Assembly (NCBI GenBank): GCA_964592525.1
Contig: CAZQFB010000001.1
Location: 279,299 to 343,298 of the forward strand
Length of the DNA stretch: 64,000 bases
Direction of reading: 5' to 3'
From: an uncultured Candidatus Saccharibacteria bacterium
Lineage (GTDB): Bacteria > Patescibacteriota > WWE3 > CAZQFB01
A model generated the notes under the pieces. The model had not been told where the DNA came from, did no database searches, and was given only the letters and a program-made list of their open reading frames with translations. Shown here in pieces: positions 1 to 64,000 of this stretch; position 1 is the stretch's first letter, and every line of letters begins with the position of its first letter. The translations under genes were made by a program, and so were the position numbers.

Positions 1-127
1 AGTTAAAGGATCACGTGCGCTCAAAATGGAGGAGCTTCTCCCCTAGCCCACCCATATATTGTGCGAAGTATATTAAATGGAAATACAATAATAGTGTTAA
101 TAATTAAGGAGAAGGGAAATTAATAAA

Positions 128-883
128 ATGATAGATAGTAGTGTATTAAAACAGTGTGCTGATGAATATGTTGATTTTCGTATTGATAATCGCAAGATTA
201 CTATTCCTTATTCAATCGTAAGATCCAGGTTCCAGTTATGGAACACTTTGGGTAAGCCTACTGTAGAACAAATAAAAAACAACCTAAATATAGTCGCACA
301 ACGGGAGGGGGCGGTTTTGGAGTTGATGTCAGCGCAGGAAATTACTGGCTTTATGAAAAAACATAAGCTTGGTATTGAGTGTTCGGGGTATGCCTATCAC
401 CTGTTGGATAAAGCTTTACAAAAAAGCTTATCAGCCTTAAAAGAGAAACAGCAGAAAAGGGCTCTTAAGCACTGCTTTTATCGTCAGGGCCTAACAGGTT
501 TGTGGGATCGTCTGTTTTATCTAGTTAATCCTGTCAGAAGAGTTTCGGCAGATAAAATGACAAATGATGACTTCACCTCGCCAATATCTAGAGTGAAAGA
601 TGTAAGACCAGGGGATCTTATCAGGCTGACTCCTGAAAAATGGCGGGGTAAGCATGTGGCAGTTGTGATTGCGGTGAATGATAGTAATATTATCTATACA
701 CACTCCAGTCGCTATACAGAACAAGAAGGACCACATTACGCGCAGATTATGATTAAAGATAAAGAAAAAGGGATCGGCGCTCAAGATTGGCAAGAACTGA
801 CCAAGGATGGTAGTAATTATGGAGAAGTGGCTTGTCTTAGTGAAAATGGTGATGGGGTGAGGAGACTTAAATGTCTTTCTTAA
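128..883 (+). CDS. hypothetical protein; possible NlpC/P60-like cysteine peptidase fold (Cys in ECSGYAYH, later PGDLI and KHVAVVIAVND..IIYTHS His pair); no signal peptide
   Basis: ATG at 128 preceded by aggagaaggg; motif order C...PGDL...H...H resembles NlpC/P60; the 3' end overlaps mraY start. Confidence 0.45.
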   Translation: MIDSSVLKQCADEYVDFRIDNRKITIPYSIVRSRFQLWNTLGKPTVEQIKNNLNIVAQREGAVLELMSAQEITGFMKKHKLGIECSGYAYHLLDKALQKSLSALKEKQQKRALKHCFYRQGLTGLWDRLFYLVNPVRRVSADKMTNDDFTSPISRVKDVRPGDLIRLTPEKWRGKHVAVVIAVNDSNIIYTHSSRYTEQEGPHYAQIMIKDKEKGIGAQDWQELTKDGSNYGEVACLSENGDGVRRLKCLS

Positions 884-1863
884 GTAGTACTTTATTATTA
901 ATTATTATTTCGGCAGTTGTCACTGGTGCTTGGGCTCCTTGGCTCATAGATAAGTTATACGGGGCTGGTTTAAGGCGTAAGTTGGAGAAACACAAACCAA
1001 TTTTTAGGTATCTACAAAAAGAGAAAACCGGAGTACCGTCTATGGGAGGGTTGTTGGTCATTGTGTCTGTGAGTGTGTTGACCTTGCTATACGGGCTATT
1101 GATAGTGCCCCTTACTCCCTCTATTTGGGTTCTTCTTATTACTATGTGGTTATTTGCTTTTTTAGGTGGGATAGACGATATGAAGAAGCTTTGGTTTGTG
1201 GTGGCTAACTTTTGGGGTTTGAGACGTAGGCATATCCTGCTTGTCCAATTTACTTTGGCATTGGGGCTTGGTTACCTACTTTATACCTGGCTTGGTTTGA
1301 GCACTATTACCATCCCCGTATCAGGCACACCTCTAGAGCTTAACAATCTTTATATACTATATGCGGCAATCTTGATAGTAGCTACCAGTAATTCTTTTAA
1401 TATCACTGATGGCATTGATGGGTTATCAGCGGGTCTGTTGATAATAGCTTTATTGGCGATGTTGATTATTTCAATTTCCTTTGGTTTTGTTGATCTGACT
1501 TGGTTTAGTGCTATTTGGGTTGGGTCTCTTTTGGTGTATCTCTATTTTAATATTACCCCAGCCCGTTTTATGATGGGGGATATTGGGGCGCAGCCTTTTG
1601 GGGCGATGTTGGCCACCTTGTCCCTAATCATGGACCAATCTTTAGTGATGCTTGTGCTTGGGGGGATGTTTTTTGTGGAATCTGGTTCCTCTTTTGCGCA
1701 AATTGTGTCCCGTAATATCCGCAATGGTAAAAAGATCCTCACTATTGCTCCTTTGCACTACCATTTTCAGGTGAAAAGATGGAGTGAAGGTAAAATATGT
1801 ATGCGCTTTTGGTTAGCTGGGGTCTTTTTCGCTTTGTGCGGTTTAATGTTAGCTTTTTGGTAG
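871..1863 (+). CDS. mraY: phospho-N-acetylmuramoyl-pentapeptide transferase MraY
   Basis: polytopic membrane protein with NSFNITDGIDGLSAG motif typical of MraY/WecA; position at head of fts cluster. Confidence 0.85.
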   Translation: MSFLSSTLLLIIISAVVTGAWAPWLIDKLYGAGLRRKLEKHKPIFRYLQKEKTGVPSMGGLLVIVSVSVLTLLYGLLIVPLTPSIWVLLITMWLFAFLGGIDDMKKLWFVVANFWGLRRRHILLVQFTLALGLGYLLYTWLGLSTITIPVSGTPLELNNLYILYAAILIVATSNSFNITDGIDGLSAGLLIIALLAMLIISISFGFVDLTWFSAIWVGSLLVYLYFNITPARFMMGDIGAQPFGAMLATLSLIMDQSLVMLVLGGMFFVESGSSFAQIVSRNIRNGKKILTIAPLHYHFQVKRWSEGKICMRFWLAGVFFALCGLMLAFW

Positions 1864-1982
1864 GGTTTTTAATTTATCAAAAAACATCTTCTTGTTGATA
1901 AGTGTCGCTAATTACTCATTCACTAGAGCGGAAACTCATGGAAATTGTCTGTCAGTAGTGGTTGTGTGAAGCACTCACCTAG

Positions 1983-2591
1983 CTATTCACTTGATATCAT
2001 TGTGCTAAGCATAGAATTGATTTCAGGTATTAATTCAGGGCTAAGGATTTTAGCTGAAATATAAGGAGCGTCTTCATAACCATAGGCTCTAAATTGAAAT
2101 ATATACTTATTAACCCCACTTTGCCGATTACGCGATACAAAAATGGGCGTGGTATAGGCATTGTTACCTATTCTGACCTCGAAGGTCCCATAATCAACAC
2201 AAGGAGGTTCACCACCACAAATATCAATCTCGCCACTTAAAGCATAGGGACTGCCGATGAATAAGGCTGACTCGTTATCGTCTTTGAAAGTAAATACTTT
2301 GGTAGTTTGCCCGGCGATACTTTTCTGGGTACTTTTCCAATTTTCACGCTTGGCTTGTTCATTAATCACTAACTTTGGTTGGGTCTTTGTAGCGGGAGTT
2401 TCCTGGGGGGAGTCTTCAGACCACCAAGTTAACTGCTGTTTTTCGTTTAAAGCTAAACCCACTAAAATGATGGTAAAAGTTGAAAACAAAGCAATGCCTA
2501 AACTGGCTTGGAGCTTAACTTTACTTTGGGGTGAAATAACAACTTTTTGGCGTTTACCTTTTTTAGCAATTTTCTTTTTAGGGGCAGGCAT
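1983..2591 (-). CDS. hypothetical membrane-anchored protein (basic N-terminus, one TM, extracytoplasmic domain)
   Basis: ATG at 2591; KKKIAKKGKRQK N-terminus followed by hydrophobic segment; no recognisable family. Confidence 0.45.
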   Translation of the reverse strand: MPAPKKKIAKKGKRQKVVISPQSKVKLQASLGIALFSTFTIILVGLALNEKQQLTWWSEDSPQETPATKTQPKLVINEQAKRENWKSTQKSIAGQTTKVFTFKDDNESALFIGSPYALSGEIDICGGEPPCVDYGTFEVRIGNNAYTTPIFVSRNRQSGVNKYIFQFRAYGYEDAPYISAKILSPELIPEINSMLSTMISSE

Positions 2592-2688
2592 AGCTTAATT
2601 ATCAATTATCCGTGAGTAATTTTCAAGTGAGCAGTATCGGTTATAGCTACAAGTTTAAAAGACAGCGGGATCTAAATTTGTTAAAGCC

Positions 2689-2907
2689 CTATTTAGCTTC
2701 TTCAAGCATTTCAAACTGCAATGGCACTTCACTAACCACTTCTAGTTCTGCGGCACAGTGGTTACAAATAACCGTACTGCCAACAGTTTGGGGCAGAGCT
2801 TGACCATCATCCGTAGTCATGACCACAAGATTATGACAGGCTGGGCAAAGACCTTCTACTGATTGAATCTTGTCTTTTTGTGGGTTATTAAAAAATCTTT
2901 CTAGCAT
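2689..2907 (-). CDS. small zinc-ribbon protein resembling LysW/ArgW amino-group carrier proteins (CPAC...CNHCAAELEVVSEVPLQFE), C-terminus ...EMLEEAK
   Basis: CxxC...CxxC plus AELEVV..PL..E block matches remembered LysW signature; AAAGGAA RBS-like sequence upstream of ATG 2907; divergent from PLP/ATP-grasp genes. Confidence 0.45.
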   Translation of the reverse strand: MLERFFNNPQKDKIQSVEGLCPACHNLVVMTTDDGQALPQTVGSTVICNHCAAELEVVSEVPLQFEMLEEAK

Positions 2908-2955
2908 TTATTGTTCCTTTCTGGTGCTATACTTAAGCCACTTTAACCATACACC

Positions 2956-3915
2956 ATGGCAGAGTTTACAGCAACAATTGATCCGTCCCAAAAATTTATC
3001 TGGCGCTATTCGGCTTTGTATCCCGAGAAAGTTCCCACGCTAAAGTACCATCTGTCTTCTGATCTAACCCCGCTCATTAATATTGATGACCTTTGGTTTA
3101 AAAGAGAGGATACTTTGCTTGTAGGTTCGGTTAAGGAGAGGGGAATTGCCTATCAGCTTGCTGATGCGGCGACGCTTGGCGAAAAAGAGTTGGTGATCTC
3201 TTCTTCTGGTAATGCTGCCTTGGCTGCTGCTGCCTATTGTGATTTATATAATATTAAACTCACCGTTTTTATTTCTGCGCAGACGATGCCACAAAAAAAA
3301 GAATCCCTTCTCGCCTCTGCAGCAAAAGTTATTATCACTCCTAAGCCATTGGCACATTCTCTTCGGTATGCGCAGGAAAATAAAATTAGACATTTAAGAC
3401 AATCTAGAGATGAGAAAGCAGTTTGGGGATGTATGTCACTTGGTTTTGAGCTTTTTGAGCAACTGGGTCAAAAATTAACGCAAGCAGACATTTTCCTTCC
3501 AGTTAGTAGTGCAACAACTTTAGTTGGTCTTGGTCGGGCGTTACAACTATTGGTGCAGCACTCTTTTATGGCGCAACTGCCTCGTTTACATGCTACTCAA
3601 ACTGTGGCTATTAATCCTATAGCGAGAGCGTTTGTGGCTATTCCAAACCAACCAACCTCGGGGTTGGGTTTAGCGTCGGCATTATGTGCTCCCCAAACAC
3701 CTAGAAAGAATGAGGCTGTTTCTTTAATAAAACAGAGTCAGGGTAATGGTTGGATAATCACCGAAGCAGAAATAGCGCAAACCCAACAGTATCTAATCGC
3801 CAACGATTTAAATACTTCGGCGGAAGGAGCGGTGGCTTGTGCGGCAGCGTTGAAGCAAGTTTATCCTTTACCGATTGTTGTTTTAACGGGCAAAAATTAT
3901 GCAAAAAATAACTGA
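2956..3915 (+). CDS. PLP-dependent enzyme, fold type II (tryptophan-synthase-beta / threonine-synthase / Cys-synthase / Ser-racemase superfamily)
   Basis: PLP-lysine motif VGSVKERG and glycine loop SSSGNAALAAAAY; ATG at 2956. Confidence 0.6.
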   Translation: MAEFTATIDPSQKFIWRYSALYPEKVPTLKYHLSSDLTPLINIDDLWFKREDTLLVGSVKERGIAYQLADAATLGEKELVISSSGNAALAAAAYCDLYNIKLTVFISAQTMPQKKESLLASAAKVIITPKPLAHSLRYAQENKIRHLRQSRDEKAVWGCMSLGFELFEQLGQKLTQADIFLPVSSATTLVGLGRALQLLVQHSFMAQLPRLHATQTVAINPIARAFVAIPNQPTSGLGLASALCAPQTPRKNEAVSLIKQSQGNGWIITEAEIAQTQQYLIANDLNTSAEGAVACAAALKQVYPLPIVVLTGKNYAKNN

Positions 3916-5149
3916 AACCATCTTTTTTATTACCCCCGACCCTCAATATGCTTTAGGGCTTTCGCTGCTGTGTGAAAATTTACATGTGATTTGTAATGCC
4001 AACAGCGCTGTCACTACCCAACTTAAGGCTGCTGGGGTGGGTGTTTTTATTTCTCCCCACTATAAAAAAAGCGCGCGACATTTACTTAGTGATGAGTTGG
4101 TTCTAAACTATATTTCAGCAGCTACGGTTGATGTGGCCCACCTTTTGTTTTTCAAGCTTAATTTTGATGTGACCTCTCTGTTGCATCGTCTACAACCAAA
4201 GTTTAAATGGCGTTTACTTAATGCCCCTTGCTCTATCACCACTAATTTAGAAAATAAAATTTGGCTGACCCAGTGGGCGCCTGCGGCTTTGTTGCTGCCT
4301 TGCGAAGTGGCTCTGTTTAAAGATTTAGCGCTGGATAAGCTACTTGCTTTATGGGGTGGGGTAGTGTTGCAGTTTCCAACAGGTAATGCTGGGCGAAACA
4401 CCTTTTTTATTAGGGATAAGGATGATTTTCTCAAGGTTATACCTCCAGGATTGCCTAAAACAACTATCGTGAAAGGCACCCCGTGGCTTCAGGGGTTGTC
4501 TGTGACTATCAATGGATGTGTGCTTAATGATGCTGTGCTGCTTAGTGAGCCCTTTATTCAACTGACTGGGATTCCAGCGCTAACTCCTTATCAAGGAGGT
4601 ACTTGTGGTAGTGTGTGGCAGTCTTTGCTAGCTCGAGAGGAAATATTACACGCCGCTAAAATAACCGCAGAGAATTTAAGGCAGCAGCGTTTTCGGGGTT
4701 TTTTTGGTCTTGATTTTATACAAACCAGGGCTGGTCTGATCTATTTATTAGAATGTAATCCGCGTTTGACGACTACGGTGTCTATCTTTAGCCAACTGGA
4801 ACTTCTAGCCAATTCTGTGCCCTTGTTTTATTTTCATTTGGGGCAGTTTTTAGGCAAAGAAATGTCAGTGAAAGGTTATCAGGCTCCTTTATTAAAGGGA
4901 TCACAACTAGTGGTTAGGAATACTAAGCTTAGTCCGGTGCGCGTTATCAAAGCGCAACCAGTCTCCAACCCAGTACTGCTTATGGATGCTGCCGAGGTTA
5001 AGATAGAGAGAGGTTTTCCAGAAATAGCTCCCGGTACAGAAATGTTTCGCTGGCAAAGTCGAGAACCCTATGAATATGTTAACCCTGATTATACGCTGCA
5101 AGGAAAGACGAAAACTCGGTTGTTAGAGGAGTTAGAAAAATATCAATGA
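3899..5149 (+). CDS. ATP-grasp family carboxylate-amine ligase (RimK/LysX/Ddl-like fold), function unassigned
   Basis: C-terminal ATP-grasp signature RGFFGLDFIQTRAGLIYLLECNPR; start overlaps upstream PLP gene by 17 nt, stop overlaps ftsW start (ATGA). Confidence 0.6.
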   Translation: MQKITETIFFITPDPQYALGLSLLCENLHVICNANSAVTTQLKAAGVGVFISPHYKKSARHLLSDELVLNYISAATVDVAHLLFFKLNFDVTSLLHRLQPKFKWRLLNAPCSITTNLENKIWLTQWAPAALLLPCEVALFKDLALDKLLALWGGVVLQFPTGNAGRNTFFIRDKDDFLKVIPPGLPKTTIVKGTPWLQGLSVTINGCVLNDAVLLSEPFIQLTGIPALTPYQGGTCGSVWQSLLAREEILHAAKITAENLRQQRFRGFFGLDFIQTRAGLIYLLECNPRLTTTVSIFSQLELLANSVPLFYFHLGQFLGKEMSVKGYQAPLLKGSQLVVRNTKLSPVRVIKAQPVSNPVLLMDAAEVKIERGFPEIAPGTEMFRWQSREPYEYVNPDYTLQGKTKTRLLEELEKYQ

Positions 5150-6282
5150 AACGTTATTCTTCCCAAGAACCTGCCCTAAAACCAGATTTACTCCTGCTTG
5201 GTACGCTGATTATATTGTTACTGGTTGGTATTGTGATGGTTTATGATGCGACGGTGGTATACTCTTTTAATGAGTTTGGGGGTAAGTTTCACTTTCTGTT
5301 GTTGCAGAGTGGTTGGGTTACTGTTGGGTTGGTGGCCATGTTTATGGCGTACCTTTTTGACTATCACTTGTACCCTAAATTTGCGCTTCCTTTGATGCTT
5401 GGTACTTTGTTTTTGCTGTTATTAGTTTTTGTGCCTGGTTTGGGTGTTGAGCTTAAGGGTGCCCATAGATGGATTGGTCTTGGTTCAATTACCGTACAAC
5501 CTGGTGAAATCGCCAAATTATCGTTAGTTATTTATCTTGCTTCTTGGTTATCAGCTGACCGTATCCAGAAGAAAAATTTAATGCCCCAGACTTCCCACCA
5601 GATCACTGCTTTCCTAGCGTTAATGTCTTTGTTGATGTTTCTTATATTAAAGCAACCCAATTTTTCTATGGCAGTTATTTTAGGCGGTATCGGTGTGATT
5701 ATGTATTTTATTTCTGGGGCTCCTAAAAATCACATTGTGGCACTATTCGGCGTTTTTACTATTGTCGGTTTGCTCTTTATTATCACCTCGTCCTATCGCA
5801 TGGACAGATTAATTACTTATTTAAAACCAGGTGAGGTTGATCTTTTAGATTCTGGTTATCATATTTCTCAAGTAAAAATAGCGCTGGGTTCTGGAGGTAT
5901 CTTTGGTAAAGGACTCGGGCAATCAAGGCAAAAGTATGAGTATTTACCTGAAGTTCATGCTGATTCTATTTTTGCTATCGTTGGTGAGGAATTGGGTTTT
6001 ATGGGTACAACATTATTAATTGCCGCGTTTGTGTTTTTTATTATTAGAGGCTTATTAATTTCGGCGCGCGCTCCAGATATGCTTGGTAAACTTTTGGCGG
6101 TGGGGATTACTTCTTGGTTTATGTTACAAATATTTGTTAATCTGTCAGCGATGGTTGGGCTAGTGCCATTAACAGGCGTGACCTTACCTTTTATAAGTTG
6201 CGGTGGTTCTGCTACCGTAGTGACCTTGACCGCTACTGGTGTATTACTCAATGTATCAAGATATTCATGGACAGTAAGCTAA
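5146..6282 (+). CDS. ftsW: SEDS-family cell division protein FtsW (lipid II flippase/peptidoglycan polymerase)
   Basis: 10-TM SEDS protein with conserved FtsW/RodA blocks; immediately upstream of murG. Confidence 0.8.
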   Translation: MKRYSSQEPALKPDLLLLGTLIILLLVGIVMVYDATVVYSFNEFGGKFHFLLLQSGWVTVGLVAMFMAYLFDYHLYPKFALPLMLGTLFLLLLVFVPGLGVELKGAHRWIGLGSITVQPGEIAKLSLVIYLASWLSADRIQKKNLMPQTSHQITAFLALMSLLMFLILKQPNFSMAVILGGIGVIMYFISGAPKNHIVALFGVFTIVGLLFIITSSYRMDRLITYLKPGEVDLLDSGYHISQVKIALGSGGIFGKGLGQSRQKYEYLPEVHADSIFAIVGEELGFMGTTLLIAAFVFFIIRGLLISARAPDMLGKLLAVGITSWFMLQIFVNLSAMVGLVPLTGVTLPFISCGGSATVVTLTATGVLLNVSRYSWTVS

Positions 6283-7421
6283 TTGTCATTACCGGAGGTC
6301 ATCATACGCCAGCCTTTGCGGTGGTGGCTGAAATAACTAAGCACTACCCCGATATCCAAGTTCTTTGGTTAGGGCATAAATACTCTCTGCAAGGCGCCAA
6401 AAAAGTGAGTGCTGAATATCTGGAAGTTCTTGCGCGGGGTTATCTTTTTGTCAATCTTCGCGCCGGCAAATTTTTCCGAGTCTTTAATCCCTTCCGTTTA
6501 TTACTTATTCCGGCGGGTTTCTGCCACTCCCTGTACTTGTTGCTTAAATACCGACCCTGTTTGGTTATTTCTTTCGGGGGTTATTTAGCGGTGCCGGTGG
6601 TAGTGGCGGCGTGGCTTCTTCGTCTGCCCATCGTGACACATGAACAAACGACCACGATAGGTATAGCTAATAGGGTAGTGTCTCGTTTTAGCCAAATAAC
6701 CTTTTTGGCTTGGAGAGAATCACAGAAATATTTGGGTAAAAAAAATGGGGTGGTGGTTGGTAATCCGGTCCGCGAACAAATATTTATTAGTACCACCACA
6801 CTTAAGCAGCAATTTACTAGTGGTTTTCAAGCAGGATTACCAATAGTGTATATCACTGGTGGCAAACAAGGTTCCCATAAAATTAATTTGGCGGTGGCAG
6901 AATGCTTGAGCGAACTGGTTACTCGTTACAACGTGTTACATCAATGTGGAAATTATGATAAGTATGCTGACTTTGCCTCTTTAAGCAAACGTCGTCAAGA
7001 GCTTCCAACACAACTTAGACAGAGATATTACCTACAGGAATATTTTCCCGAAGAACAAATTGGGACGGTTTATTCCCTAGCCGAGATAGTTGTTTCTCGA
7101 GCAGGTGCTAATACTGTGTATGAGTTAGCGTTATTAGGTAAGGTGGCTCTTTTTATTCCTTTACCGTATGTGCCTAATAATGAACAGTATCAAAATGCGC
7201 TGGTTCTCAAAACGTTAGGAAGCGCTCACATTCTAGATAATCAGGATTTATCGGGTCGTCAATTATTATTATCTTTAAGAGAGTTAGAACGTGATTACCC
7301 AATGATGAAACAACAAGCAGACAAGCATATTGGCGAATTTAAACGTGATAGTGCTGCCCAAATAGTACAAGAATTGGCGCATAAATTTCCGAAGGTGTTC
7401 CCCAGTGAAAATAATGCATAA
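6267..7421 (+). CDS. murG: UDP-GlcNAc:lipid I N-acetylglucosaminyltransferase MurG
   Basis: N-terminal ITGGHHTPAFAV and C-terminal ITGGKQGSHKIN motifs (GT28); the ORF track's 6198 start is a TTG, the first in-frame ATG is 6267. Confidence 0.8.
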   Translation: MDSKLIVITGGHHTPAFAVVAEITKHYPDIQVLWLGHKYSLQGAKKVSAEYLEVLARGYLFVNLRAGKFFRVFNPFRLLLIPAGFCHSLYLLLKYRPCLVISFGGYLAVPVVVAAWLLRLPIVTHEQTTTIGIANRVVSRFSQITFLAWRESQKYLGKKNGVVVGNPVREQIFISTTTLKQQFTSGFQAGLPIVYITGGKQGSHKINLAVAECLSELVTRYNVLHQCGNYDKYADFASLSKRRQELPTQLRQRYYLQEYFPEEQIGTVYSLAEIVVSRAGANTVYELALLGKVALFIPLPYVPNNEQYQNALVLKTLGSAHILDNQDLSGRQLLLSLRELERDYPMMKQQADKHIGEFKRDSAAQIVQELAHKFPKVFPSENNA

Positions 7422-8229
7422 GCTAATAAAATACTTTGCTTGGAAGACTAATCAGTGGCGTCGGCGATTGTTCTTCCGTTTTTCAACAAAACCAAGCGCC
7501 TTAACAGATCATTATCACCCCAGTTTAATTACGCGCCTCCGGCGCTTTCAGAATATAAAAGCGGTAATTTTGTTAAGCCTTTTATTTTTAGGGGGTTACA
7601 TGTTAAATCAATTATTAGTGATCAACTCTATTGATTTGCAGGTTACTAATCCCGAAAAAATTCGGGTTGCACAGCTGCACAGTGAATTAAATCAGACTTA
7701 TTATGGTAAACCGCTATGGTTAATTGATCCCCAAACAATTAGTCGGGTGATTGGGCAAAATCATCCGCAAGTCTTGGGTGTGCGTGTGAGTAGTCAATAT
7801 CCTAACAAAGTAATCATTGCTGTTTCGGGGCGAAGTCCAATCTTACAATTAAAGGTGCTTGATAGTGAGGCAACGTTTTTAGTTGATGTTCAAGGATTGG
7901 TTTTAGCCCAAGAACAGCAGACCAACTTACCTGCTGTTAGTGTTTTGGGTGTGTTGCAGGTTGGTCAAATCATCAAGAATGAAGAGCTTTTATTTTTGCT
8001 TGGCTTACTGGACCAATTAAAAGGCACCTATGTTTTAGGAGAAATCACTTTTATTTCACCAACCAGTCTGCGTATGCAAGTGGACGGGATAAGTGTTTTA
8101 TATACCACTACTTTAAGTGCTGATTTGCAATGTCAACGCTTAAAAACCGTTCTTGAACATTACCACTTGAGAAATGTTACACTGAACACTATAGATTTGC
8201 GGTTCAACCGTCCTGTAGTATCTTTCTAG
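7405..8229 (+). CDS. ftsQ: cell division protein FtsQ/DivIB-like (TM + POTRA domain)
   Basis: single N-terminal TM then POTRA-like region; position between murG and ftsA; start is GTG 7405 or ATG 7414. Confidence 0.55.
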   Translation: MKIMHKLIKYFAWKTNQWRRRLFFRFSTKPSALTDHYHPSLITRLRRFQNIKAVILLSLLFLGGYMLNQLLVINSIDLQVTNPEKIRVAQLHSELNQTYYGKPLWLIDPQTISRVIGQNHPQVLGVRVSSQYPNKVIIAVSGRSPILQLKVLDSEATFLVDVQGLVLAQEQQTNLPAVSVLGVLQVGQIIKNEELLFLLGLLDQLKGTYVLGEITFISPTSLRMQVDGISVLYTTTLSADLQCQRLKTVLEHYHLRNVTLNTIDLRFNRPVVSF

Positions 8230-8278
8230 CCTGATGGAGTCGTTGCTGCTAAGATAGTGGGGTGCTAAACTAACAATA

Positions 8279-9565
8279 ATGTCAAGAGAAAGAATTATAA
8301 CTGGTATTGATATAGGCTCTTCCAAGATTACTACGGTTATAGCTAGTCAGGGAGAAGAAAAAAGGCTATCAGTGATTGGCGTAAGTACGGTCCCCTCAAG
8401 AGGTATAAAAAAGGGTGTCGTGGTAGATATTGATGATGCTGTGGAGTCTATTGCTAGTTGTTTAGAAGGGGCGGAACGAATGGCCGGTTATGCCGTTAGC
8501 AGCGCTTTTGTCAGTCTTGACGGTAATCATATTGCCTCGCAAAATTCACATGGGGTGGTTGCAGTTCATGATCAAGAAGGAGAAATTACCCCCAATGATG
8601 TCAGTAGAGTGACAGAAGCAGCTCGTGCTATTTCCCTTCCGGAGAGTCGAGAAATATTACACGTTATTCCACGAGGCTTTATCGTTGATTCTCAAGAAGG
8701 GGTTAAAGATCCAGTAGGTATGAGTGGTATTAGGTTGGAAGTTGAAACCAATATTATTTCCGGGGCATCGGCGGTCATGCGTAATCTAGCTAAATGTGTG
8801 CAACAAGTGGCAGTTGATGTGGATAGTTTTGTCTATGCGGGTATCGCATCAGCCGAGGCAACGCTATCGGACACCGAAAAAGAACTTGGTTGTGCTTTAG
8901 TTGATATTGGTGGGGGTACCACCAAAATTGTGGTTTATGTTGCTGGTTCACCGGCTTACTCGGCAGTGATACCCGTTGGTGGTCAAAACATTACTAATGA
9001 TATTGCCATTGGTCTGCGGACCAATCTAGAAGCTGCTGAAAAAATAAAAATCCGCTTGAGCGAGCTGAAGGAATATACTTATTTAGAAGAAGAGGAAGAT
9101 AGGGAAAATGATAATCCCAAAGCGGCACGCAAAAGTAGAACCCGCCAAATTGATCTAAGAGAATTGGGTTTAGATTTGGCAGCCATACCCGAATCTATTT
9201 TTTATGAAGTAATTAATCCCAGGTTAGCAGAAATATTTAAATTAGTTGGTACGGAATTGCGAAAAAGTGGCTATAGCAAAATGCTCCCATCTGGTATTAT
9301 AGTAACTGGTGGCACTGCTGAAACAGTTGGTTTAGAAGATATGGCTAAAGTAACACTACAGATGCCCTTTCGTGTTGGTAGACCAAGTGGGTTCCATGGC
9401 TTGGTAGATGAAATTCAAGGACCAGCTTTTGCGACGGTGTCTGGGTTAATTTTATACAGTGCTAATGAAATTTCCTCGCCCCGCTCTTTTGGACGGGTTT
9501 CCACTGGCGGCGCTTCAGAGTTAATGAAGAAAGCCACTGGTTGGTTTAAGTCCTTTATGCCCTAG
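8279..9565 (+). CDS. ftsA: cell division protein FtsA
   Basis: actin-fold ATPase, N-terminus [23 protein letters not shown] motif; precedes ftsZ. Confidence 0.9.
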
Positions 9566-9612
9566 AGTGTTCGTGTTATTATTTTCAGAAATCTGCCCAT
9601 GAGGCAATAATT

Positions 9613-10743
9613 ATGTTAATTAAACCTGAAATTGAGAAGGTAGCTAATATCCGGGTGGTGGGTTTAGGTGGTGGTGGTGGTAATGCCATAAATTATATGG
9701 TTGATCAAAGGCAAATCCAGGGGGTGGAGTTTATGGCCATCAATACTGATTCGCAGGCTTTAGCGGCTAATAAAGCGCAAACTAAAATACAAATTGGTCG
9801 AGAATTAACGCGTGGGTTAGGCGCTGGGGCTAATCCAGAAGTGGGTTTGAAAGCAGCCGAAGAAAGTGCTGATCAGCTTCATGATTATCTGCAGGGCAGC
9901 GATATGGTCTTTATTGCGGCGGGTATGGGTGGTGGTACGGGTACTGGTGCTGCTCCCATTGTTTCTGCGATTGCCAAAGGTTTGGGGGCTCTAACGGTTG
10001 GCGTAGTCACTAAACCTTTCCATTTTGAAGGCGCGCGGAGAATGGAGAATGCCGAGATGGGCATTGAAGAATTAAGGGATAAAGTAGACGCCTTAATTAC
10101 CATACCAAACCAAAAGTTGTTAGAAGTGGTGGAAAGAAAAGTGTCTATGTTGGAAGCCTTTAGTGTTGCTGATAGTGTTTTGGCCCATGCTGTGCAGGGT
10201 ATTTCTGATTTGATTGTCTTACCTGGTTTGGTCAATGTTGATTTTGCGGATGTGAGAACCGTGATGACCGATGCGGGCTCCGCTTTAATGGGCATGGGGG
10301 TTGGTCAAGGTGAAAATCGCGCGACGATTGCCGCTAAGCAGGCCATTTCTTCCCCGCTACTAGATATTTCGGTCAAAGGCGCTAAGGGTATTTTGTTTAA
10401 TGTCGTTGGTGGTGATGATTTGGGCATGCACGAGATTGATGAAGCAGCTAAGGTGGTCGCTGATGCCGCTGACCCTGATGCCGAGATTATTTTTGGTGCC
10501 GCTTTAGATGAGAACATGTCAGATCAGATAAAAATTACCGTCATTGCGACTGGTTTTGAAGAACATAGTTCTCTCTCCACGGGTCTTAGTGGCGTGATCA
10601 TAAGTCAAAAACCGTCCATACTTAAAGCAGAAAACATAGCCTTAAAAAAGGAAGCCAGTGAGAGTGCAAAAGAAGAAGACTCCTTTGACTTGCCGGATGA
10701 TAATGAATCTGAACTTGATATTCCCGCTTTTTTAAGACGCTAA
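9613..10743 (+). CDS. ftsZ: cell division GTPase FtsZ
   Basis: tubulin signature [25 protein letters not shown]. Confidence 0.95.
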
Positions 10744-10791
10744 GTAAAGAACCCCTCAAGCTGTAAGCTATATTGGGGTTCATGATTGCTC

Positions 10792-11172
10792 TTATTGGTG
10801 TGTGATCTCCTCCTCCCTGAACCACACCTTTCCTTCAAGGGAGGTAACGTCTCCACCCCAGGGGTAGTGTGCTACGCCAGTCCACGGCGGTGTGGAGAAA
10901 TCAAGGACACCGATCATTGCGGCTATTCGCCCCGGGGTCCAGTAGCGCAGGAATGCCAAGCAGCTGGGGCAACTTGGTCGATGGTCATACACTAGTGCCC
11001 CCTCGTCGGTACAAACAATCTCCACTAGTTGACCACACTCGGGGCAATAGGCTCTGATCGTGAGCGACATCGCTCCTGTTTCTGGATCAGTACCATGGTC
11101 AAATCTGAAACTTGCATATGACAGGAAGTTGATCCTGACGTCATCGGTAATGAGTAGATCGTCAAGTGCCAT
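10792..11172 (-). CDS. hypothetical Cys-rich (zinc-ribbon, CPECG...CPSC) protein in a stretch with locally elevated G+C
   Basis: ATG at 11172 with GGGAGAGAAG upstream; composition clearly more GC-rich than flanks; no family recognised. Confidence 0.4.
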   Translation of the reverse strand: MALDDLLITDDVRINFLSYASFRFDHGTDPETGAMSLTIRAYCPECGQLVEIVCTDEGALVYDHRPSCPSCLAFLRYWTPGRIAAMIGVLDFSTPPWTGVAHYPWGGDVTSLEGKVWFREEEITHQ

Positions 11173-11258
11173 TTCTTCTCTCCCTTGTGTAGTCAGCCGT
11201 TAAGCTGACGAGAACGGGTAAAATATACTATAAGATACATTAGTTGTCAATACTAGTG

Positions 11259-12131
11259 CTAGCGGGGATTAACGACATTTTTCTCAAGTACTTTCGCGAT
11301 TGTATGGATGATTCTAGTACCTTCTGGTTCGGTTGTCTTCTCTCCTAAGATGGAGATAACCACAGTGTTGTGGTCGCCTTTGACTATGCCAATATCATGA
11401 AAAGCTTCGGGTAGCAGGGTACCCGATTTATGGTAGAGCTCAATTTGCGCAGAAAAACCTTGCGGTAAACGATTTTCTGTTTCGGTGTTCTGCATTAAGG
11501 AGAGGAGGTGTTTTTTTTGTTCCATAGCTAAAAGATCACCAAAATAGAGGTTATGCAGAAAAAGCGTCAAATCATGACCCGTGGTCGTGTTTTCATAAAC
11601 ATCTGTATTTAGCATTTGGTTGTCAAGCGCCACTTGTTGAATAGCTGATAAGCCAACTAACTCGTTTAAAGCTGCCCAAGAATCATTGTTACTTTGGTTA
11701 ATCATTGATTCTAATAGGTTTTTAACAGTGGTGTTACCGTAAGTGGTGTCTAAGGTGTAGTCGGAGTTAGTGAGCAGGCGGTAGGTGGCTACCGCAGTGA
11801 GTAATTTCATCGTGCTTGCGGCGTGGTACGATTTAGCACCGTTAATTTCCACCAGGGGTGTTGGTCCAGCCGACCACACCACCACAGACCATGTGCCCGA
11901 AGCGGTGTGGAGTATTCCTTTGATATCTTCTTCTGTATGGTCTTTATTAGAGGTTGGGTTAAGTTTAATTGAGCTGGCGGACAGTATCCGGCTTTGATAT
12001 ACGGTTGAGCCACTTAAATTAAGATAGAGAATGCCCGTAATAAGACCTAAAGCAGCAGACGAAATAATAAAAGACAGACCGGTAATTTTATTCATCCGCT
12101 GCATTTTACTGTATGAGCGCAAAATAATCAT
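11259..12131 (-). CDS. membrane-anchored serine hydrolase of the class A beta-lactamase / penicillin-binding fold
   Basis: S-x-x-K (ASTMK), SDN-like (SNND) and KTG-like (KSGT) motifs in order; N-terminal TM. Confidence 0.65.
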   Translation of the reverse strand: MIILRSYSKMQRMNKITGLSFIISSAALGLITGILYLNLSGSTVYQSRILSASSIKLNPTSNKDHTEEDIKGILHTASGTWSVVVWSAGPTPLVEINGAKSYHAASTMKLLTAVATYRLLTNSDYTLDTTYGNTTVKNLLESMINQSNNDSWAALNELVGLSAIQQVALDNQMLNTDVYENTTTGHDLTLFLHNLYFGDLLAMEQKKHLLSLMQNTETENRLPQGFSAQIELYHKSGTLLPEAFHDIGIVKGDHNTVVISILGEKTTEPEGTRIIHTIAKVLEKNVVNPR

Positions 12132-12181
12132 CTTAAGGGAAATCTTGTCGGTTATTAGTTTCTCTGGTTTAATAGCGCAGT

Positions 12182-15043
12182 ATGGCTAAAGTGATGTCAG
12201 CTCAACCTAATTTTGTTGAAATTGAAAAGGAACTTCTTGGTAATTGGGAAAAAAAGAATATTTTCTCAAAATTACAACAAAAGAATCGTGGACATGAGAA
12301 GTGGTCTTTTTTAGATGGTCCAATCACGGCTAATAATCCGATGGGTGTTCATCATGCTTGGGGTAGGACTTATAAAGACCTTTTTCAAAGATATAAGGCG
12401 TTGCGTGGTTATGAGCAGCGTTATCAAAATGGCTTTGATTGTCAAGGGTTGTGGGTTGAGGTGGAGGTAGAGAAAGAACTAGGTTTTAAATCAAAAAAAG
12501 ATATTGAAGCCTATGGCATTGCCGCCTTTGTGGAGAAATGCAAGGAGCGCGTGCTGCGCTATACTAAAGTGCAAACAGCGCAATCAATTAGATTAGGACA
12601 ATGGATGGATTGGGAAAACTCGTATCTGACCATGTCCGACTCTAATAACTATGCTATTTGGGCTTTTCTAAAAAAATGCTATCAGGCGGGTTGGTTGTAC
12701 AAAGGTCATGATGTAGTACCATGGTGTCCTCGCTGTGGTACTTCAATCTCACAACACGAGATTTTAGCGGAAGAGTATCAAGAAGTTACGCACACCTCAA
12801 TTTATTTTCGGGTACCTGTTAAAGGACGTCAGGACACCTATTTTTTAGTGTGGACGACAACACCTTGGACGCTACCGGCTAATGTGGCTTTAGCGGTTCA
12901 TCCTGAATTTACTTACCTGGAGTTACTGGATTCTCGGGGAGATACTTATATTGTCCAGGAAAACTTCCGGCAATTAGTACCTGCGGCGAGTGAAACAGCC
13001 AGGTATTTGGGTTCTAAAATGGCAGGTGTTGAGTATGATAGCCTGTTTGCGGAGTTACCGGCTGTTCGTACCCAAATGGATGGTTATCAGCCCAAGGTGA
13101 TCATGTGGGAGGAGGTGACTTCTCAAGAAGGTACTGGTATTGTGCATATCGCGCCGGGTTGTGGTCAGGAAGATTATCTCTTAGGCAGAGAACAGCGTTT
13201 AGCTGTTATTGATCCGACGGACGCGGCTAGTAAATACCCAGAGGGTTTTGGCGAGTTTAGCCGCCACCTAGTTAGTGATGTGGCGGAGTCAATATTTAAT
13301 AATCTTCAACACAAAGGGTTGCTCTATAAACTACATGAGTATCAGCACCGTTATCCTACCTGTTGGCGCTGTAAGTCCGAGTTAATCTTTCGTTTGGTGG
13401 ATGAGTGGTATATCTCCATGGAGCAATTGCGTCCGCGCTTGATGGCAGTCGCTAGAAAAATGACCTGGCTTCCTGATTTTGGGCTAGAGCGAGAGTTGGA
13501 TTGGCTTAAGAATATGAATGATTGGATGATCTCTAAAAAACGTTATTGGGGTCTAGCGTTACCGATTTATGAATGTCCCCAATGTGGTGGTTTTGAAGTT
13601 ATAGGTTCAAAAGCAGAACTTCAAGCTAGAGCTGTTCAGGGGTGGGATAAATTTAAAGACCACTCTCCCCACCGACCTTGGGTTGATGAGATTAAAATAA
13701 AGTGCCGTGACTGTGGTCAAGTAATATCTCGGGTACCAGATGTTGGTACGCCTTGGTTAGATGCTGGTATAGTACCTTTTTCGACTTTGGATTATTTTCA
13801 AACTAAAGAAACTTGGCAGCAATGGTACCCCTTTGACTTTGTCTGTGAATCTTTCCCCGGTCAATTTAAAAACTGGTTTTATGCGTTGATTGTGATGAGT
13901 ACTGTTTTGGAAAATGAGCTACCCACCAAAACCGTTTTTGGTTACGCTTCGGTGCGAGATGAGTTGGGGGAGGAAATGCACAAGTCAAAAGGTAACGCTA
14001 TTTGGTTTGATCAGGCAGTTGAAGAATTAGGAGCAGATGTGATGCGTTGGATGTACGCCCGCCAACCAATAGTTAATAATTTACGTTTTGGTTATAAAAC
14101 TGCGGATGAACAAAGACGTCGTTTACTTGTGCTTTGGCATACGCAAAAATTTGTCGTTGATAGTATTGGTCTTAGTGGTTATAAACCGCAACTTCAGCTA
14201 ACTGGTCTAAAATTATCGCTTTTAGATCGCTGGGTACTCTCGCAATATAACGGTTTGCTGAAAAAAGTGACACAATCTTTAGATCAGTATGACGTGGCTG
14301 GGGCAATGCGTGAAATTGAGGTCTTTTTGACGGATTTTTCCCAGTGGTATATTCGCCGTTCTCGCGATAGAGTTGGTTCAGCCAAAACAGACACTGAAGC
14401 TATTAGTTTTTACGAAACTGCCTTGTATGTGCTCTTAAATTTATTGAAAACCCTCTCACCCATCGTGCCATTTATGACGGATTATATGTATTTGACCTTG
14501 CTGCAAGTTTGTGGTCAAGAAGGTCTTGCCTCAATTCATCTTGAAAATTGGCCCATGGTCGATGAAGCCATGATAGATGGTCGCCTGGAGCAAGAGATGG
14601 CACAAGTGCGATATATGGCTGAATTAGGTCATGCGGAAAGGAAAAAAGAACAGCTTAAAGTTAGACAGCCTTTATTGTCTGTTTCTTATCTTGTCTCTAA
14701 AGAACCCACCTGGGTCAAAAATATTGAGCTGGTCGAACTATTACAAAGTGAACTTAATGTTAAAGAAGTGAAATTTAGGCAGTCACCAGAAGCCTCTGCT
14801 ACGACCGTCACGGCTAAACTTGATACCACCATAACACCTGACTTGCAGGAAGAGGGCGAGGCTCGGGAAATAATTCGTCGCTTGCAAAGTATGCGTAAAG
14901 AATATGGTTGTGCACGTGGTGATAAAGTAGATGCTTATTTGCCGACTTGGCCAAAACGTTTTGAGCAAGAAATCATTAAAACGGCGGGTTTAAGCCGTTT
15001 ACTTGTTGATTCTAGACCACGGATTGAAGCACTAGAAAAGTAA
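12182..15043 (+). CDS. ileS: isoleucyl-tRNA synthetase
   Basis: class I aaRS: HHAWG (HIGH-like), GFDCQGL, editing/zinc CPRCG..CPQCGG, WMISKKRYWG, KMSKS as HKSKGN; 953 aa. Confidence 0.8.
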   Translation: MAKVMSAQPNFVEIEKELLGNWEKKNIFSKLQQKNRGHEKWSFLDGPITANNPMGVHHAWGRTYKDLFQRYKALRGYEQRYQNGFDCQGLWVEVEVEKELGFKSKKDIEAYGIAAFVEKCKERVLRYTKVQTAQSIRLGQWMDWENSYLTMSDSNNYAIWAFLKKCYQAGWLYKGHDVVPWCPRCGTSISQHEILAEEYQEVTHTSIYFRVPVKGRQDTYFLVWTTTPWTLPANVALAVHPEFTYLELLDSRGDTYIVQENFRQLVPAASETARYLGSKMAGVEYDSLFAELPAVRTQMDGYQPKVIMWEEVTSQEGTGIVHIAPGCGQEDYLLGREQRLAVIDPTDAASKYPEGFGEFSRHLVSDVAESIFNNLQHKGLLYKLHEYQHRYPTCWRCKSELIFRLVDEWYISMEQLRPRLMAVARKMTWLPDFGLERELDWLKNMNDWMISKKRYWGLALPIYECPQCGGFEVIGSKAELQARAVQGWDKFKDHSPHRPWVDEIKIKCRDCGQVISRVPDVGTPWLDAGIVPFSTLDYFQTKETWQQWYPFDFVCESFPGQFKNWFYALIVMSTVLENELPTKTVFGYASVRDELGEEMHKSKGNAIWFDQAVEELGADVMRWMYARQPIVNNLRFGYKTADEQRRRLLVLWHTQKFVVDSIGLSGYKPQLQLTGLKLSLLDRWVLSQYNGLLKKVTQSLDQYDVAGAMREIEVFLTDFSQWYIRRSRDRVGSAKTDTEAISFYETALYVLLNLLKTLSPIVPFMTDYMYLTLLQVCGQEGLASIHLENWPMVDEAMIDGRLEQEMAQVRYMAELGHAERKKEQLKVRQPLLSVSYLVSKEPTWVKNIELVELLQSELNVKEVKFRQSPEASATTVTAKLDTTITPDLQEEGEAREIIRRLQSMRKEYGCARGDKVDAYLPTWPKRFEQEIIKTAGLSRLLVDSRPRIEALEK

Positions 15044-15044
15044 A

Positions 15045-16112
15045 ATGTGGCGACAATTAAACAAAAGAATTGATCCTTATCTAGTATTACCTTTAGTTTT
15101 AATTTTGAGTTTTTCCCTTGTGGTTATTTATTCTGGTAATGTTAACTTAGCACTGCAGCACTTGCTTTTTTCAGCTATCGGGCTGCTAATTATTGTTAGC
15201 CTGCCCCTAATTGATTATCGCTATGTGGCAAGAGTTTCTCCGTTATTATATTTGGGTTTATTGGTAATCCTTGCAATAGTATTGCTCTTTGGTCAAGAGG
15301 CGCGTGGCTCGATGAGATGGTTGGATCTTGGTCCTTTTCGCTTTCAACCTTCAGAGTTTGCCAAAGTGATCCTGATTATCTTCTTAGCTCGCTATTTAAG
15401 TTCCCAACCAGTTGGTAGATTAAGCTTAAAAAAAGCTATTGTCACGCTGATCATCTTCATCTTACCAACCGCTTTGGTGTTTGCGCAGCCGGATCTTGGT
15501 ACGGCGGTTACTTTTATGGGCGTCGGTTTGGGTTTATTATTTGTTGGCGGCGTCAGTTGGTGGTTTATGGGCAGTGGTTTGGTGCTGTTTATTTTGTCTC
15601 TACCTTTAGTCTGGAATTTAATGAAAGACTACCAAAAACAAAGAATAGCTGTTTTTTTAAAACCAGAGAGCGATACTTTAGGTTCTGGTTATAACGTGAT
15701 CCAGGCCATTATTGCCGTCGGTAGTGGACAATTACTGGGGCGTGGCTTTGGGCGTGGTACGCAAAGCCACCTCCGCTTTCTACCCGAGCAGCATACTGAT
15801 TTTATTTTTGCCACCTTAGCTGAAGAGTGGGGTCTGTTGGGCGTGGGGTTATTACTGTTTTTCTTAATGGTATTAGTTTATCGAATATTAATTATTGCAC
15901 AAAGAAGTAAAACGTCATTTGGTTATTATCTGTGTTTGGGAGTAGTGCTGCTTTTGATGATTCAGATAATCATTAATGTAGGTATGAATTTGGGTTTAAT
16001 GCCCGTAACGGGACTCCCTCTCCCCTTTGTCTCTTATGGGGGTAGTGCTTTGCTGGCGTATTCTGTGGCTTTAGGGTTAGTTCATAGTATTGCGGTGCAG
16101 GACCAATCATGA
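15045..16112 (+). CDS. rodA: SEDS-family protein, RodA-like (second FtsW/RodA paralogue)
   Basis: SEDS topology and conserved blocks; distinct from ftsW copy at 5146. Confidence 0.7.
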   Translation: MWRQLNKRIDPYLVLPLVLILSFSLVVIYSGNVNLALQHLLFSAIGLLIIVSLPLIDYRYVARVSPLLYLGLLVILAIVLLFGQEARGSMRWLDLGPFRFQPSEFAKVILIIFLARYLSSQPVGRLSLKKAIVTLIIFILPTALVFAQPDLGTAVTFMGVGLGLLFVGGVSWWFMGSGLVLFILSLPLVWNLMKDYQKQRIAVFLKPESDTLGSGYNVIQAIIAVGSGQLLGRGFGRGTQSHLRFLPEQHTDFIFATLAEEWGLLGVGLLLFFLMVLVYRILIIAQRSKTSFGYYLCLGVVLLLMIQIIINVGMNLGLMPVTGLPLPFVSYGGSALLAYSVALGLVHSIAVQDQS

Positions 16113-16139
16113 TAACATCCCGAAGCGAAGGCAACGCAT

Positions 16140-16451
16140 ATGTCACAGGCAGTAATTGCTCTTAAAGGCAAACAATATCATGTAAGTGAGGGGGATTTGT
16201 TAGTCATTGATCAGATGGCTGATACTGCTGTGGAGGTGGATGGTGTCTTGCTTTATCATCAGGACGAAAAGGTTTTGGTAGGGACTCCATACTTGTCTAA
16301 TGTTCGGGTACTACTTACAGTTGAGGGTAAAACCAGGGGTCCAAAAATTGAAGTGCGTAGGTTTAAGGCTAAATCTAGATACCGCCGACATCAGGGTCAT
16401 AAGCAACCCCAAGTTAATGTTAGGGTCAAGACGATATCCTTAAGTAAATAA
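16140..16451 (+). CDS. rplU: 50S ribosomal protein L21
   Basis: AVIALKGKQYHVSEGD N-terminus typical of bL21. Confidence 0.9.
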   Translation: MSQAVIALKGKQYHVSEGDLLVIDQMADTAVEVDGVLLYHQDEKVLVGTPYLSNVRVLLTVEGKTRGPKIEVRRFKAKSRYRRHQGHKQPQVNVRVKTISLSK

Positions 16452-16468
16452 TAAATTAGGATTAGCTA

Positions 16469-16732
16469 ATGTCAAAAACAAAATCAGGAGGTTCCAAAGC
16501 CAATCAAGGTAAACAGACGGCCGGCAAAAGATTAGGTCTGAAGTTAGCTGGTGGTCAGCTGATCAAAGCAGGGCAGGTGATTATCAAGCAACGTGGCAGT
16601 AAAATGCTACCGGGAATAAATGTTGGTATGGGTAGAGATTTTTCTCTGTTTGCTACCAAGGCAGGTTATTTACATTTCAAATCTGCGCGGGGGGGTAAAA
16701 AAACCGCTTGGGTTGAAGCTCTTAAGGACTAG
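16469..16732 (+). CDS. rpmA: 50S ribosomal protein L27
   Basis: KSGGSKANQG...KRLGLK...QRGSKMLPGINVGMGRD matches bL27. Confidence 0.9.
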   Translation: MSKTKSGGSKANQGKQTAGKRLGLKLAGGQLIKAGQVIIKQRGSKMLPGINVGMGRDFSLFATKAGYLHFKSARGGKKTAWVEALKD

Positions 16733-17316
16733 AGGGTTGTTGTGTCTAATGGGTTTTTCACTAAGCCGATATCTTCAGGCGGCCAATAGACTATAAAAGC
16801 CCGACCAACAAGATCTTTCTTTTCAATCGTACCCCATTCACGTGAATCTGAACTAGCTTCACGATTGTCACCAATAACAAAATATTCGCCACTACTGATG
16901 GTAGTGCTTTGACCAGGTGGTAAATATTTTTTTCCTTGGGTGATGGCGTCTGGTGCTAAATAGGTTTCGTTGAGCACAAAACCATGCGGCTGTTCGCTGG
17001 ACGTAATAATAATTTGGTTATTTTCAATTTTAATCGTTTCCCCTGGTAGGGCGATGATTCTTTTAATGTAGTCGTAGCGGGGATCTTTAGGAAAATGAAA
17101 GACGACTACATCACCTCGTTGTGGCTCGTTAAATTTGTAAGTGAGTTTATCTGTTAAGAGTAGAGAATTGTTGTGGAAGTTGGGTAACATTGAATCACCT
17201 TGGACTTTGTGTGGTTGGGCGGTAGTGGCATATATTAAGACAAAAAGGGATAAAGCTACTGCTATGGTTTCCAACACATCCACAAAAAAATTACCAATCT
17301 TTTTAAAAATATCCAT
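16729..17316 (-). CDS. lepB: signal peptidase I
   Basis: catalytic Ser box GDSMLPNF and GDNREASSDSREWG box; N-terminal TM. Confidence 0.85.
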   Translation of the reverse strand: MDIFKKIGNFFVDVLETIAVALSLFVLIYATTAQPHKVQGDSMLPNFHNNSLLLTDKLTYKFNEPQRGDVVVFHFPKDPRYDYIKRIIALPGETIKIENNQIIITSSEQPHGFVLNETYLAPDAITQGKKYLPPGQSTTISSGEYFVIGDNREASSDSREWGTIEKKDLVGRAFIVYWPPEDIGLVKNPLDTTTL

Positions 17317-17529
17317 AAACGAACCTACCTCTATAAGTTAACCTTACTGTTAATATTACTCTGACCCCACGTTGACTTGGGGGTACTTAACAATGATAGC
17401 AGCTAGTTATTAGATAATCTATTGTTCATGTTGTAGAATAATTAACGCTAGTCAACACTTGCTTGAGGATGTTCGGTTGCGTAGCTTTGTAGTTTAGAGC
17501 GCTTCGTACACACTTGCCCGTTATGGTCC

Positions 17530-17602
17530 GAGCCGTTAGCTCAGTTGGTAGAGCGTCCGGGTCACATCCGGAAGGTCGTAGGTTCGAATCCTACACGGCT
17601 CA
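17530..17602 (+). tRNA. tRNA-Val (anticodon CAC)
   Basis: manual cloverleaf fold: acceptor GAGCCGT/ACGGCTC, D-arm GCTCAGTTGGTAGAGC, anticodon arm TCCGG-GTCACAT-CCGGA, T-arm GTAGGTTCGAATCCTAC; CCA not encoded. Confidence 0.75.
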
Positions 17603-17924
17603 CACAAGCGCAGGCAGCCGGGTTGGAGAGGTTTCGGTGGTTTTGCCCCGCAATAAAATAGTGCGGGATCGCCTTCCCGCCTATGGGCAGGAACCAATGA
17701 CCACAGGAGGTCAAAGTATAAGTAGTTTTCAGTAAGGCTGCTTGTTAGTTTCTTGTTCGGGGTTTGCTAAGGTGGGGGTGGGGTCGGGTGCTAATTAATA
17801 TTAAGCGCATGAATAATAAGGCTACCCACTGCTTGCAGCTGATGATATTATTTGTTTAACCCAAAATAGGGAATAATTTACTCGTGGAGAGCTAGATGGT
17901 GTTTATGGTTATTAGAGTGTATTA

Positions 17925-18728
17925 ATGACAAAAGATTTCCTTAAGTTACAGGTTGCTAAGTTACCGAAAGAGGCCTTGCCCAATCATATTGCCATTATTC
18001 CCAATGGTCATCGGACTTGGGCTAGAAATAATAATAAAAAGACTACCGAGGCTCATAAAATCGGGATGGAAATTATTATTGAGCTCTCTCGTTATTTAAG
18101 AACCTTGGGTATTCATACCGTTTCTGTTTGGGCAATGTCAACCGAGAATTACCTTAGGCGAGATAAAGAAGAAGTTAAGGGTTTGATTGATCTACTAATG
18201 TATGCTTTTAATAAGTGGGCACAGGAGTTTTATGACGCCGGTGCTCGGATCATTCATTTAGGCAGAAAAGATAGAATACCGGCAGAGTTGTTAAAGTTAA
18301 TTAAAGAGTGGGAGGAGAAGAGTTGCCGTCAAGAGAAGTATTGTGCCAATATCGCCTTTGATTATGGTGGTCATGATGAATTATTGAGGGCTATGGCAAA
18401 AGCTTGGGCAGATGTTAGCGCAGGCAAAATAACTTTGGCGGCTTTGTCTGAAGAGGTTGGTTTGTATCATGGTAAATACCCCTATTTAAGATTTAAAGAA
18501 TATCTTGATACTAGAGACCAAAAATATCCTTATCCGGATTTAATTATTCGTAGTTCTGGTGAACTAAGGCTAAGTGGTTTTATGCCGTGGCAAAGTGTCT
18601 ATTCAGAATTTTATGCCACTCCCGAGTTAATGCCTGATTTTACAGAGGATACTATGAACAAAGCATTACTGGATTATGCTGGTCGTAAACGAACCTTTGG
18701 TGGTGATAGCACGGCAACTTCTTCTTAA
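17925..18728 (+). CDS. uppS: undecaprenyl-diphosphate synthase (cis-prenyltransferase)
   Basis: HIAIIPNGHRTWA and DLIIRSSGELRLSGF motifs. Confidence 0.85.
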   Translation: MTKDFLKLQVAKLPKEALPNHIAIIPNGHRTWARNNNKKTTEAHKIGMEIIIELSRYLRTLGIHTVSVWAMSTENYLRRDKEEVKGLIDLLMYAFNKWAQEFYDAGARIIHLGRKDRIPAELLKLIKEWEEKSCRQEKYCANIAFDYGGHDELLRAMAKAWADVSAGKITLAALSEEVGLYHGKYPYLRFKEYLDTRDQKYPYPDLIIRSSGELRLSGFMPWQSVYSEFYATPELMPDFTEDTMNKALLDYAGRKRTFGGDSTATSS

Positions 18729-18767
18729 TTCAGTATCTCGCCTAGACATAATTGGTATACTCCCAAT

Positions 18768-20057
18768 ATGCGTGATTCTCAATTAGTAGCCACAAATACT
18801 TTCTACCAAGTACTTGGTAAGGTGATCACGATGTCAGTCACTCTGTTGGTGACAGCTTTGGTGACGAGAGATCTTGGTGAGGCTAGCTATGGTCAATTCA
18901 CCTTGATTATGGGTTTTGCTGCCTTTTTTTATATTATTTCTGATTTTGGGTCGAATGCTGTGGTGCTAAAATCTTACACCGAGAGCCCCCAAAATATCTT
19001 GAGTGAGCTAAGCACCTTACTTATCTTAAGAATTATCTGGTCTTTGTTTTTGATCATCGTGGGGTTGAGTCTACTTTTTGTGGTGCCTTATGCGCCTTTA
19101 GTTAAACTTGGTATTTTACTGTCGTTGCTGACGATTTACACGCAAGCACTTTATACCTCATTCAATTCAATTTTTCAGTATAAACTTCAGTACCAGCGTT
19201 CAACGCTTGCCTTGAGTGTTGCCAGTTTAATCCTTTTGGCTTGGGTGGTGCTAGTGAAAGAGTTAAATCTTGAGAATCGCCTTCTCTGGTATGTGGGGGG
19301 TTATGTGACACACGGCATTATTCTAGTTGTGTCTTCGTTATATTTAGCTGGAAAAATAATTGCTCTTAAACAAATCAACAGACCGAATTGCCAAAGTGTG
19401 CGTAAGCTATTTAGGGCTTCGTTGCCTCTTGGTTTGATGCTTATTTTTGCCCAGATTCATGGTAAAGCGGATATATTTCTGCTTTCAGTTTTGCCTTTGC
19501 CCGAAGCGATAGGACTTAGTTCTGATGAAACATTGGGTATCTACGGACTCGGGTATAAGATTTTTGAGGTGGTTTTAGTAATAGCGACTTTTTTGATGAA
19601 TGCGGTTTATCCTCTCATGCTTATGCGCTTGAACAGTAGTTGGTCGGCTCTCCAAGTCATGTATCGCAAAGTGGTTTATCTTTTATTAATGCTTGGTGTT
19701 GTCGGTATGACTTTGTTGTTAGTGACGGCACCTCTTTTAGTAAGAATTGTTGCTGGTCAAGGGTTTTCTGAGGCGGTGCTGACTTTGCGATTGTTGAGTC
19801 TGGGGTTGCCGGCATTTTTTGTATCTTCAGCTTTTCAATGGTATCTAGTTACCACCAACCAGCAAAAGGTGTTGCCGGTTATTTACCTGATGGGTGCTTT
19901 GGTGACGGTTGTTTTAAACTTAATCTTCATCCCTCAATATTCCTATCTGGCAGCTGCTGTTATCACTTGGGGGGTAGAATACTTAATTTTGCTGCTGATG
20001 GTGGTTTGGGTTGTCTTAATTAGACGTGAGAAAATAGCCCTCAAGGTTTATGACTAG
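18768..20057 (+). CDS. MOP-superfamily oligosaccharide/polysaccharide flippase (Wzx/MurJ-like)
   Basis: about 12 predicted TM helices, Polysacc_synt-like N-terminus; heads a glycosyltransferase cluster. Confidence 0.55.
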   Translation: MRDSQLVATNTFYQVLGKVITMSVTLLVTALVTRDLGEASYGQFTLIMGFAAFFYIISDFGSNAVVLKSYTESPQNILSELSTLLILRIIWSLFLIIVGLSLLFVVPYAPLVKLGILLSLLTIYTQALYTSFNSIFQYKLQYQRSTLALSVASLILLAWVVLVKELNLENRLLWYVGGYVTHGIILVVSSLYLAGKIIALKQINRPNCQSVRKLFRASLPLGLMLIFAQIHGKADIFLLSVLPLPEAIGLSSDETLGIYGLGYKIFEVVLVIATFLMNAVYPLMLMRLNSSWSALQVMYRKVVYLLLMLGVVGMTLLLVTAPLLVRIVAGQGFSEAVLTLRLLSLGLPAFFVSSAFQWYLVTTNQQKVLPVIYLMGALVTVVLNLIFIPQYSYLAAAVITWGVEYLILLLMVVWVVLIRREKIALKVYD

Positions 20058-20919
20058 TCAAAAATGTGCAATTATTGTTCTTCACCCTGCAGCCAAAGAT
20101 CAGCGACAAAAAGACATTAATTATCAATATACGGCAAATTGTATCCAGTCGCTCTGTCAGTTTGAACCGGAAGTACCCGTGCTTATTGTTGATAATGGCT
20201 CACACGATTTACGGCTAGAAAACATCTGCCACCAGGTTGGTGGTGCTGTTGTGAGTTTAGAGGTACCACTAAGCTTTGCGGGGGCTAATAACTTTGGTTT
20301 TAGTCAGCTCAAGGATGCACAAGCGGTGTTGTTTTTGAACAATGATGTGTTACTGGTGGAAGCGTTGGTGGCTAAAATGCTGGTGGTTTTAACCAACCCA
20401 ACTGTTGGTATTGTGGGTCCGTTGACCAAAAACAGGTTGGGGCAAATTAATTATGCTGGGGGTTCCTTTAAGCGGGTAGTGGCGCGACCTAAAGAACTAA
20501 GCCAACCTGTGCTGTCTGTGCCTTATGCGGTTGATTATGTTTCCGGTTGTGCCTTGATGATTAGAGCCTCTTTATTTAGCTGTTTAGCTGGTTTTGACCC
20601 CTATTATTCTTTTGGTATGGAAGACGTTGATTTATGTAGAAGGGCAGCTGCTTTAAATTATGCGAGTATTATTGCTCCCACTATCTCGGTTATTCATTTG
20701 GGTGGTGGCGCCAGTGGTGGGTCAACGACGCCTTTAGTGATTGGGCAAATGCTCTCTGGTAACCTCTATTTAATAAAGAAACACTATTCCCGGTTGAACA
20801 GAATAATCCCTTATTTGTATTTAGTTTTTTTGACTATAAAAATAGGCTTAAAATCGGTTCAAGAGAAAAGATTGCGCACCATTTTACCCGTGCTCCGGGA
20901 GGCTTGGCAGGATAGATGA
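20050..20919 (+). CDS. family 2 glycosyltransferase
   Basis: LIVDNGSHD, NND, GCALMIR, EDVDLC motifs of GT-A/GT2 fold. Confidence 0.75.
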   Translation: MTSQKCAIIVLHPAAKDQRQKDINYQYTANCIQSLCQFEPEVPVLIVDNGSHDLRLENICHQVGGAVVSLEVPLSFAGANNFGFSQLKDAQAVLFLNNDVLLVEALVAKMLVVLTNPTVGIVGPLTKNRLGQINYAGGSFKRVVARPKELSQPVLSVPYAVDYVSGCALMIRASLFSCLAGFDPYYSFGMEDVDLCRRAAALNYASIIAPTISVIHLGGGASGGSTTPLVIGQMLSGNLYLIKKHYSRLNRIIPYLYLVFLTIKIGLKSVQEKRLRTILPVLREAWQDR

Positions 20920-21995
20920 AGATTCGGGCAGTCGTGATTGATGCCAGACCGTTAGAAGCACAGCCTACTGGTGTTGGGATTTATGTGCGGGGATTACTGC
21001 AAGGTTTTGAGGAAACGGTTTTACCTTTTGATATTATCTTATTCACTAAAACTCCTCTAGTTAAATCGTTTCATAACAAAAGGGTGAAAAACAAAGTACT
21101 TTCTGTGCCAGGTCCTTTTTGGCACTTAGCGGTGGTGTGGTACCTTCTGATTAACCGCGACTATCTTTTTCACGCTACGCATAGCTTGTTCATACCGATT
21201 ATCCTAGGTCAAAGAGCTGTTTTAACGGTTCACGATTTATCGGCTGTACTCCATCCCGAGTGGCATACATTGAAAGTTGTCATAATCAGCAAACTGTTTT
21301 TTTCTTGGTCGGTTAACAGAGCAGGCAAAGTGGTTTGTGATTCTCAAGCTACGTATCGAGAATTAATTCATTATTATCCTAAGCTTGTCCCCAAAGTGTC
21401 TGTGCTGTTTTTAGGAGTAGCGGTACCAGTATTACCGCTCTCTGGTCGACCCAAAAATTATGTGTTGTATCTTGGGACTTTAGAACCCAGAAAAAATTTA
21501 GAGATGTTACTGCGTGCCTATAAATTAGTCTTTGAGCGCTTGGGCAAAAAGACGCCAAAGTTACTGTTAGTGGGGGTTAAAGGATGGAGTATGGAGCATT
21601 TTCCCACTTTAATAACCTCTTTAGGTTTAGATAGTAAAGTTACCTGCCGAGGATATGTTAGCGAAGAAGAGAAGTGGTTATTGTTAAGTCAAGCCCGGTT
21701 ATTTGTTTATCCTTCCTGGTATGAGGGGTTTGGACTGCCGGTGTTGGAAGCTTTGGCAGTAGGTGTTCCGTCCATCGTTTCCGCGATACCTAGCTTGAGA
21801 GAAGTCGCTGGTGAAAATGCTTGGTATGTTTCACCGGCAGCCGAGGAAGATTGGGCTAGAATTTTAATTAAGTTGATTAAACAACCCGAGCTAGCCAGGC
21901 AATATTCAAAGTTAGGAGTATTATGGACTAAGCAATTTAGTTGGCAAGAGACGGCCAACAATACAATTAAGATGTATGAGCAAATCAATCACTAA
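20916..21995 (+). CDS. family 4 (GT-B) glycosyltransferase
   Basis: YEGFGLPVLEALAVGVPSIVS motif (EX7E) typical of GT4. Confidence 0.85.
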   Translation: MKIRAVVIDARPLEAQPTGVGIYVRGLLQGFEETVLPFDIILFTKTPLVKSFHNKRVKNKVLSVPGPFWHLAVVWYLLINRDYLFHATHSLFIPIILGQRAVLTVHDLSAVLHPEWHTLKVVIISKLFFSWSVNRAGKVVCDSQATYRELIHYYPKLVPKVSVLFLGVAVPVLPLSGRPKNYVLYLGTLEPRKNLEMLLRAYKLVFERLGKKTPKLLLVGVKGWSMEHFPTLITSLGLDSKVTCRGYVSEEEKWLLLSQARLFVYPSWYEGFGLPVLEALAVGVPSIVSAIPSLREVAGENAWYVSPAAEEDWARILIKLIKQPELARQYSKLGVLWTKQFSWQETANNTIKMYEQINH

Positions 21996-23232
21996 GTATC
22001 TGATCTATTCTATTTGGGGGGCGGCTTTATTAGGTCAGTTGGGTCGTCTACCACTGGGCAATCAATATATTAATGTCTATTTGACTGAAGTCTTAGTGGC
22101 AATATTGATACTGACTTTTCTGCTCACTCTGCCCTTGTCCAGAGCGTTAAAGATTAGGCTGCCCCAGTCGTACCAGTTTTTATTTGTTTTTATGAGTTTA
22201 GCTTTTTTTTCGCTATTGGTTAGTAGTGCAACTTTATCTCTAAAGCAGACTCTTGCCAGTGCTTTATATCTGTTTCGTTTTGTGGCTTATGTGGGGCTTG
22301 GCTTGATCACCTATAATCTTGTCAGCAGTGAGCCGGCCAAAAAACAAGGTTTACGGCTTTTGGAAATGACGCGTTTTGTGGTGGTGATCAGTTTATTGCT
22401 TGGCTTGATTGGGTTAGTGCAACTTGTTGTACTACCAGATTTTACTAATTTAGACCCCGCTTGGGGTTGGGATCCGCACCAAAACCGCTTGGCGGCAACT
22501 TTTTTGGACCCCAACTTTTTAGGTGCTTTTTTAGTGATTGGTTTTGGTTTGACTTTTAGTTATCTGATTTCAGGTTGGTCTTTGTTTTCCAGAAAAGTAG
22601 ATGGTCTTATCTGCATAATATTAAGTGTTTTTGTTGTACTTACTTTCTCAAGAAGTGCGTATCTGATGGTGGCTGTGGTAGTCGGATTACTTGGCATTTT
22701 AAAAACTTGGAAGATGCTACCTTTAGCGGTTGGGGTGTTTTTGCTAGCGTACCTAATGGTGCCAAGGGTGCAGACGAGAATTGCTGGGGGGGTTGATCCT
22801 GATGATTCAGCTCGGGCGCGTATCGTATCATGGTCACGCACGATTGCGGTGATCAAGAACCACCCTTTAACTGGGGTTGGTTTTAACTCCTTACGTTATG
22901 AAAATGCCAAAAGAGGCTATTTTGATAAAAGTAATCCTTGGGGAGGAAGGTCTGGTTCGGGGTCAGACAGTGGTCTTTTATTTGTGTGGGCAACTACGGG
23001 TTTAGGTGGGGTGTTGGCCTTTGCTCTTTTTCTAGCTCATGGGATCTTTTTAAGTTTTCAGAGTTATTGGCGTCACCGAGCATCAATTGAGGGGGTGTTT
23101 TTTTTAGGTAGTGGGGTTTGTTTACTGGCTTTGCTAGTGCAATCAAATTTTATTAATTCACTTTTTTATCCTTGGTTGATGATCTGGTATCTTCCATTTA
23201 TGGCTTTGGTGTCTTGTGATGTTCAAGAGTAG
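21976..23232 (+). CDS. polytopic membrane protein, O-antigen ligase/polymerase (Wzy_C)-like
   Basis: multi-TM with central extracytoplasmic loop (SRSAYL..., ...HPLTGVGFNS); follows glycosyltransferases. Confidence 0.5.
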   Translation: MSKSITKYLIYSIWGAALLGQLGRLPLGNQYINVYLTEVLVAILILTFLLTLPLSRALKIRLPQSYQFLFVFMSLAFFSLLVSSATLSLKQTLASALYLFRFVAYVGLGLITYNLVSSEPAKKQGLRLLEMTRFVVVISLLLGLIGLVQLVVLPDFTNLDPAWGWDPHQNRLAATFLDPNFLGAFLVIGFGLTFSYLISGWSLFSRKVDGLICIILSVFVVLTFSRSAYLMVAVVVGLLGILKTWKMLPLAVGVFLLAYLMVPRVQTRIAGGVDPDDSARARIVSWSRTIAVIKNHPLTGVGFNSLRYENAKRGYFDKSNPWGGRSGSGSDSGLLFVWATTGLGGVLAFALFLAHGIFLSFQSYWRHRASIEGVFFLGSGVCLLALLVQSNFINSLFYPWLMIWYLPFMALVSCDVQE

Positions 23233-24643
23233 TTACAGCTTAGCAATTGGGTTAGTGGTGGTTGGATCATTCTTATTATTTAGCGTGTTTTCGGTTTCAA
23301 ACCACTTAAATTATCGTAGTGCTGCTTTTGATTTAGGTATCTTTGATCAAGCGGTGTGGCAGTATGCTCAATTTAAATTGCCTTACTCCAGTTTAAAACA
23401 AAACCTGCTGTGGGCCGACCACTTTTCACCTTTGTTGGCAATATTCGCTCCGTTGTATTGGCTTTGGTCCAATCCGATTATGTTGTTAGTGGCACAAGCA
23501 GCGATCGTGTCGCTTTCTATTTTGCCCTTTTTCTGGCTTTGTCGCTGGTTACTGCCTTTATCTAATAAGTTGGGAGTTTTGGTTTACCCACCCTTGGTTC
23601 TAAGTTATGTTGGCTTTATTGGCATTCAACAGGCTATTGGCTTTGATTTTCATGAAACCACTATCTTGGTTTTACCTTTGATGTTCTTGTTCTATGCTTA
23701 CTTTACTGATAAGTCTAAGCTTTTCTGGGGTATGGTGGTGTTGGTTTTACTAGTTAAGGAAGAAACACCGTTATTACTTATCTTTCTTGCTTTTTATGAT
23801 CTACTCGTTAAAAGAAGAGTTCAGAGAGGGATTATTCTATTGAGTATTGCCTTAGTTTATTTTCTGTTCGTTTCTTTTGTAGTTATGCCTTGGCTAGGGA
23901 GTGCTATGCCGGCTGGTGGTTATATTGATGCCTATCAATTGGGTCGTACCCCGAGAGAAATGATGCAATTTACGCTTGCTCAACCGTTCGAGGTTAGTCA
24001 ATTGTTATTTAATGAGCCCATTAAAAGAGATACTTGGTGGGTATCGCTTGCCTCTTTTGGTTTTTTACCTTTAATGAGCGGTTTTTCTCTAGTCGCTTTA
24101 CCTGTATATTTGGCGAGATTTTTATCCGTTACTGAACTTAGGTGGGCTATGCAGTTTCACTACTGGGCACCGGTAGCACCACCTTTGGCAGTAGCAACGG
24201 TGCTGGGTATTTTAAGAATTTCGGGGTGGGTGGAAAGATGTCTGCACCTCAAAAAACAGTTAGCCAGTATTGGATTATCATTGGGGGTACTAGTTTGTTC
24301 GCTGTTAATTTGGTTTTATTACCGACCGTTTGTTGTGTCTTATAAACTGACACCAACCGAGTTGCGGGTAGTAGATGAAATTTCGGCTATATTGTCTCTA
24401 ATCCCTCCGGAAGCTTCGGTTAGTGCCCAATCACCTCTGGTACCACATTTGAGTCGGCGAATGGGGATCTACCTTTTCCCCAATTTTAGTCAACAAGCGG
24501 AATATGTTATCTTGTCGCTGGATCGAACCAGCTACCCCTTGCATTTTGATGAGTTGGAAGAAACCCTGGCACATTTAAAGAAAGACGTTAACCATAGTTT
24601 AATTGCCCACTATGGCAATACCTACCTATTTAAAAAACGCTAG
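23219..24643 (+). CDS. DUF2079-family integral membrane protein (putative GT-C type glycosyltransferase)
   Basis: AFDLGIFDQAVWQ and ADHFSPLLAIFAPLYWL blocks recalled from DUF2079; the track's 23216 start is GTG, the next codon 23219 is ATG. Confidence 0.5.
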   Translation: MFKSSYSLAIGLVVVGSFLLFSVFSVSNHLNYRSAAFDLGIFDQAVWQYAQFKLPYSSLKQNLLWADHFSPLLAIFAPLYWLWSNPIMLLVAQAAIVSLSILPFFWLCRWLLPLSNKLGVLVYPPLVLSYVGFIGIQQAIGFDFHETTILVLPLMFLFYAYFTDKSKLFWGMVVLVLLVKEETPLLLIFLAFYDLLVKRRVQRGIILLSIALVYFLFVSFVVMPWLGSAMPAGGYIDAYQLGRTPREMMQFTLAQPFEVSQLLFNEPIKRDTWWVSLASFGFLPLMSGFSLVALPVYLARFLSVTELRWAMQFHYWAPVAPPLAVATVLGILRISGWVERCLHLKKQLASIGLSLGVLVCSLLIWFYYRPFVVSYKLTPTELRVVDEISAILSLIPPEASVSAQSPLVPHLSRRMGIYLFPNFSQQAEYVILSLDRTSYPLHFDELEETLAHLKKDVNHSLIAHYGNTYLFKKR

Positions 24644-25425
24644 TCTTTTTCTTGATACGTGACATGGATGGTTTGACTCACCTCATTACCAGCTTCATCT
24701 ACTGCTTTAACGAGTATTTCATTTTCTCCATTCTTGTGGAGGGACAATTTAAGCACAAAGCTGCCATCACTTTTAACGATGGCTCGGTTATCATTAACAG
24801 TCAGTTCAACCTCGGTTGGTTCAACAGTGCCTTCAATAGTAATGGTTCTTTGCTCGTTACCGGAAAAAACAGTGCCTTCCTCTGGAGCATTAATAGTCAG
24901 AAGCGGATCATTTTCAATCCTAGCCACATTGAATACTGTTGATTTTTGGCTAACGTTACCTTGGGCGTCACTGGCCGTTGCATAAAATTTGTTATCTCCA
25001 GACTCGAGGGATAGGCCGATGAAGTTAAACTCGCCTTGGTTATTGGCAAAAGTTTTTTCTGTTTCTGCTTCGTTGTGATATAAAAAAACCTCACTTTGTG
25101 GTTCGGCGCTACCGGAAAGATTAATTTGTGAATCATTAGTTGCTCTCGGTGGCTCGGTAAATTGAGGTGCTGTGGGTGGTATTAAATCTTCGCCGGAAGG
25201 GGTAATTGGGGTGCTGACTTCTCGACCAAGAAGTCGCCAAAAGGTGTCAATATTAGCTAACAGCGTGAGACCCCCAAACCATAAAACTGCCAAAATAGCC
25301 GTGCTACCTAAAACATAGAAAAGTAATTGTTTACGGTAGTAACGATCTTGTTTGAAACGGCTGTACGAGCGAGGAGTATAATACTTACCGCTTCCTTTTT
25401 TGGGTCTGGTAGAGTTAGGGATCAT
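24640..25425 (-). CDS. hypothetical membrane-anchored protein with Ig-like (Big-type) extracellular region
   Basis: basic N-terminus + TM, then beta-rich repeats (TVFNVARIE..., TIHVTYQ). Confidence 0.45.
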   Translation of the reverse strand: MIPNSTRPKKGSGKYYTPRSYSRFKQDRYYRKQLLFYVLGSTAILAVLWFGGLTLLANIDTFWRLLGREVSTPITPSGEDLIPPTAPQFTEPPRATNDSQINLSGSAEPQSEVFLYHNEAETEKTFANNQGEFNFIGLSLESGDNKFYATASDAQGNVSQKSTVFNVARIENDPLLTINAPEEGTVFSGNEQRTITIEGTVEPTEVELTVNDNRAIVKSDGSFVLKLSLHKNGENEILVKAVDEAGNEVSQTIHVTYQEKD

Positions 25426-25623
25426 ACTTGCATTATAGAATTTTTTAAGCTCAAGTCCAAATGGGGTGGGGGTTTTGATAAAATTACTTGGTGGCTAGGT
25501 TAGCTTGTGGGTCTTGACCTATTGTCAAGTAGGAAACCTCTGTTCCAAACAGCTCTTAGCCATGGTAGCTTTGTGGTACCTGCCTGCCGTTAGGCAGGGA
25601 GCAACCGCTTCGCCCTCCGTCAT

Positions 25624-25695
25624 GCCGAGATAGCTCAGTGGTAGAGCAACCGCTTCGTAAGCGGTAGGTCGTGAGTTCAACCCTCACTCTCGGCT
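25624..25695 (+). tRNA. tRNA-Thr (anticodon CGT)
   Basis: manual fold: acceptor GCCGAGA/TCTCGGC, anticodon arm ACCGC-TTCGTAA-GCGGT, T-arm GTGAGTTCAACCCTCAC. Confidence 0.8.
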
Positions 25696-25701
25696 CATAA
25701 A

Positions 25702-26457
25702 ATGTATCCTTCTGTAGTACCAGTTTGGAAAAGAGTTGGACAATCAACTCATCAACTAGCTATTCAATTAGCATCAAAGTACCGAGTAAAAGCGGCTCAT
25801 ACTGGTATTTTAGATCCTTTAGCGGAAGGAGTGGTGGTGGTTTTGTTAGGGGAAGAACGATTTTTAAAGGCTTACTATAAGAATTCGCGCAAGGTTTACG
25901 AAACGACTCTTTTACTAGGAGTGTCCACGGATACACATGACTTGTTAGGTATGGTGACTAAGTTTTATATGCGTCAGACCACTTGTGCTGAAATAGATTT
26001 GGCCTTTCAGCGTTTTCTGGGTGAGAGCATGCAGATTCCGCCAGCTTTTTCTGCCATTTCCGTGGCGGGTAAAAGGTTATTCCAACATTACCGAGAGGGT
26101 TCTTTTGAAAAATTAAGTATTGCTCCCCGAAAAGTACGTGTTGATTCTGTAGTGGTTCATGGTCTGGAAGGGATTTCTAAAGACGAGCTGATAGCTAGAG
26201 TGCGACAAACGGTTGTTAAGGTGAGCGGAGATTTCCGACAACCCCTGATTATGGAAAAATGGGAACAGGTTTTTAAACAATTACCAGACCAATTGTCTCT
26301 AGCTCATTTGACGGTGACTACTGGTCCTGGGGTTTATATTAGGGGTTTGGTTAGAGATGCAGGTAAATATCTCCAGCTTCCTTTAGTGGTTTATGCTTTA
26401 GTCCGAACTGAAAATGCCTCTTTTGTGAAACAGGATTGTATCGAGCTTGATTATTGA
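25702..26457 (+). CDS. truB: tRNA pseudouridine(55) synthase TruB
   Basis: HTGILDPLAEGVVVVLLGEE catalytic-Asp motif. Confidence 0.8.
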   Translation: MYPSVVPVWKRVGQSTHQLAIQLASKYRVKAAHTGILDPLAEGVVVVLLGEERFLKAYYKNSRKVYETTLLLGVSTDTHDLLGMVTKFYMRQTTCAEIDLAFQRFLGESMQIPPAFSAISVAGKRLFQHYREGSFEKLSIAPRKVRVDSVVVHGLEGISKDELIARVRQTVVKVSGDFRQPLIMEKWEQVFKQLPDQLSLAHLTVTTGPGVYIRGLVRDAGKYLQLPLVVYALVRTENASFVKQDCIELDY

Positions 26458-28064
26458 GTTAATTTATTTAGACCCTGTAGAGCCTTTTGATCTTGCGGGT
26501 TAAGTTCTAATGCCTTGCGGAAGGCTGTTTTAGCTTCTTCCAGTTTTCCTGTTTGCGCTAACATAATGCCATAATTAGTTAGTAGCACAGGGTTACTGGG
26601 GTTGATAGAGATAGCGGTGGCAATGGCATTTAATGCTTGCTCCCTATCGCCCAGCTCAAAATAAACAGTTGCTAGGTTTTGGTAGGATTGCCAAAGGGAT
26701 GGTTTCAAGCGCACGGCTGCTTGGTAAAAATTGACAGCTTCCGCCCGGTTTCCTAATTGATGTAAAGTATTAGCCAAATTGTGGTAGGCTTCGGCATAGT
26801 TAGGTTGGAGTTCAATGGCCTTTCGGAATTCTTGTGCTGCTTGGGGCAGGTCGCCGTGTCGAGAATAAACATCCCCAAGGTTATTTCGGGCATTGGGACT
26901 GTTTTGAGAGACTTTGGCGGTGGCTACCCATAAAGTATCCTCATTTTGCCAATCCTGGTTTCTCACTATGGTTCTCATCAGTAAAGCTAAAATTACTATC
27001 GTAGCTAGGGTGTAGATAATCTCGTTATTGTATTTGTCCAAACCCAATTTGGTTAACCAGGCAAGAACATAAACCAAACCGATTAGAGACAAGTAGACAT
27101 ACCTTTCGGCGACAATCCAGGATACACCAAATGGGGTTAGCGTGGGGAGTAAAGCGATAATAAACCAGCTAAAGCCAAAGAAAACGTGTTTGTTCTTTTT
27201 AAAGCCCAGTATTAATGTGGTTAAGAAAGTACCAGTTATTCCCGCTAAAAGCCAAAACTGACCCCACGTAAATTTTAGTTCGGATTGATAAAGAGTTAAT
27301 TTTTGTGGCCAGATGGCTAATTTGAGGTAGGAGGAAACGGCGACGGGGATTTGCACCAGGGGGTTGGATGGCCCCGGAGGTGTAGGGCTGGTGTTAACTA
27401 AAGCTAACCTCTCATCTAGCTGCTGGTATAGCTCTAAGGATTTTAGTGCGGAGATGACAAAATAGGGAGAGATGTAGGTCCAGTGATTTTTGAGATTGCC
27501 AAAAGACATTTCCGAGACAACTATGAGTAGCGGTAAAATAATAGCCTTTTCACTGGTGGTTAAGGCTAAGATGAAAGCGATAAGTGACCAGTACCAATAT
27601 TTTCGTTGTTGGTGGTTTAAAAAGTAGCGAAACAGTAAAAAACTAAGCAACAGAAAAAAAGAGTATTGAGTATAAATGCCCCCCGATATCCAGCTAACCG
27701 ATTCGGTGAGCAGTGGATGGGTGGCATAAACCAGACTACTAATGATAGCTGGTCGTTGTCCAAACACTTCTGCTAAGAAGCTATATAGTAATAAAACAAC
27801 ACCAGTATGAAAAAAGAGGTTAATAATTCGATAATGAGCTGGAGTGGCTTCAAACAGAATAGTGACTAGATTAAAAAGTGTTGTTCGGGCAAAAAATAGG
27901 GGCCTTTCCAAGATATATTCCCAAGTTCCCAGAAGCTCGTTTTTTGCAATGGTGGGAACATCATCAGAAACATAGGCATTGTCTAGCGAAGTATAATAGC
28001 TAAGCGCTACTATTAATATTAGTAAGAGAAGGTACCAGCGGTGAGTTTCCAGAAATGCTCTCAT
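26451..28064 (-). CDS. polytopic membrane protein with C-terminal TPR repeats (PMT/GT-C-like O-glycosyltransferase candidate)
   Basis: about 10 TM N-terminal domain then 5-6 TPR units (YAEAYHNLAN..., WQSYQNLATVY...). Confidence 0.5.
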   Translation of the reverse strand: MRAFLETHRWYLLLLILIVALSYYTSLDNAYVSDDVPTIAKNELLGTWEYILERPLFFARTTLFNLVTILFEATPAHYRIINLFFHTGVVLLLYSFLAEVFGQRPAIISSLVYATHPLLTESVSWISGGIYTQYSFFLLLSFLLFRYFLNHQQRKYWYWSLIAFILALTTSEKAIILPLLIVVSEMSFGNLKNHWTYISPYFVISALKSLELYQQLDERLALVNTSPTPPGPSNPLVQIPVAVSSYLKLAIWPQKLTLYQSELKFTWGQFWLLAGITGTFLTTLILGFKKNKHVFFGFSWFIIALLPTLTPFGVSWIVAERYVYLSLIGLVYVLAWLTKLGLDKYNNEIIYTLATIVILALLMRTIVRNQDWQNEDTLWVATAKVSQNSPNARNNLGDVYSRHGDLPQAAQEFRKAIELQPNYAEAYHNLANTLHQLGNRAEAVNFYQAAVRLKPSLWQSYQNLATVYFELGDREQALNAIATAISINPSNPVLLTNYGIMLAQTGKLEEAKTAFRKALELNPQDQKALQGLNKLTQ

Positions 28065-28131
28065 GAAAATATTCTAACTTATTTCATAAATAGTAGTTGA
28101 AAAAAGGTTGGTTGTCAGGCACACTTTCAGA

Positions 28132-28731
28132 ATGGCTTTCCATTACAACCTGATTGAAATAATACAAGCGGTAGGCTATCTGGGTTTAACCTTCATTGTC
28201 TTTGCCGAGTCGGGTTTGTTTTTTGGTTTTTTCCTGCCAGGGGATAGTTTACTGTTTACAGCGGGTTTTTTGGCGTCGCAGGGTTTTTTTAGTGTTTGGT
28301 GGTTGCTAATTATCTTAATGTTGGCAGCTATTGCTGGGGATAGTACGGGTTATTGGATGGGTAAAAAGTTTGGGGGCTGGTTAATGAAGCGTCCAGACAA
28401 TTTCTTCTTTCAGAAAAAATATATTTACCAAGCCGAAAATTTCTACGCTAAACACGGCGGCAAGGCTATTGTGTTAGCGCGCTTTGTTCCCGTGGTGCGT
28501 ACCTTTGTGCCGATCGTGGCCGGTATTGCTCGTATGGAATACTCCAAATTCGTGAGCTTTAATGTTTTTGGCGGTATCTTTTGGGTCGCTTTGATGGTTT
28601 TACTGGGTTATTTTCTAGGGAATGCTATTCCGAACGTGGATAAATATTTAATTCCCATTATTGGGGTAATTATCCTTCTATCTATACTACCCGGCTTATA
28701 CCACTTTTGGTTAGAGAAGCGTAAGGCTTGA
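28132..28731 (+). CDS. DedA/SNARE-associated family membrane protein
   Basis: ARFVPVVRTFVPIVAGIARMEYSKF motif; the track's 28108 start is TTG, ATG at 28132. Confidence 0.8.
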   Translation: MAFHYNLIEIIQAVGYLGLTFIVFAESGLFFGFFLPGDSLLFTAGFLASQGFFSVWWLLIILMLAAIAGDSTGYWMGKKFGGWLMKRPDNFFFQKKYIYQAENFYAKHGGKAIVLARFVPVVRTFVPIVAGIARMEYSKFVSFNVFGGIFWVALMVLLGYFLGNAIPNVDKYLIPIIGVIILLSILPGLYHFWLEKRKA

Positions 28732-28913
28732 ATTAACAGAACATTTAATTACCCATTACCAACTACAGGTTTGTTATTGCTGTGGGTTAAGCAGCGCTTT
28801 ATTTGCTCATATTACTATTAATATGCGTTTTCACGTCCCACTTGCAATAATACTATAAGTTTGGTATATAGAAGAGTAGTTTCGCAACTGAACAATTCAG
28901 AAAGGAGTTGGAC

Positions 28914-30419
28914 ATGACAGCGGGCCTGCCCAAGCTAGCCTTTATTGTGCTAGCCGTGTTGGTGGTAGCTATTGTGCTACCGCTTGAATTGGGGGGGCAC
29001 GTTGTTTGGGCCTTCCCTCAAAGTGTGCGGGATCCGGAATGCTGGGAGGGGGTTTCCCCCACTAACCAGCAAATCGACCTACGCGTGTGTGTCTTTGACA
29101 CCTTTCAGGGGCCACCTAATGGTTCAGGTAATTGGTGGCGGGTGACAGAGCCAAGTGATCAGGTGACTGTCACGCTTGTCAGCTTTTTCCTCCAGGATTT
29201 GGTTTTGTACAATACCCTCACTTCGGAGGGTAGAGCAAGTATGGCTGGGCTGTCTGCCGGACCATACAAGCTGACCTTGGATTTCCCCAACACTTTGTTG
29301 GCTAAGTACACGTTTGATAGTGTGTACAAGCCACCAATCAGTGTTTACGGGGATGATCCAGTCGAAATCATCATTAACCACCCCGAAGAGGGAAGTGCCG
29401 TGACAGTGTGGTTGTATGCGGAAGGTAATCCCGCACCTACGGATACACCGGAAGGTGCGCCCACCGCCACAGACACACCCACGCGCACGCCCACGCCAAC
29501 GAGCACGCCAACGGCGTCTCGAACACCTACTCCCCAACCAACCTATGATGCCCCACTACAAGTGGGTCTGAATGGGCGGTTGTGGATAGAGAATCGGGAT
29601 GGAGTTCCTCCTTATGCTAGCGAGGAGCTTGACCACGAAGTGTGGCTCTATGTGGACGAGCCACCTCTGGGTGGCTCTAAGAAGTATACATGGACGGACT
29701 CAACCTTCCATGTGGGCGAGATTGTGGAAGGCGAGTGGTTCATGATCGGACTCCATGGGGTGTCGGCTTGGAATTGCGGCACCAATTGCTATGGTAAGCT
29801 CCGGTTTGAGGGGGGTCGGTGTGTGGTTGGCATTGCGGGTAATCCCAATGCCAATGACCACGATCTGTTCTACGGTGGGGGGGCGCGGTTGTGCTCCCAG
29901 GAGGCACCGGGGGTGTATGTTTTCCCCCTGACGCTCAAACCACTACCAACCCCCACGCCAACGAGGACGGCAACGGCGTCAGCCACGGCTACCAGTATCC
30001 CAACGGATACCCCGGTACCGACTGCTACGTCCCTACCGTCCGAGACTCCGGTACCGTCAAAGACGCCAACGCCATCAGCAACGTGGACGCCAGGGGGGCC
30101 AACGGCTACCCCAACCGCCACGCCTACGGTAACGTTGTTGCCTACGGATACTCCGGAGCCCACCGTCACCTTCCCGCCAGCAACTCCGGCGGGTATGGAG
30201 GTAACGGTTGGTGCTGGGTTATCTAGGAGAGTACCGCCGATGGTGGTGGCGGATGCTCTCGCCAACCCAGACGGTCAGCACGGCTGGGGTAGACTTTGCC
30301 AGCCGGGGGTTCCGCCCAGCCCTTTCAACACCGTGAGATCGGTGTTGTGTCTGCAAAACATGGGAAAACCCTACCATCCCATGTTCAACCCGCTCGTTTG
30401 GAAATGCGGGTGTCCCTAG
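28914..30419 (+). CDS. secreted hypothetical protein with two globular domains joined by Pro/Thr-rich (TPTPT) linkers; gene is strongly GC-enriched
   Basis: AAAGGAG RBS-like then ATG 28914; signal-peptide-like N-terminus; low-complexity PT linkers; G+C visibly far above flanks. Confidence 0.55.
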   Translation: MTAGLPKLAFIVLAVLVVAIVLPLELGGHVVWAFPQSVRDPECWEGVSPTNQQIDLRVCVFDTFQGPPNGSGNWWRVTEPSDQVTVTLVSFFLQDLVLYNTLTSEGRASMAGLSAGPYKLTLDFPNTLLAKYTFDSVYKPPISVYGDDPVEIIINHPEEGSAVTVWLYAEGNPAPTDTPEGAPTATDTPTRTPTPTSTPTASRTPTPQPTYDAPLQVGLNGRLWIENRDGVPPYASEELDHEVWLYVDEPPLGGSKKYTWTDSTFHVGEIVEGEWFMIGLHGVSAWNCGTNCYGKLRFEGGRCVVGIAGNPNANDHDLFYGGGARLCSQEAPGVYVFPLTLKPLPTPTPTRTATASATATSIPTDTPVPTATSLPSETPVPSKTPTPSATWTPGGPTATPTATPTVTLLPTDTPEPTVTFPPATPAGMEVTVGAGLSRRVPPMVVADALANPDGQHGWGRLCQPGVPPSPFNTVRSVLCLQNMGKPYHPMFNPLVWKCGCP

Positions 30420-30439
30420 GAAATAGGGAATCGCCAGAG

Positions 30440-30484
30440 CCCCCTTCCGAGAAGTTTTCGGGAGGGGGTTTTTCTGTTTTATTT
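30440..30484 (+). terminator. rho-independent terminator (GC-rich 11-bp stem CCCCCTTCCGA/TCGGGAGGGGG then T-tract)
   Basis: hairpin read directly, followed by TTTTTCTGTTTTATTT. Confidence 0.65.
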
Positions 30485-30533
30485 GATAATTTGTATCAGT
30501 TGATATAAAAAGATTGTCAGTGGGAGGAAAATA

Positions 30534-33131
30534 ATGAACCCAGAAAACTTTACCGAAAAAACAACTCAAGCTATCAATAACGCTTCTGAAAGCGCTTTAG
30601 CAAACAAAAACTCTATCATCGAAGTAGAGCATCTGATGCTGTCTCTTCTAGAGCAAGCGGATACAGCTGTTGTTCCAATGCTGCAAGCACTTTCTGTGGA
30701 TATTGATGGTTTTAAGGCAGACTTGCTAAGTGCTGTAGAAAGGTTCGCTAAGGTTGAAGATCTTAAACTTGAGCAGTTGCGGGTTTCTGCGGAATTAAGA
30801 AATGTTTTAACTAACGCCCAGAAGCAAGCAGCTAAGTTGGGTGATGACTATATCAGCACGGAGCATCTCCTGTTGGCGCTGGTAGCAGAAGGTGGTTCGG
30901 TGGCTACTCTTTTAAGTAAATATGGTGTAACTAGAGATAATTTAAGTGATAACATAGCTTCCGTGAGAGGTAACATGCACGTGCAAGATCGCAATCCCGA
31001 AAGTAAATATAACGTTTTAGAAAAATATGGCCAAAACCTCACTGTCTTGGCTCGTGAGGGCAAATTAGACCCGGTTATTGGTCGGGATGAGGAAGTACGT
31101 CGGGTAATGCAGGTTTTATCCCGCCGGACCAAGAATAACCCGGTCCTGATCGGTGAGCCGGGAGTAGGTAAAACCGCTATCGTGGAAGGTTTAGCACAAA
31201 GGATTATAGCTGGGGATGTTCCGGGTAGCCTAAAAAATAAAGATATTGTTTCTTTGCAGATTGGTTCACTTCTGGCGGGAGCCAAATTTAGAGGTGAATT
31301 TGAAGACCGTTTAAAGTCGGTTTTGAAAGAGGTAGAAGAAAGTGACGGTAAAATACTTCTCTTTGTTGATGAAATGCATACCATTGTGGGTGCGGGCGCT
31401 GCCGAAGGTGCGGTGGATGCAGCTAACATGTTAAAACCATTACTCGCTCGCGGTAAATTGCACATGATCGGAGCCACCACTCTAGATGAGTATCGGAAAC
31501 ATGTAGAGAAAGATGCCGCTCTGGAGAGACGCTTTCAGCCTGTTTTTGTAGGCGAACCCAGTATTGAGGACTCTATAGCAATATTACGTGGTTTAAAAGA
31601 GCGCTACGAGCTTCATCATGGCGTAAAAATAACCGATCCCGCTCTTGTTGCCGCAGTAGAATTATCTTCTCGTTATATTGCTGATCGGTTCCTGCCCGAT
31701 AAAGCGATTGATCTGATTGATGAAGCGACCTCATCTTTGAAGATGGAGATTGATAGTATGCCGGTAGAGCTTGATCGGATCAAACGTAAAATGCGTCGTT
31801 TAGAGGTGGACAAGCAGGCTTTGAAAAAGGAGAAAGACAAAGCTTCTAAGGAACGCTTACAGGAAATTGAGCAAGAGTTGGCTGATTTAGGAGAAAAATC
31901 TTCGGCTATGGAAAAGCAGTGGGAGAATGAAAAAGGTTTAATTCAGAAGAGTCAGGATCTTTCCGAGAAAGTAGACGAGCTAAAATTTGCTGAGGAACAA
32001 GCGGAGAGGGAAGGGGATTTTGAGAAAGCGGCTCAAATAAAACATGGCGATATTCCAAAACTGGAGCAAGAGATTGCTAAGGTTAAAGAAGCCTTAAATA
32101 AACTTGAGGTTAGTACTCGTTTATTAAGGGAGGAAGTGACCGAAGAAGATGTGGCTATGGTAGTAGCTCGTTGGACGGGAATTCCGGTGACCCGCTTGTT
32201 AGCCACAGAACAAGACAAATTGGTACATCTAGAGGCTGAATTAGGTCAAAGGGTTGTCGGTCAGGAAGAGGCAGTAGCGGCAGTTTCCCGCGCGGTCAGA
32301 CGCTCACGTGCCGGCATCGCTGCTAGTAATAAACCCTTAGGCAGCTTTATTTTCCTGGGACCTACGGGAGTTGGTAAAACAGAGCTTGCCAGAGCCTTAG
32401 CGGAGTTTTTGTTTAACGATGAAGAGGCTATGGTTCGGATTGATATGAGCGAATACGCGGAGAAGCATACGGTCGCTCGTTTGATTGGCGCTCCTCCGGG
32501 TTATATTGGTTATGATGAGGGCGGGCAGTTGACGGAAGCGGTCAGGAGAAGACCTTACACCGTGGTCTTATTTGATGAAATTGAAAAAGCAAACCCCGAT
32601 ATTTTTAATGTCTTACTGCAAGTTTTAGAGGATGGTCGTTTAACTGATGGTAAGGGGCGTACAGTGGATTTCCGCAACACCATTATTATTATGACCTCTA
32701 ATCTAGCTAGTGAATTAATTCAACAGTGGTCTTCTTCTGCGCAAGAAGCAACCGAGAAAAAACGTCATGACGAGGTAATGTCTGAAGTGAAAGCGCACTT
32801 TCGTCCAGAGTTTCTTAATCGGGTGGATCGGGTAATTATTTTTAAGCGTTTAAGTCGGGAGCAAATGCGCCAAATCGTGGATATCCAATTAGTAAATTTG
32901 ACAAAATTGCTTGCCACAAGACATTTAACACTAGAAGTTAGTGACCAAGCCAAAGAGCAATTAGCGCAGGATGGTTATGATGCGGTGTTTGGGGCACGTC
33001 CTTTAAGACGATTAATTGAAGAAAAAATTATAGATGAGCTCTCGCTTAAAGTAATTGAGGGCGAAATCAAGGAGCAAGATACGGTCAAAGTGACTATTGA
33101 TCAACACGGTAATTATCTTGTCAAGCGTTAA
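30534..33131 (+). CDS. clpB: ATP-dependent chaperone/disaggregase ClpB
   Basis: two AAA+ modules ([13 protein letters not shown]; [14 protein letters not shown]), long coiled-coil middle domain, N-domain; 865 aa. Confidence 0.9.
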
Positions 33132-33262
33132 ATAAATTGGTTTCCTGGCATGATCTTTTAGACAGCAAATGACGTTGTTTCGTTTCGGTGGTGGTTTGTT
33201 GAGCAGCGGATGGATATGAACGGCAACCTTCTGCTTTCCTACCTGCACTGCTAAGCTTTCTG

Positions 33263-33333
33263 AGCGGAATACGGGAGTTGAACCCGTCTCTCTACCTTGG
33301 GAAGGTAGTGTTGAACCGCTCAACTAATTCCGC
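33263..33333 (-). tRNA. tRNA-Gly (anticodon CCC)
   Basis: manual fold on minus strand: GCGGAAT-TA-GTTGAGCGGTTCAAC-A-CTACC-TTCCCAA-GGTAG-AGAG-ACGGGTTCAACTCCCGT-ATTCCGC-T. Confidence 0.65.
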
Positions 33334-33339
33334 ATAGCT

Positions 33340-33386
33340 TCGGCAGGCGTGGGAAGCCGACGTTCTACCGACTGAACTACCGCTGC
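33340..33386 (-). pseudogene. truncated tRNA-Gly-like fragment (acceptor 5' strand + D-arm + CCC anticodon arm with a 4-nt insertion; no T-arm)
   Basis: minus strand GCAGCGGTAGTTCAGTCGGTAGAACGTCGGCTTCCCACGCCTGCCGA immediately 5' of tRNA-Gly. Confidence 0.3.
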
Positions 33387-33499
33387 TAAGTTGCGCAACA
33401 GTCAGTAACCCCTTTGTTTAGAGTAGGCGCATTGATGAGTATAAGCGCTTTATTGGTTATATATTCTAGCTCTAAATAACCTTCTTAACAAAGATTAAC

Positions 33500-33940
33500 T
33501 TATTGCCGCTGGTACAGACCGACCAAGACGGTTTCTGCCAGCACCCTATTTTTTATTTCTTTCTCTAACTCGTTTAAACTAGCTCCTGTATTCAGAGTAA
33601 GCATAGCATCTAAGGCGAATAATTTAAAAATATAACGGTGCTTTCCGGAAGGTGGGCAGGGTCCACCATAACCAGTCGTGCCAAAGTCTGTTTCACCAGC
33701 AACGGCACCTTCTGGAGTAGTATCTGGTGGTATTTGGGTGGTTGCGGGGTTGATGTTCCACAGCGTCCAGTGTAACCAAGTTTTAGCTGGAGCATCCGGG
33801 TCCTCCACGATTAACACCAGACTTTTAGCTTCCTTAGGGATATTTGAGAAAGTGAGCGGTGGGTTGATATTTTCACCATCACAAGTGTATTTGGCTGGGA
33901 TAGTGGTGTTGTTCTCAAAGGCAGCACTGCTGATGGTCAT
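33500..33940 (-). CDS. ybhB: YbhB/YbcL-family phosphatidylethanolamine-binding protein (PEBP)
   Basis: DPDAP...WLHW...NI and GPCPPSGKHRYIFKLFALD signature. Confidence 0.85.
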   Translation of the reverse strand: MTISSAAFENNTTIPAKYTCDGENINPPLTFSNIPKEAKSLVLIVEDPDAPAKTWLHWTLWNINPATTQIPPDTTPEGAVAGETDFGTTGYGGPCPPSGKHRYIFKLFALDAMLTLNTGASLNELEKEIKNRVLAETVLVGLYQRQ

Positions 33941-34065
33941 GTTATGTTGGGTTTCCTGGTGTTATTAACATTAGCCGTAAAGCCAATATTAATAATACTA
34001 AATATTTTACCTTAATCCGTAGCTCAAGAAGTATTTTAGTAGAGAGGATGATCTTTTTTATACTT

Positions 34066-34101
34066 GTTAAACCAAAAAGGTCACGCTTAAGCGTGACCTT
34101 T
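34066..34101 (-). terminator. bidirectional terminator: perfect 26-bp palindrome AAAGGTCACGCTTAAGCGTGACCTTT with flanking A/T tracts
   Basis: read directly; lies just downstream of the LysM gene on the minus strand. Confidence 0.55.
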
Positions 34102-34124
34102 GGCAATTTGTCGTCTTAATTAAG

Positions 34125-34676
34125 TTAGTTAGGCAAAACCAGCATCTGTCCAGGTTGAATTAACGCTTGCGTTCCGTCAGGTAAGAACTCCACGAGATCC
34201 TGATTCGCCTCTAATATTTTAGTCCATTCAAAACCACTGCCGTAGCGACCTTCGGCTAGTTCCCATAAGGTATCTCCCTCTTTAACCATAATTTTTTCTC
34301 CCTTGAGTGAGTTTGGTTCAATATCTGTTGGTATCCAACTGGCAACCTCAATACCAGCTTCTGGTCCCCCAAAGCCATATTCAGCATCTTTAATAGTGGA
34401 CGATCCGGCAATGCCGCCTTCAAGCTGAACTTCTTCTCCTTCAACGGTATTCACTTCCTTGTTGATAATATTTTCTTCCGCAACGTTTTTTAAATCTTCT
34501 TCTAATTGTTCAATCGGAAAATCTTGGTCAGCTGTTTGCGCGGCACGATCAGCAAAAAAATTGTAAGTAACAAAACCAGCCACAATTACTAAAATGCCGG
34601 TAATTAATATTGTGAGGCTATTACGGCTGACTTGTAAATCTTCAAACTCTTCAAATTTTTCTTCTGTTTTGGCCAT
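34125..34676 (-). CDS. LysM-domain peptidoglycan-binding protein (acidic N-region, TM, C-terminal LysM)
   Basis: C-terminal VKEGDTLWELAEGRYGSGFEWTKILEANQ...PGQMLVLP; ATG 34676 preceded by AAGGAGGA (the ORF track's GTG start at 34718 is probably too long). Confidence 0.75.
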   Translation of the reverse strand: MAKTEEKFEEFEDLQVSRNSLTILITGILVIVAGFVTYNFFADRAAQTADQDFPIEQLEEDLKNVAEENIINKEVNTVEGEEVQLEGGIAGSSTIKDAEYGFGGPEAGIEVASWIPTDIEPNSLKGEKIMVKEGDTLWELAEGRYGSGFEWTKILEANQDLVEFLPDGTQALIQPGQMLVLPN

Positions 34677-35285
34677 TACTTCCTCCTTGTTATGGCTAAT
34701 ATTAATAATAACTAGCACTAGGATAGGGCAGTAATCCAGAGCTTAATTATGTTGATATTGATACTATACCATTTGCTACAGGTATGCAATAGTTTGTATT
34801 GGTACAATGATACGTTAAATTATATTTGGGTATAGGTTGTATTATAGCCTTAACTGGCGTTTTTCTGATCTATTTTTGGCTTCGCTTAATAAGGTTCGTA
34901 ATTAAGTTCAAGCTACTTGTATGGTTACTTTCACCACAACGGCTGCTACTTATTAATAGTATCTTTTACTGCCACAAAAAATCTTGCGCGACACCATTAT
35001 TGTTGATAGTAGTGTGATACAAAACATGATTCCTTTCTTTGCTGTCTTTTGGCTTTACCTTTGTAGCAAAAGTCGGTCACTTACTTTGTTTTGTAAAATA
35101 ATCATGTCATCAGTATTTAATAATAATAGTCGGGATTTTCGTATGTCGGGTTTGTGGCATCTTATTTATTGAGGAAAGCTGATATCTATTATCAACTCTC
35201 GTCGGTATTGTCGTAGAGAGTAGCTGGCATGTTAATGCTTTGCGCTAGCAAGTAACAACAGTCATAAAAGGAGATAAATCTAATT

Positions 35286-35363
35286 TGGCGGGGTAGACGG
35301 GGCTCGAACCCGCGACCTCTCGCGTGACAGGCGAGTGCTCTAACCGAACTGAGCTACTACCCC
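35286..35363 (-). tRNA. tRNA-Asp (anticodon GTC), CCA encoded
   Basis: manual fold: GGGGTAG...CTCGC-CTGTCAC-GCGAG...GCGGGTTCGAGCCCCGT-CTACCCC-G-CCA. Confidence 0.85.
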
Positions 35364-35803
35364 ATAAGTTGCGGTCTTATTCTACACAGTTACAGTTTAA
35401 ATATCCAGTTGGTAATGCACATGTTCCTTTGATTAGTTTCTAGTTATAATAAAGACTACAAGATAACCATTAACAATCGTCGTTTATGCATCTTACGTAT
35501 CATTATAGTTTTGTTTAACCTTTAAATAAACGAGCTGTGTATTAATTGAGTAATATTTGCTGCTTTATCGTGGGCTAGAGTAAATAATTAGTCCAAATAT
35601 TAAACTGCCACTAATATAAACTAAGTAGAAACTCATAATTATTGTGTGGTACTTTTTTTATGGGGAAGTGTTGTTAGTAGATATTAGGATTACTAAGGCG
35701 GTACTATTTTGGAGTATGTGGTAGAGAGAATAATTGTTAAGAAGCTAATTTGAGAAAAAGCTGGCAGGTGTTAAACTTAAGTCAAGAACAGGAGGTGATT
35801 TTA

Positions 35804-36376
35804 ATGCCAATAATTGCTGTTTTAGGGTCGGGTTTATTATTAATTGTCGCATTCTTGATTGTTACCTATAATATGCTGATAAAGGCTAGAGTTAGAGTGG
35901 AGCAGTCTTGGAAGGATATTGATATTCAGCTTAAGAAAAGATACGATTTGTTGCCTGATTTGGTAGAGACAGCCAAGAAAGCAGCTGCTCTGGATGAAAA
36001 AATATTACTAGAGGTAACTAAATTAAGAAGTGCCGGAATGCAGGAGGCTGCTGAAGGTAAGTCCCCTGCGGAGCGATCAGGAATTGAGTCACAACTATCT
36101 GGTCTGTTAAAGGATATTAAAGTGCAAGTGGAAGCCTATCCTGATATTAAAGCTCATGGGGAGCTAAGTAAGCTGATGGATAATGTTACCGATATTGAGG
36201 AAAAAATTGCTTATGCTAGACAGTTTTACAACTCTAATGTTGGAGACTTTAATACTAAAATTAAGGTGTTTCCTGCTATGTTAATTGCGGGAATGCTTGG
36301 TTTTAGAGAGGCTGAATATTTTGAGGCGACGGAAATCGAACGCGAAGATATTAAAGTAGACTTATCCGAAAGCTAA
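35804..36376 (+). CDS. lemA: LemA family protein
   Basis: YNMLIKARVRVEQSWKDIDIQLKKRYDLLPDLVE block; AGGAGGTG RBS before ATG 35804 (ORF track start 35750 is TTG). Confidence 0.85.
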   Translation: MPIIAVLGSGLLLIVAFLIVTYNMLIKARVRVEQSWKDIDIQLKKRYDLLPDLVETAKKAAALDEKILLEVTKLRSAGMQEAAEGKSPAERSGIESQLSGLLKDIKVQVEAYPDIKAHGELSKLMDNVTDIEEKIAYARQFYNSNVGDFNTKIKVFPAMLIAGMLGFREAEYFEATEIEREDIKVDLSES

Positions 36377-36377
36377 A

Positions 36378-37253
36378 ATGACGATTTACAATCAGATTGA
36401 TAGTAATAAAAGGAAAACTTGGTTGTTACTATTTCTTGGTATTTTAGTGGTAACAGTTTTAGGTTATGTGTTTGGATATCTCTCGGGATATGGTTATCCG
36501 ATAACCTTAGCCGCTTTTTGTTACGCTGTTATTTCCGCTATTTCCTCTTACTATTTTTCCGATCGCGTAGCTCTGTCTTTATCTAAAGCTAAACCAGTTA
36601 CAGAAGCTGAAGAACCCTTACTTTACCACTTAGTGGAAAATTTATGTATCGGTGCGGGTATTCCGCTGCCAAAAATACACGTGATTGAAGACCAGGCTTT
36701 AAATGCTTTTGCGACTGGTCGGGACCCCGAACATGCTTCTATTGCTGTAACTAGAGGGTTATTAAATCATCTGGACAAACTTGAATTGGAGGGAGTTCTA
36801 GCGCATGAATTGTCCCACATAAAAAATTATGATATCCGCGTTATGACGGTGACCGTGATCTTAGTTGGCACGTTAGCCATTCTGGCGGATGTTTTTTTAC
36901 GCTCGCTGTTTTGGGGTAGTGGGAATAGAAGAAATCGTAATGGTGGCTTGTTTTTATTACTAGGACTACTCCTGGCTGTTATTGCGCCAATTACCGCCCA
37001 ATTAATTAAGTTGGCAGTGTCTCGCAAAAGGGAGTATCTGGCGGATGCTTCGGGTGCTTTAATCACTAGGTATCCGGCGGGATTAGCTGATGCTCTAGCC
37101 AAAATTGCCAACAGCCATACTGAATTAGCCACAGCTAATGCCGCTACTGCACATTTGTTTATAAATAACCCTTTGAAAAAGGATGCCTTCCACAGCTTAT
37201 TTGCCACACATCCACCCATTGCAGATCGTATCAGACTACTTAGAGAAATGTAA
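36378..37253 (+). CDS. htpX: M48-family zinc metalloprotease HtpX homologue
   Basis: HEXXH as LAHELSHIKNYD, 4 TM; classical lemA-htpX pair. Confidence 0.85.
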   Translation: MTIYNQIDSNKRKTWLLLFLGILVVTVLGYVFGYLSGYGYPITLAAFCYAVISAISSYYFSDRVALSLSKAKPVTEAEEPLLYHLVENLCIGAGIPLPKIHVIEDQALNAFATGRDPEHASIAVTRGLLNHLDKLELEGVLAHELSHIKNYDIRVMTVTVILVGTLAILADVFLRSLFWGSGNRRNRNGGLFLLLGLLLAVIAPITAQLIKLAVSRKREYLADASGALITRYPAGLADALAKIANSHTELATANAATAHLFINNPLKKDAFHSLFATHPPIADRIRLLREM

Positions 37254-37516
37254 TGAAACATGATGATTTTCAGCATTTATTGACGCTGTCTAGATTAGTT
37301 GGCAGTTCAAAATTATTGGCTGATCAGCTGGAAGATATTATTTGTTACTTGAACAAACTTAAAAACTTAGGAGAAATCCAATCAGCTTGGTCTCTACTGC
37401 AACCAGTGACCACCCTTCGTATTGATAAAGCTCGCCCAGAAACAATCTCCAGAGAGCAAATGACTCCTAATCTTAAGATGACACGGGGTTATTTCACCTC
37501 TCCTAAAGTACTTTAA
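37253..37516 (+). CDS. gatC: Asp/Glu-tRNA amidotransferase subunit C
   Basis: about 87 aa, HLLTLSRL...RID start and position before gatA. Confidence 0.7.
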   Translation: MKHDDFQHLLTLSRLVGSSKLLADQLEDIICYLNKLKNLGEIQSAWSLLQPVTTLRIDKARPETISREQMTPNLKMTRGYFTSPKVL

Positions 37517-37536
37517 TTGATAAATAACGCTTTAAC

Positions 37537-38976
37537 GTGTACGCTTTGGAAATGGAACTGTGTGATCAATCTTTAGCATTTTTATTGGCTCATCGGCAAG
37601 AAATATCTTCAACCGAGCTCTGCTCTTCCTGCTGGAAGAGGATAAAAAAATATAATCCTGCCCTTAATGCTTTTTTAACTACGGTCGAACCCTCAAAGCA
37701 GCAAACATTAATACCTCTGGCACACAAAGATGTTTTTGTCACTAAAGGATTAAGAACCACCGCTGGTTCTCTGCTGCTTAAGGACTGGAAACCTCCTTAT
37801 GATGCTACAGTAGTACGTCGTTTCCAAGAGGCTGGTTATGTTTGTTTAGGTAAAACCAATTGTGATGAATTTGCCCAGGGCTCTACTGGTCACCTTTCGG
37901 CTTATGGTTTATGTACTAATCCTTGGCACACTGATTATTTAAGTGGTGGTTCAAGTAGTGGGTCGGCAGTGGCGGTATCTGCGCGAATGGTGCCTTTAGC
38001 GACCGGTTCGGATACCGGTGGTTCAATTAGGGTACCAGCTTCGCTGTGTAATGTTGTTGGTATCAAACCCACCTATGGTAGAGTATCTCGTTATGGGGTT
38101 ATTGCCATGGCTTCTTCTTTGGATTGCCCTGGTGTTTTTGCCCGTTCAGTTAAAGATTGCAGTATCGCTTTAGAGGTTATTGCTGGTAATGACCCTCAAG
38201 ATGCAACCTCCTCAACCCAACCTGTGCCAAATTACACGATTGATTTAAATGTTGACCTTCACACTAAAACCATTGGTTTTCCGCAAGAGTACTTCACTTC
38301 AGAAACAGACACACAGGTTAAAAGCCTGGTGCTTCAGGCTTTAAGTTGGTATGAAAAACAAGGAGTGTCAATAGTAGAAATTTCTTTGCCACATAGCTCG
38401 TATGCCGTAGCTGCTTATTATGTCCTTGTACCGGCTGAAGTTAGTTCTAATATGTCTCGCTTTGATGGGATTCAATATGGCGGTTTGGCACATGATGCTA
38501 GCCAAGACTTAAACGCTTATTATTCTATGGTGCGCAGCCAGTTGCTGGGTGAGGAAGTTAAAAGGCGTATCCTGACGGGCACTTTTTGTCTTTCGGAAGG
38601 TTATCAGGATCAATATTATAAGCAAGCACAAAAGGTCAGGGGTTTAATAGCCCAAGAGTTTCAAGAAGCATTTACCCAAGTGGATGCTATTTTAGCGCCA
38701 GTTCTGCCCATGGTGGGTTTAAGCAAAAAGTCTTTAGCGGCTGATCCCTTGACTTTCTATCTAGCCGATACTCTAACCATTCCCAGTAGTTTGGCTGGTT
38801 TACCAGCACTAGCGTTGCCTTGTGGGTTTTCTAATGATAACCTCCCTATTGGCATGCAACTAATCGGTGCGCCTTTTTCGGAACAGTTGCTGTTTCAAAT
38901 GGGTTATGCTTACCAGGAGGATACGGATTGGCACCAGCGCAAGCCACCACTAATAGATCATGACGGAAATAACTAA
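37537..38976 (+). CDS. gatA: Asp/Glu-tRNA amidotransferase subunit A (amidase signature)
   Basis: GGSSSGSAVAVSA amidase signature, Ser-cisSer-Lys context; start is GTG 37537 or ATG 37552. Confidence 0.9.
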   Translation: MYALEMELCDQSLAFLLAHRQEISSTELCSSCWKRIKKYNPALNAFLTTVEPSKQQTLIPLAHKDVFVTKGLRTTAGSLLLKDWKPPYDATVVRRFQEAGYVCLGKTNCDEFAQGSTGHLSAYGLCTNPWHTDYLSGGSSSGSAVAVSARMVPLATGSDTGGSIRVPASLCNVVGIKPTYGRVSRYGVIAMASSLDCPGVFARSVKDCSIALEVIAGNDPQDATSSTQPVPNYTIDLNVDLHTKTIGFPQEYFTSETDTQVKSLVLQALSWYEKQGVSIVEISLPHSSYAVAAYYVLVPAEVSSNMSRFDGIQYGGLAHDASQDLNAYYSMVRSQLLGEEVKRRILTGTFCLSEGYQDQYYKQAQKVRGLIAQEFQEAFTQVDAILAPVLPMVGLSKKSLAADPLTFYLADTLTIPSSLAGLPALALPCGFSNDNLPIGMQLIGAPFSEQLLFQMGYAYQEDTDWHQRKPPLIDHDGNN

Positions 38977-40258
38977 AATCATAGCTTTGCCTCAATATTT
39001 GCATCAGTCCGTGACTTTAGCTGGGTGGGTAGTTAACCTTCGTTCTTCGGGTGGGGTGGTTTTTATTTTGATGCGAGATGGTAGTGGCGTGGTGCAAGCA
39101 GTTGTATCTAAGGATACTGTTTCCGAGCAAATCTTTGCGCTCTCCCAGCAATTAACCCAAGAATCTTCTCTTAAGATAAAAGGAATACCGCAGAAAGATG
39201 AACGTTCACCTGGAGGTATTGAGTTAGCCGTGACGAGTATTGAGCCAGTTCAGTTAGTAGCAGAAGAATATCCGATTGGTAATAAAGAGCATGGCACTGA
39301 TTTTTTGCTCCAACATCGACATCTATGGTTAAGAGCTAGAAAACAATGGGCAATTCAGCGAGTTCGTCATCAGTTAATTATGGCGATTTATCAATTTTTA
39401 AATGATCGTGGTTTTACTAAAATAGATGCTCCGATTTTTACCCCCACTGCTTGTGAGGGTACGACGACGCTGTTTGCTGTTGATTATGTTAACGATAAAA
39501 AGGTGTTTTTATCGCAATCAGGACAACTGTATCTAGAAGCGGCCATAGCCAGTTTTGGACAGGTGTTTGATTTTGGACCAACCTTCAGAGCCGAGAAATC
39601 AAAGACCCGTAGACACTTAACCGAGTTTTGGATGCTTGATGTGGAGATGGCTTTTGCCAATCAAGCGGATAATATGGCTTTTCAGGAAGAATTAGTTAAG
39701 TTTTTAGTTAATGCTGTGCTTAACAAGTCGGCTAATGAGTTAGTGCTCCTGGGTCGGGATTTAACTCATTTAAAACAGACTGTTGTTGAGCCGTTTGCCA
39801 AAATCACTTATGCCGAAGCAGTGTCTCGTTTGCATGATTTGGGTTCTAAGATTGAATTTGGCAGTGATTTGGGTAACGAGGACGAAACACTTTTAGCCCA
39901 TCAGTTTTCCACGCCCGTTTTTGTTGAACTTTTCCCTTCAGACCTTAAAGCTTTTTATATGAAGCGTAATCAGGATCAATTAGTGTTAGGTAGTGATTTA
40001 TTAGCCCCTGAAGGTTATGGTGAAATTATTGGTGGTAGCGAAAGAGAAGATAATTATCAGACCTTGCTGGCTCAAATTAGAACTGCTAACTTGAGTGAAG
40101 CTGATTTGTCTTGGTATCTTGATCTTAGGAAATATGGAACAGTGCCTCATAGTGGTTTTGGTTTGGGTCTAGAACGACTTGTCGCTTGGGTTTGTGGCTT
40201 AGAACATGTCCGGGAAGCTATTCCTTTTCCCAGAACAATCTACCGTACCTTCCCATGA
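38960..40258 (+). CDS. asnS: asparaginyl-tRNA synthetase (class IIb)
   Basis: FRAEKSKTRRHLTEFWMLDVEMAF motif 2, WYLDLRKYGTVPHSGFGLGLERL and C-terminal IPFPRT match AsnRS rather than AspRS. Confidence 0.8.
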   Translation: MTEITKIIALPQYLHQSVTLAGWVVNLRSSGGVVFILMRDGSGVVQAVVSKDTVSEQIFALSQQLTQESSLKIKGIPQKDERSPGGIELAVTSIEPVQLVAEEYPIGNKEHGTDFLLQHRHLWLRARKQWAIQRVRHQLIMAIYQFLNDRGFTKIDAPIFTPTACEGTTTLFAVDYVNDKKVFLSQSGQLYLEAAIASFGQVFDFGPTFRAEKSKTRRHLTEFWMLDVEMAFANQADNMAFQEELVKFLVNAVLNKSANELVLLGRDLTHLKQTVVEPFAKITYAEAVSRLHDLGSKIEFGSDLGNEDETLLAHQFSTPVFVELFPSDLKAFYMKRNQDQLVLGSDLLAPEGYGEIIGGSEREDNYQTLLAQIRTANLSEADLSWYLDLRKYGTVPHSGFGLGLERLVAWVCGLEHVREAIPFPRTIYRTFP

Positions 40259-40989
40259 GCACTAACTTAACCTATGATGATATTTGGCAGGTAACGCCGG
40301 TGATAGACCCGCAAATCTGGCCCCAATATTGGTGGCTTAAAGCCTTTAATCTCGGAGCCACTGCTTTAGAAATTGGACCGGGAACTAGACCTAAACTGCC
40401 TTTAGCTGATACAACCTTTGTGGATACTAGCAGAATTGCCGTTGAAAAACTCAAAGAGCAACAAGCTAATGCTATGCTTAGCGATGTAGCGGCGATGCCC
40501 TTTCCTGCTTCTAGTTTTGGTTTAGTCTGTGCCTTTAATTTGCTTGGTACTGTTGCCGATGACACACTGGCTTTAAGGGAAATTATGCGGGTGGTTAAAC
40601 AAGATGGTTTTGTAGTCTTATCGCTACCGCTCCATATGCATAAATGGACGTATAGTGACCAGTTATTGGGGACAGTCCGGCGGTACAACCCAGCGGTTAT
40701 TTATGAACTTCTGCAGCAAATCGGGTTTCAAATATTTACCTACAAGAGTGTGTTCGGATTATTGACTAGGTTGGAGAACTATCTGGCTACTGCTTTGACC
40801 TATTTATACCAAGATGACCCACTTAAGGTGTACACACTCATTCAGGATATAATTGTACCGGGTTACCGCTTCAAATTAGCCCTCTCACCGCGTGATCGGG
40901 TTACTTGGCAAAGAGGGGACTTTATTAAAGATACTCGTAACGCGGCAGAAGTAATTGTTGTATGTAAACCGAGGTTTTCTCATGTCTAA
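40255..40989 (+). CDS. class I SAM-dependent methyltransferase (Methyltransf_11-like)
   Basis: LEIGPGT motif I, MPFPASSFGLVCAF post-I region; ATG 40255 overlaps asnS stop (ATGA). Confidence 0.6.
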   Translation: MSTNLTYDDIWQVTPVIDPQIWPQYWWLKAFNLGATALEIGPGTRPKLPLADTTFVDTSRIAVEKLKEQQANAMLSDVAAMPFPASSFGLVCAFNLLGTVADDTLALREIMRVVKQDGFVVLSLPLHMHKWTYSDQLLGTVRRYNPAVIYELLQQIGFQIFTYKSVFGLLTRLENYLATALTYLYQDDPLKVYTLIQDIIVPGYRFKLALSPRDRVTWQRGDFIKDTRNAAEVIVVCKPRFSHV

Positions 40990-42319
40990 CTATCGCGCTG
41001 TGGTGGGAATCGAAATTCATGTACAACCAAAGACGAAGACTAAAATGTTTTGTGCTTGCCCAGTACCTGATGTTAAAGCACCTCCAAATACTAGCGTGTG
41101 TCCTGTTTGTTTAGGGTTACCTGGTTCTCTGCCGGTGCCTAACGAAGCAGTGTTGGATCAGGCTTTAATTTTAGGTTTGGCTCTTAATTGTGACATTAGA
41201 CCCCAGATAATATTTGCTCGGAAGCATTATTTTTATCCAGATTTACCTAAGGGTTATCAAATAAGTCAGTTTGAAAATCCAGTGGCTGTCAAAGGGTATT
41301 ACGCTGTGGCTGGGTTTCGCATCGGGGTGACAAGAATCCATCTTGAGGAAGACACGGCTAAATTAGTGCATGAGGATAAGGTTAGTTTAATTGATTATAA
41401 CCGTAGCGGTATGCCACTTATTGAGCTTGTGACTGAACCTGATTTTGAGAGTGGGGAACAAGCGCGCCTATGGTTGAAAAGTATTCATCGGCTGATCACT
41501 AATCTTGGTATTTCTGAAGCTAACATGGAGAGTGGTACCATGAGGATTGAACCGAACATCTCGGTGGGTACCAAGGAGCAGTTAAGCAAGGGAAGGCTAC
41601 CCGACTATAAGGTTGAAGTAAAAAACATTAATTCTTTTAGGTATGTAAAGCAGGCTATTGATTACGAGATTGCTCGACAAATGAGGGCGCTTCAGGATCG
41701 GGTGACGATACCCAGTGAAACACGTGGTTGGAATGAAAAATTAAACCAAACTCAAGTGCAAAGAACTAAGGAGACGTCACCTGATTATAGGTACTTTCCA
41801 GAACCAGATATTCCGCCGATAATCATTACTCCCCATCGACTGGAAAAGGCTAAGCAGGCGTTGGTGAGGAACCCTGAAGTTAGAGAACAGGAGTTAATTG
41901 ATCAATGGGAAATTAGTCGCGAGATGGCGAAGATTATTATTGATCATAAGGCGTTAGTTAATGGTCTGACTATAATTGAGTATATTGAGCAAGTAGCCGA
42001 GACCGGTGTGGCTCCGGCACAAGTGGCTAAAATGGTAATTAATAAGCCTACTATTAGGGCGGAAATTGATCCTCTAAACTTCAAACAATATCTAAAGACA
42101 CAAAAGCAAGAACGGCTTCAAGATAGGGTACTCCTAGCAGCAGTAGTGGAGAAAATATTAAAGCAGCATACCTTTGCGGTGAAAACATACCAGGAGGGTA
42201 AGCTAGCGGTGGTGGAATTTATTTTAGGCAAGGTGATGAGAGAAACGAATGGTAAGGCAGACCCAGTTCTGGCGAAAATAATCATTATGGAGCAATTAGC
42301 ACAACAGAATAATGACTAA
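40982..42319 (+). CDS. gatB: Asp/Glu-tRNA amidotransferase subunit B
   Basis: N-terminus YRAVVGIEIHVQ...KMFCAC, GatB/YqeY tail; ATG 40982. Confidence 0.9.
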   Translation: MSNYRAVVGIEIHVQPKTKTKMFCACPVPDVKAPPNTSVCPVCLGLPGSLPVPNEAVLDQALILGLALNCDIRPQIIFARKHYFYPDLPKGYQISQFENPVAVKGYYAVAGFRIGVTRIHLEEDTAKLVHEDKVSLIDYNRSGMPLIELVTEPDFESGEQARLWLKSIHRLITNLGISEANMESGTMRIEPNISVGTKEQLSKGRLPDYKVEVKNINSFRYVKQAIDYEIARQMRALQDRVTIPSETRGWNEKLNQTQVQRTKETSPDYRYFPEPDIPPIIITPHRLEKAKQALVRNPEVREQELIDQWEISREMAKIIIDHKALVNGLTIIEYIEQVAETGVAPAQVAKMVINKPTIRAEIDPLNFKQYLKTQKQERLQDRVLLAAVVEKILKQHTFAVKTYQEGKLAVVEFILGKVMRETNGKADPVLAKIIIMEQLAQQNND

Positions 42320-44123
42320 ACTAGCATTTTCACCAGACAAACCACCCTATGAGCTGGTACAGGACAATAAAAGGGTTAAAGAATTAGCAAGGCAATTTGC
42401 GAAGGCAAAAACCTTGGGGGTGGATGTTGAGGCTACTGGACTTGATCCTTATACCAGCGAATTATTATTACTTCAGATTGGTGTTGATGATCAAGCTTAT
42501 TTATTTGACCCACTGCAGGTTGACTTGAGTTTGTTAAAACCCCCGCTTAGTGCCAGCCAGCCTTTGAAGATAGTACAAAACGCCAGCTTTGATTATAAAT
42601 TTATAAAGCATCATCTAGGTATTACCTTAGGTAATTTATTTGACACGATGTTAGCCGAGAGAATGTTAACTGCTGGATTAAGTCGGAATGTGTCTTTGGC
42701 AGCCATGAGTGAGAAATATTTAGGAGTAAAAATGGACAAGGAAGTGCGCAAAAGTTTTGTGCGTGGTAATCACCAGTTTAATATTAAGCAGTTGGAGTAT
42801 GCTGCCTTAGATGTGTTGGTGCTGCCACATATTTTGTCGGCACAACTTCCTCTCTTGGAAAAAGAAGATTTGATGAAAGTCGCTCACTTAGAATTTCAAA
42901 CGGTACCAGTAGTGGCGGAAATGGAACTTAAGGGTATTCGTTTGGATATCCAAAAATGGCAGGAAATATTTGCGTATGAGCAAAAGGAGCGGGATAGGGC
43001 AGAAGATAAAATTCAGGAGTTATTAGCCCCATTATATAAACGTCACCAAGCAAACTTGTTTGGCGGTACTTCTAAAGTGGTTAATCTTAACTCGCCAAAA
43101 CAAGTACTTGAAGCCTTTCAACTGTTGGGAGTTGATGTTCCTTCAACCGGAGAAGCCGTACTTAAAAAAACCAACCATGCGTTAGCCAAACTGCTATTAG
43201 ACTACCGAACCCACGAGAAATTGATTAGTGCTTTTGGGGACTCTCTGTTGGAAAAAGTAAATCCAGTTACGAAGAGAATCCATCCCAGTTTTAGTCAGAT
43301 TGGGGCAGATACTGGTCGTTTTTCTTGCTCCGATCCTAATCTGCAACAAATACCTGCTACTGCCAGATTTAGGGAATGTTTTATACCAGCTGATGGTTAT
43401 ACTTTTGTGGTAGCTGATTACTCGCAACAAGAGTTAAGGGTTTTAGCTGGTTTAACTAACGACCCCCTGTTCTTAAAGGCTTATCGTGAGGATTTAGATC
43501 TTCATAGTTTGACAGCCTCACAAATGTTTGGGGTGCCTTTTAAGGAGTTTAAGCCAACTGAAAACCCAGAGCATAAAAAATTAAGGCAGTCGGCAAAAAC
43601 GATTAATTTTGGTATTGCTTATGGTATGGGTCCGGGAGCATTAGGGGCTTTATTGGGGGTTAGTGTGGAAGATGCGAGGGGGATGTTGTCAAAATATGTG
43701 CAGACATATAAGGGAGTGAAAAGATGGTTGGATAAGGTAGGAAAAGAAGCCCTTTATAAAGGTTACAGTGAAACTATTATTGGTCGCAAAAGGTGGTATC
43801 ATTTGCCGAGCAAAGATGATGTTGATTACATTCGCGTCGTTGGCAATATTGAACGTCAGGGTAAGAACACCCCTATTCAAGGCAGTAGTGCTGACATGAC
43901 CAAATTTGCCTTGATTTATATGTACAAAAAATTTCAAGACGAGCAGTTAGTAGCTGTGCCGATATTGGCTATTCATGATGAGGTGGTGGTGGAGGTTAGC
44001 CAAGCAGATGCACCCAGAGTCAGGGATATTGTGGAAGCGGAGATGATCAGAGCTGGGGAGGAAATGCTACCCCAAGTGCCTGTTAAAGCAGAAGCTAAGA
44101 TCACCAATGTTTGGGAGCATTAA
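42312..44123 (+). CDS. polA: DNA polymerase I, Klenow-like (3'-5' exonuclease + polymerase; no 5' nuclease domain)
   Basis: Exo I VDVEATGL, Exo II QNASFDYKF, pol motif A DYSQQELRVLA, B RQSAKTINFGIAYG, C HDEVVVE; only 603 aa. Confidence 0.85.
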   Translation: MTKLAFSPDKPPYELVQDNKRVKELARQFAKAKTLGVDVEATGLDPYTSELLLLQIGVDDQAYLFDPLQVDLSLLKPPLSASQPLKIVQNASFDYKFIKHHLGITLGNLFDTMLAERMLTAGLSRNVSLAAMSEKYLGVKMDKEVRKSFVRGNHQFNIKQLEYAALDVLVLPHILSAQLPLLEKEDLMKVAHLEFQTVPVVAEMELKGIRLDIQKWQEIFAYEQKERDRAEDKIQELLAPLYKRHQANLFGGTSKVVNLNSPKQVLEAFQLLGVDVPSTGEAVLKKTNHALAKLLLDYRTHEKLISAFGDSLLEKVNPVTKRIHPSFSQIGADTGRFSCSDPNLQQIPATARFRECFIPADGYTFVVADYSQQELRVLAGLTNDPLFLKAYREDLDLHSLTASQMFGVPFKEFKPTENPEHKKLRQSAKTINFGIAYGMGPGALGALLGVSVEDARGMLSKYVQTYKGVKRWLDKVGKEALYKGYSETIIGRKRWYHLPSKDDVDYIRVVGNIERQGKNTPIQGSSADMTKFALIYMYKKFQDEQLVAVPILAIHDEVVVEVSQADAPRVRDIVEAEMIRAGEEMLPQVPVKAEAKITNVWEH

Positions 44124-44227
44124 TGATGATGTCTGTTTGGGGTACTTACTTGGGCTGGTTAAATTAGTTGGTGGTGCGGGTACTGACTTGTGGGCTAGTT
44201 GTGTAAAACTGGAATTTTAACGATATA

Positions 44228-45214
44228 ATGTTTCGGAAGGAAGTCACTATGGTTATTTGCCAAAGATGTAACAAAAGACCAGCCAGAATACAAAGTCAGC
44301 AAATTGGGGCTGATGGACGACCAATTTTTGTTAATTTGTGTGAGGAATGTTTTGCCCAGATCCAGAATCAGCACAACAAGTCTTCTTTACTGGATAAATT
44401 TGGTCGGGATTTAACCAAGATGGCTGCGGACGGGTTATTGGACCCAGTCATCGGGCGAGCGGAGGAGATAGAGAGAGTTATTCATATCTTGTCTCGGCGC
44501 ACAAAAAACAACCCAGTTTTGGTAGGTGATCCGGGAGTTGGTAAAACGGCTATTGTTGAAGGTTTAGCGCAACGAATAGTAGAGGGGCAGATCATAGAAA
44601 CTCTACAAGGAAAAAGGATAATTGCGATTGATATACCTCTCATGTTGGCGGGTGCTGCGCACCGAGGCGAATTTGAACAGCGTTTGAAAAAAACCATTGA
44701 TGAAGTGATCAGATCCAAGGGACAGATAATATTGTTTATTGATGAAGTCCATTTGATTGTTGGTGCTGGTGCGGCTCAAGGGGCGATTGATGCTGCAAAT
44801 ATGTTGAAGCCTTCATTGGCAAGAGGAGAGGTGCAAACGATAGGTGCTACCACTTTAGATGAGTATCGCCAAGTAATTGAGAGAGATGGGGCTTTGGAGA
44901 GACGTTTTCAACCTGTATTTGTAGCTGAACCCACGGTGGCAGAAACTATAGACATTCTGCATGGGCTAAAAAGAAAATATGAAGAACATCACCAAGTGAT
45001 TATTGAACGGGGAGCGATTGAAGCCGCTTCAATTTTGTCCGAGCGGTATATTGTGGACCGTTTTTTACCGGACAAGGCAGTTGACCTTTTAGATGAGGCT
45101 TCTTCGGCTGTGAGATTACGAACCATTAGGGAGCCAGAAACATTGCGACAAATCAACACGGAAATTAAATATCTTGAGAGCGAGCTTAATCGGTTTAACA
45201 AAGAAAATTTATGA
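44228..45214 (+). CDS. ClpC/ClpE-type AAA+ ATPase, N-terminal part (zinc finger + nucleotide-binding domain 1 + start of middle domain)
   Basis: CQRCNKRP...CEECF zinc ribbon, Walker [14 protein letters not shown], ends inside coiled middle domain; stop overlaps next ATG. Confidence 0.75.
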
Positions 45215-46362
45215 CTACCACCAAACAAAAATTAAGTGTACTCCAAATTCAGAAAAGATTGTTGGATCTTTATAGAGTGAAAGGGGAATTATCTGAATTA
45301 TGGCAGCGCACCAAGTTGGAAGAGGTTCCTACGGTTACTAGACAAGACATTGCTACGGTAGTTTCTAAAATGACGGGTATTCCACTCAATGACTTAACCG
45401 AAGAAGAAAAAGAAAAGCTGCTGCATATTGAGGAAAGAATACACCAGCGTATTGTGGGGCAAGATCATGCTGTGGCGGTAGTTAGTGCCGCGATTCGTCG
45501 GTCTAGAGCGGGCTTAAAGGAAAGGAACAGACCGATTGGCTCTTTCTTGTTTTTGGGACCAACGGGGGTGGGTAAAAGTGAATTATCTAAAACCTTAGCT
45601 GAAGTTCTGTATGGTAGTGAAGATATGCTCGTTCGTCTTGATATGAGTGAGTTCATGGAGAAACATACAGTTTCGCGATTAATTGGCGCTCCTCCAGGAT
45701 ATGTTGGTTTTGATGAGGGGGGTCAATTAACCGAGATAATCAGACGACGACCTTTCAGTGTTATTTTATTTGATGAGATAGAGAAAGCTCATCCGGAAGT
45801 TTTTAATATCTTATTACAGATTATGGAAGATGGACGCTTGACTGATGGTCAAGGTAGGATGGTTGATTTCAAAAACGCTATTTTAGTGATGACCTCTAAT
45901 TTGGGTTCGCAGATAATATATCAGGATACGTTAGGATTTAATCCCCAGGGTAGTGTAACCGATATTTGGTCGGATTTTGAGGAACTAAAAGGGAGAGTGA
46001 TGAGTTCCTTGAAAAATGAATTTAGACCGGAGTTTGTTAACCGTATCGATGAAGTCGTCGTGTTCAAGTCACTTACTAGGGAAGATATCTCTAAAATCAC
46101 AGAGCTGGAATTGGGAAGGTTAGTTAGTTATCTTGCTGATGAGCAAATAAAATTAACGTACACGCCTAAGGTAGTTGCTCACTTAGTGGAAAAAGGTTAT
46201 GATCCGCAGTACGGAGCTAGACCGATAAAGCGCTTGCTTCAACAAGTGGTTGAAAATCCTCTAAGTGATGAGATAATTCGAGGATCTTTCAAACCAAAAG
46301 ATAAAGTTTTACTAGGAACAAGACTTGGCAACTTAACTATTAAAAAATCAAAAAGATCATGA
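45211..46362 (+). CDS. ClpC/ClpE-type AAA+ ATPase, C-terminal part (rest of middle domain + nucleotide-binding domain 2 + C-domain)
   Basis: [20 protein letters not shown] Walker A, sensor/Arg-finger region, ClpB_D2-small tail. Confidence 0.75.
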
Positions 46363-46919
46363 CGGATAATAACCAACAGGATAAAGACACACCTTCAGAA
46401 GTAACTACCCCCGAAGCAGCTTTGGTTTCTGACACCGATGACAAAACCGATATTGAGGCAGGGAAACCAACTGACCAACTTGAACCACAGGATACTGCTG
46501 GGGGTGATCTAACCGAAGAAGAAATGTTAGCGGATAACGACGAGCACTTATCTGATGAGGTTGACCAGGATACCTTAAAACAGAAGGTGGAGCAAATATC
46601 AGAGCCAGCGAAAGTGGCAAATCATTTTCATGTTGGAGATACGGTAGTGGTGCATTATCGTATTAAAGAAGGCGATAAAGAAAGAATACAACCTTACGAG
46701 GGTTTGGTTTTAGCGATGAAAGGTGCTGGAGTAGGTCGGACTTTTACGGTGCGGAGAATTACCAGGGGGGGAATTGGCGTGGAGAGGATATTTCCGCTTC
46801 AATCACCTAATATATTGAAAGTTGAAGTATTGAGACGTGGTAAGGTACGCCGGAGTAAACTTTATTATTTAAGAAAAAAGGTTGGTAAAAGTGCGCTTAA
46901 GGTTAAAGAATTGAAGTAG
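46359..46919 (+). CDS. rplS: 50S ribosomal protein L19 with about 80-aa acidic N-terminal extension
   Basis: C-terminal 100 aa ([17 protein letters not shown]...[14 protein letters not shown]) match bL19. Confidence 0.85.
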
Positions 46920-47284
46920 TGACCAACATCACACTCGGTAAAAAAGGTGAGCAGTATGCTCTGAACCACCTAGTCCAAGGTGGTTTTGTGATTTTAGAAA
47001 CTAATTTTCGGGCGGGGAGATGGGGAGAGATTGATATTATTGCTGTGGAGGGGCGGACCTTAGTTTTTGTGGAAGTGAAAACGAGAACATCAACCAAATA
47101 TGGGGAACCGGCAGAGGCGGTGACGGCTAAAAAAATAAGACATTTGCATAAAGCAGCTTATATTTATCAAAATCAACATCCGACAGCGCCAACTTTACTG
47201 CGTTTGGATGTTATCGCCATCGTTTTAGATCAAGCTACTTTAGCGTTATTATCGCTTGCGCATTTTCGTAATGTTTCTGTGTGA
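46919..47284 (+). CDS. yraN: YraN-family (UPF0102) endonuclease
   Basis: GEQYALNHL...GEIDIIAVEGRTLVFVEVKTR motif; GTG start overlapping rplS stop. Confidence 0.8.
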   Translation: MTNITLGKKGEQYALNHLVQGGFVILETNFRAGRWGEIDIIAVEGRTLVFVEVKTRTSTKYGEPAEAVTAKKIRHLHKAAYIYQNQHPTAPTLLRLDVIAIVLDQATLALLSLAHFRNVSV

Positions 47285-47294
47285 TAAAAAGAGA

Positions 47295-47330
47295 ACGGGT
47301 GGTTGCTTGGCAACCACCCGTGTTGTTTTC
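47295..47330 (+). terminator. rho-independent terminator (ACGGGTGGTTGC..GCAACCACCCGT stem, then GTTGTTTTCC)
   Basis: hairpin and T-tract read directly after yraN. Confidence 0.65.
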
Positions 47331-47616
47331 CTGAAGGATCAACTTGCGCCACAGAATGTTGATCCTCCAGTGCAAGGAGGAGAAAACGCTTGCGTAATAT
47401 AGCACAACTACTGCAAATTTGGCAATAGGCTTAAGGTATTTAAATTACTTAACTTGCTTTGGGGGAAAAGAACGCCTTTACTTAAAGGTAAGAGAAATAA
47501 TTAACAACCGCTACTTTTTAAACAGGTGTGGGGTAAGTCAGTCAGCTTTATTTGTAGGGGTTTTCTGAAACAAGTCCCAATTATGATGGTTGCACAAGGT
47601 AGGTTATTTAGCGCTA

Positions 47617-47895
47617 TTAGTCTTCTTCAATTCTGATCGCTTGACCGTGAATTAGGGCGAAGGCAATTTTTTTATAAGACTTGTTGAGTAGTCGGGCAAA
47701 AGTTGGTTGGGAAATTCCCATTAAACGAGCGCCTTCAGTTTGGTCTAACTGATCCACATCATGTAATTTAAGTGCTTCTAGCTCATCCTTTTCTAACACT
47801 ACTTCTTCTAGTAATCTCATCGGTACCCCCCTTGGCTTAAAGTAGCGCGTATGAGGTATAAACTGAAGGCGTCGGATTTTTTTTGGCCTGGTCAT
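47617..47895 (-). CDS. DUF134-family predicted DNA-binding protein (sigma-70 region-4-like HTH)
   Basis: RPKKIRRL...FKPRGVP...EALKLHDVDQLDQTEGARLMGISQPTFARLL signature. Confidence 0.75.
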   Translation of the reverse strand: MTRPKKIRRLQFIPHTRYFKPRGVPMRLLEEVVLEKDELEALKLHDVDQLDQTEGARLMGISQPTFARLLNKSYKKIAFALIHGQAIRIEED

Positions 47896-47943
47896 AATAT
47901 TTTGTCAAGAAACGGAAGTCAGACAATTATTTCGCGCTTAAGT

Positions 47944-48180
47944 TTATTGCTCTATTTCTTTATTAACATCATTAAGTTCTTCTTCCAAAGCTTTTTTGTA
48001 TTCATTTAGAGCTTCCTTTTCTTCCTCTTTATTTTCGGGCCATCGCCAAGTAAAGTATCTGCCCATACCACGACCGGATCCAAACCTGTTTCTCCAACCA
48101 AGACCGAAGCCACAGGGTCCAAAACCTCTACCCGTTCTGGGGCCTTGGCCTTGAGGACCAGTTCCATCAAATGCTGGCAT
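47944..48180 (-). CDS. DUF5320-family small protein (Gly-rich N-terminus, coiled C-terminus)
   Basis: MPAFDGTGPQGQGPRTGRGFGPCG start typical of DUF5320, usual partner of DUF134. Confidence 0.65.
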   Translation of the reverse strand: MPAFDGTGPQGQGPRTGRGFGPCGFGLGWRNRFGSGRGMGRYFTWRWPENKEEEKEALNEYKKALEEELNDVNKEIEQ

Positions 48181-48265
48181 CTGTAATCACCACCTTTCTA
48201 TATAATGAATATAAATTCATTATACCCCGTGTCTTTTTGTTGTCAAATATAGTGTGCAAGGAAGA

Positions 48266-50803
48266 CTAATCGTGATCTTTAACCCAGCGGATGGCTTCAT
48301 TGGGGTCTAAAATATAAGTCCACCAATCCCTTGTAAAATCGGTTGCTCTGCCGTTGGTGAGGTAAATATTAGCAGTACCACTTTGGCTAGGTAGAGATCC
48401 CAACCAGAAGAGCTGCCAGCCTTCATCGCTGCAACCCCAAGCAGTGCAATTAATTGGTGTCGCTTTGCCAGTGTAATTGGGAAACTCTTGCCATTTCTGG
48501 CAAGCGCTTGGTCTGGTGGTATCGTTGTTGTAATTATAATGTGTTACAGCATTATGCGGAAAATGAACATTACCGCAGTATTCAGAGGTGGGTGGGTTGT
48601 TAGCATTCTTGGGTTCATAGTAGCGGTCAATGACGGCAAAATCTAACCAATGGCGTTGTATTTCCGAACCTTTCCAGTAAGCAGTAAAATAGTTTATGAC
48701 TGATTCTACTCGGTGTCCGTACATATGTAGACTAGCATCGGGTCGCCAGGTAGTACCCATCACGATTATTTGTTTTTGACATTCTGGCACGATAAAGGTA
48801 GGACCATTTACCCAAAATCCGGTAGTAGGACCAACCATAAAACTTTCATAGGCTAAAACGTAATCTGGACTTAACATCCAGATTTCATCAGCGTTTACTT
48901 TGGCAGCTTCTTCACAGATACTGCTCTCTTGGAAAAATTTAACATAATCAACTTTCCATTTGTTCTCTTCACACCAATCGGGCACTGGATTGCCGGTGAG
49001 GGGATTCAAACAAGGTAAAAATCCATTACTACTATAGCGAGGTCCGCTTTTCATGGGTGGGAAGGTGGTGATATTTTGATAACCAGCTATTTGGTAATTA
49101 ACTACACCTTCAGTAGCTTTATTTAAGGCATCGGCTTTAGTTTTAGCCGAATTTACGGCAGCTTGATGCAAACTGACTCCGTTAGCTAGAGTTGATAGGT
49201 ACTCGCTGTAAATAGTACCGCTATCCAATGGAGGATCTACGGTGACCAAAAGCAGGTTGACGGTGTGCTGATTTTCTGGCGTACCAACATCGGGAAGAGC
49301 TGTATTGGGAGGAGGGTTGTCTGGTTTTTCCACAATAGGGGGTGGGTTATAGGTGGGGATTTGGTCCAAACCGAGGAGATCCAGTCTAGCAGCACCGCCG
49401 GTTTGGCCGTAATCTACCTTGAGGTTATAGGTACCACTGCTTGGTAGCTTAAGGGTTACTTTATGGCTACCATAGCCTAGTTTAGAGGTGACGGCGAGGT
49501 CATTTAACCAGATTTGTGCCCAGTCATCCACGAACAGGGTAAGGTTGTAGGTGCCTTGGGTGAGAGCTAGGGAGTTAGTAAAGAGAGCAGAGAACCTTTG
49601 CCTGTCAACGTCTGTGGGGTAGGGGGTTTCATTCCCAAATCTAAGTTTGAGGTCTCGGTTAGTATCACTGAACCCGTCGTTGTAATCAGCTATGGTTGAG
49701 CTAAGATTGCCGGTAGCGTTGTAAAACTTAGCTTCCCACTTGGCAGTGGGAGCAACCGCTGGTTTTTCCACAATAGGTGGTGGGTTATAGGTGGGGATTT
49801 GGTCCAAACCGAGCAGGTCCAGTCTAGCAGCACCGCCGGTTTGGCCGTAATCTACCTTGAGGTTATAGGTACCACTGCTTGGTAGCTTAAGGGTTACTTT
49901 ATGGCTACCATAGCCTAGTTTAGAGGTGACGGCGAGGTCATTTAACCAGATTTGTGCCCAGTCATCCACGAACAGGGTAAGGTTGTAGGTGCCTTGGGTG
50001 AGAGCTAGGGAGTTAGTAAAGAGAGCAGAGAACCTTTGCCTGTCAACGTCTGTGGGGTAGGGGGTTTCATTCCCAAATCTAAGTTTGAGGTCTCGGTTAG
50101 TATCACTGAACCCGTCGTTGTAATCAGCTATGGTTGAGCTAAGATTGCCGGTAGCGTTGTAAAACTTAGCTTCCCACTTGGCAGTGGGAGCAACCGCTGG
50201 TTTTTCCACAATAGGTGGTGGACTGGTTTCCTGCGCTGGTGGGGGAGAAAGTAATATGCTATCTAGTCCCAACAATTTCAGCTGTGGTTGTCCGCCTATT
50301 CGGAGGTAGTTTATAGCTAGGGAATATTCCCCAGTTTGGGGTATGTTTAAAGTTACATCTTGCCAAGATTTTTTCAGGTACTGATCATTAATTAACTTGT
50401 CATTTAGGTACAAGCCGGCTGAATCATCGGCGTACATTTTGAGCAAATAAGTGCCTTGGGGTAGTGTCAGTTTAGTGTTAAAAGTTACCTTGAAGTTGAT
50501 GTATTTTAATCCTATAGGATAAGACACTCGTTTGCCCCAAGTAATGTCTAAATCATTGATCGTTTCGTCATTGCTATCGTAAATATTTTTGGTGGAAACG
50601 CCGGCGTATTTTCCATTAGCGAGATAATAAGTAGCTTGCCAGGGGCTAGGCAACGATTTAGCACTGGAGAAGTAATTTTGTCTGACTTTGTTGCTACCGA
50701 CAGTTACAACTAAAGCAAGCAGTAGCAATAAATATTTTGTGTTTTGGGTAAATTTTATGTATTTAAAATATTTTTTATATTTACGGACAGCTTTATACAC
50801 CAT
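48266..50803 (-). CDS. large secreted protein with three PA14-like domains (two identical copies) and a C-terminal Cys-containing domain of unknown function
   Basis: signal-anchor N-terminus; repeated GTYNLTLFVDDWAQIWLNDLAV... modules; 146-aa block present twice verbatim. Confidence 0.7.
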   Translation of the reverse strand: MVYKAVRKYKKYFKYIKFTQNTKYLLLLLALVVTVGSNKVRQNYFSSAKSLPSPWQATYYLANGKYAGVSTKNIYDSNDETINDLDITWGKRVSYPIGLKYINFKVTFNTKLTLPQGTYLLKMYADDSAGLYLNDKLINDQYLKKSWQDVTLNIPQTGEYSLAINYLRIGGQPQLKLLGLDSILLSPPPAQETSPPPIVEKPAVAPTAKWEAKFYNATGNLSSTIADYNDGFSDTNRDLKLRFGNETPYPTDVDRQRFSALFTNSLALTQGTYNLTLFVDDWAQIWLNDLAVTSKLGYGSHKVTLKLPSSGTYNLKVDYGQTGGAARLDLLGLDQIPTYNPPPIVEKPAVAPTAKWEAKFYNATGNLSSTIADYNDGFSDTNRDLKLRFGNETPYPTDVDRQRFSALFTNSLALTQGTYNLTLFVDDWAQIWLNDLAVTSKLGYGSHKVTLKLPSSGTYNLKVDYGQTGGAARLDLLGLDQIPTYNPPPIVEKPDNPPPNTALPDVGTPENQHTVNLLLVTVDPPLDSGTIYSEYLSTLANGVSLHQAAVNSAKTKADALNKATEGVVNYQIAGYQNITTFPPMKSGPRYSSNGFLPCLNPLTGNPVPDWCEENKWKVDYVKFFQESSICEEAAKVNADEIWMLSPDYVLAYESFMVGPTTGFWVNGPTFIVPECQKQIIVMGTTWRPDASLHMYGHRVESVINYFTAYWKGSEIQRHWLDFAVIDRYYEPKNANNPPTSEYCGNVHFPHNAVTHYNYNNDTTRPSACQKWQEFPNYTGKATPINCTAWGCSDEGWQLFWLGSLPSQSGTANIYLTNGRATDFTRDWWTYILDPNEAIRWVKDHD
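49320..50195. repeat. near-perfect tandem duplication of a 438-bp unit (2 copies, a third partial start at 50196) inside the PA14-like gene
   Basis: GCTGGTTTTTCCACAATAGGTGGTGGGTTATAGGTGGGGATTTGGTCC... recurs at about 49320 and 49758, partial at 50196. Confidence 0.85.
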
Positions 50804-50965
50804 TTAATGATAGCAACTATACGTTGAGATTAAAAGAGATCTAAACCAGATCAAAAAAAGGCAAAACAGAGCTGCCCTTAAAGGACGGTCCTTTGTAGCC
50901 TTACGCTGATACTGTTCTTATGTTACTTTCTTCCGTAAGTGGGGGTGTATGGACCCTTAGTGATT

Positions 50966-51427
50966 TTAGCCTCTTTTATCTACTAAGCCTCCAGAGTACC
51001 AGGCTTGATAGATTTCATCGCTTTCATCAAATATTTTTTCTGTTCCTTGAAAGGATCTGACATCTCCTTGCCAACTGTTTTTGTATGTTAAGTTTTTCTC
51101 TTGGTATTGCTTAGGTCCCCTGAAAGGAGCCTCTTTTGGTATTTCTTTAAGAGCTGACTTTAGGAAGCTATAGACTTGCTCTAGATTGTTAAAAGATTCA
51201 TGCACAAAACCATAATAAACCATTATCCAAACAGGCTTATTCTTATGAAAAACCACAACATGGCCCCCGTATGGTTCTCCGCCAAAGAAGTTGTCTCTCA
51301 ACCTCCAATCACCATCCGTGGAATCTAGGGTAGTTGAACCATCTTTTTCTTTAATTTCCTCTGCTTCGTTGACATATCCCTGGTTGTTATGTTTGGCGAG
51401 GAATGCAGTGAGTAACGGAGTATTCAT
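50966..51427 (-). CDS. hypothetical protein
   Basis: ORF with ATG; no family recognised. Confidence 0.4.
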   Translation of the reverse strand: MNTPLLTAFLAKHNNQGYVNEAEEIKEKDGSTTLDSTDGDWRLRDNFFGGEPYGGHVVVFHKNKPVWIMVYYGFVHESFNNLEQVYSFLKSALKEIPKEAPFRGPKQYQEKNLTYKNSWQGDVRSFQGTEKIFDESDEIYQAWYSGGLVDKRG

Positions 51428-51462
51428 GTTGGGACTATAACCTAAAAGGCATGTAGCCTGAT

Positions 51463-51714
51463 TTATTTGGATTGATGGGATTCCAGTTTGAGAAGTCTTT
51501 CTTCAAGTTGATCACAGCGGTTTCTGGGCATGGTGACATCCTGATTAAGGGTTTGGTGAAGGGTAATAAAGCCATCAATGTGAGTTAGTAGCTTATCGAC
51601 ATCCTCATTATGTTTTTCTAAAAGAACAATTTCTTCTCTTGAAGGTTTTTGTGCTAATTGATGCTCTAACAATTCAAGCTTAGATATTATTTGGTCAAGT
51701 TTCTTATCACTCAT
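51463..51714 (-). CDS. hypothetical small coiled-coil protein
   Basis: ORF with ATG, heptad-like LxxLE pattern; upstream partner of 50966..51427. Confidence 0.35.
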   Translation of the reverse strand: MSDKKLDQIISKLELLEHQLAQKPSREEIVLLEKHNEDVDKLLTHIDGFITLHQTLNQDVTMPRNRCDQLEERLLKLESHQSK

Positions 51715-51999
51715 TGTATGGGTAAATGTAGCAGAGATAACTTATCCTCGCAACAACCCTTTAATAGCAGGGGTTTACAAGGACCGTACTTTGTACCACT
51801 CAAGTGGTCACGATTTTATTTTAGCATAGGACTTGTGTTGGGCTTGCTTCAAAAAAAGCATGAACAAAGAGGGTGTCTTTAAATTTGATTGTAACGTCAT
51901 ATTTTATATGGTCTAGATAGACAAAAGCGGTAGTGGCTCATGTTGTATTAAAAAATTATAAATGTATCGCTGCCCGGCATTTGCTATATTGTATTTATC

Positions 52000-53517
52000 A
52001 TGGAAAAGCACTTACAAAACCAACAGAAAATTATGTCAGCGTCGCAGCAAGATCGTTCAATTTTAAGTAGCCAAATAAAGTGGGGTGTATTAATTCTAGT
52101 TACAGCAATTTGTCTTAGTTATCTTACTGCCTTAGTTAATAAAGTCTCACCACTTAGCACTATTATGATGGGAGAACATCCGGAAAACTTGGGTTTGGCT
52201 GTCATGATAATATATCTCGTTTCATATTTTAGCCATTATGTAATACTTCTGGGCATTGTGTCTGCTCTTGTTTACTTTATTACTAGGCGGCTTCGGACCA
52301 TGCTAACTTTTGGTTTGCTCGTAATAGTATCTAGTTTGGCTATCACAACGGTGACGAGTTTTATTTATGAGTTGAGAACAGAGAACGACTATTACGCTTA
52401 TAAAAATGAGACCCAAAAGCTTGATAATATTGAGCTTAAGGTTACGGAAGGACTTGTTAATATTATACCTTCTCCCAACCAAGACAGGCCAAATCCTTCT
52501 GTTGAATTATCGTTTCGCGTTGATGTTTCTGGTATTTCCACGCCATTACAGATAATAAACCCTTTTAAATCACCTAAGCTTGTTGCCACTCATAAAACTT
52601 TGCACATACCATTCTGTTTTGATATTTCTATGCCTGTTATCGGTCAAGAGAAAGCGCATTATCTTGATCTCCCCGAAGACACACAAGAGTATTTACTTAA
52701 GGCAGGTACTAACTATTTTTCATATACCATAGACTTAAACAATGAGGAAAACGAGTCATTATTTAGCGATTACGTTTCTGGTCCCATAACTAGGGTGGGA
52801 TTTTTACCTTCATTTGCTTCCTATTTGCCAAATAACAGGCTTTCAAGCAATATTCCTCTTAATAATGTAGCCTACAAGGGAGATCTTCTGGAAGATTCTG
52901 TCTGTAACTCAATTACAACATGGAAGGATGGTGCCTATTGGAGTGCTGTTCAACCAGCTATGATAGAAGAAGATTTATTTGATGTGGGTAGTGGGGCTCC
53001 TAGCATTACTGCCCCGGCACCTGAAAATATAGTTAGCGATCAGGTTCAGGCTCAACCAGAAACCATTGGGGGAACAAGGTTTCAAGATTTAGGCTTTACT
53101 GTTAATGTTCCCGCCAACATGGTTACTAAGAAAATTAATAGTAACCAAGGAATCATCGGGGGAACTAGTATTTATTATGATTATAATGATGATGTCGTTC
53201 GACCACAGCAATCAGAAGTATACGTTTATCTCTATAATGATGATACTATCGATAACTGGTTACGAAAATACACTACCACAGAGGAGATAGATATCGCTCG
53301 CAACCCCCAATATTTTTTCCATGCTGTTAAAAAATTGGATTCAGTAATTATTGATCAGGTTAACGCTACGACTTTTTCTGCCTTAGATTATGGTGCTCCC
53401 TCGCAAAATGCTGTATTTAGAGCTAACGGTTATATTTATGTTATCGGCTGGGTTCTGTTTGATAACGATTTAAGTCAGGAGTATCAGGAAATAATAAATA
53501 CCTTTAGGCTTGATTAA
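52000..53517 (+). CDS. hypothetical membrane protein (3-4 N-terminal TM, large extracytoplasmic domain)
   Basis: ORF with ATG; no family recognised. Confidence 0.45.
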   Translation: MEKHLQNQQKIMSASQQDRSILSSQIKWGVLILVTAICLSYLTALVNKVSPLSTIMMGEHPENLGLAVMIIYLVSYFSHYVILLGIVSALVYFITRRLRTMLTFGLLVIVSSLAITTVTSFIYELRTENDYYAYKNETQKLDNIELKVTEGLVNIIPSPNQDRPNPSVELSFRVDVSGISTPLQIINPFKSPKLVATHKTLHIPFCFDISMPVIGQEKAHYLDLPEDTQEYLLKAGTNYFSYTIDLNNEENESLFSDYVSGPITRVGFLPSFASYLPNNRLSSNIPLNNVAYKGDLLEDSVCNSITTWKDGAYWSAVQPAMIEEDLFDVGSGAPSITAPAPENIVSDQVQAQPETIGGTRFQDLGFTVNVPANMVTKKINSNQGIIGGTSIYYDYNDDVVRPQQSEVYVYLYNDDTIDNWLRKYTTTEEIDIARNPQYFFHAVKKLDSVIIDQVNATTFSALDYGAPSQNAVFRANGYIYVIGWVLFDNDLSQEYQEIINTFRLD

Positions 53518-53590
53518 TTATTTGAGTATTTTCTAACGATTATTTACTCAAATATCTGAACTAAGGGTTCGCTCTACCAACCTACCCTAC

Positions 53591-53617
53591 AAAACACAAA
53601 ACCCCCACTAAAGGGGG
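53591..53617. terminator. bidirectional terminator hairpin CCCCCACTAAAGGGGG flanked by A-tract/T-tract
   Basis: read directly; between the 505-aa gene (+) and tRNA-Lys (-). Confidence 0.5.
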
Positions 53618-53629
53618 ATTTTGATTTTG

Positions 53630-53701
53630 TACGCCAGGAGGGGATCGAACCCTCGACACCCTGGTTAAAAGCCAGGTGCTCTACCACTGAGCTACTGGCG
53701 C
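53630..53701 (-). tRNA. tRNA-Lys (anticodon TTT)
   Basis: manual fold: GCGCCAG-TA-GCTCAGTGGTAGAGC-A-CCTGG-CTTTTAA-CCAGG-GTGTC-GAGGGTTCGATCCCCTC-CTGGCGT-A (G1-U72 wobble). Confidence 0.75.
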
Positions 53702-54052
53702 ATGATTGTCTAATTTTTTCACACGCTAACTAATTATGGAGGTGATCATAGCTATTATAGTGGCAAGCCACTGTACGCCTAGATCGGCGGATTAATTTGA
53801 CTATACCTCACCTCCTTCGTCGGTTCGCCAAGTCTGCATTGAAAGCTACTGGCGCTGGTGGTAAAACGCTGAAATTATATCATAGTCTTTGTTTGCGATA
53901 GTTAGCTGAATTGCACACTAATTAATAGCATTAAGTGCATTAATGTTATTTTGCATACGTAGATATAAATACACCACCAAGTTTATTTAACTTCAGTTGG
54001 GGTGAAAGCCTTTCTCTTGCTTTAAACTGACTTCGTTGGTTAAATAAACAAT

Positions 54053-55093
54053 ATGTTGTCTGCTCAAGAGTATAACCACCTCATCATAATTCCCCTTTAT
54101 ATCGCCGGTATTTTAATTGCTGCCGAGTTGATTCACTTGGGGATGCCTAAATTGATTAAACTATTAGCGAAAAGAACCCCCAATAAATTAGATGATCAGC
54201 TCTTAGCCCAACTGCAAAAACCCTTTTTTTGCACCGTATTTTTATACGGAATGCTTAAATTATTGGAAACACTTGCGCTAGCGCACCGCTTGGATTTTTA
54301 TCTGCGGGAGGGTTTAGTAGCTACCCTAGTCATGCTCTGGTCGGCTGCCCTAGCGGGGATATTAATTGCCATACTGGATGATGTTTTACTACGTAAAGGG
54401 CTTCATGGCATCCACCGACCCCAAGATTTATTGCCTTTTATCTCTGCCGTAATAAGGGTAAGTGTTTTTGGTTTAGCCGTCTTTTATATTTTAGAGCGTT
54501 GGGGGGTCAATATTACGCCCATGCTTGCCTCGGCTGGGGTAGCTGGTCTAGCGGTAGCTCTGGCTGCCCAGGAAACGTTAGCTAATTTTTTTGGGGGTTT
54601 ATCACTCTCCTTCGATCAAGCTTATAAAGTGGGTGATTATGTGGTGGTTGATGATAAGGATAGGGGTGAAGTGCTTAAGATTGGTATGCGCAGCACTCTT
54701 ATCCGTACCAGAGATAATGTTTACCTATCTATTCCCAATTCGGTAATGGCTAATAGTAAGGTGGTTAATGAAACAGGCTCTCGTTCGGATTTGCGGTTGC
54801 GTATTAGGGTGGGCATTTCCTATCAGTCTGATCCTGATCAAGTGGAAAAAGCTTTTTTAGAGGTGGCTCGCTCTCATAATAAGGTTTTAAAAAACCCAGA
54901 ACCGCGGGTTAGATTACGAGAGTTTGCCGATAGTGCTTTAATCTATGAACTGCTAGTTTGGATTCATAACCCAGAAGAAAAGGGTCTTATTACGCATGAA
55001 CTTCAAACAGCCCTGCTGCATTCTTTTAAAAAGAACCGGGTGGTAATAGCATACCCACAAGTGGATGTGCATCTAGCCGAAAACCAGAAATGA
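54053..55093 (+). CDS. mscS: small-conductance mechanosensitive channel (MscS family)
   Basis: pore helix ITPMLASAGVAGLAVALAAQETLANFFGG and beta-domain VGDYVVVDD..GEV. Confidence 0.85.
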   Translation: MLSAQEYNHLIIIPLYIAGILIAAELIHLGMPKLIKLLAKRTPNKLDDQLLAQLQKPFFCTVFLYGMLKLLETLALAHRLDFYLREGLVATLVMLWSAALAGILIAILDDVLLRKGLHGIHRPQDLLPFISAVIRVSVFGLAVFYILERWGVNITPMLASAGVAGLAVALAAQETLANFFGGLSLSFDQAYKVGDYVVVDDKDRGEVLKIGMRSTLIRTRDNVYLSIPNSVMANSKVVNETGSRSDLRLRIRVGISYQSDPDQVEKAFLEVARSHNKVLKNPEPRVRLREFADSALIYELLVWIHNPEEKGLITHELQTALLHSFKKNRVVIAYPQVDVHLAENQK

Positions 55094-55416
55094 AAACTCA
55101 AATTGAGAAAGCCTTAAAAAAAGTAATTGATCCTGAATTAGGAGTGAGTGTGCTTGATCTGGGGTTGATTTATGACATTCAGGTGGCTGTGGGTGGTCTG
55201 GTAAACATTAAGATGACCACCACCACACCCATGTGTCCCTTGATTAACCTGCTTGTGCAAGAGGTGGAAGAAGCAGTTCGCTCGGTAGATAATGTCCAAG
55301 AGGTTAAGGTAGAATTGGTTTGGGAACCTGCCTGGAGTCCCGATAAAATGACTAAGGAGGCCAGGCTGCAGCTGGGATTTACTAGTTCTTTAAATAATAA
55401 TCAGGAGACTAAATAA
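55090..55416 (+). CDS. DUF59/MIP18-family Fe-S cluster assembly protein (SufT/PaaD-like)
   Basis: VIDPELGVSVLDLGLIYDI...TTTPMCPL signature. Confidence 0.8.
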   Translation: MKTQIEKALKKVIDPELGVSVLDLGLIYDIQVAVGGLVNIKMTTTTPMCPLINLLVQEVEEAVRSVDNVQEVKVELVWEPAWSPDKMTKEARLQLGFTSSLNNNQETK

Positions 55417-55417
55417 G

Positions 55418-56431
55418 ATGAAAATCGCATCCTTTTTAATGTTTGATAAATTTCAAGAAGACTACCTCCAGGAAAAATTACCTGAACACGAACATTTCTT
55501 TTATCAGCAAATGTTAACTGAAAAGAATGTGGCATTAGTTAAAGAGGCGGAAATAATCACTTTATGGGTTTATTCCCAAGTCACGCGTGAGATCATTAAC
55601 CAACTTCCTAACCTTAAATACATCACTATTCGGGGAACTGGTTTTAATCATGTGGATTTAGAGGCAGCTGCCAAAAAAAATATTCTTGTTTCTAATGTGC
55701 CTGAATATGGTAGTGATACGGTGGCGGAATACGCTTTTGCTCATTTGCTTAACCTGACCCGTAAAATATCTTTTACCGATGCCCGGATGGGTCAGGAACC
55801 AGTCTTAAGAACAGAGTTAATGGGGGTTGATCTGAATGGTAAGACCTTGGGGGTTATTGGTGTGGGGCGGATTGGTCAGCATGCGGTTCGGATTGGGCTT
55901 GGTTTTGGGATGAGGGTAGTAGGGTATGACCCCTATCCAAACGAAGAGTTTGCGCAACAAACGGGATTTCAGTATTTGCCCCTAGAAGAAGTGTTAAAAC
56001 AAGCTGATTTTATTACTATTCACGCCCGCTTAACGGATGGTACTTACCACATAATTAATGATGATAATTACTCATACCTGAAAAAGGGAGTGTATATTGT
56101 TAATACCAGTCGGGGTCCGATCTTAAACACGGAAACTATTATTAAGGGTTTGGCGGAAGGTATTATAGCTGGAGCGGGTTTGGATGTTTTTGAGGGGGAT
56201 GAATTTGTGCGTTTTGAGGATGCTTGGTTTGATCCGAGACGAATTGAGCAAGGGGAAGAGCGAGAAGCCGGCTATTTCAGCAAATTGTTGGAATACAACG
56301 TAGTTCTGACTCCGCATAATGCCTATAATACTAAAGAAGCCGTAATTAATATCTTGGATACTACGGTCCAAAACATCACTGCTTTTATCCAGGGAAAGCC
56401 AATAAACTTGGTGCGGTTAGAGAGTAAATAA
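55418..56431 (+). CDS. NAD-dependent D-isomer-specific 2-hydroxyacid dehydrogenase
   Basis: GKTLGVIGVGRIGQHAV Rossmann motif, catalytic R/E/H context (TPHNAYNT). Confidence 0.85.
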   Translation: MKIASFLMFDKFQEDYLQEKLPEHEHFFYQQMLTEKNVALVKEAEIITLWVYSQVTREIINQLPNLKYITIRGTGFNHVDLEAAAKKNILVSNVPEYGSDTVAEYAFAHLLNLTRKISFTDARMGQEPVLRTELMGVDLNGKTLGVIGVGRIGQHAVRIGLGFGMRVVGYDPYPNEEFAQQTGFQYLPLEEVLKQADFITIHARLTDGTYHIINDDNYSYLKKGVYIVNTSRGPILNTETIIKGLAEGIIAGAGLDVFEGDEFVRFEDAWFDPRRIEQGEEREAGYFSKLLEYNVVLTPHNAYNTKEAVINILDTTVQNITAFIQGKPINLVRLESK

Positions 56432-56560
56432 AAAGCATTTATCCTTTAATAAGAGATCGGGAGAAGGCACTCGTAAAACAGCTTAAATTGTGTTATGTTA
56501 TGAAAACATTGGCTTAGGATATAGCCTAAAGTTTATTAATTAAGGTTAATAGGAGTAAAA

Positions 56561-57340
56561 ATGGAAGACCGTAAAAACAGTTCTAGCTTAGGAACGCCGA
56601 TTGCCATTGTGGTGGCCGGGTTTATGATTGCCACCGCAGTCTACATTTCCAATTCCCAAACCGGTTTGTTATCTGGGGCAGATAAGCCAGAACAACTGGG
56701 GGAAGTTGCTGGTGTTCAACAAGCAGCCCAACCCAGCGCCCAGCCCAACCCAACTAATAACCCCGCCCAACCGACCGAACCACTATCTTTTAAGGTCAGT
56801 ATTGACGATGATCCGGTTATGGGAGATCCTAACGCTCCGGTGACGTTGATTGAGTTTTCAGATTACCGTTGCCCGTTCTGCTCACGTTTTGATAGTGATA
56901 CTTTAACGCAACTGAAAACTGAATATATTGATACTGGTAAGCTTAAGTTTGTCTACCGTGACTTTTCCATTCATGCCCCACAGTCAGATGATGCTTCAAC
57001 GGCAGGGAATTGTGCGCTGGAGCAAAACAAGTTTTGGGAATATCAGAAAGTCCTTTGGGAAAGATTTGACGCGGGTGATACCTTTGACGCTGCTACTTTG
57101 AAGTCTTACGCAGGTCAGCTGGGGCTAAATCAAGCCACTTTTGATAGTTGTTTTGATGCTGGAAACCAGAAAGCTGAATTTGAGAAGGATTATAATGATG
57201 CTCGTTTGCTTTCAGTGACTGGTACACCAACCTTTTTTGTAGGTAAAACAACTAGTTCAGGTGAGATAGAAGCAACTAAGATAGTTGGCGCGCAACCTTA
57301 CGAAACATTTAAAACGGAAATAGATAAGTTGCTTAAGTAA
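56561..57340 (+). CDS. DsbA-like thiol:disulfide oxidoreductase (membrane-anchored, CPFC active site)
   Basis: FSDYRCPFCSRF thioredoxin-fold CxxC; N-terminal TM; AGGAG RBS. Confidence 0.8.
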   Translation: MEDRKNSSSLGTPIAIVVAGFMIATAVYISNSQTGLLSGADKPEQLGEVAGVQQAAQPSAQPNPTNNPAQPTEPLSFKVSIDDDPVMGDPNAPVTLIEFSDYRCPFCSRFDSDTLTQLKTEYIDTGKLKFVYRDFSIHAPQSDDASTAGNCALEQNKFWEYQKVLWERFDAGDTFDAATLKSYAGQLGLNQATFDSCFDAGNQKAEFEKDYNDARLLSVTGTPTFFVGKTTSSGEIEATKIVGAQPYETFKTEIDKLLK

Positions 57341-57345
57341 CCAGA

Positions 57346-57888
57346 GTGCCTGCCCACAAATGTCATGATCTCAAAAGGTCTTTGCTCTCAAGGAAAGCTT
57401 GGCTTATTAAGGTTGTCTGGCTGGCTAGTTTATTATTGTTGGTTTTAGTTGCCAACTCCTTTTTTTATCATTCCAGCGCTTCTGTAAACAATGATCCTTC
57501 GGGGATGGTGGGGGGATTTGTGCACATTGACGAGCGCTTAACTCTTAAAGTGGACATCGCGGAAAATAAAGCTTCCTGGAATCAAGGTTTATCCGGTCGT
57601 AACAGGTTGCCTAACGGGGAAGGGATGCTATTTATTTTTCCATCCCCCCAGGTAGGGATAGCCTTTTGGATGAAAGAGATGCAATTTCCCATTGATATTA
57701 TCTGGTTAAGAGAACACACCATTGTTGGTATCACACCCCAGGTTCCCGTGCCTCTGCCAGGCACGTCTGATCAAGAGCTAATCAGATATTCACCGGAAGG
57801 GGTGGTAGATATGGTCTTAGAAGTCCCTGCAGGATGGTCTGGCGCCAATAATGTTAAGATCGGGCAGAAAATAAGCTTAAAACGTTAA
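57346..57888 (+). CDS. DUF192-family protein
   Basis: GMLFIFPSPQVGIAFWMKEMQFPIDIIWL block; GTG start. Confidence 0.7.
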   Translation: MPAHKCHDLKRSLLSRKAWLIKVVWLASLLLLVLVANSFFYHSSASVNNDPSGMVGGFVHIDERLTLKVDIAENKASWNQGLSGRNRLPNGEGMLFIFPSPQVGIAFWMKEMQFPIDIIWLREHTIVGITPQVPVPLPGTSDQELIRYSPEGVVDMVLEVPAGWSGANNVKIGQKISLKR

Positions 57889-57935
57889 CTAAAGTTTTGT
57901 GTAATCAGACGGTGCTTCATCGGAAGCCCTTTTGT

Positions 57936-58232
57936 TTATTTTATGATATTGAGCTTGTATTTAAGACCCAACTTGCATAATTTGTATAGCCATGTTTCTG
58001 TCCAACCACATTTACCGCTGTCCTGCGGTGCGCATTTGGCATAGGTTAGGCAACTGTACTCTTCTTGCCACTCACAGGTAGTCACTGCTTCTTCCTCTTG
58101 GCAAAGTTGTCTGCTACAGCCGGTGATTAGACAAGGTGTAACAGGTGGTTCAAAAAGGTATTTATGGTAATAAAAGAAAGCAACACAAGTGAGGATAATT
58201 ATGGTGACAAAGACTACGATTTTATTTGCCAT
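57936..58232 (-). CDS. small secreted Cys-rich protein (about 8 Cys after a signal-anchor)
   Basis: ATG 58232 overlapping upstream gene stop; hydrophobic N-terminus; CxxC-rich mature part. Confidence 0.4.
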   Translation of the reverse strand: MANKIVVFVTIIILTCVAFFYYHKYLFEPPVTPCLITGCSRQLCQEEEAVTTCEWQEEYSCLTYAKCAPQDSGKCGWTETWLYKLCKLGLKYKLNIIK

Positions 58233-58831
58233 CAGAGCATCTCAAGCGATTGGTACATCCTCTCGTATATTTGGAGAGCTTCTGCTTCTTTCTCTTCTGG
58301 ATAGGTTACAAAGATAGTGTAAATCTTAGCGCCCGCTGCAGCGGTGTCTCTGATGATGGCTTGTCTTTGGTTCCTTTGCACAAAATCAATTTCCAGACCA
58401 GTATAATCACCTACCGTGAGCTCACCCAACACCGCAAACTCGCTTGGGTTGGCCAGATAGTAATCTTGCTGTTCTTGCAGGGACATGAAATTAACGTCAC
58501 TGTTTCTAAACACAGTGACGACAATGCTTTGAGGGTTGGTGGTATCAGAAGTATCGGCAAAAGTGACGGTTTGTAATTCTTCGCTAAACCAACCTTCCGG
58601 ATACTTAAGACTAAAACCCCAAGTCTCACTAGTATAGGTAAGCCACCGTTGTTCAGGTGGGTTTATTTTATCGGTTAAATCCACTAGCGTGGCTGGATGG
58701 GGTGCTTTATGAGGCGATATTTTTGGCCACCACACAAACACCAAAACCGCCAGCAAGATGATAACCAGCAAAAATATTAGTGGTTTATGGGTAGCACCTT
58801 TGCCTTCTTGGTGGTTGGTATTATTTTTCAT
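58232..58831 (-). CDS. hypothetical membrane-anchored protein
   Basis: ATG 58831; N-terminal TM then soluble domain; co-operonic with 57936..58232. Confidence 0.45.
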   Translation of the reverse strand: MKNNTNHQEGKGATHKPLIFLLVIILLAVLVFVWWPKISPHKAPHPATLVDLTDKINPPEQRWLTYTSETWGFSLKYPEGWFSEELQTVTFADTSDTTNPQSIVVTVFRNSDVNFMSLQEQQDYYLANPSEFAVLGELTVGDYTGLEIDFVQRNQRQAIIRDTAAAGAKIYTIFVTYPEEKEAEALQIYERMYQSLEML

Positions 58832-59201
58832 TAACCTACGCCCTCCTTTAATATAAAGTATATCAAATTAGGGGGTATTGCCAACGGAACCTATGACCTT
58901 TTTATCCAAGCAGGTTTTAGTCCGATAAACTGCTTAATATTTATGTGTAATTAGGTATGGGTCTCTTGGTATATTTATTCAACCTACTCAACTTTGGAGG
59001 TTATATGACCAGCATCACAGCGCCTTTACAACCTCCAAGGGTAGTTAAGATTTTGGGTTTGAAAGCATGTGGCTTTGAGCTATACTTATTATGTACCTGG
59101 TGTTGTGGGGTGGGTATAACTTTGGGTTGCCCTCTTCCCCAGGTAATACCCACCCCACCATTTTTACTTTAGCTATAACTAAGCGTTATAATTGAGTTGT
59201 T

Positions 59202-59597
59202 ATGATTAACTTCAAAAGAGAGAAAAACCCAAGTCTCCCCCAAATCGGTTTCTTGCAAGCTGGTGGGCTTTTGGCTTATTGCTTTCTGGTGGCAATGATA
59301 ATGTGGCGAGGTGATGAGTTATTTGGCAAAGCCGATACTTACATGACTCCAGTAATGGTGCTGACTCTTTTTGTGGTAAGTGCCCTGATTTGCGCTCTAA
59401 TTTCACTTGGGTATCCATCATACCTAGCCCTTGAGAAAAAGAGACTTAAGGATGCTCTCACTGTTATTTACCACACGGCTTTGTGGTTGGTGTTTGCTCT
59501 AATATTACTCATGGGGTATTTATTGGTTATTAAGCAAGATCATTCTTCTCCCGCTTCTAACCAAGCACAAGAGCAAAATACTGATCTTCAGCCGTAA
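59202..59597 (+). CDS. hypothetical small membrane protein (3-4 TM)
   Basis: ATG 59202; hydrophobic profile only. Confidence 0.4.
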   Translation: MINFKREKNPSLPQIGFLQAGGLLAYCFLVAMIMWRGDELFGKADTYMTPVMVLTLFVVSALICALISLGYPSYLALEKKRLKDALTVIYHTALWLVFALILLMGYLLVIKQDHSSPASNQAQEQNTDLQP

Positions 59598-59911
59598 AAA
59601 AGTCTATTTGTGTACGCCTTTCTTTGTTTAGATTCTGGCTTGAGAAGCTATCTTCGGCTTGTTCAGACCGATTATTCAATCCATATTCAACTCTAGGGGT
59701 TATATAGCCAGTAACAACGAATCTTAATAACCTCCAAGGTTAGTAACCTATCTTCCGTATTAAAATGAAGTTAGAACCCACCACTTGTGAAATCTTTAAA
59801 CCCCTTGTCTGGAATACACCCATAACCACTTCTCAATATCTATGTAACCGCCACACTGAACTGAAATGCAGTTTAATCTGTATTAATATTAAGTATCAAT
59901 AAAGCATTAAG

Positions 59912-62900
59912 ATGAGAATTGAAAAAGTAACTATAATTTTACGTTTAGTTGTTATTCCAATAATAGGATGTCTGTCTCTACTACTTGATCCAACGCCGTC
60001 ATTAGCGCAGAGTGACTATTTTGATGCCTGGAATCAGCTGGAGCTGCTAAATCAGGAACAATATCTTGAGGACCAGCTGATTATTACTCTTAGTTCAGCT
60101 TCTTCCCCTGAAGCCTTGGGGCTCCTGCACCAAGAAATAAATTCTGAAGTATTGGGTGTGAATATCCCGCTAGGGTTGCAAATAGTAAAAATAAATAATC
60201 TCACACTTAAGGAAGCTATTGAACATTATTCACAGTCCGAACATGTAGTCAACATTGAGCTTGACCAAGTGACACACCTTTCTGGTACCGTAGATGATAC
60301 TTATTTTATTTCCGATGATCAATGGGCTCTTGAGGATATTCATGCTCCAGAGGCATGGGATATAAGTACCGGTTTGGGTGTTACGATTGCGATCTTGGAT
60401 TCTGGAGCAGATTCTGACCACGAGGATTTGGTAGGCAATTTAGTTAGCGGTTACAACTTTGTGGATAATAATACTAACACAGATGATGTTGTTTGTGGTC
60501 ATGGAACAATGGTTTCAGGAATAGCGGCTGCGGTTGGTAATAATGCAACGGGATTAGCCGGGGTGGCCTATCATGCCTCCATCATGCCAGTGAAGATTCT
60601 GGATAATTCCTGCAATGGTTCTGTAAGCAATATAGTATCAGGCATTACTTACGCTGTTGATAACGGCGCCGATTTAATTAATTTAAGTGTTGGAGTGTAC
60701 GGTGCCACCAGTTCACTTGAGTCCGCCGTGAATTACGCGGAAAATAATAATGTCCTTATTGTTACTTCAGCTAACAATAGCAGTGAACCCTATGAATCTA
60801 ACAATTGGTATCCAGCTTTATACCCTTCTACTTTGGTTGTGACATCACATGACCAATCAGATGAGGTGTACAGTACCTCAAATGTTGGTGGTAATGTTGT
60901 TTCGGCTCCAGGCGTTTCTATAAGAACGACCTACAACAATGGATCATATGGTTATTTTTCTCTCACTTCTGCTTCAGCGCCAATAGTGGTAGGCGTTGCC
61001 GCTTTAATTAAATCTGCCAATTCAAATCTAACCGGTAATCAACTATGCTGGCTCATTAAAAACGAAGCTACGGATATAGGGGACACTGGTCGCGATTTCA
61101 TTTTTGGATATGGGAAGGTTGATGCTGAAGCAGCAGTGGCTCAAGCCAACAACGATTCCTATAGCTACCCATCTTCGGGTTGTGAGGCTGAAGTTACCCC
61201 AACTTATGGTTGGGTTATTGAATATGGGGGGGAGAACATTGACAACGATCTTGAAGGAAACTTATATCTATCTTCTGATACTTCTTCTACCTTGGGATAT
61301 ACAAAATACTCTCCCAACGGGGACTTAATTTTTGAAAAAGATTTGGGTACGGGTGGTTCTAACCACGATATCTTTGTTGATGATACCGGTGTTACCTTAC
61401 TAACGGGTGAATATTCAGCTCAAGTTGATTTTAATGCTTCCGAAGAACAAGATACCAAAGAACCCAATAATGTTGATTTATTTATAACAAAGTACAAAGC
61501 TGATGGTTCATATGGTTGGACAAGAACAGCAGCTGGAGCAAGCTCGGCTCAAGCAAAGGGTTATGGAGTTACTGCCGATCAAAATGGAAATATCACCGCA
61601 GTAGGGGAGTTTAGGCAAACAGTAGATTTCGACGATTCTGCTGGAGTGGATGAACATTCTCACGGAAGTTCATGGAAATCAATATTTATTACTCATTATG
61701 ACTCAGACAGTAATTACCTTTGGACGAAGTCTTTAGTACCACAATCTTATGTATATAGTGCTGGTTTGGATGTGATTACAGATAGCAGTAACAACATAAT
61801 CGTGGTTGGTACTTTTGGAAGTACGGTTGATTTTGATCCTGGTGAGAGCGAGGTTATAAAAGATGGGGGATCTAAACTTGATGGATTTATTGTTTCTTTT
61901 CAAGAAGATGGTGTGTTTAGCTGGGCAAAATCATTCGGCAACAGCTCCGAATCGGTTTGGGTTAATGCGGTAACCGTAGACGAATCAAATAATGTTTATA
62001 CTACCGGATATTTTGGTGGGACTGTTGACTTTAATGACAGTGGTGGTGTGGATGAACACATTGCGGTTGGTGACAAAGATGTGTTTATTACAAAATACTC
62101 CTCATCAGGAGAATATGGTTGGACCAGGACTTTTGGAGGTAGTGGTGAGGATCTTGGTAATGACCTTGCGGTGAGTACTGATGGGAGAGTGTTGGTGGTG
62201 GGAACTTACGAAAACACTGTTGATTTTGATACATCAGCGGGAGAACACGAGTTTTCTTCTTATGGGGGATATTCAGATATTTTTATCAGCACCCACACCA
62301 CTGAGGGGGTGTATATTTCCACAGATACTTATGGTGGGGGTAGAGATGATACTGTGACGGGTATAGCTTTGGATACGAGCAACAATTATGTGATTGTTGG
62401 TGAATATCGGGGTGCGGTTGACTTTTCTAACGATGATACAAACTATTTTCTGTCAAGCGCTTGGGGCAGGTATACATCAAAGTATGCCATTGATCAAACC
62501 TCTCCCGGCTTATCAGTTACCGAAACTTCTCCTGGTACAGATACCACCCCGGTTTTAAGTGGTACTAGTAGTGAATCTTCGGGAATAACGTTTTTGGTGG
62601 AATACCAGATAGATAGCACTGAAGGTGCGTGGACAACTTGCACGGCTGTTGACGGGAGTTTTGAAGAATCTATTGAAGAATTCAGTTGTCAAGTAGAGAA
62701 CCCCTTGTCAGGTGGGGTGCACACAGCATATTTCAGAGCCACGGATGGTTCGGGCAACACTACGCCCTTAGGTAGTTACACGGAATCACTTTTTACCATT
62801 GATTTTGAAGGGCCAATAAAGTCTATCTTCACGTCCCATGATCAAGATGGTTACATTAACACTAGGGATGTCCTATTAAACATTTCCGCTACTGATGAAA

Positions 62901-63991
62901 TATCTAATGTTGCATACATGATGCTCAGCGAAAGCGAAGCTTTTGCTGATGCATCTTGGCAAACATACTCGTCAAGCACACAATTTTCTGTATCAGAGGG
63001 AGATGGTGTAAAAAGGATTTATATTAAATTTAAGGATGATCTAGATAATGAATCAAGCACCTCATATCAAGATGTCATTATAGATACTAAAGCTCCACAT
63101 AAGTTTAGTTTTCAAACTCAAGATAGAATGTTTAAAAGTGACTCTGGAAAACATGTTGTACGTGCAGTTCCAAATGGTGGTTACACTGTTGATAACGAAG
63201 TAGCTCTATCCTGGAAAAATGAAAGTGATGCAACTTCTGGTGTGGACAAATATGAAGTTTACTATCGTGAAATAGGAGACAGAAAATGGGAATTGGTTGA
63301 AGAGGTGGAAGGTACCGAAGATGTTGTGGTGTTAGAGGTCTCGGTAGGAGATTATGAGTGGTATGTAATTGCTCATGATATAGCTGGCAATACTAGAGAA
63401 ACTGATATTTACACATTTTACGTAATTGATTCTATGGGTGGTGCTGGAGCTAATATACACTTAGTTAATGGGGTATCACCGAGCAGTGGTTTTGTTTATC
63501 TTGGGGTTAGTGAGATCCTTGATGTTGAAGGAGTGGCTGATAAAAATAGTGAGGTTATTGTGGAGATATATAGTCCAGATGGAGCAGTTAAGTATCAAGA
63601 GATCATTTGTGCTACTGATATAGGTGGTGAGTTTGAGTGTAAAGATCAAGCACAAATACTTTCTAATTACTTATTAAGAATTTATTCCAAGAACAAAGCT
63701 AATGAGGAGTCAGCTAAAACTGAAATTAACTTAGTTATTGGTAATCAACCCCAGCTTGCCAGGTCAGATAACACAAAAACCAACATAATTGAAGGAGAGG
63801 ATGAACAATCTAAGGAACAGCCACTGTTGGAAGAAGATTCTAAGGAAGGCTCAAGCGGTTATGAGGTTGATCAGAATACGGCTGCAGACACTCGGCTGGG
63901 AGATGATAAAGCTGAGCTTGAAACATCAAACAAGCCTAAGGAACCCAACCTATTTAGGCGATTTATTAATTGGCTTAATCCTTTCAATTAG
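59912..63991 (+). CDS. secreted subtilisin-like serine protease (peptidase S8) with long C-terminal region of beta-propeller (SBBP-like ...TVDFD...) repeats and Ig-like domains
   Basis: Asp AILDSGAD, His GHGTMVSG, Asn VTSANNS, Ser SLTSASAPIVVG in order; signal peptide; repeated xTVDFDxSxG...GxDxxITKY modules; 1359 aa. Confidence 0.8.
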   Translation: MRIEKVTIILRLVVIPIIGCLSLLLDPTPSLAQSDYFDAWNQLELLNQEQYLEDQLIITLSSASSPEALGLLHQEINSEVLGVNIPLGLQIVKINNLTLKEAIEHYSQSEHVVNIELDQVTHLSGTVDDTYFISDDQWALEDIHAPEAWDISTGLGVTIAILDSGADSDHEDLVGNLVSGYNFVDNNTNTDDVVCGHGTMVSGIAAAVGNNATGLAGVAYHASIMPVKILDNSCNGSVSNIVSGITYAVDNGADLINLSVGVYGATSSLESAVNYAENNNVLIVTSANNSSEPYESNNWYPALYPSTLVVTSHDQSDEVYSTSNVGGNVVSAPGVSIRTTYNNGSYGYFSLTSASAPIVVGVAALIKSANSNLTGNQLCWLIKNEATDIGDTGRDFIFGYGKVDAEAAVAQANNDSYSYPSSGCEAEVTPTYGWVIEYGGENIDNDLEGNLYLSSDTSSTLGYTKYSPNGDLIFEKDLGTGGSNHDIFVDDTGVTLLTGEYSAQVDFNASEEQDTKEPNNVDLFITKYKADGSYGWTRTAAGASSAQAKGYGVTADQNGNITAVGEFRQTVDFDDSAGVDEHSHGSSWKSIFITHYDSDSNYLWTKSLVPQSYVYSAGLDVITDSSNNIIVVGTFGSTVDFDPGESEVIKDGGSKLDGFIVSFQEDGVFSWAKSFGNSSESVWVNAVTVDESNNVYTTGYFGGTVDFNDSGGVDEHIAVGDKDVFITKYSSSGEYGWTRTFGGSGEDLGNDLAVSTDGRVLVVGTYENTVDFDTSAGEHEFSSYGGYSDIFISTHTTEGVYISTDTYGGGRDDTVTGIALDTSNNYVIVGEYRGAVDFSNDDTNYFLSSAWGRYTSKYAIDQTSPGLSVTETSPGTDTTPVLSGTSSESSGITFLVEYQIDSTEGAWTTCTAVDGSFEESIEEFSCQVENPLSGGVHTAYFRATDGSGNTTPLGSYTESLFTIDFEGPIKSIFTSHDQDGYINTRDVLLNISATDEISNVAYMMLSESEAFADASWQTYSSSTQFSVSEGDGVKRIYIKFKDDLDNESSTSYQDVIIDTKAPHKFSFQTQDRMFKSDSGKHVVRAVPNGGYTVDNEVALSWKNESDATSGVDKYEVYYREIGDRKWELVEEVEGTEDVVVLEVSVGDYEWYVIAHDIAGNTRETDIYTFYVIDSMGGAGANIHLVNGVSPSSGFVYLGVSEILDVEGVADKNSEVIVEIYSPDGAVKYQEIICATDIGGEFECKDQAQILSNYLLRIYSKNKANEESAKTEINLVIGNQPQLARSDNTKTNIIEGEDEQSKEQPLLEEDSKEGSSGYEVDQNTAADTRLGDDKAELETSNKPKEPNLFRRFINWLNPFN

Positions 63992-64000
63992 TATCAAAAG

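Follow-up and report, generated by a model that had tools for sequence, protein, structure and literature searches.

What is a gene of 57.4% GC doing between two housekeeping genes of a Patescibacteria (CPR) genome that is otherwise much poorer in GC, where did it come from and for how long has it been there? These questions are raised by an ORF on the forward strand (28914..30419) of the 64,000-nucleotide stretch of DNA analyzed here (hereinafter the window), which is flanked by a DedA/VTT gene on one side and clpB on the other. The first-pass annotation of the locus had seen in it an orphan gene of recent foreign origin, coding for a secreted protein with Pro/Thr linkers.

A GC-rich gene between dedA and clpB

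The ORF codes for a 501-residue protein, whose exact sequence is on record as P0001. Its GC content, which had been estimated by eye at high-50s % against about 40% for the flanks, computes to 57.4% (58, 54 and 60% at the three codon positions) as compared to 41.7% elsewhere in the window, placing it at z = +8 relative to all other 1506-nt windows, the highest of which reaches 47.8%. Likewise, its GC3 is 0.60 versus 0.38 ± 0.045 for 50 other ORFs of the window; no other gene in the window is so GC-rich, with the remaining large surface proteins showing GC3 values of 0.31–0.43. Along the sequence, GC goes up abruptly at about 28900 and drops back just as abruptly at about 30450. The sliding-window and tetranucleotide check which the annotation had proposed bears this out: of 200 windows, the ORF stands farthest from the rest in its tetranucleotide signature, with a correlation of 0.374 (0.679 ± 0.077 for the others), while its dinucleotide δ* of 124 (versus 66 ± 27) ranks 11th of 199. 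The Pro/Thr content of the product was considered as the source of the high GC and rejected, because GC3 is raised in each segment, namely the signal peptide (0.59), the regions D1 (0.56) and D2 (0.61), the two linkers (0.54 and 0.62) and the C-terminal domain (CTD; 0.64). At the codon level, host genes use ACG for 18% of their Thr codons and GC-rich genes coding for the same CTD for 43%, as compared to 47% in the ORF.

The composition step itself, and nothing more, might suggest that the assembly is chimeric, that GC-rich DNA came in by contamination or that the ORF is spurious. However, an independent assembly (a Logan contig from SRR11845623) reproduces the window at 100% identity over 28621–30676, both junctions included; a second genome shows the same arrangement; and the ORF ends in a domain matching a family HMM with an E-value of 3e-34 (model positions 4–73, through the final residue). 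An artefact is thus already refuted and retains practically no probability, and the ORF is confirmed as a real gene between dedA and clpB that looks foreign in its composition. The surroundings offer no hint of mobility. The neighbors are housekeeping genes, the nearest tRNAs lie about 3 kb off on either side, and neither mobility genes nor flanking repeats were found, which counts against an import. The host itself is assigned to Patescibacteria by the ClpB encoded in the window, whose best matches are from CPR MAGs (59–64% identity).

The gene is furnished with its own candidate expression signals. Upstream of the ORF, a promoter-like block (28842..28870, forward strand) combines TTGCAA at 28842–28847, a 17-nt spacer and a TGg-TATATA element read as TGGTATATA at 28862–28870. 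It is matched at positions 6506–6534 of L082, the contig of a relative discussed below (TTGCAA-17 nt-TATAAG), and the stretch TTGCAAT...ACTATAAGTTTGGTATA is the sole well-conserved part of an intergenic region that is otherwise barely alignable with L082. A consensus promoter scan did not call the block because its −10 hexamer lacks the final T; going by its layout and conservation, we take it to be a candidate sigma-70-type promoter. The Shine-Dalgarno sequence AAAGGAG (28901..28907, forward strand) lies 6 nt before the ATG at 28914, with AAAGGAGG as its counterpart before the start codon of the homologous gene in L082; both it and the −10-like element sit where the annotation had placed them. 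Downstream, the GC-rich terminator likewise holds up as an intrinsic terminator at 30438..30478 (forward strand; ΔG −31.6 kcal/mol, z −3.3 versus shuffles): as in Rho-independent terminators, a hairpin (30438–30470) with the arms CCCCCTTCCGA (30440–30450) and TCGGGAGGGGG (30458–30468) stands 3′ of the stop codon and T-runs follow directly. In L082, the homologous gene has its own GC-rich hairpin after the stop codon, unrelated in sequence to this terminator.

Architecture of the encoded protein

The annotation had described a signal peptide, two globular domains, TPTPT-type linkers and a Cys-containing tail. Our dissection of P0001 recovers the linkers and the tail, along with an N-terminus that resembles a signal peptide and two regions outside the linkers. 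By inspection, residues 1–32 (28914..29009, forward strand) resemble a signal peptide, with K7, a hydrophobic core at 9–23 and a VWA|F junction; residues 5–21 form a helix in the AF2 model, and the sequence fits a cleaved peptide and a signal anchor alike. The homolog from L082 (P0052) has an equivalent N-terminus ending in TFA|T. The beta-rich region D1 that follows (residues 33–172; 29010..29429, forward strand) is without a detectable relative: it returned no match in Pfam, NCBIfam or an exhaustive search and does not align to the D1 of P0052, and its AF2 pLDDT is below 30. A first Pro/Thr linker, recognized by inspection (residues 173–209; 29430..29540, forward strand), leads into D2 (residues 210–346; 29541..29951, forward strand), an all-beta domain modeled entirely as strands with a pLDDT of 55–77. 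Among the best 150 of 398 family matches, D2 is shared only with P0052 (BLASTP E-value 8e-14, 37% identity), and a Foldseek search of it against the PDB gave nothing significant (best E-value 6e-3, target-normalized TM at most 0.40). An origin of D1 and D2 as internal duplicates found no support, the best E-value being 0.12 (D2 of P0001 versus D1 of P0052). The second linker, rich in Pro, Thr and Ala (residues 347–428; 29952..30197, forward strand), was delimited by inspection and by comparison of repeats, a 32-nt repeat with 91% identity being common to both linkers (29487–29518 and 29949–29980).

Searches with the entire protein are dominated by these linkers. Pfam and NCBIfam returned no match at E ≤ 10, PHROGs gave linker matches only, and a full-length word-index search recovered just the protein itself and low-complexity linker matches. 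All low-complexity database matches map to the linkers, except for P0003, found in that word-index search, which combines a linker match with the CTD. Of the domain searches and structure modeling that had been suggested for the protein, the former thus provided a relative for D2 (P0052) and none for D1, and the latter succeeded for the CTD (pLDDT 93.9, from a 56-sequence alignment) and failed for the full-length protein (pLDDT 39), whose matches in the PDB were not significant.

Put together, the architecture points to a modular protein that would be Sec-exported and consist of a signal peptide, D1, a Pro/Thr linker, a probably β-sandwich-like D2, a long Pro/Thr linker and a small CTD that disulfides may stabilize. 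The linkers would serve as extended spacers, possibly O-glycosylated.

The C-terminal domain and its family

The CTD (HMM match at residues 432–501; 30198..30416, forward strand) matches the family profile up to the last residue of the protein. It removes the basis for the epithets "orphan" and "family-less" given to the gene, for which a full-architecture homolog exists in P0052: an exhaustive phmmer search covering 1.84 billion representatives recovered this domain of about 70 residues in at least 398 representatives of 50%-identity clusters at E ≤ 1e-3, 99 of them at E ≤ 1e-10. The best 150 of the 398 matches (E-values from 8e-23 down to 1e-9) were examined. The family is typified by the pattern ...RVP..V..ALANP...GWG..C.P..PPSP.N..R..L.L.N...PYHP.FN.LV.KCGCP-end, and in 138 of 161 domain matches the domain ends exactly at the C-terminus of the protein. 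Its predicted fold comprises two short helices and irregular strands apparently pinned by disulfides. C31 and C67 covary perfectly, being both present in 90 and both absent in 60 of the 150 CTDs, and C69 has a second covarying partner; this covariation suggests disulfides and, therefore, an extracytoplasmic location. P0001 has C31, C48, C67 and C69, a set that, without C2, occurs among these 150 CTDs only in P0001 and P0052.

The proteins carrying the CTD are diverse. The passengers preceding it include Kelch (18 proteins) and VWA (9 proteins) domains as well as SBBP, beta-lactamase, SdrD_B, PA14 and others, and 66 of 79 CTD proteins have a hydrophobic N-terminus. Their amino acid composition is of the GC type, and the contigs of the five other CTD loci with readable DNA range from 62.8 to 70.5% GC (L083 70.5, L094 68.2, L095 67.6, L099 70.3 and L100 62.8%). 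At L094, L095, L099 and L100, where it was computed, the GC of the CTD gene is in line with that of its flanks. No partner gene conserved near the CTD loci was found, and Rfam revealed no lineage-specific RNA on the GC-rich ones. The family is thus widespread and its fold confidently predicted, yet it is without a counterpart in Pfam, NCBIfam or the PDB: 56 CTDs found nothing at E ≤ 1 in Pfam and NCBIfam; sequence profiles found no match in the PDB and Foldseek 0; and a Foldseek search of the model against BFVD gave nothing significant. In a word-index search, the CTD by itself gave no match and the 56-sequence alignment gave 4. Scans of plasmids (tblastn with a CTD) and of viral contigs were negative, as was a search of the literature for the CTD motif strings.

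On the strength of these sequence features, the CTD has the appearance of a new module that would serve, at the C-terminus of extracellular proteins from high-GC bacteria, in targeting or binding. In being short, conserved, C-terminal and attached to unrelated extracellular passengers after a signal peptide, it resembles the T9SS CTD, dockerin, SLH, LPXTG and PEP-CTERM modules, and, as with C-terminal sorting and anchoring modules, it often follows a low-complexity linker. Unlike LPXTG and PEP-CTERM, it has neither a transmembrane or other hydrophobic tail helix nor a sortase or exosortase motif. The Pfam and NCBIfam models for the T9SS CTD, dockerin, SLH and sortase/exosortase systems did not match it, and its predicted fold differs from both the T9SS β-sandwich and the dockerin EF-hand pair. 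Another parallel is offered by the secreted glycoside hydrolases of actinobacteria and other organisms, which combine Pro/Thr linkers with a small disulfide-bonded carbohydrate-binding module (CBM2, CBM10, CBM5/12). P0001 shares with these the PT-rich linkers between modules and a small CTD (about 70 residues) with predicted disulfides and conserved aromatic residues (W, Y, H, F); in contrast to them, it has no catalytic domain, and its CTD matches no CBM in sequence or fold. By analogy, this would be consistent with a binding module. We infer that the CTD acts in surface retention or in ligand binding.

Age and origin of the gene

One syntenic relative of the window was found, namely L082, and it bears directly on the age of the gene. 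In the same dedA–clpB slot this contig codes for P0052, a full-architecture homolog of P0001, and the two loci agree in their gene order (DUF2079, Big, TruB, PMT_2-TPR, DedA, P0052, ClpB). Between the two loci, ClpB is 69%, DedA 75% and TruB 52% identical, while P0001 and P0052 share 36% identity over D2, linker and CTD. Just 32 of 105 synonymous sites are identical between the two genes versus 0.295 expected, so that these sites look saturated. The P0052 gene is even richer in GC than the window copy (63%, GC3 0.74). The ClpB neighborhoods of 80 genomes and 10 DedA metagenome loci contained no CTD, GC island or dedA–clpB synteny; with synteny missing there too, these distant loci are uninformative as to the absence of the gene.

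A recent horizontal acquisition from a GC-rich donor, too late for amelioration, would fit the abrupt change of GC where the ORF begins and ends, the donor-like codons and the most deviant tetranucleotide signature. P0001 is also a singleton at 90% identity, which is uninformative because each tested protein of this genome forms a singleton cluster. Against such an event stands P0052, which is encoded at the corresponding position behind a conserved promoter block and shares the architecture of P0001, although ClpB is no more than 69% identical between the two genomes; so do the low identity and saturated synonymous divergence of the two copies. Moreover, the best 150 of 398 matches from 1.84 billion representatives included no close homolog of D1 or D2 that is GC-rich. 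Rather than being absent from this locus in close relatives, the gene is kept at the same position in the only syntenic relative found, an outcome that the first-pass annotation had itself set against its proposal of a recent foreign gene. Since a distant relative holds the gene in the same slot, the acquisition was not recent; L082 largely refutes recent transfer, which we consider highly improbable.

The persistence of GC-richness in two lineages despite saturated synonymous divergence could instead reflect a native CPR gene, with only the CTD or nothing foreign, whose GC is kept by selection (e.g., for G-ending codons, mRNA structure or the translation pace of a Pro/Thr-rich exported protein). 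At 4-fold sites, G reaches 0.37 in the P0001 gene and 0.50 in the P0052 gene versus 0.22 and 0.25 in the respective host genes, while C remains at the host level in both copies; among the GC-rich members of the family, by contrast, 5 of 6 genes have more C than G. Moreover, both loci retain a tRNA-Thr(CGU) in the vicinity, the promoter appears native and is conserved, and among the best 150 of 398 matches D1 and D2 are seen only in these two genomes. However, no other gene of the window, large surface proteins included, is alike, the CTD family otherwise resides in genomes of 63–70% GC, and we know of no mechanism that selects for 57–63% GC in one gene. We hold this possibility to be rather unlikely.

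The CTDs of P0001 and P0052 are not nearest relatives, the former being closer to the CTDs of GC-type proteins; the two are sisters in only 1 of 200 bootstraps of a star-like tree of 70 columns. Further, a model of single acquisition and amelioration predicts a synonymous identity of 0.39–0.47, fitting the observed value poorly (P 0.046 to 0.0003), and the GC3 of the L082 copy is level with that of some GC-rich family members (0.73–0.74). These observations would agree with recurrent or independent capture, whereby an ancestral promoter stayed in the dedA–clpB slot while each lineage replaced or refreshed the coding region (or the CTD and linkers) from GC-rich neighbors or hosts, thereby keeping its GC high. 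Yet among the 150 matches listed only the two CPR copies have D2 and the C48 cysteine pattern, which is rare, no GC-rich homolog of D2 occurs among the best 150 of 398, no signature of recombination or mobility is apparent, and a 70-column tree has little power. We regard such capture as unlikely.

Hence, with somewhat better than even confidence, we favor an old import from high-GC bacteria, retained as a secreted or surface protein. Under this proposal, the CTD and probably the whole gene came from bacteria many of whose extracellular proteins end in this same CTD. The annotation had likened the protein to secreted proteins of Actinobacteria or Chloroflexi; what the CTD loci indicate for the putative donors is a GC of 63–70%. 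The import would predate the split of this Patescibacteria lineage from that of L082, and for that reason would not be recent, with vertical inheritance in the dedA–clpB slot ever since. The gene would be transcribed from a conserved host-type AT-rich promoter up to its own hairpin terminator, and its product would be evolving fast (36% identity versus 69–75% for the flanking genes). The GC-richness, surviving mainly as G-ending codons, may stem from slow strand-asymmetric amelioration or from selection. Relatives in distant genomes of matching GC, as expected of a compositional island, were found for the CTD only (contigs of 63–70% GC); among the best 150 of 398 matches, GC-rich organisms offer no homolog of either D1 or D2, so that no donor of the whole gene emerged. 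The placement in the CTD tree, the poor fit of the amelioration model and the reliance on a single syntenic relative also count against the old import.

GC-atypical islets reportedly arise by horizontal gene transfer and then ameliorate toward the host, as in the model of Lawrence and Ochman. The gene between dedA and clpB is like them in its atypical GC, GC3, codons and oligonucleotides, its sharp borders and its family in distant GC-rich genomes. It differs from them in being a single gene here, with no mobility genes or repeats and with an ortholog kept in a relative whose ClpB is about 70% identical. Further, contrary to the prediction of the amelioration model, it is still far from the host composition in both lineages. 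In Patescibacteria MAGs, hundreds of islands and transferred genes have been reported, with old transfers usually going undetected because they come to resemble the recipient in GC and tetranucleotide content (PMC12455944).

As for function, we posit that the episymbiont may use the protein as a binding factor, either secreted or placed on the cell surface. Type IV pili are host-attachment factors in Saccharibacteria, according to a preprint (bioRxiv 10.1101/2024.11.25.624915). Like the pili described there, P0001 would be an exported surface protein of a CPR bacterium that could mediate host contact, although it is unrelated to them in sequence and kind. In a more speculative version, which we deem quite improbable, the episymbiont would have captured the surface-anchor domain with which its high-GC host equips its own extracellular proteins, and would display it at the far end of long Pro/Thr spacers as a host-binding "grappling hook", with the composition rich in G-ending codons being actively maintained in two long-diverged lineages. 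The high GC would then be upheld by selection or by repeated conversion with host DNA rather than being a fading trace.

A foreign gene is in itself an ordinary finding; the interest lies in the persistence of its GC and in the CTD family. The CTD in two Patescibacteria genomes would, if this holds, be a concrete candidate for a surface factor acquired across phyla, in organisms whose recognition of their hosts is largely unknown. A gene that exceeds the GC of its genome by 15–20 points in each of two lineages with saturated synonymous sites would, if this holds as well, provide a clean natural test case for models of amelioration, strand-asymmetric mutation and codon-level selection.

Composition and setting of the GC-rich gene

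The ORF at 28914–30419 (+, 501 aa; product P0001) has a GC content of 57.4% as against 41.7% for the remainder of the window (42.1% overall; z = +8), and no other 1506-nt window exceeds 47.8%; the strong enrichment over the flanks that the first-pass annotation had estimated by eye is thus borne out by computation. Its tetranucleotide signature is the most deviant among 200 windows, with the lowest r (0.374 vs 0.679 ± 0.077), and its dinucleotide δ* is about twice the mean. GC3 is 0.60, as compared to 0.38 ± 0.045 in 50 other ORFs, and stays within 0.54–0.64 in every segment, the signal-peptide-like N-terminus and non-linker regions included; hence, Pro/Thr/Ala/Gly codons do not account for the excess. 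Two other large putative surface proteins of the window, a PA14 protein (48266–50803, −, 845 aa; GC3 0.43) and a subtilase with an SBBP repeat (59912–63991, +, 1359 aa; GC3 0.31), are host-like, indicating that surface proteins of this genome are not generally GC-rich. An independent Logan assembly of run SRR11845623 yields a contig that matches the window at 100% identity from 28621 to 30676, a stretch that takes in the end of the DedA gene, the whole ORF and part of clpB. Accordingly, the GC island is not a chimera. The gene is real and conserved.

The expression signals proposed earlier were all located: by sequence reading, the −10-like TGGTATATA motif (28862–28870, +) and a Shine–Dalgarno AAAGGAG 6 nt before the ATG (+), and, after the ORF, a GC-rich terminator hairpin (+; arms 30440–30450 and 30458–30468, then a T-tract; ΔG −31.6 kcal/mol, z −3.3). 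The upstream intergenic region is nearly unalignable with that of L082, a contig of a relative, bar one promoter-like block of TTGCAA, a 17-nt spacer and TGgTATA(T/A), identical at 27 of ~30 positions, which we read as the phylogenetic footprint of a putative host-type promoter. The L082 gene has a GC-rich hairpin of its own, unrelated in sequence to the terminator in the window.

Pfam identifies the neighbors as TruB (25702–26457, +), a PMT_2 + TPR glycosyltransferase (26451–28064, −), a DedA/VTT protein (28108–28731, +), ClpB (30534–33131, +) and PEBP (33500–33940, −). With FtsA, FtsZ, a class I tRNA synthetase, PolA and an amidase also encoded in the window, the setting is that of an ordinary stretch of chromosome. 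For ClpB, the best matches in 185,579 species genomes are only 59–64% identical and come mostly from CPR/Patescibacteria MAGs (Patescibacteria group, Saccharibacteria, Paceibacterota and Campbellbacteria), and all window proteins tested are singletons at 90% identity, so that the host probably comes from a Patescibacteria lineage of which little has been sampled.

The window holds another, smaller GC island at 10792–11172 (−), between ftsZ and a beta-lactamase-like gene: a 126-aa ORF with 53% GC and GC3 of 0.56 (100-nt windows 0.45–0.59 GC vs 0.37–0.44 in the flanks), with zinc-ribbon-like CPECG...CPSC motifs and a Pfam zf-ChsH2 match (E 9e-4) below the cutoff. The identical protein is found again, with the same surroundings, in Logan contigs of SRR11845623, SRR11845624 and SRR11845625. 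Elsewhere, a 328-aa ORF with AAA and AAA_lid_9 domains, like Clp NBD1 (44228–45214, +), is overlapped and directly followed by a 383-aa ORF (45211–46362, +); together they may encode a Clp-type ATPase additional to ClpB, or a split one.

Architecture of P0001 and a C-terminal domain family

P0001 comprises a signal-peptide-like N-terminus (aa 1–32; K7, hydrophobic 9–23, VWA|F; AlphaFold2 helix 5–21), D1 (33–172), a Pro/Thr linker (173–209), a predicted all-beta D2 (210–346), a Pro/Thr/Ala linker (347–428) and a C-terminal domain (CTD; 429–501) with four cysteines ending in ...KCGCP. This agrees with the earlier description in having Pro/Thr linkers, a Cys-containing tail and two non-linker regions, which that description took for globular domains. 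The N-terminus is compatible with Sec export. Structure modeling was confident for the CTD, which shows two short helices and short strands (pLDDT 93.9; 56-sequence alignment), but not for D1 (below 30) or D2 (55–77). Foldseek paired D2 with adhesins, lectins and FN3 domains, none of them significantly (best E 6e-3, target-normalised TM ≤0.40). The two linker-coding regions contain a 32-nt direct repeat, 91% identical, at 29487–29518 (encoding TPTPTSTPTAS) and 29949–29980 (TPTPTRTATAS), which suggests a possible intragenic duplication or recombination between linkers.

In an exhaustive HMMER search, the linker-free D1+D2+CTD concatenation was run against 1.84 billion cluster representatives and matched 398 proteins at E ≤ 1e-3, 99 of them at E ≤ 1e-10. 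Among the matches listed, D1 has no detectable relative, and all 149 non-self ones match through the last ~65–70 residues; the CTD ends exactly at the protein C-terminus in 138 of 161 domain matches. Its consensus is xxxVCxxxxxRVPxAVIxxALANPxxxxGWGxxCNPxxPPSPxNxxRxxLxLxNxxxPYHPLFNxLVxKCGCP. Cys31 and Cys67 are both present in 90 and both absent in 60 of 150 sequences, and Cys69 is near-invariant, with alternative pairing partners; this indicates disulfides and an extracytoplasmic life. The CTD model and profile have no known relative in PDB (by fold and sequence), BFVD, Pfam or NCBIfam, and its motif strings were not found in the searchable literature.

The N-terminal parts of 79 full-length members are diverse extracellular modules, including Kelch propellers (18), VWA (9), SBBP, beta-lactamase, SdrD_B, LVIVD, cyclase, LamG, FG-GAP and PA14; 66 have a hydrophobic N-terminus and about half a Pro/Thr/Ser/Ala-rich stretch ahead of the CTD. 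A disulfide-type C-terminal domain is common to hundreds of extracellular proteins, and with a full-architecture homolog also at hand (P0052, below), P0001 is neither the orphan nor, D1 excepted, the assembly of family-less domains that had been supposed. The distribution is as would be expected for a C-terminal module that serves in targeting, retention or binding. In this it behaves like T9SS CTDs, dockerins and cell-wall anchors; however, it matches none of their models, lacks a transmembrane helix and has a different predicted fold, and all tests of membership were negative.

Ancestry of the gene and its persistent GC-richness

L082 (from run ERR7850084) retains the gene order of the window, namely DUF2079, Big/Glucodextran_B, tRNA-Thr(CGU) (on the opposite strand relative to the window), TruB, PMT_2-TPR, DedA, P0052 and ClpB, with identities of 75% for DedA, 69% for ClpB, 52% for TruB, 47% for PMT and 44% for Big. 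P0052 (461 aa) has the architecture of P0001 and, among the matches listed, is the one sharing more than the CTD: D2 is homologous (E 8e-14), and D2, linker and CTD together are 36% identical. Of the best 150 of 398 CTDs, these are the only two to have C31, C48, C67 and C69 while lacking the usual upstream Cys. The shared slot, architecture, promoter block and Cys pattern indicate that the gene already occupied this position when the two lineages diverged, so that the acquisition, judged from these sequences, is not recent as first proposed. Conservation at this position, which the first-pass annotation itself had named as evidence against its reading, is thereby seen in L082, the sole syntenic relative available; at more distant loci (80 ClpB genome loci and 10 metagenome DedA loci) both synteny and gene are absent.

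Besides the two CPR loci, five loci with DNA were read, all on GC-rich contigs (L083 70.5%, L094 68.2%, L095 67.6%, L099 70.3%, L100 62.8%; L101, at 62.6%, is a near-duplicate of L100 from a sister run). The CTD gene matches its flanks in GC in L094, L095, L099 and L100, and the amino-acid composition of family proteins is of the GC type (median G+A+R+P 0.37, F+Y+M+I+N+K 0.145). For the CTD, the simplest reading is transfer from high-GC bacteria to the CPR lineage. L083 encodes a two-subunit GlyRS (glyQ/glyS), which, presumably, argues against Actinobacteria for this contig, as a lead only. On the same 602-kb contig, two Kelch genes lie in tandem (7288–8577 and 9024–10312), with a short CTD-encoding ORF called separately after each; in both cases a frameshift has probably split one Kelch-CTD gene. 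Giant VWA-domain proteins (609 to at least 1361 aa) are encoded within a few kb of the CTD gene at three of the GC-rich loci (L094:1–5905, L095:1–1108, L099:151–3669), which could reflect a conserved neighborhood or merely related organisms.

HGT into Patescibacteria is documented (PMC12455944), and as a compositional island the gene is of a known kind. What sets it apart is that it stands alone, bears no mobility marks, is conserved as an ortholog and has still not ameliorated. The P0052 gene has 63.1% GC and GC3 of 0.74 (0.67–0.79 in every segment) within flanks of 39–49%. At 4-fold sites of residues identical in P0001 and P0052, 32 of 105 third positions agree where composition alone predicts 0.295, implying synonymous saturation; yet these sites are still 60% (window) and 75% GC (L082). 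An F81 amelioration model of one acquisition decaying toward each host's 4-fold composition (41% and 49% GC) predicts identities of 0.39–0.47 for ancestral 4-fold GC of 0.95–0.85 (binomial P 0.046 to 0.0003), disfavoring a single neutral decay, though the model is crude and linker alignment error depresses the apparent identity.

G-ending codons alone account for the excess: 4-fold C and G are 0.22 and 0.37 in the window gene and 0.27 and 0.50 in the L082 gene, as against 0.19 and 0.22, and 0.25 and 0.25, in the respective host genes. GC-rich family members show 0.35–0.54 C and 0.27–0.40 G, with C exceeding G in five of six genes. Strand-asymmetric decay, whereby C-to-T change on the coding, leading strand would strip C faster than G, fits this pattern; GC skew is uniformly positive across the window. 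Selection for NNG codons fits too: ACG makes up 47–50% of Thr codons in both copies vs 18% in host genes, and a tRNA-Thr(CGU) lies ~3 kb upstream in both loci. That tRNA (window 25624–25696, +; L082:2974–3047, −) reads ACG only; tRNA-Gly(CCC) (33262–33333) and tRNA-Val(CAC) (17530–17603) likewise read G-ending codons enriched in the window gene. Recurrent replacement from GC-rich DNA would agree with a CTD tree in which the two CPR copies are unpaired (paired in 1/200 bootstraps), but both share D2 and the Cys pattern, and we consider it improbable. The plain claim of a foreign gene is ordinary; what deserves following up is the undescribed CTD family, together with the persistence of the GC-richness.

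Predicted role at the cell surface

We propose that P0001 would be exported, with its Pro/Thr linkers serving as extended spacers, perhaps O-glycosylated given the conservation of the PMT_2 (protein O-mannosyltransferase-like) + TPR membrane glycosyltransferase two genes upstream in both loci. The CTD would keep the protein on a cell surface or bind a ligand. A surface binding factor would be the natural role for such a protein in an episymbiotic CPR bacterium.

Follow-up and report, generated by a model that had tools for sequence, protein, structure and literature searches.

A conserved two-gene form of a ClpC/ClpE-like Hsp100 ATPase, divided at the tip of the M-domain coiled coil, in WWE3-like Patescibacteria

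The clpC-like gene found in the 64,000-nucleotide stretch of DNA analyzed here (the window) is split into two overlapping genes. Very probably, a single gene for a ClpC/ClpE-like class-I Hsp100 underwent fission and the split form became fixed in a clade of WWE3-like Patescibacteria, with the M-domain coiled coil cut at its tip. The split is conserved among relatives, the cut always falls at the same point, the motifs of both halves are intact and both halves are under purifying selection. The cut lies in the turn at the tip of a single-wing coiled coil, leaving one chain with a four-Cys N-domain, AAA1 and M-helix 1, and a second chain with M-helix 2, AAA2 with its ClpP loop, and the D2-small domain. 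Most probably, translational coupling yields both chains, which would then reassemble through a coiled coil formed in trans and the AAA1-AAA2 interface.

The gene pair and its domains

The features of the locus are as follows.

44249-45214, + strand: clpC-N half (ORF1), with the four-Cys N-terminus, AAA+ module 1, AAA lid and first M-domain helix
44258-44353, + strand: N-terminal CxxC-x22-CxxC motif, putatively zinc-binding and DUF7685-like, shared by every fused and split relative
44516-44905, + strand: AAA+ module 1 core, with Walker A GDPGVGKT, pore loop, Walker B ILFIDEVH and Arg fingers ALERRFQ
45131-45211, + strand: M-domain helix 1, the C-terminal tail of ORF1 (helix 297-318 in the AF2 model)
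45205-45211, + strand: A_AAT_TTA heptamer in the ORF1 frame, -1 slippery-like, unconserved and judged incidental
45211-45214, + strand: ATGA stop/start overlap (ORF2 ATG 45211-45213, ORF1 TGA 45212-45214)
45211-46362, + strand: clpC-C half (ORF2), with the second M-domain helix, AAA+ module 2 and D2-small domain
45211-45321, + strand: M-domain helix 2, the N-terminal tail of ORF2 (helix 325-358 in the AF2 model)
45529-46056, + strand: AAA+ module 2 core (AAA_2), with Walker A GPTGVGKS, pore loop GAPPGYVGF, Walker B and sensor-1 MTSN
45931-45939, + strand: LGF tripeptide, ClpP-docking loop (motif role from PMC13125188)
46072-46308, + strand: ClpB_D2-small C-terminal domain, including sensor-2 GARPIKR

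ORF2 (383 aa) is in the -1 (+2) frame relative to ORF1, and the two are separate reading frames sharing the ATGA, as an earlier sequence-only reading of this DNA had described. An alternative ATG upstream would extend ORF1 to 44228-45214 (328 aa), but its true start is probably at 44249 (MVICQRC...) because the deposited gene call is 321 aa long and all orthologues begin there. The ORF2 frame is preceded by a TAA at 45196-45198 and is open only from 45199. The earlier claim that one added base would fuse the two ORFs was borne out, with the insertion able to fall anywhere within 45199-45211. Overlaps of 4 nt are frequent in the 64-kb window, such as that between ORF2 and rplS at 46359-46362. 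A clear Shine-Dalgarno sequence was not found at the window's ORF1/ORF2 junction, and one is present in just 14 of 44 window genes. The use of UGA as a sense codon (code 25) was rejected, given that readthrough of the TGA reaches a TAA in the ORF1 frame seven codons on, and that ORF1 of several orthologous split loci (L164-L166, L169 and L170) terminates with TAA.

The cut falls inside the middle domain of a ClpC/ClpE-type class-I Hsp100, in agreement with the identification made from the sequence alone. ORF1 matched the Pfam families AAA (residues 97-226) and AAA_lid_9 (237-326), ORF2 matched AAA_2 (107-282) and ClpB_D2-small (288-366), and both ORFs fell on NCBIfam models of the ClpB/ClpA/ClpK type, with each covering only half a model. 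Taken together, ORF1 and ORF2 contain two complete AAA+ modules with Walker A, Walker B, sensor and Arg-finger motifs. A class-I Hsp100 carries both modules on one polypeptide, but here they lie on two ORFs, an arrangement kept in ten loci. Nor does the pair have the long two-wing M-domain of ClpB, since its M-domain is short and accompanied by an LGF loop. This LGF-type ClpP loop is conserved in the family and missing from the ClpB-type outgroups L011, L012, L016, L047 and L059, which also have about 36 additional M-domain alignment columns. Pfam did not detect Clp_N (PF02861) on ORF1, though the window's ClpB does have it, and a Pfam search of both ORFs found no UVR motif in the M-domain. 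In the window the four-Cys N-terminus scored 14.8 bits with the DUF7685 model, short of the cut-off of 27, and in the relative P0018 the score was 34.4 bits. In the AAA1 pore loop a His replaces the canonical Tyr. This change was considered as a possible result of the split and rejected, because it is found family-wide, fused members included.

Conservation of the split among relatives

The conserved split was found in ten loci from nine samples, namely the window, L001 and L164-L171. The nine other contigs, which come from eight other samples and were put together by several different assemblers, encode proteins with 56-75% amino acid identity to those of the window, and all ten loci break at the same alignment position with the synteny PolA-ClpN-ClpC-L19-YraN retained. 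In every one of the ten the two halves are adjacent and joined by a stop/start overlap, which takes the form of ATGA or GTGA (4 nt, -1 frame), TAATG (1 nt, -1 frame) or ATGACTAA (8 nt, +1 frame). ORF2 starts with ATG or GTG, its frame is closed 3-36 nt upstream of the start, and most of these starts are preceded by GGAGG-, AGGAG- or GGGAGG-like motifs. The sequence-only reading had offered four alternatives (a genuine split, a homopolymer sequencing error, a pseudogene or programmed frameshifting) and had proposed a comparison with orthologues. Because split orthologues are conserved, it is the genuine two-gene arrangement that stands, and the other three are not supported.

Loss of one base from GAAAATTT by a sequencing or assembly error, artificially breaking a fused gene, would be one alternative explanation. 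The window junction is A/T-rich, a single extra base there restores one ORF, and artefacts or recent indels are known in this family, as in L002, which is split in an A-run. However, the nine other contigs, from different samples and assemblers, share the structural point of the break, at orthologous junctions that are unrelated in sequence and non-homopolymeric (e.g., GAAGGAGAAGTATGA and GGGAGGCCGAGCTGTGA). Moreover, the ORF1 frame remains homologous up to its stop, an ATG or GTG start sits exactly there, and the coiled-coil apex is 7-17 residues longer in split loci than in fused relatives. An error is thus extremely unlikely. To describe the gene as split at an A-run is misleading, since the A-run is peculiar to the window genome and is a local coincidence rather than the cause of the split. 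Overall, the M-domain measures 60-70 aa in the conserved split lineages versus 44-54 aa in 16 fused relatives, a difference that fits long evolution after the fission.

Broken Clp genes do occur sporadically in metagenome assemblies (L002, L172 and L003), so that a split seen in a single genome would be unconvincing alone. L002 is a singleton whose nearest relatives (79-85% identity) are fused and whose M-domain has the length of the fused type, and its sequence becomes fused and family-like once a single A is taken out of GAGGAAAACC. For these reasons it was dismissed as an independent, conserved second fission. L003, which at 500 + 189 aa looked like a further type of split, actually has a TAA in frame where the Walker B Glu of AAA2 would be encoded. 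The status of L172, split with a TTGA overlap in a cluster of 8 members, is ambiguous.

The nonsense codon in L003 could be taken as a sign that the clpC gene is recently frameshifted and decaying, with the Hsp100 role covered by ClpB. The sequence-only reading had noted an intact clpB nearby, and indeed an 865-aa ClpB is encoded at 30534-33131, 12 kb away; gene loss is also easy in reduced genomes. However, every catalytic motif has been kept in both halves across the diverged split lineages (Walker A/B, sensors, Arg fingers, AAA2 pore loop and [LIV]GF loop in every split member), and no additional frameshifts or stops were found in any of the ten loci. The dN/dS ratios, which were taken from two close pairs because dS is saturated in deeper ones, were 0.084 (ORF1) and 0.098 (ORF2) for L164-L166, and 0.028 (ORF1) and 0.039 (ORF2) for L169-L170, so both halves have been under purifying selection since the split. 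Furthermore, alignment with the ClpB-type outgroups and established knowledge indicate that ClpB is no functional substitute for the ClpC-like pair because it does not have the ClpP loop. A pseudogene is accordingly extremely unlikely.

Programmed -1 frameshifting at the A_AAT_TTA before the TGA, yielding a full-length fused protein instead of or beside two chains, is suggested by an in-frame X_XXY_YYZ heptamer at the place where a -1 shift would join the frames, with the stop codon directly after it. Such heptamers make up 0.93% of codon positions in the window genes, and, with some four positions usable, one would be expected there by chance in about 4% of cases. However, neither the slippery heptamer nor an A-run occurs in any of the nine other split loci, L169 and L170 would require a +1 rather than a -1 shift, and the overlap differs in L164-L166. 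The predicted fold of 45212-45300 (-11 kcal/mol, z = +0.59) leaves the first 29 nt unpaired and offers no stimulatory structure, and a Shine-Dalgarno-like stimulator was not found upstream of the heptamer. Frameshifting is therefore very unlikely. It does have known precedents in dnaX and IS elements, which resemble the window in having a slippery-type heptamer by the frame change, but here the site is unconserved, a stimulatory element is missing and orthologues differ in their frame relation.

All 18 complete or junction-spanning relatives recovered from GTDB genomes and JGI metagenomes are fused, as are distant ClpC and ClpB proteins, and the nearest fused relatives are about 700 aa long with 59-70% identity. 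These fused relatives and outgroups show that the fused form is older than the split form, and that the event was a fission rather than a fusion. In neighbor-joining trees on Kimura distances, the window, L001 and L167-L171 form a monophyletic group, clade A, with bootstrap values of 92-100%. Support for joining clade A with L164/L166 was 88% with ClpC, 7% with PolA and 59% when the tree was concatenated. The ClpC and PolA trees place L164/L166 differently, and the fission may have happened once or more than once. The closest named relatives are MAGs labeled "Patescibacteria group" and "candidate division WWE3".

The M-domain tip and association of the two chains

The M-domain of the window is a helix-turn-helix of 62 aa formed from both chains, and it aligns to residues ~412-466 of S. 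aureus ClpC. Residue 319 of ORF1 aligns with ClpC residue 426 and residue 26 of ORF2 with residue 455, which maps the cut to approximately residues 430-436. F436 lies here, at the ClpC M-domain tip, and mediates the resting-state contact and MecA binding. The AF2 model of ORF1 and ORF2 reached a pLDDT of 79 with a 52-sequence alignment (a single-sequence run gave 35.5 and was discarded), and in it a 6-residue loop that contains the junction separates helices 297-318 and 325-358; the input was an artificially concatenated single chain, so the model is silent on association in trans. Its top structural matches in Foldseek were ClpC proteins, with TM scores of 0.76-0.81 and about 50% identity.

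These observations suggest how a divided enzyme may function. The stop/start overlap would couple translation of the two chains and help to supply them in equal dosage. The two M-helices, one from each chain, could then come together in trans as an antiparallel coiled coil, alongside the normal AAA1-AAA2 interface, and the paired chains would build the usual two-tier hexamer. Such a hexamer would thread substrates and probably supply ClpP through the LGF loops. A gene for ClpP was not found within the 64-kb window.

A genuine fission could also have produced two functionally independent proteins, for example with ORF2 as a single-ring, ClpX-like partner of ClpP and ORF1 as a separate single-ring ATPase or adaptor. 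The ClpP loop is found on ORF2 alone, as is the canonical pore-loop Tyr, which is replaced by His in AAA1, and isolated ClpB NBD1-M has been reported to be fully active as an ATPase (PMC4239642). However, the pore-loop His is shared with the fused members, the halves have stayed adjacent and overlapping in all ten loci, both M-helices have been kept and lengthened, and the two halves evolve at similar rates. Independence of the halves is therefore unlikely, and a fission whose products still work as one enzyme is the preferred reading. A bolder version of that reading is put forward only tentatively, as something rather improbable: the M-domain tip may be a recurrent and functional break point, with the tiers joined only by a two-chain zipper, with stacking and protease activity regulated by association and dissociation of the chains, and with fission having perhaps occurred more than once (in clade A and the L164 lineage, plus the sporadic L172). 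If this is true, the zipper lies exactly where single-chain ClpC controls its resting state and the binding of adaptors.

Comparison with known systems

Class-I Hsp100 unfoldases (ClpA, ClpB, ClpC, ClpE and Hsp104) are regarded as single chains in which the covalent link couples two ATPase rings. No report of a natural split of ClpC, ClpE or ClpB in bacteria was found in the open-access full-text literature. A lineage that keeps its two rings on different chains, with purifying selection acting strongly on them, would be a natural counterpart of the engineered split ClpB. It bears on how far communication between the rings needs a peptide link and on whether a coiled coil formed in trans can replace that link. 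Because the cut falls at the tip of a regulatory coiled coil, where in ClpC a cluster of residues forms the repressed resting state and binds MecA, it also bears on how activity is controlled without a canonical M-domain tip. For annotation, such pairs should be described as two subunits of one enzyme; the labels "partial", "pseudo" and the generic "AAA family ATPase" do not suit them, and isolated frameshifts in the A-rich coding stretch of the M-domain, as in L002, should not be mixed up with conserved split pairs.

ClpC (B. subtilis, S. aureus and ClpC1 of M. tuberculosis) is the best sequence match (E = 2.5e-103 and 7.8e-115) and like the pair has two AAA+ modules, a short single-wing M-domain in AAA1 and an [LIV]GF loop in AAA2. 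However, it is a single chain, whereas the pair consists of two polypeptides cut at the M-domain tip (the F436 site), and the pair has no Clp_N, no UVR motif in the M-domain, a four-Cys N-terminus instead, and His for Tyr in the AAA1 pore loop. ClpE of Gram-positive bacteria (E. faecalis structure 29hb) is also similar, as a class-I Hsp100 with an N-domain other than Clp_N and an M-domain of ClpC size, and the N-terminus of the B. subtilis protein has the form CxxC...CxxC. It has a VGF ClpP motif (PMC13125188). Its AAA core is less similar to the pair than that of ClpC (E = 3e-89 and 6.7e-96), the N-terminus of the pair resembles DUF7685 rather than a named ClpE domain, with the match in the window sub-threshold, and ClpE is a single chain.

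The top matches of ORF1 and ORF2 in the PDB were the ClpB fragments 4hse and 4lj4. With T. thermophilus ClpB it is possible to express NBD1-M and NBD2 individually and to purify each as its own chain, and a covalent link is unnecessary for chaperone activity according to the title of Beinker et al. (2005, J Biol Chem 280:37965). That engineered protein resembles the pair in carrying its NBD1- and NBD2-containing parts on separate polypeptides, but it is artificial, it was cut after the whole M-domain (NBD2 = residues 520-854) and not at the coiled-coil apex, and T. thermophilus ClpB lacks a ClpP loop and has two wings in its M-domain. Split genes are also found in reduced genomes. Reverse gyrase and other genes are split in Nanoarchaeum equitans. 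In the apicoplast, rpoC2A/B represents the split of a large multi-domain protein (PMC12198436). These cases share with the pair the fission of large proteins at domain boundaries, conserved in streamlined genomes. However, the pair belongs to another protein family, its halves are adjacent and overlapping, and its cut lies within a coiled-coil hairpin and not between globular domains.

Conservation of the two-gene arrangement

The ORF1/ORF2 locus encodes a conserved, probably two-chain class-I Hsp100. The sequence-only reading described it accurately as two ORFs in different frames that overlap by ATGA, with an intact ClpB elsewhere in the window.

44228-45214, + strand: ORF1, 328 aa
45211-46362, + strand: ORF2, 383 aa
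30534-33131: ClpB, intact, 865 aa

ORF2 is read in the -1 frame with respect to ORF1 and shares with it the ATGA at 45211-45214. A TAA at 45196-45198 closes the ORF2 frame upstream, so joining the two ORFs would take an indel, or slippage of the ribosome, between 45199 and 45211. Pfam matches were AAA and AAA_lid_9 for ORF1 and AAA_2 and ClpB_D2-small for ORF2, and the NCBIfam ClpB, ClpA, ClpK and ClpG models were each matched over one half only per ORF. ORF1 opens with a CxxC-x22-CxxC motif that is weakly DUF7685-like, and its true start is likely 44249 (MVICQRC), the position from which all orthologues and the deposited gene call (321 aa) run.

Orthologues were gathered by protein searches with each half, after which the contigs were retrieved. 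The matches were ORF1-like proteins of ~320 aa and ORF2-like proteins of ~380-400 aa with 56-76% identity. This comparison, which the sequence-only reading had proposed, found the split kept at the same structural position in nine further loci (L001 and L164-L171) from eight other samples, all sharing with the window the neighborhood (GatB-)PolA-ClpN-ClpC-L19-YraN, in which ClpN and ClpC are the two halves. The junction sequences themselves are unrelated among the ten loci, and a GGAGG-, AGGAG- or GGGAGG-like motif lies 5-10 nt upstream of the ORF2 start in most of them.

Junctions between the two halves in the ten split loci
Window, L001, L167: ATGA overlap
L168, L171: GTGA overlap
L164-L166: TAATG, 1-nt overlap
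L169, L170: ATGACTAA, 8-nt overlap; ORF2 in the +1 frame, not -1

Sequencing error, frameshifting and decay as explanations

The split had been placed at an A-run, and a sequencing error there would create it artificially. However, the junctions of the nine other loci contain neither an A-run nor a slippery heptamer, the window alone having them, and error is very unlikely since it would have had to strike the same structural point in ten loci that differ in sequence. Programmed frameshifting, for which the window offers the heptamer A_AAT_TTA at 45205-45211, is very unlikely as well because the shift runs in opposite directions among loci (-1, +1) without a conserved site. In the window's genes, 0.93% of codon positions carry an in-frame X_XXY_YYZ heptamer, the chance of one among the four usable positions is ~4%, and folding of the 89 nt 3' of the window heptamer gave nothing unusual (z = +0.59).

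Isolated splits among relatives served as controls. L002, a JGI contig 62% identical to the window, likewise breaks close to the apex, and removal of one A from GAGGAAAACC (L002:4900-4951) gives a family-like fused sequence. It nests among fused sequences with 97-100% support, the relatives closest to it (79-85% identity) run unbroken through the junction, and its coiled-coil middle domain (M-domain) of 55 aa is of the fused type. The L002 split is a singleton indel, caused by an error or by a mutation of very recent date. L172 (JGI contig, positions 1030-1052) resembles it, has a TTGA overlap and belongs to a protein cluster of 8 members; it is ambiguous and could be a young, real fission. 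Both splits are isolated, of frameshift type and located in the A-rich stretch that codes for the M-domain, and the nearest relatives in their lineage are fused. Evidently this Lys/Glu-rich, A-rich sequence is prone to such lesions, and therefore what counts as evidence is conservation rather than the split as such. Separately, in the fused relative L003 (ENA k141_2477851; 72% identity to ORF1), an in-frame TAA at positions 1780-1800 replaces the AAA2 Walker B Glu codon (VLLD*IEKAH), as the result of a nonsense mutation or of an erroneous base, so that the gene caller gives pieces of 500 and 189 aa.

Decay into a pseudogene is very unlikely given the intact catalytic elements, low dN/dS and retained identity. 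Every split member keeps the Walker A and Walker B boxes of both modules, sensor-1, Arg fingers and sensor-2 across the two halves, as well as the AAA2 pore loop GAPPGYVG[FY] and the [LIV]GF loop. In the two close pairs with unsaturated dS, dN/dS was 0.084 for ORF1 and 0.098 for ORF2 (L164-L166) and 0.028 and 0.039 (L169-L170). Deeper pairs have saturated dS yet retain 56-75% amino acid identity.

Origin and position of the cut

The event is a fission, since the nearest genomes (GTDB, L004-L009; JGI metagenomes, L084-L095; 59-70% identical) all have a single fused gene in the same synteny, and its product of ~700 aa carries the four-Cys N-terminus of the split loci. These genomes bear the labels Patescibacteria group or candidate division WWE3. 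Neighbor-joining trees built without junction columns group the window with L001, L167, L168, L169, L170 and L171 (clade A) with 92% support (32 taxa), and 98-100% in ClpC, PolA and concatenated trees. The L164-L166 lineage, to which P0005 and P0127 (GTG start) also belong, is stably split as well and joins clade A with 88% (ClpC), 7% (PolA) or 59% (concatenated) support; one ancient fission and two are both possible on these trees. Measured from EPxxL to LWxxTK, the M-domain spans 60-70 aa where the split is conserved versus 44-54 aa in 16 fused relatives; both new termini have lengthened since fission.

In alignment to S. aureus ClpC, ORF1 residue 319 corresponds to 426 and ORF2 residue 26 to 455, so the new termini map to about 430-436. 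In an AF2 model of the two halves joined end to end (52-sequence alignment, mean pLDDT 79.1), helices 297-318 and 325-358 are connected by a loop of six residues that holds the junction (321|322 when counting starts at MVICQRC). Since this joint was artificial, the model shows the position of the cut and says nothing on association in trans. Its best PDB matches are ClpC chains (TM 0.76-0.81, ~50% identity).

The protein resembles ClpC in its core, M-domain and ClpP loop, but lacks Clp_N and the UVR motif. It may resemble ClpE in its four-Cys N-terminus, and it is not ClpB. The AAA1 pore loop (window 44645-44683, ORF1 residues 140-152) reads AG(A/T/S)xHRG(E/Q/M)FE in all relatives. His thus replaces the canonical substrate-gripping Tyr (KYRGEFE) throughout this four-Cys ClpC-like family of WWE3-like Patescibacteria, whereas ClpB-type outgroups retain Tyr or Phe. 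As fused and split members share it, the substitution is unrelated to the split.

Possible working of the two chains and neighboring genes

The stop/start overlap is retained in 10/10 loci though the junction sequence has turned over completely, which points to translational coupling and matched dosage of the halves. Four-nucleotide overlaps are common in the operon (ORF2/rplS is likewise ATGA), and an SD-like motif precedes only 14/44 window genes. The two chains would pair via an antiparallel coiled coil to which each contributes one helix in trans, and via the native AAA1-AAA2 interface, and six pairs would form the usual two-tier ring, with LGF loops of the ORF2 tier docking ClpP. PMC13125188 describes what the VGF motif does in ClpE and ClpC; no clpP gene lies within the 64-kb window. 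T. thermophilus ClpB provides a biochemical precedent, as its NBD1-M and NBD2 (residues 520-854) are obtainable as separate proteins; the title of Beinker et al. (2005) states that chaperone activity does not require a covalent link. The top PDB sequence matches are such split ClpB fragments (4hse for ORF1, 4lj4 for ORF2). However, the engineered cut follows the M-domain, whereas the natural one bisects its hairpin. Searches of open-access full texts turned up no bacterial ClpC, ClpE or ClpB described as naturally split, which is absence of evidence. For AAA+ specialists a two-chain Hsp100 is moderately interesting, and recognizing it helps annotation.

The L19 gene (46359-46919), whose start shares ATGA with the end of ORF2, encodes 186 aa with an acidic N-terminal extension of ~80 aa; products among relatives range from 110 to 223 aa, so the extension is variable and specific to certain lineages. 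A DNA polymerase I homologue (window 42312-44123, 603 aa) has 3'-5' exonuclease and polymerase domains only, lacking the 5'-3' exonuclease domain, and its gene directly precedes the Clp pair in all relatives looked at. Further upstream (37537-42319), a class-II Asp/Asn/Lys-type tRNA synthetase gene is flanked by gatA and gatB, an arrangement that suggests an operon for transamidation whose synthetase is non-discriminating.

37537-38976: gatA (Amidase)
38960-40258: tRNA synthetase
40955-42319: gatB

A large ORF on the - strand (48266-50803, 845 aa) has PA14 as its sole domain match, and a 1359-aa ORF (59912-63991) ends 9 nt short of the window end.
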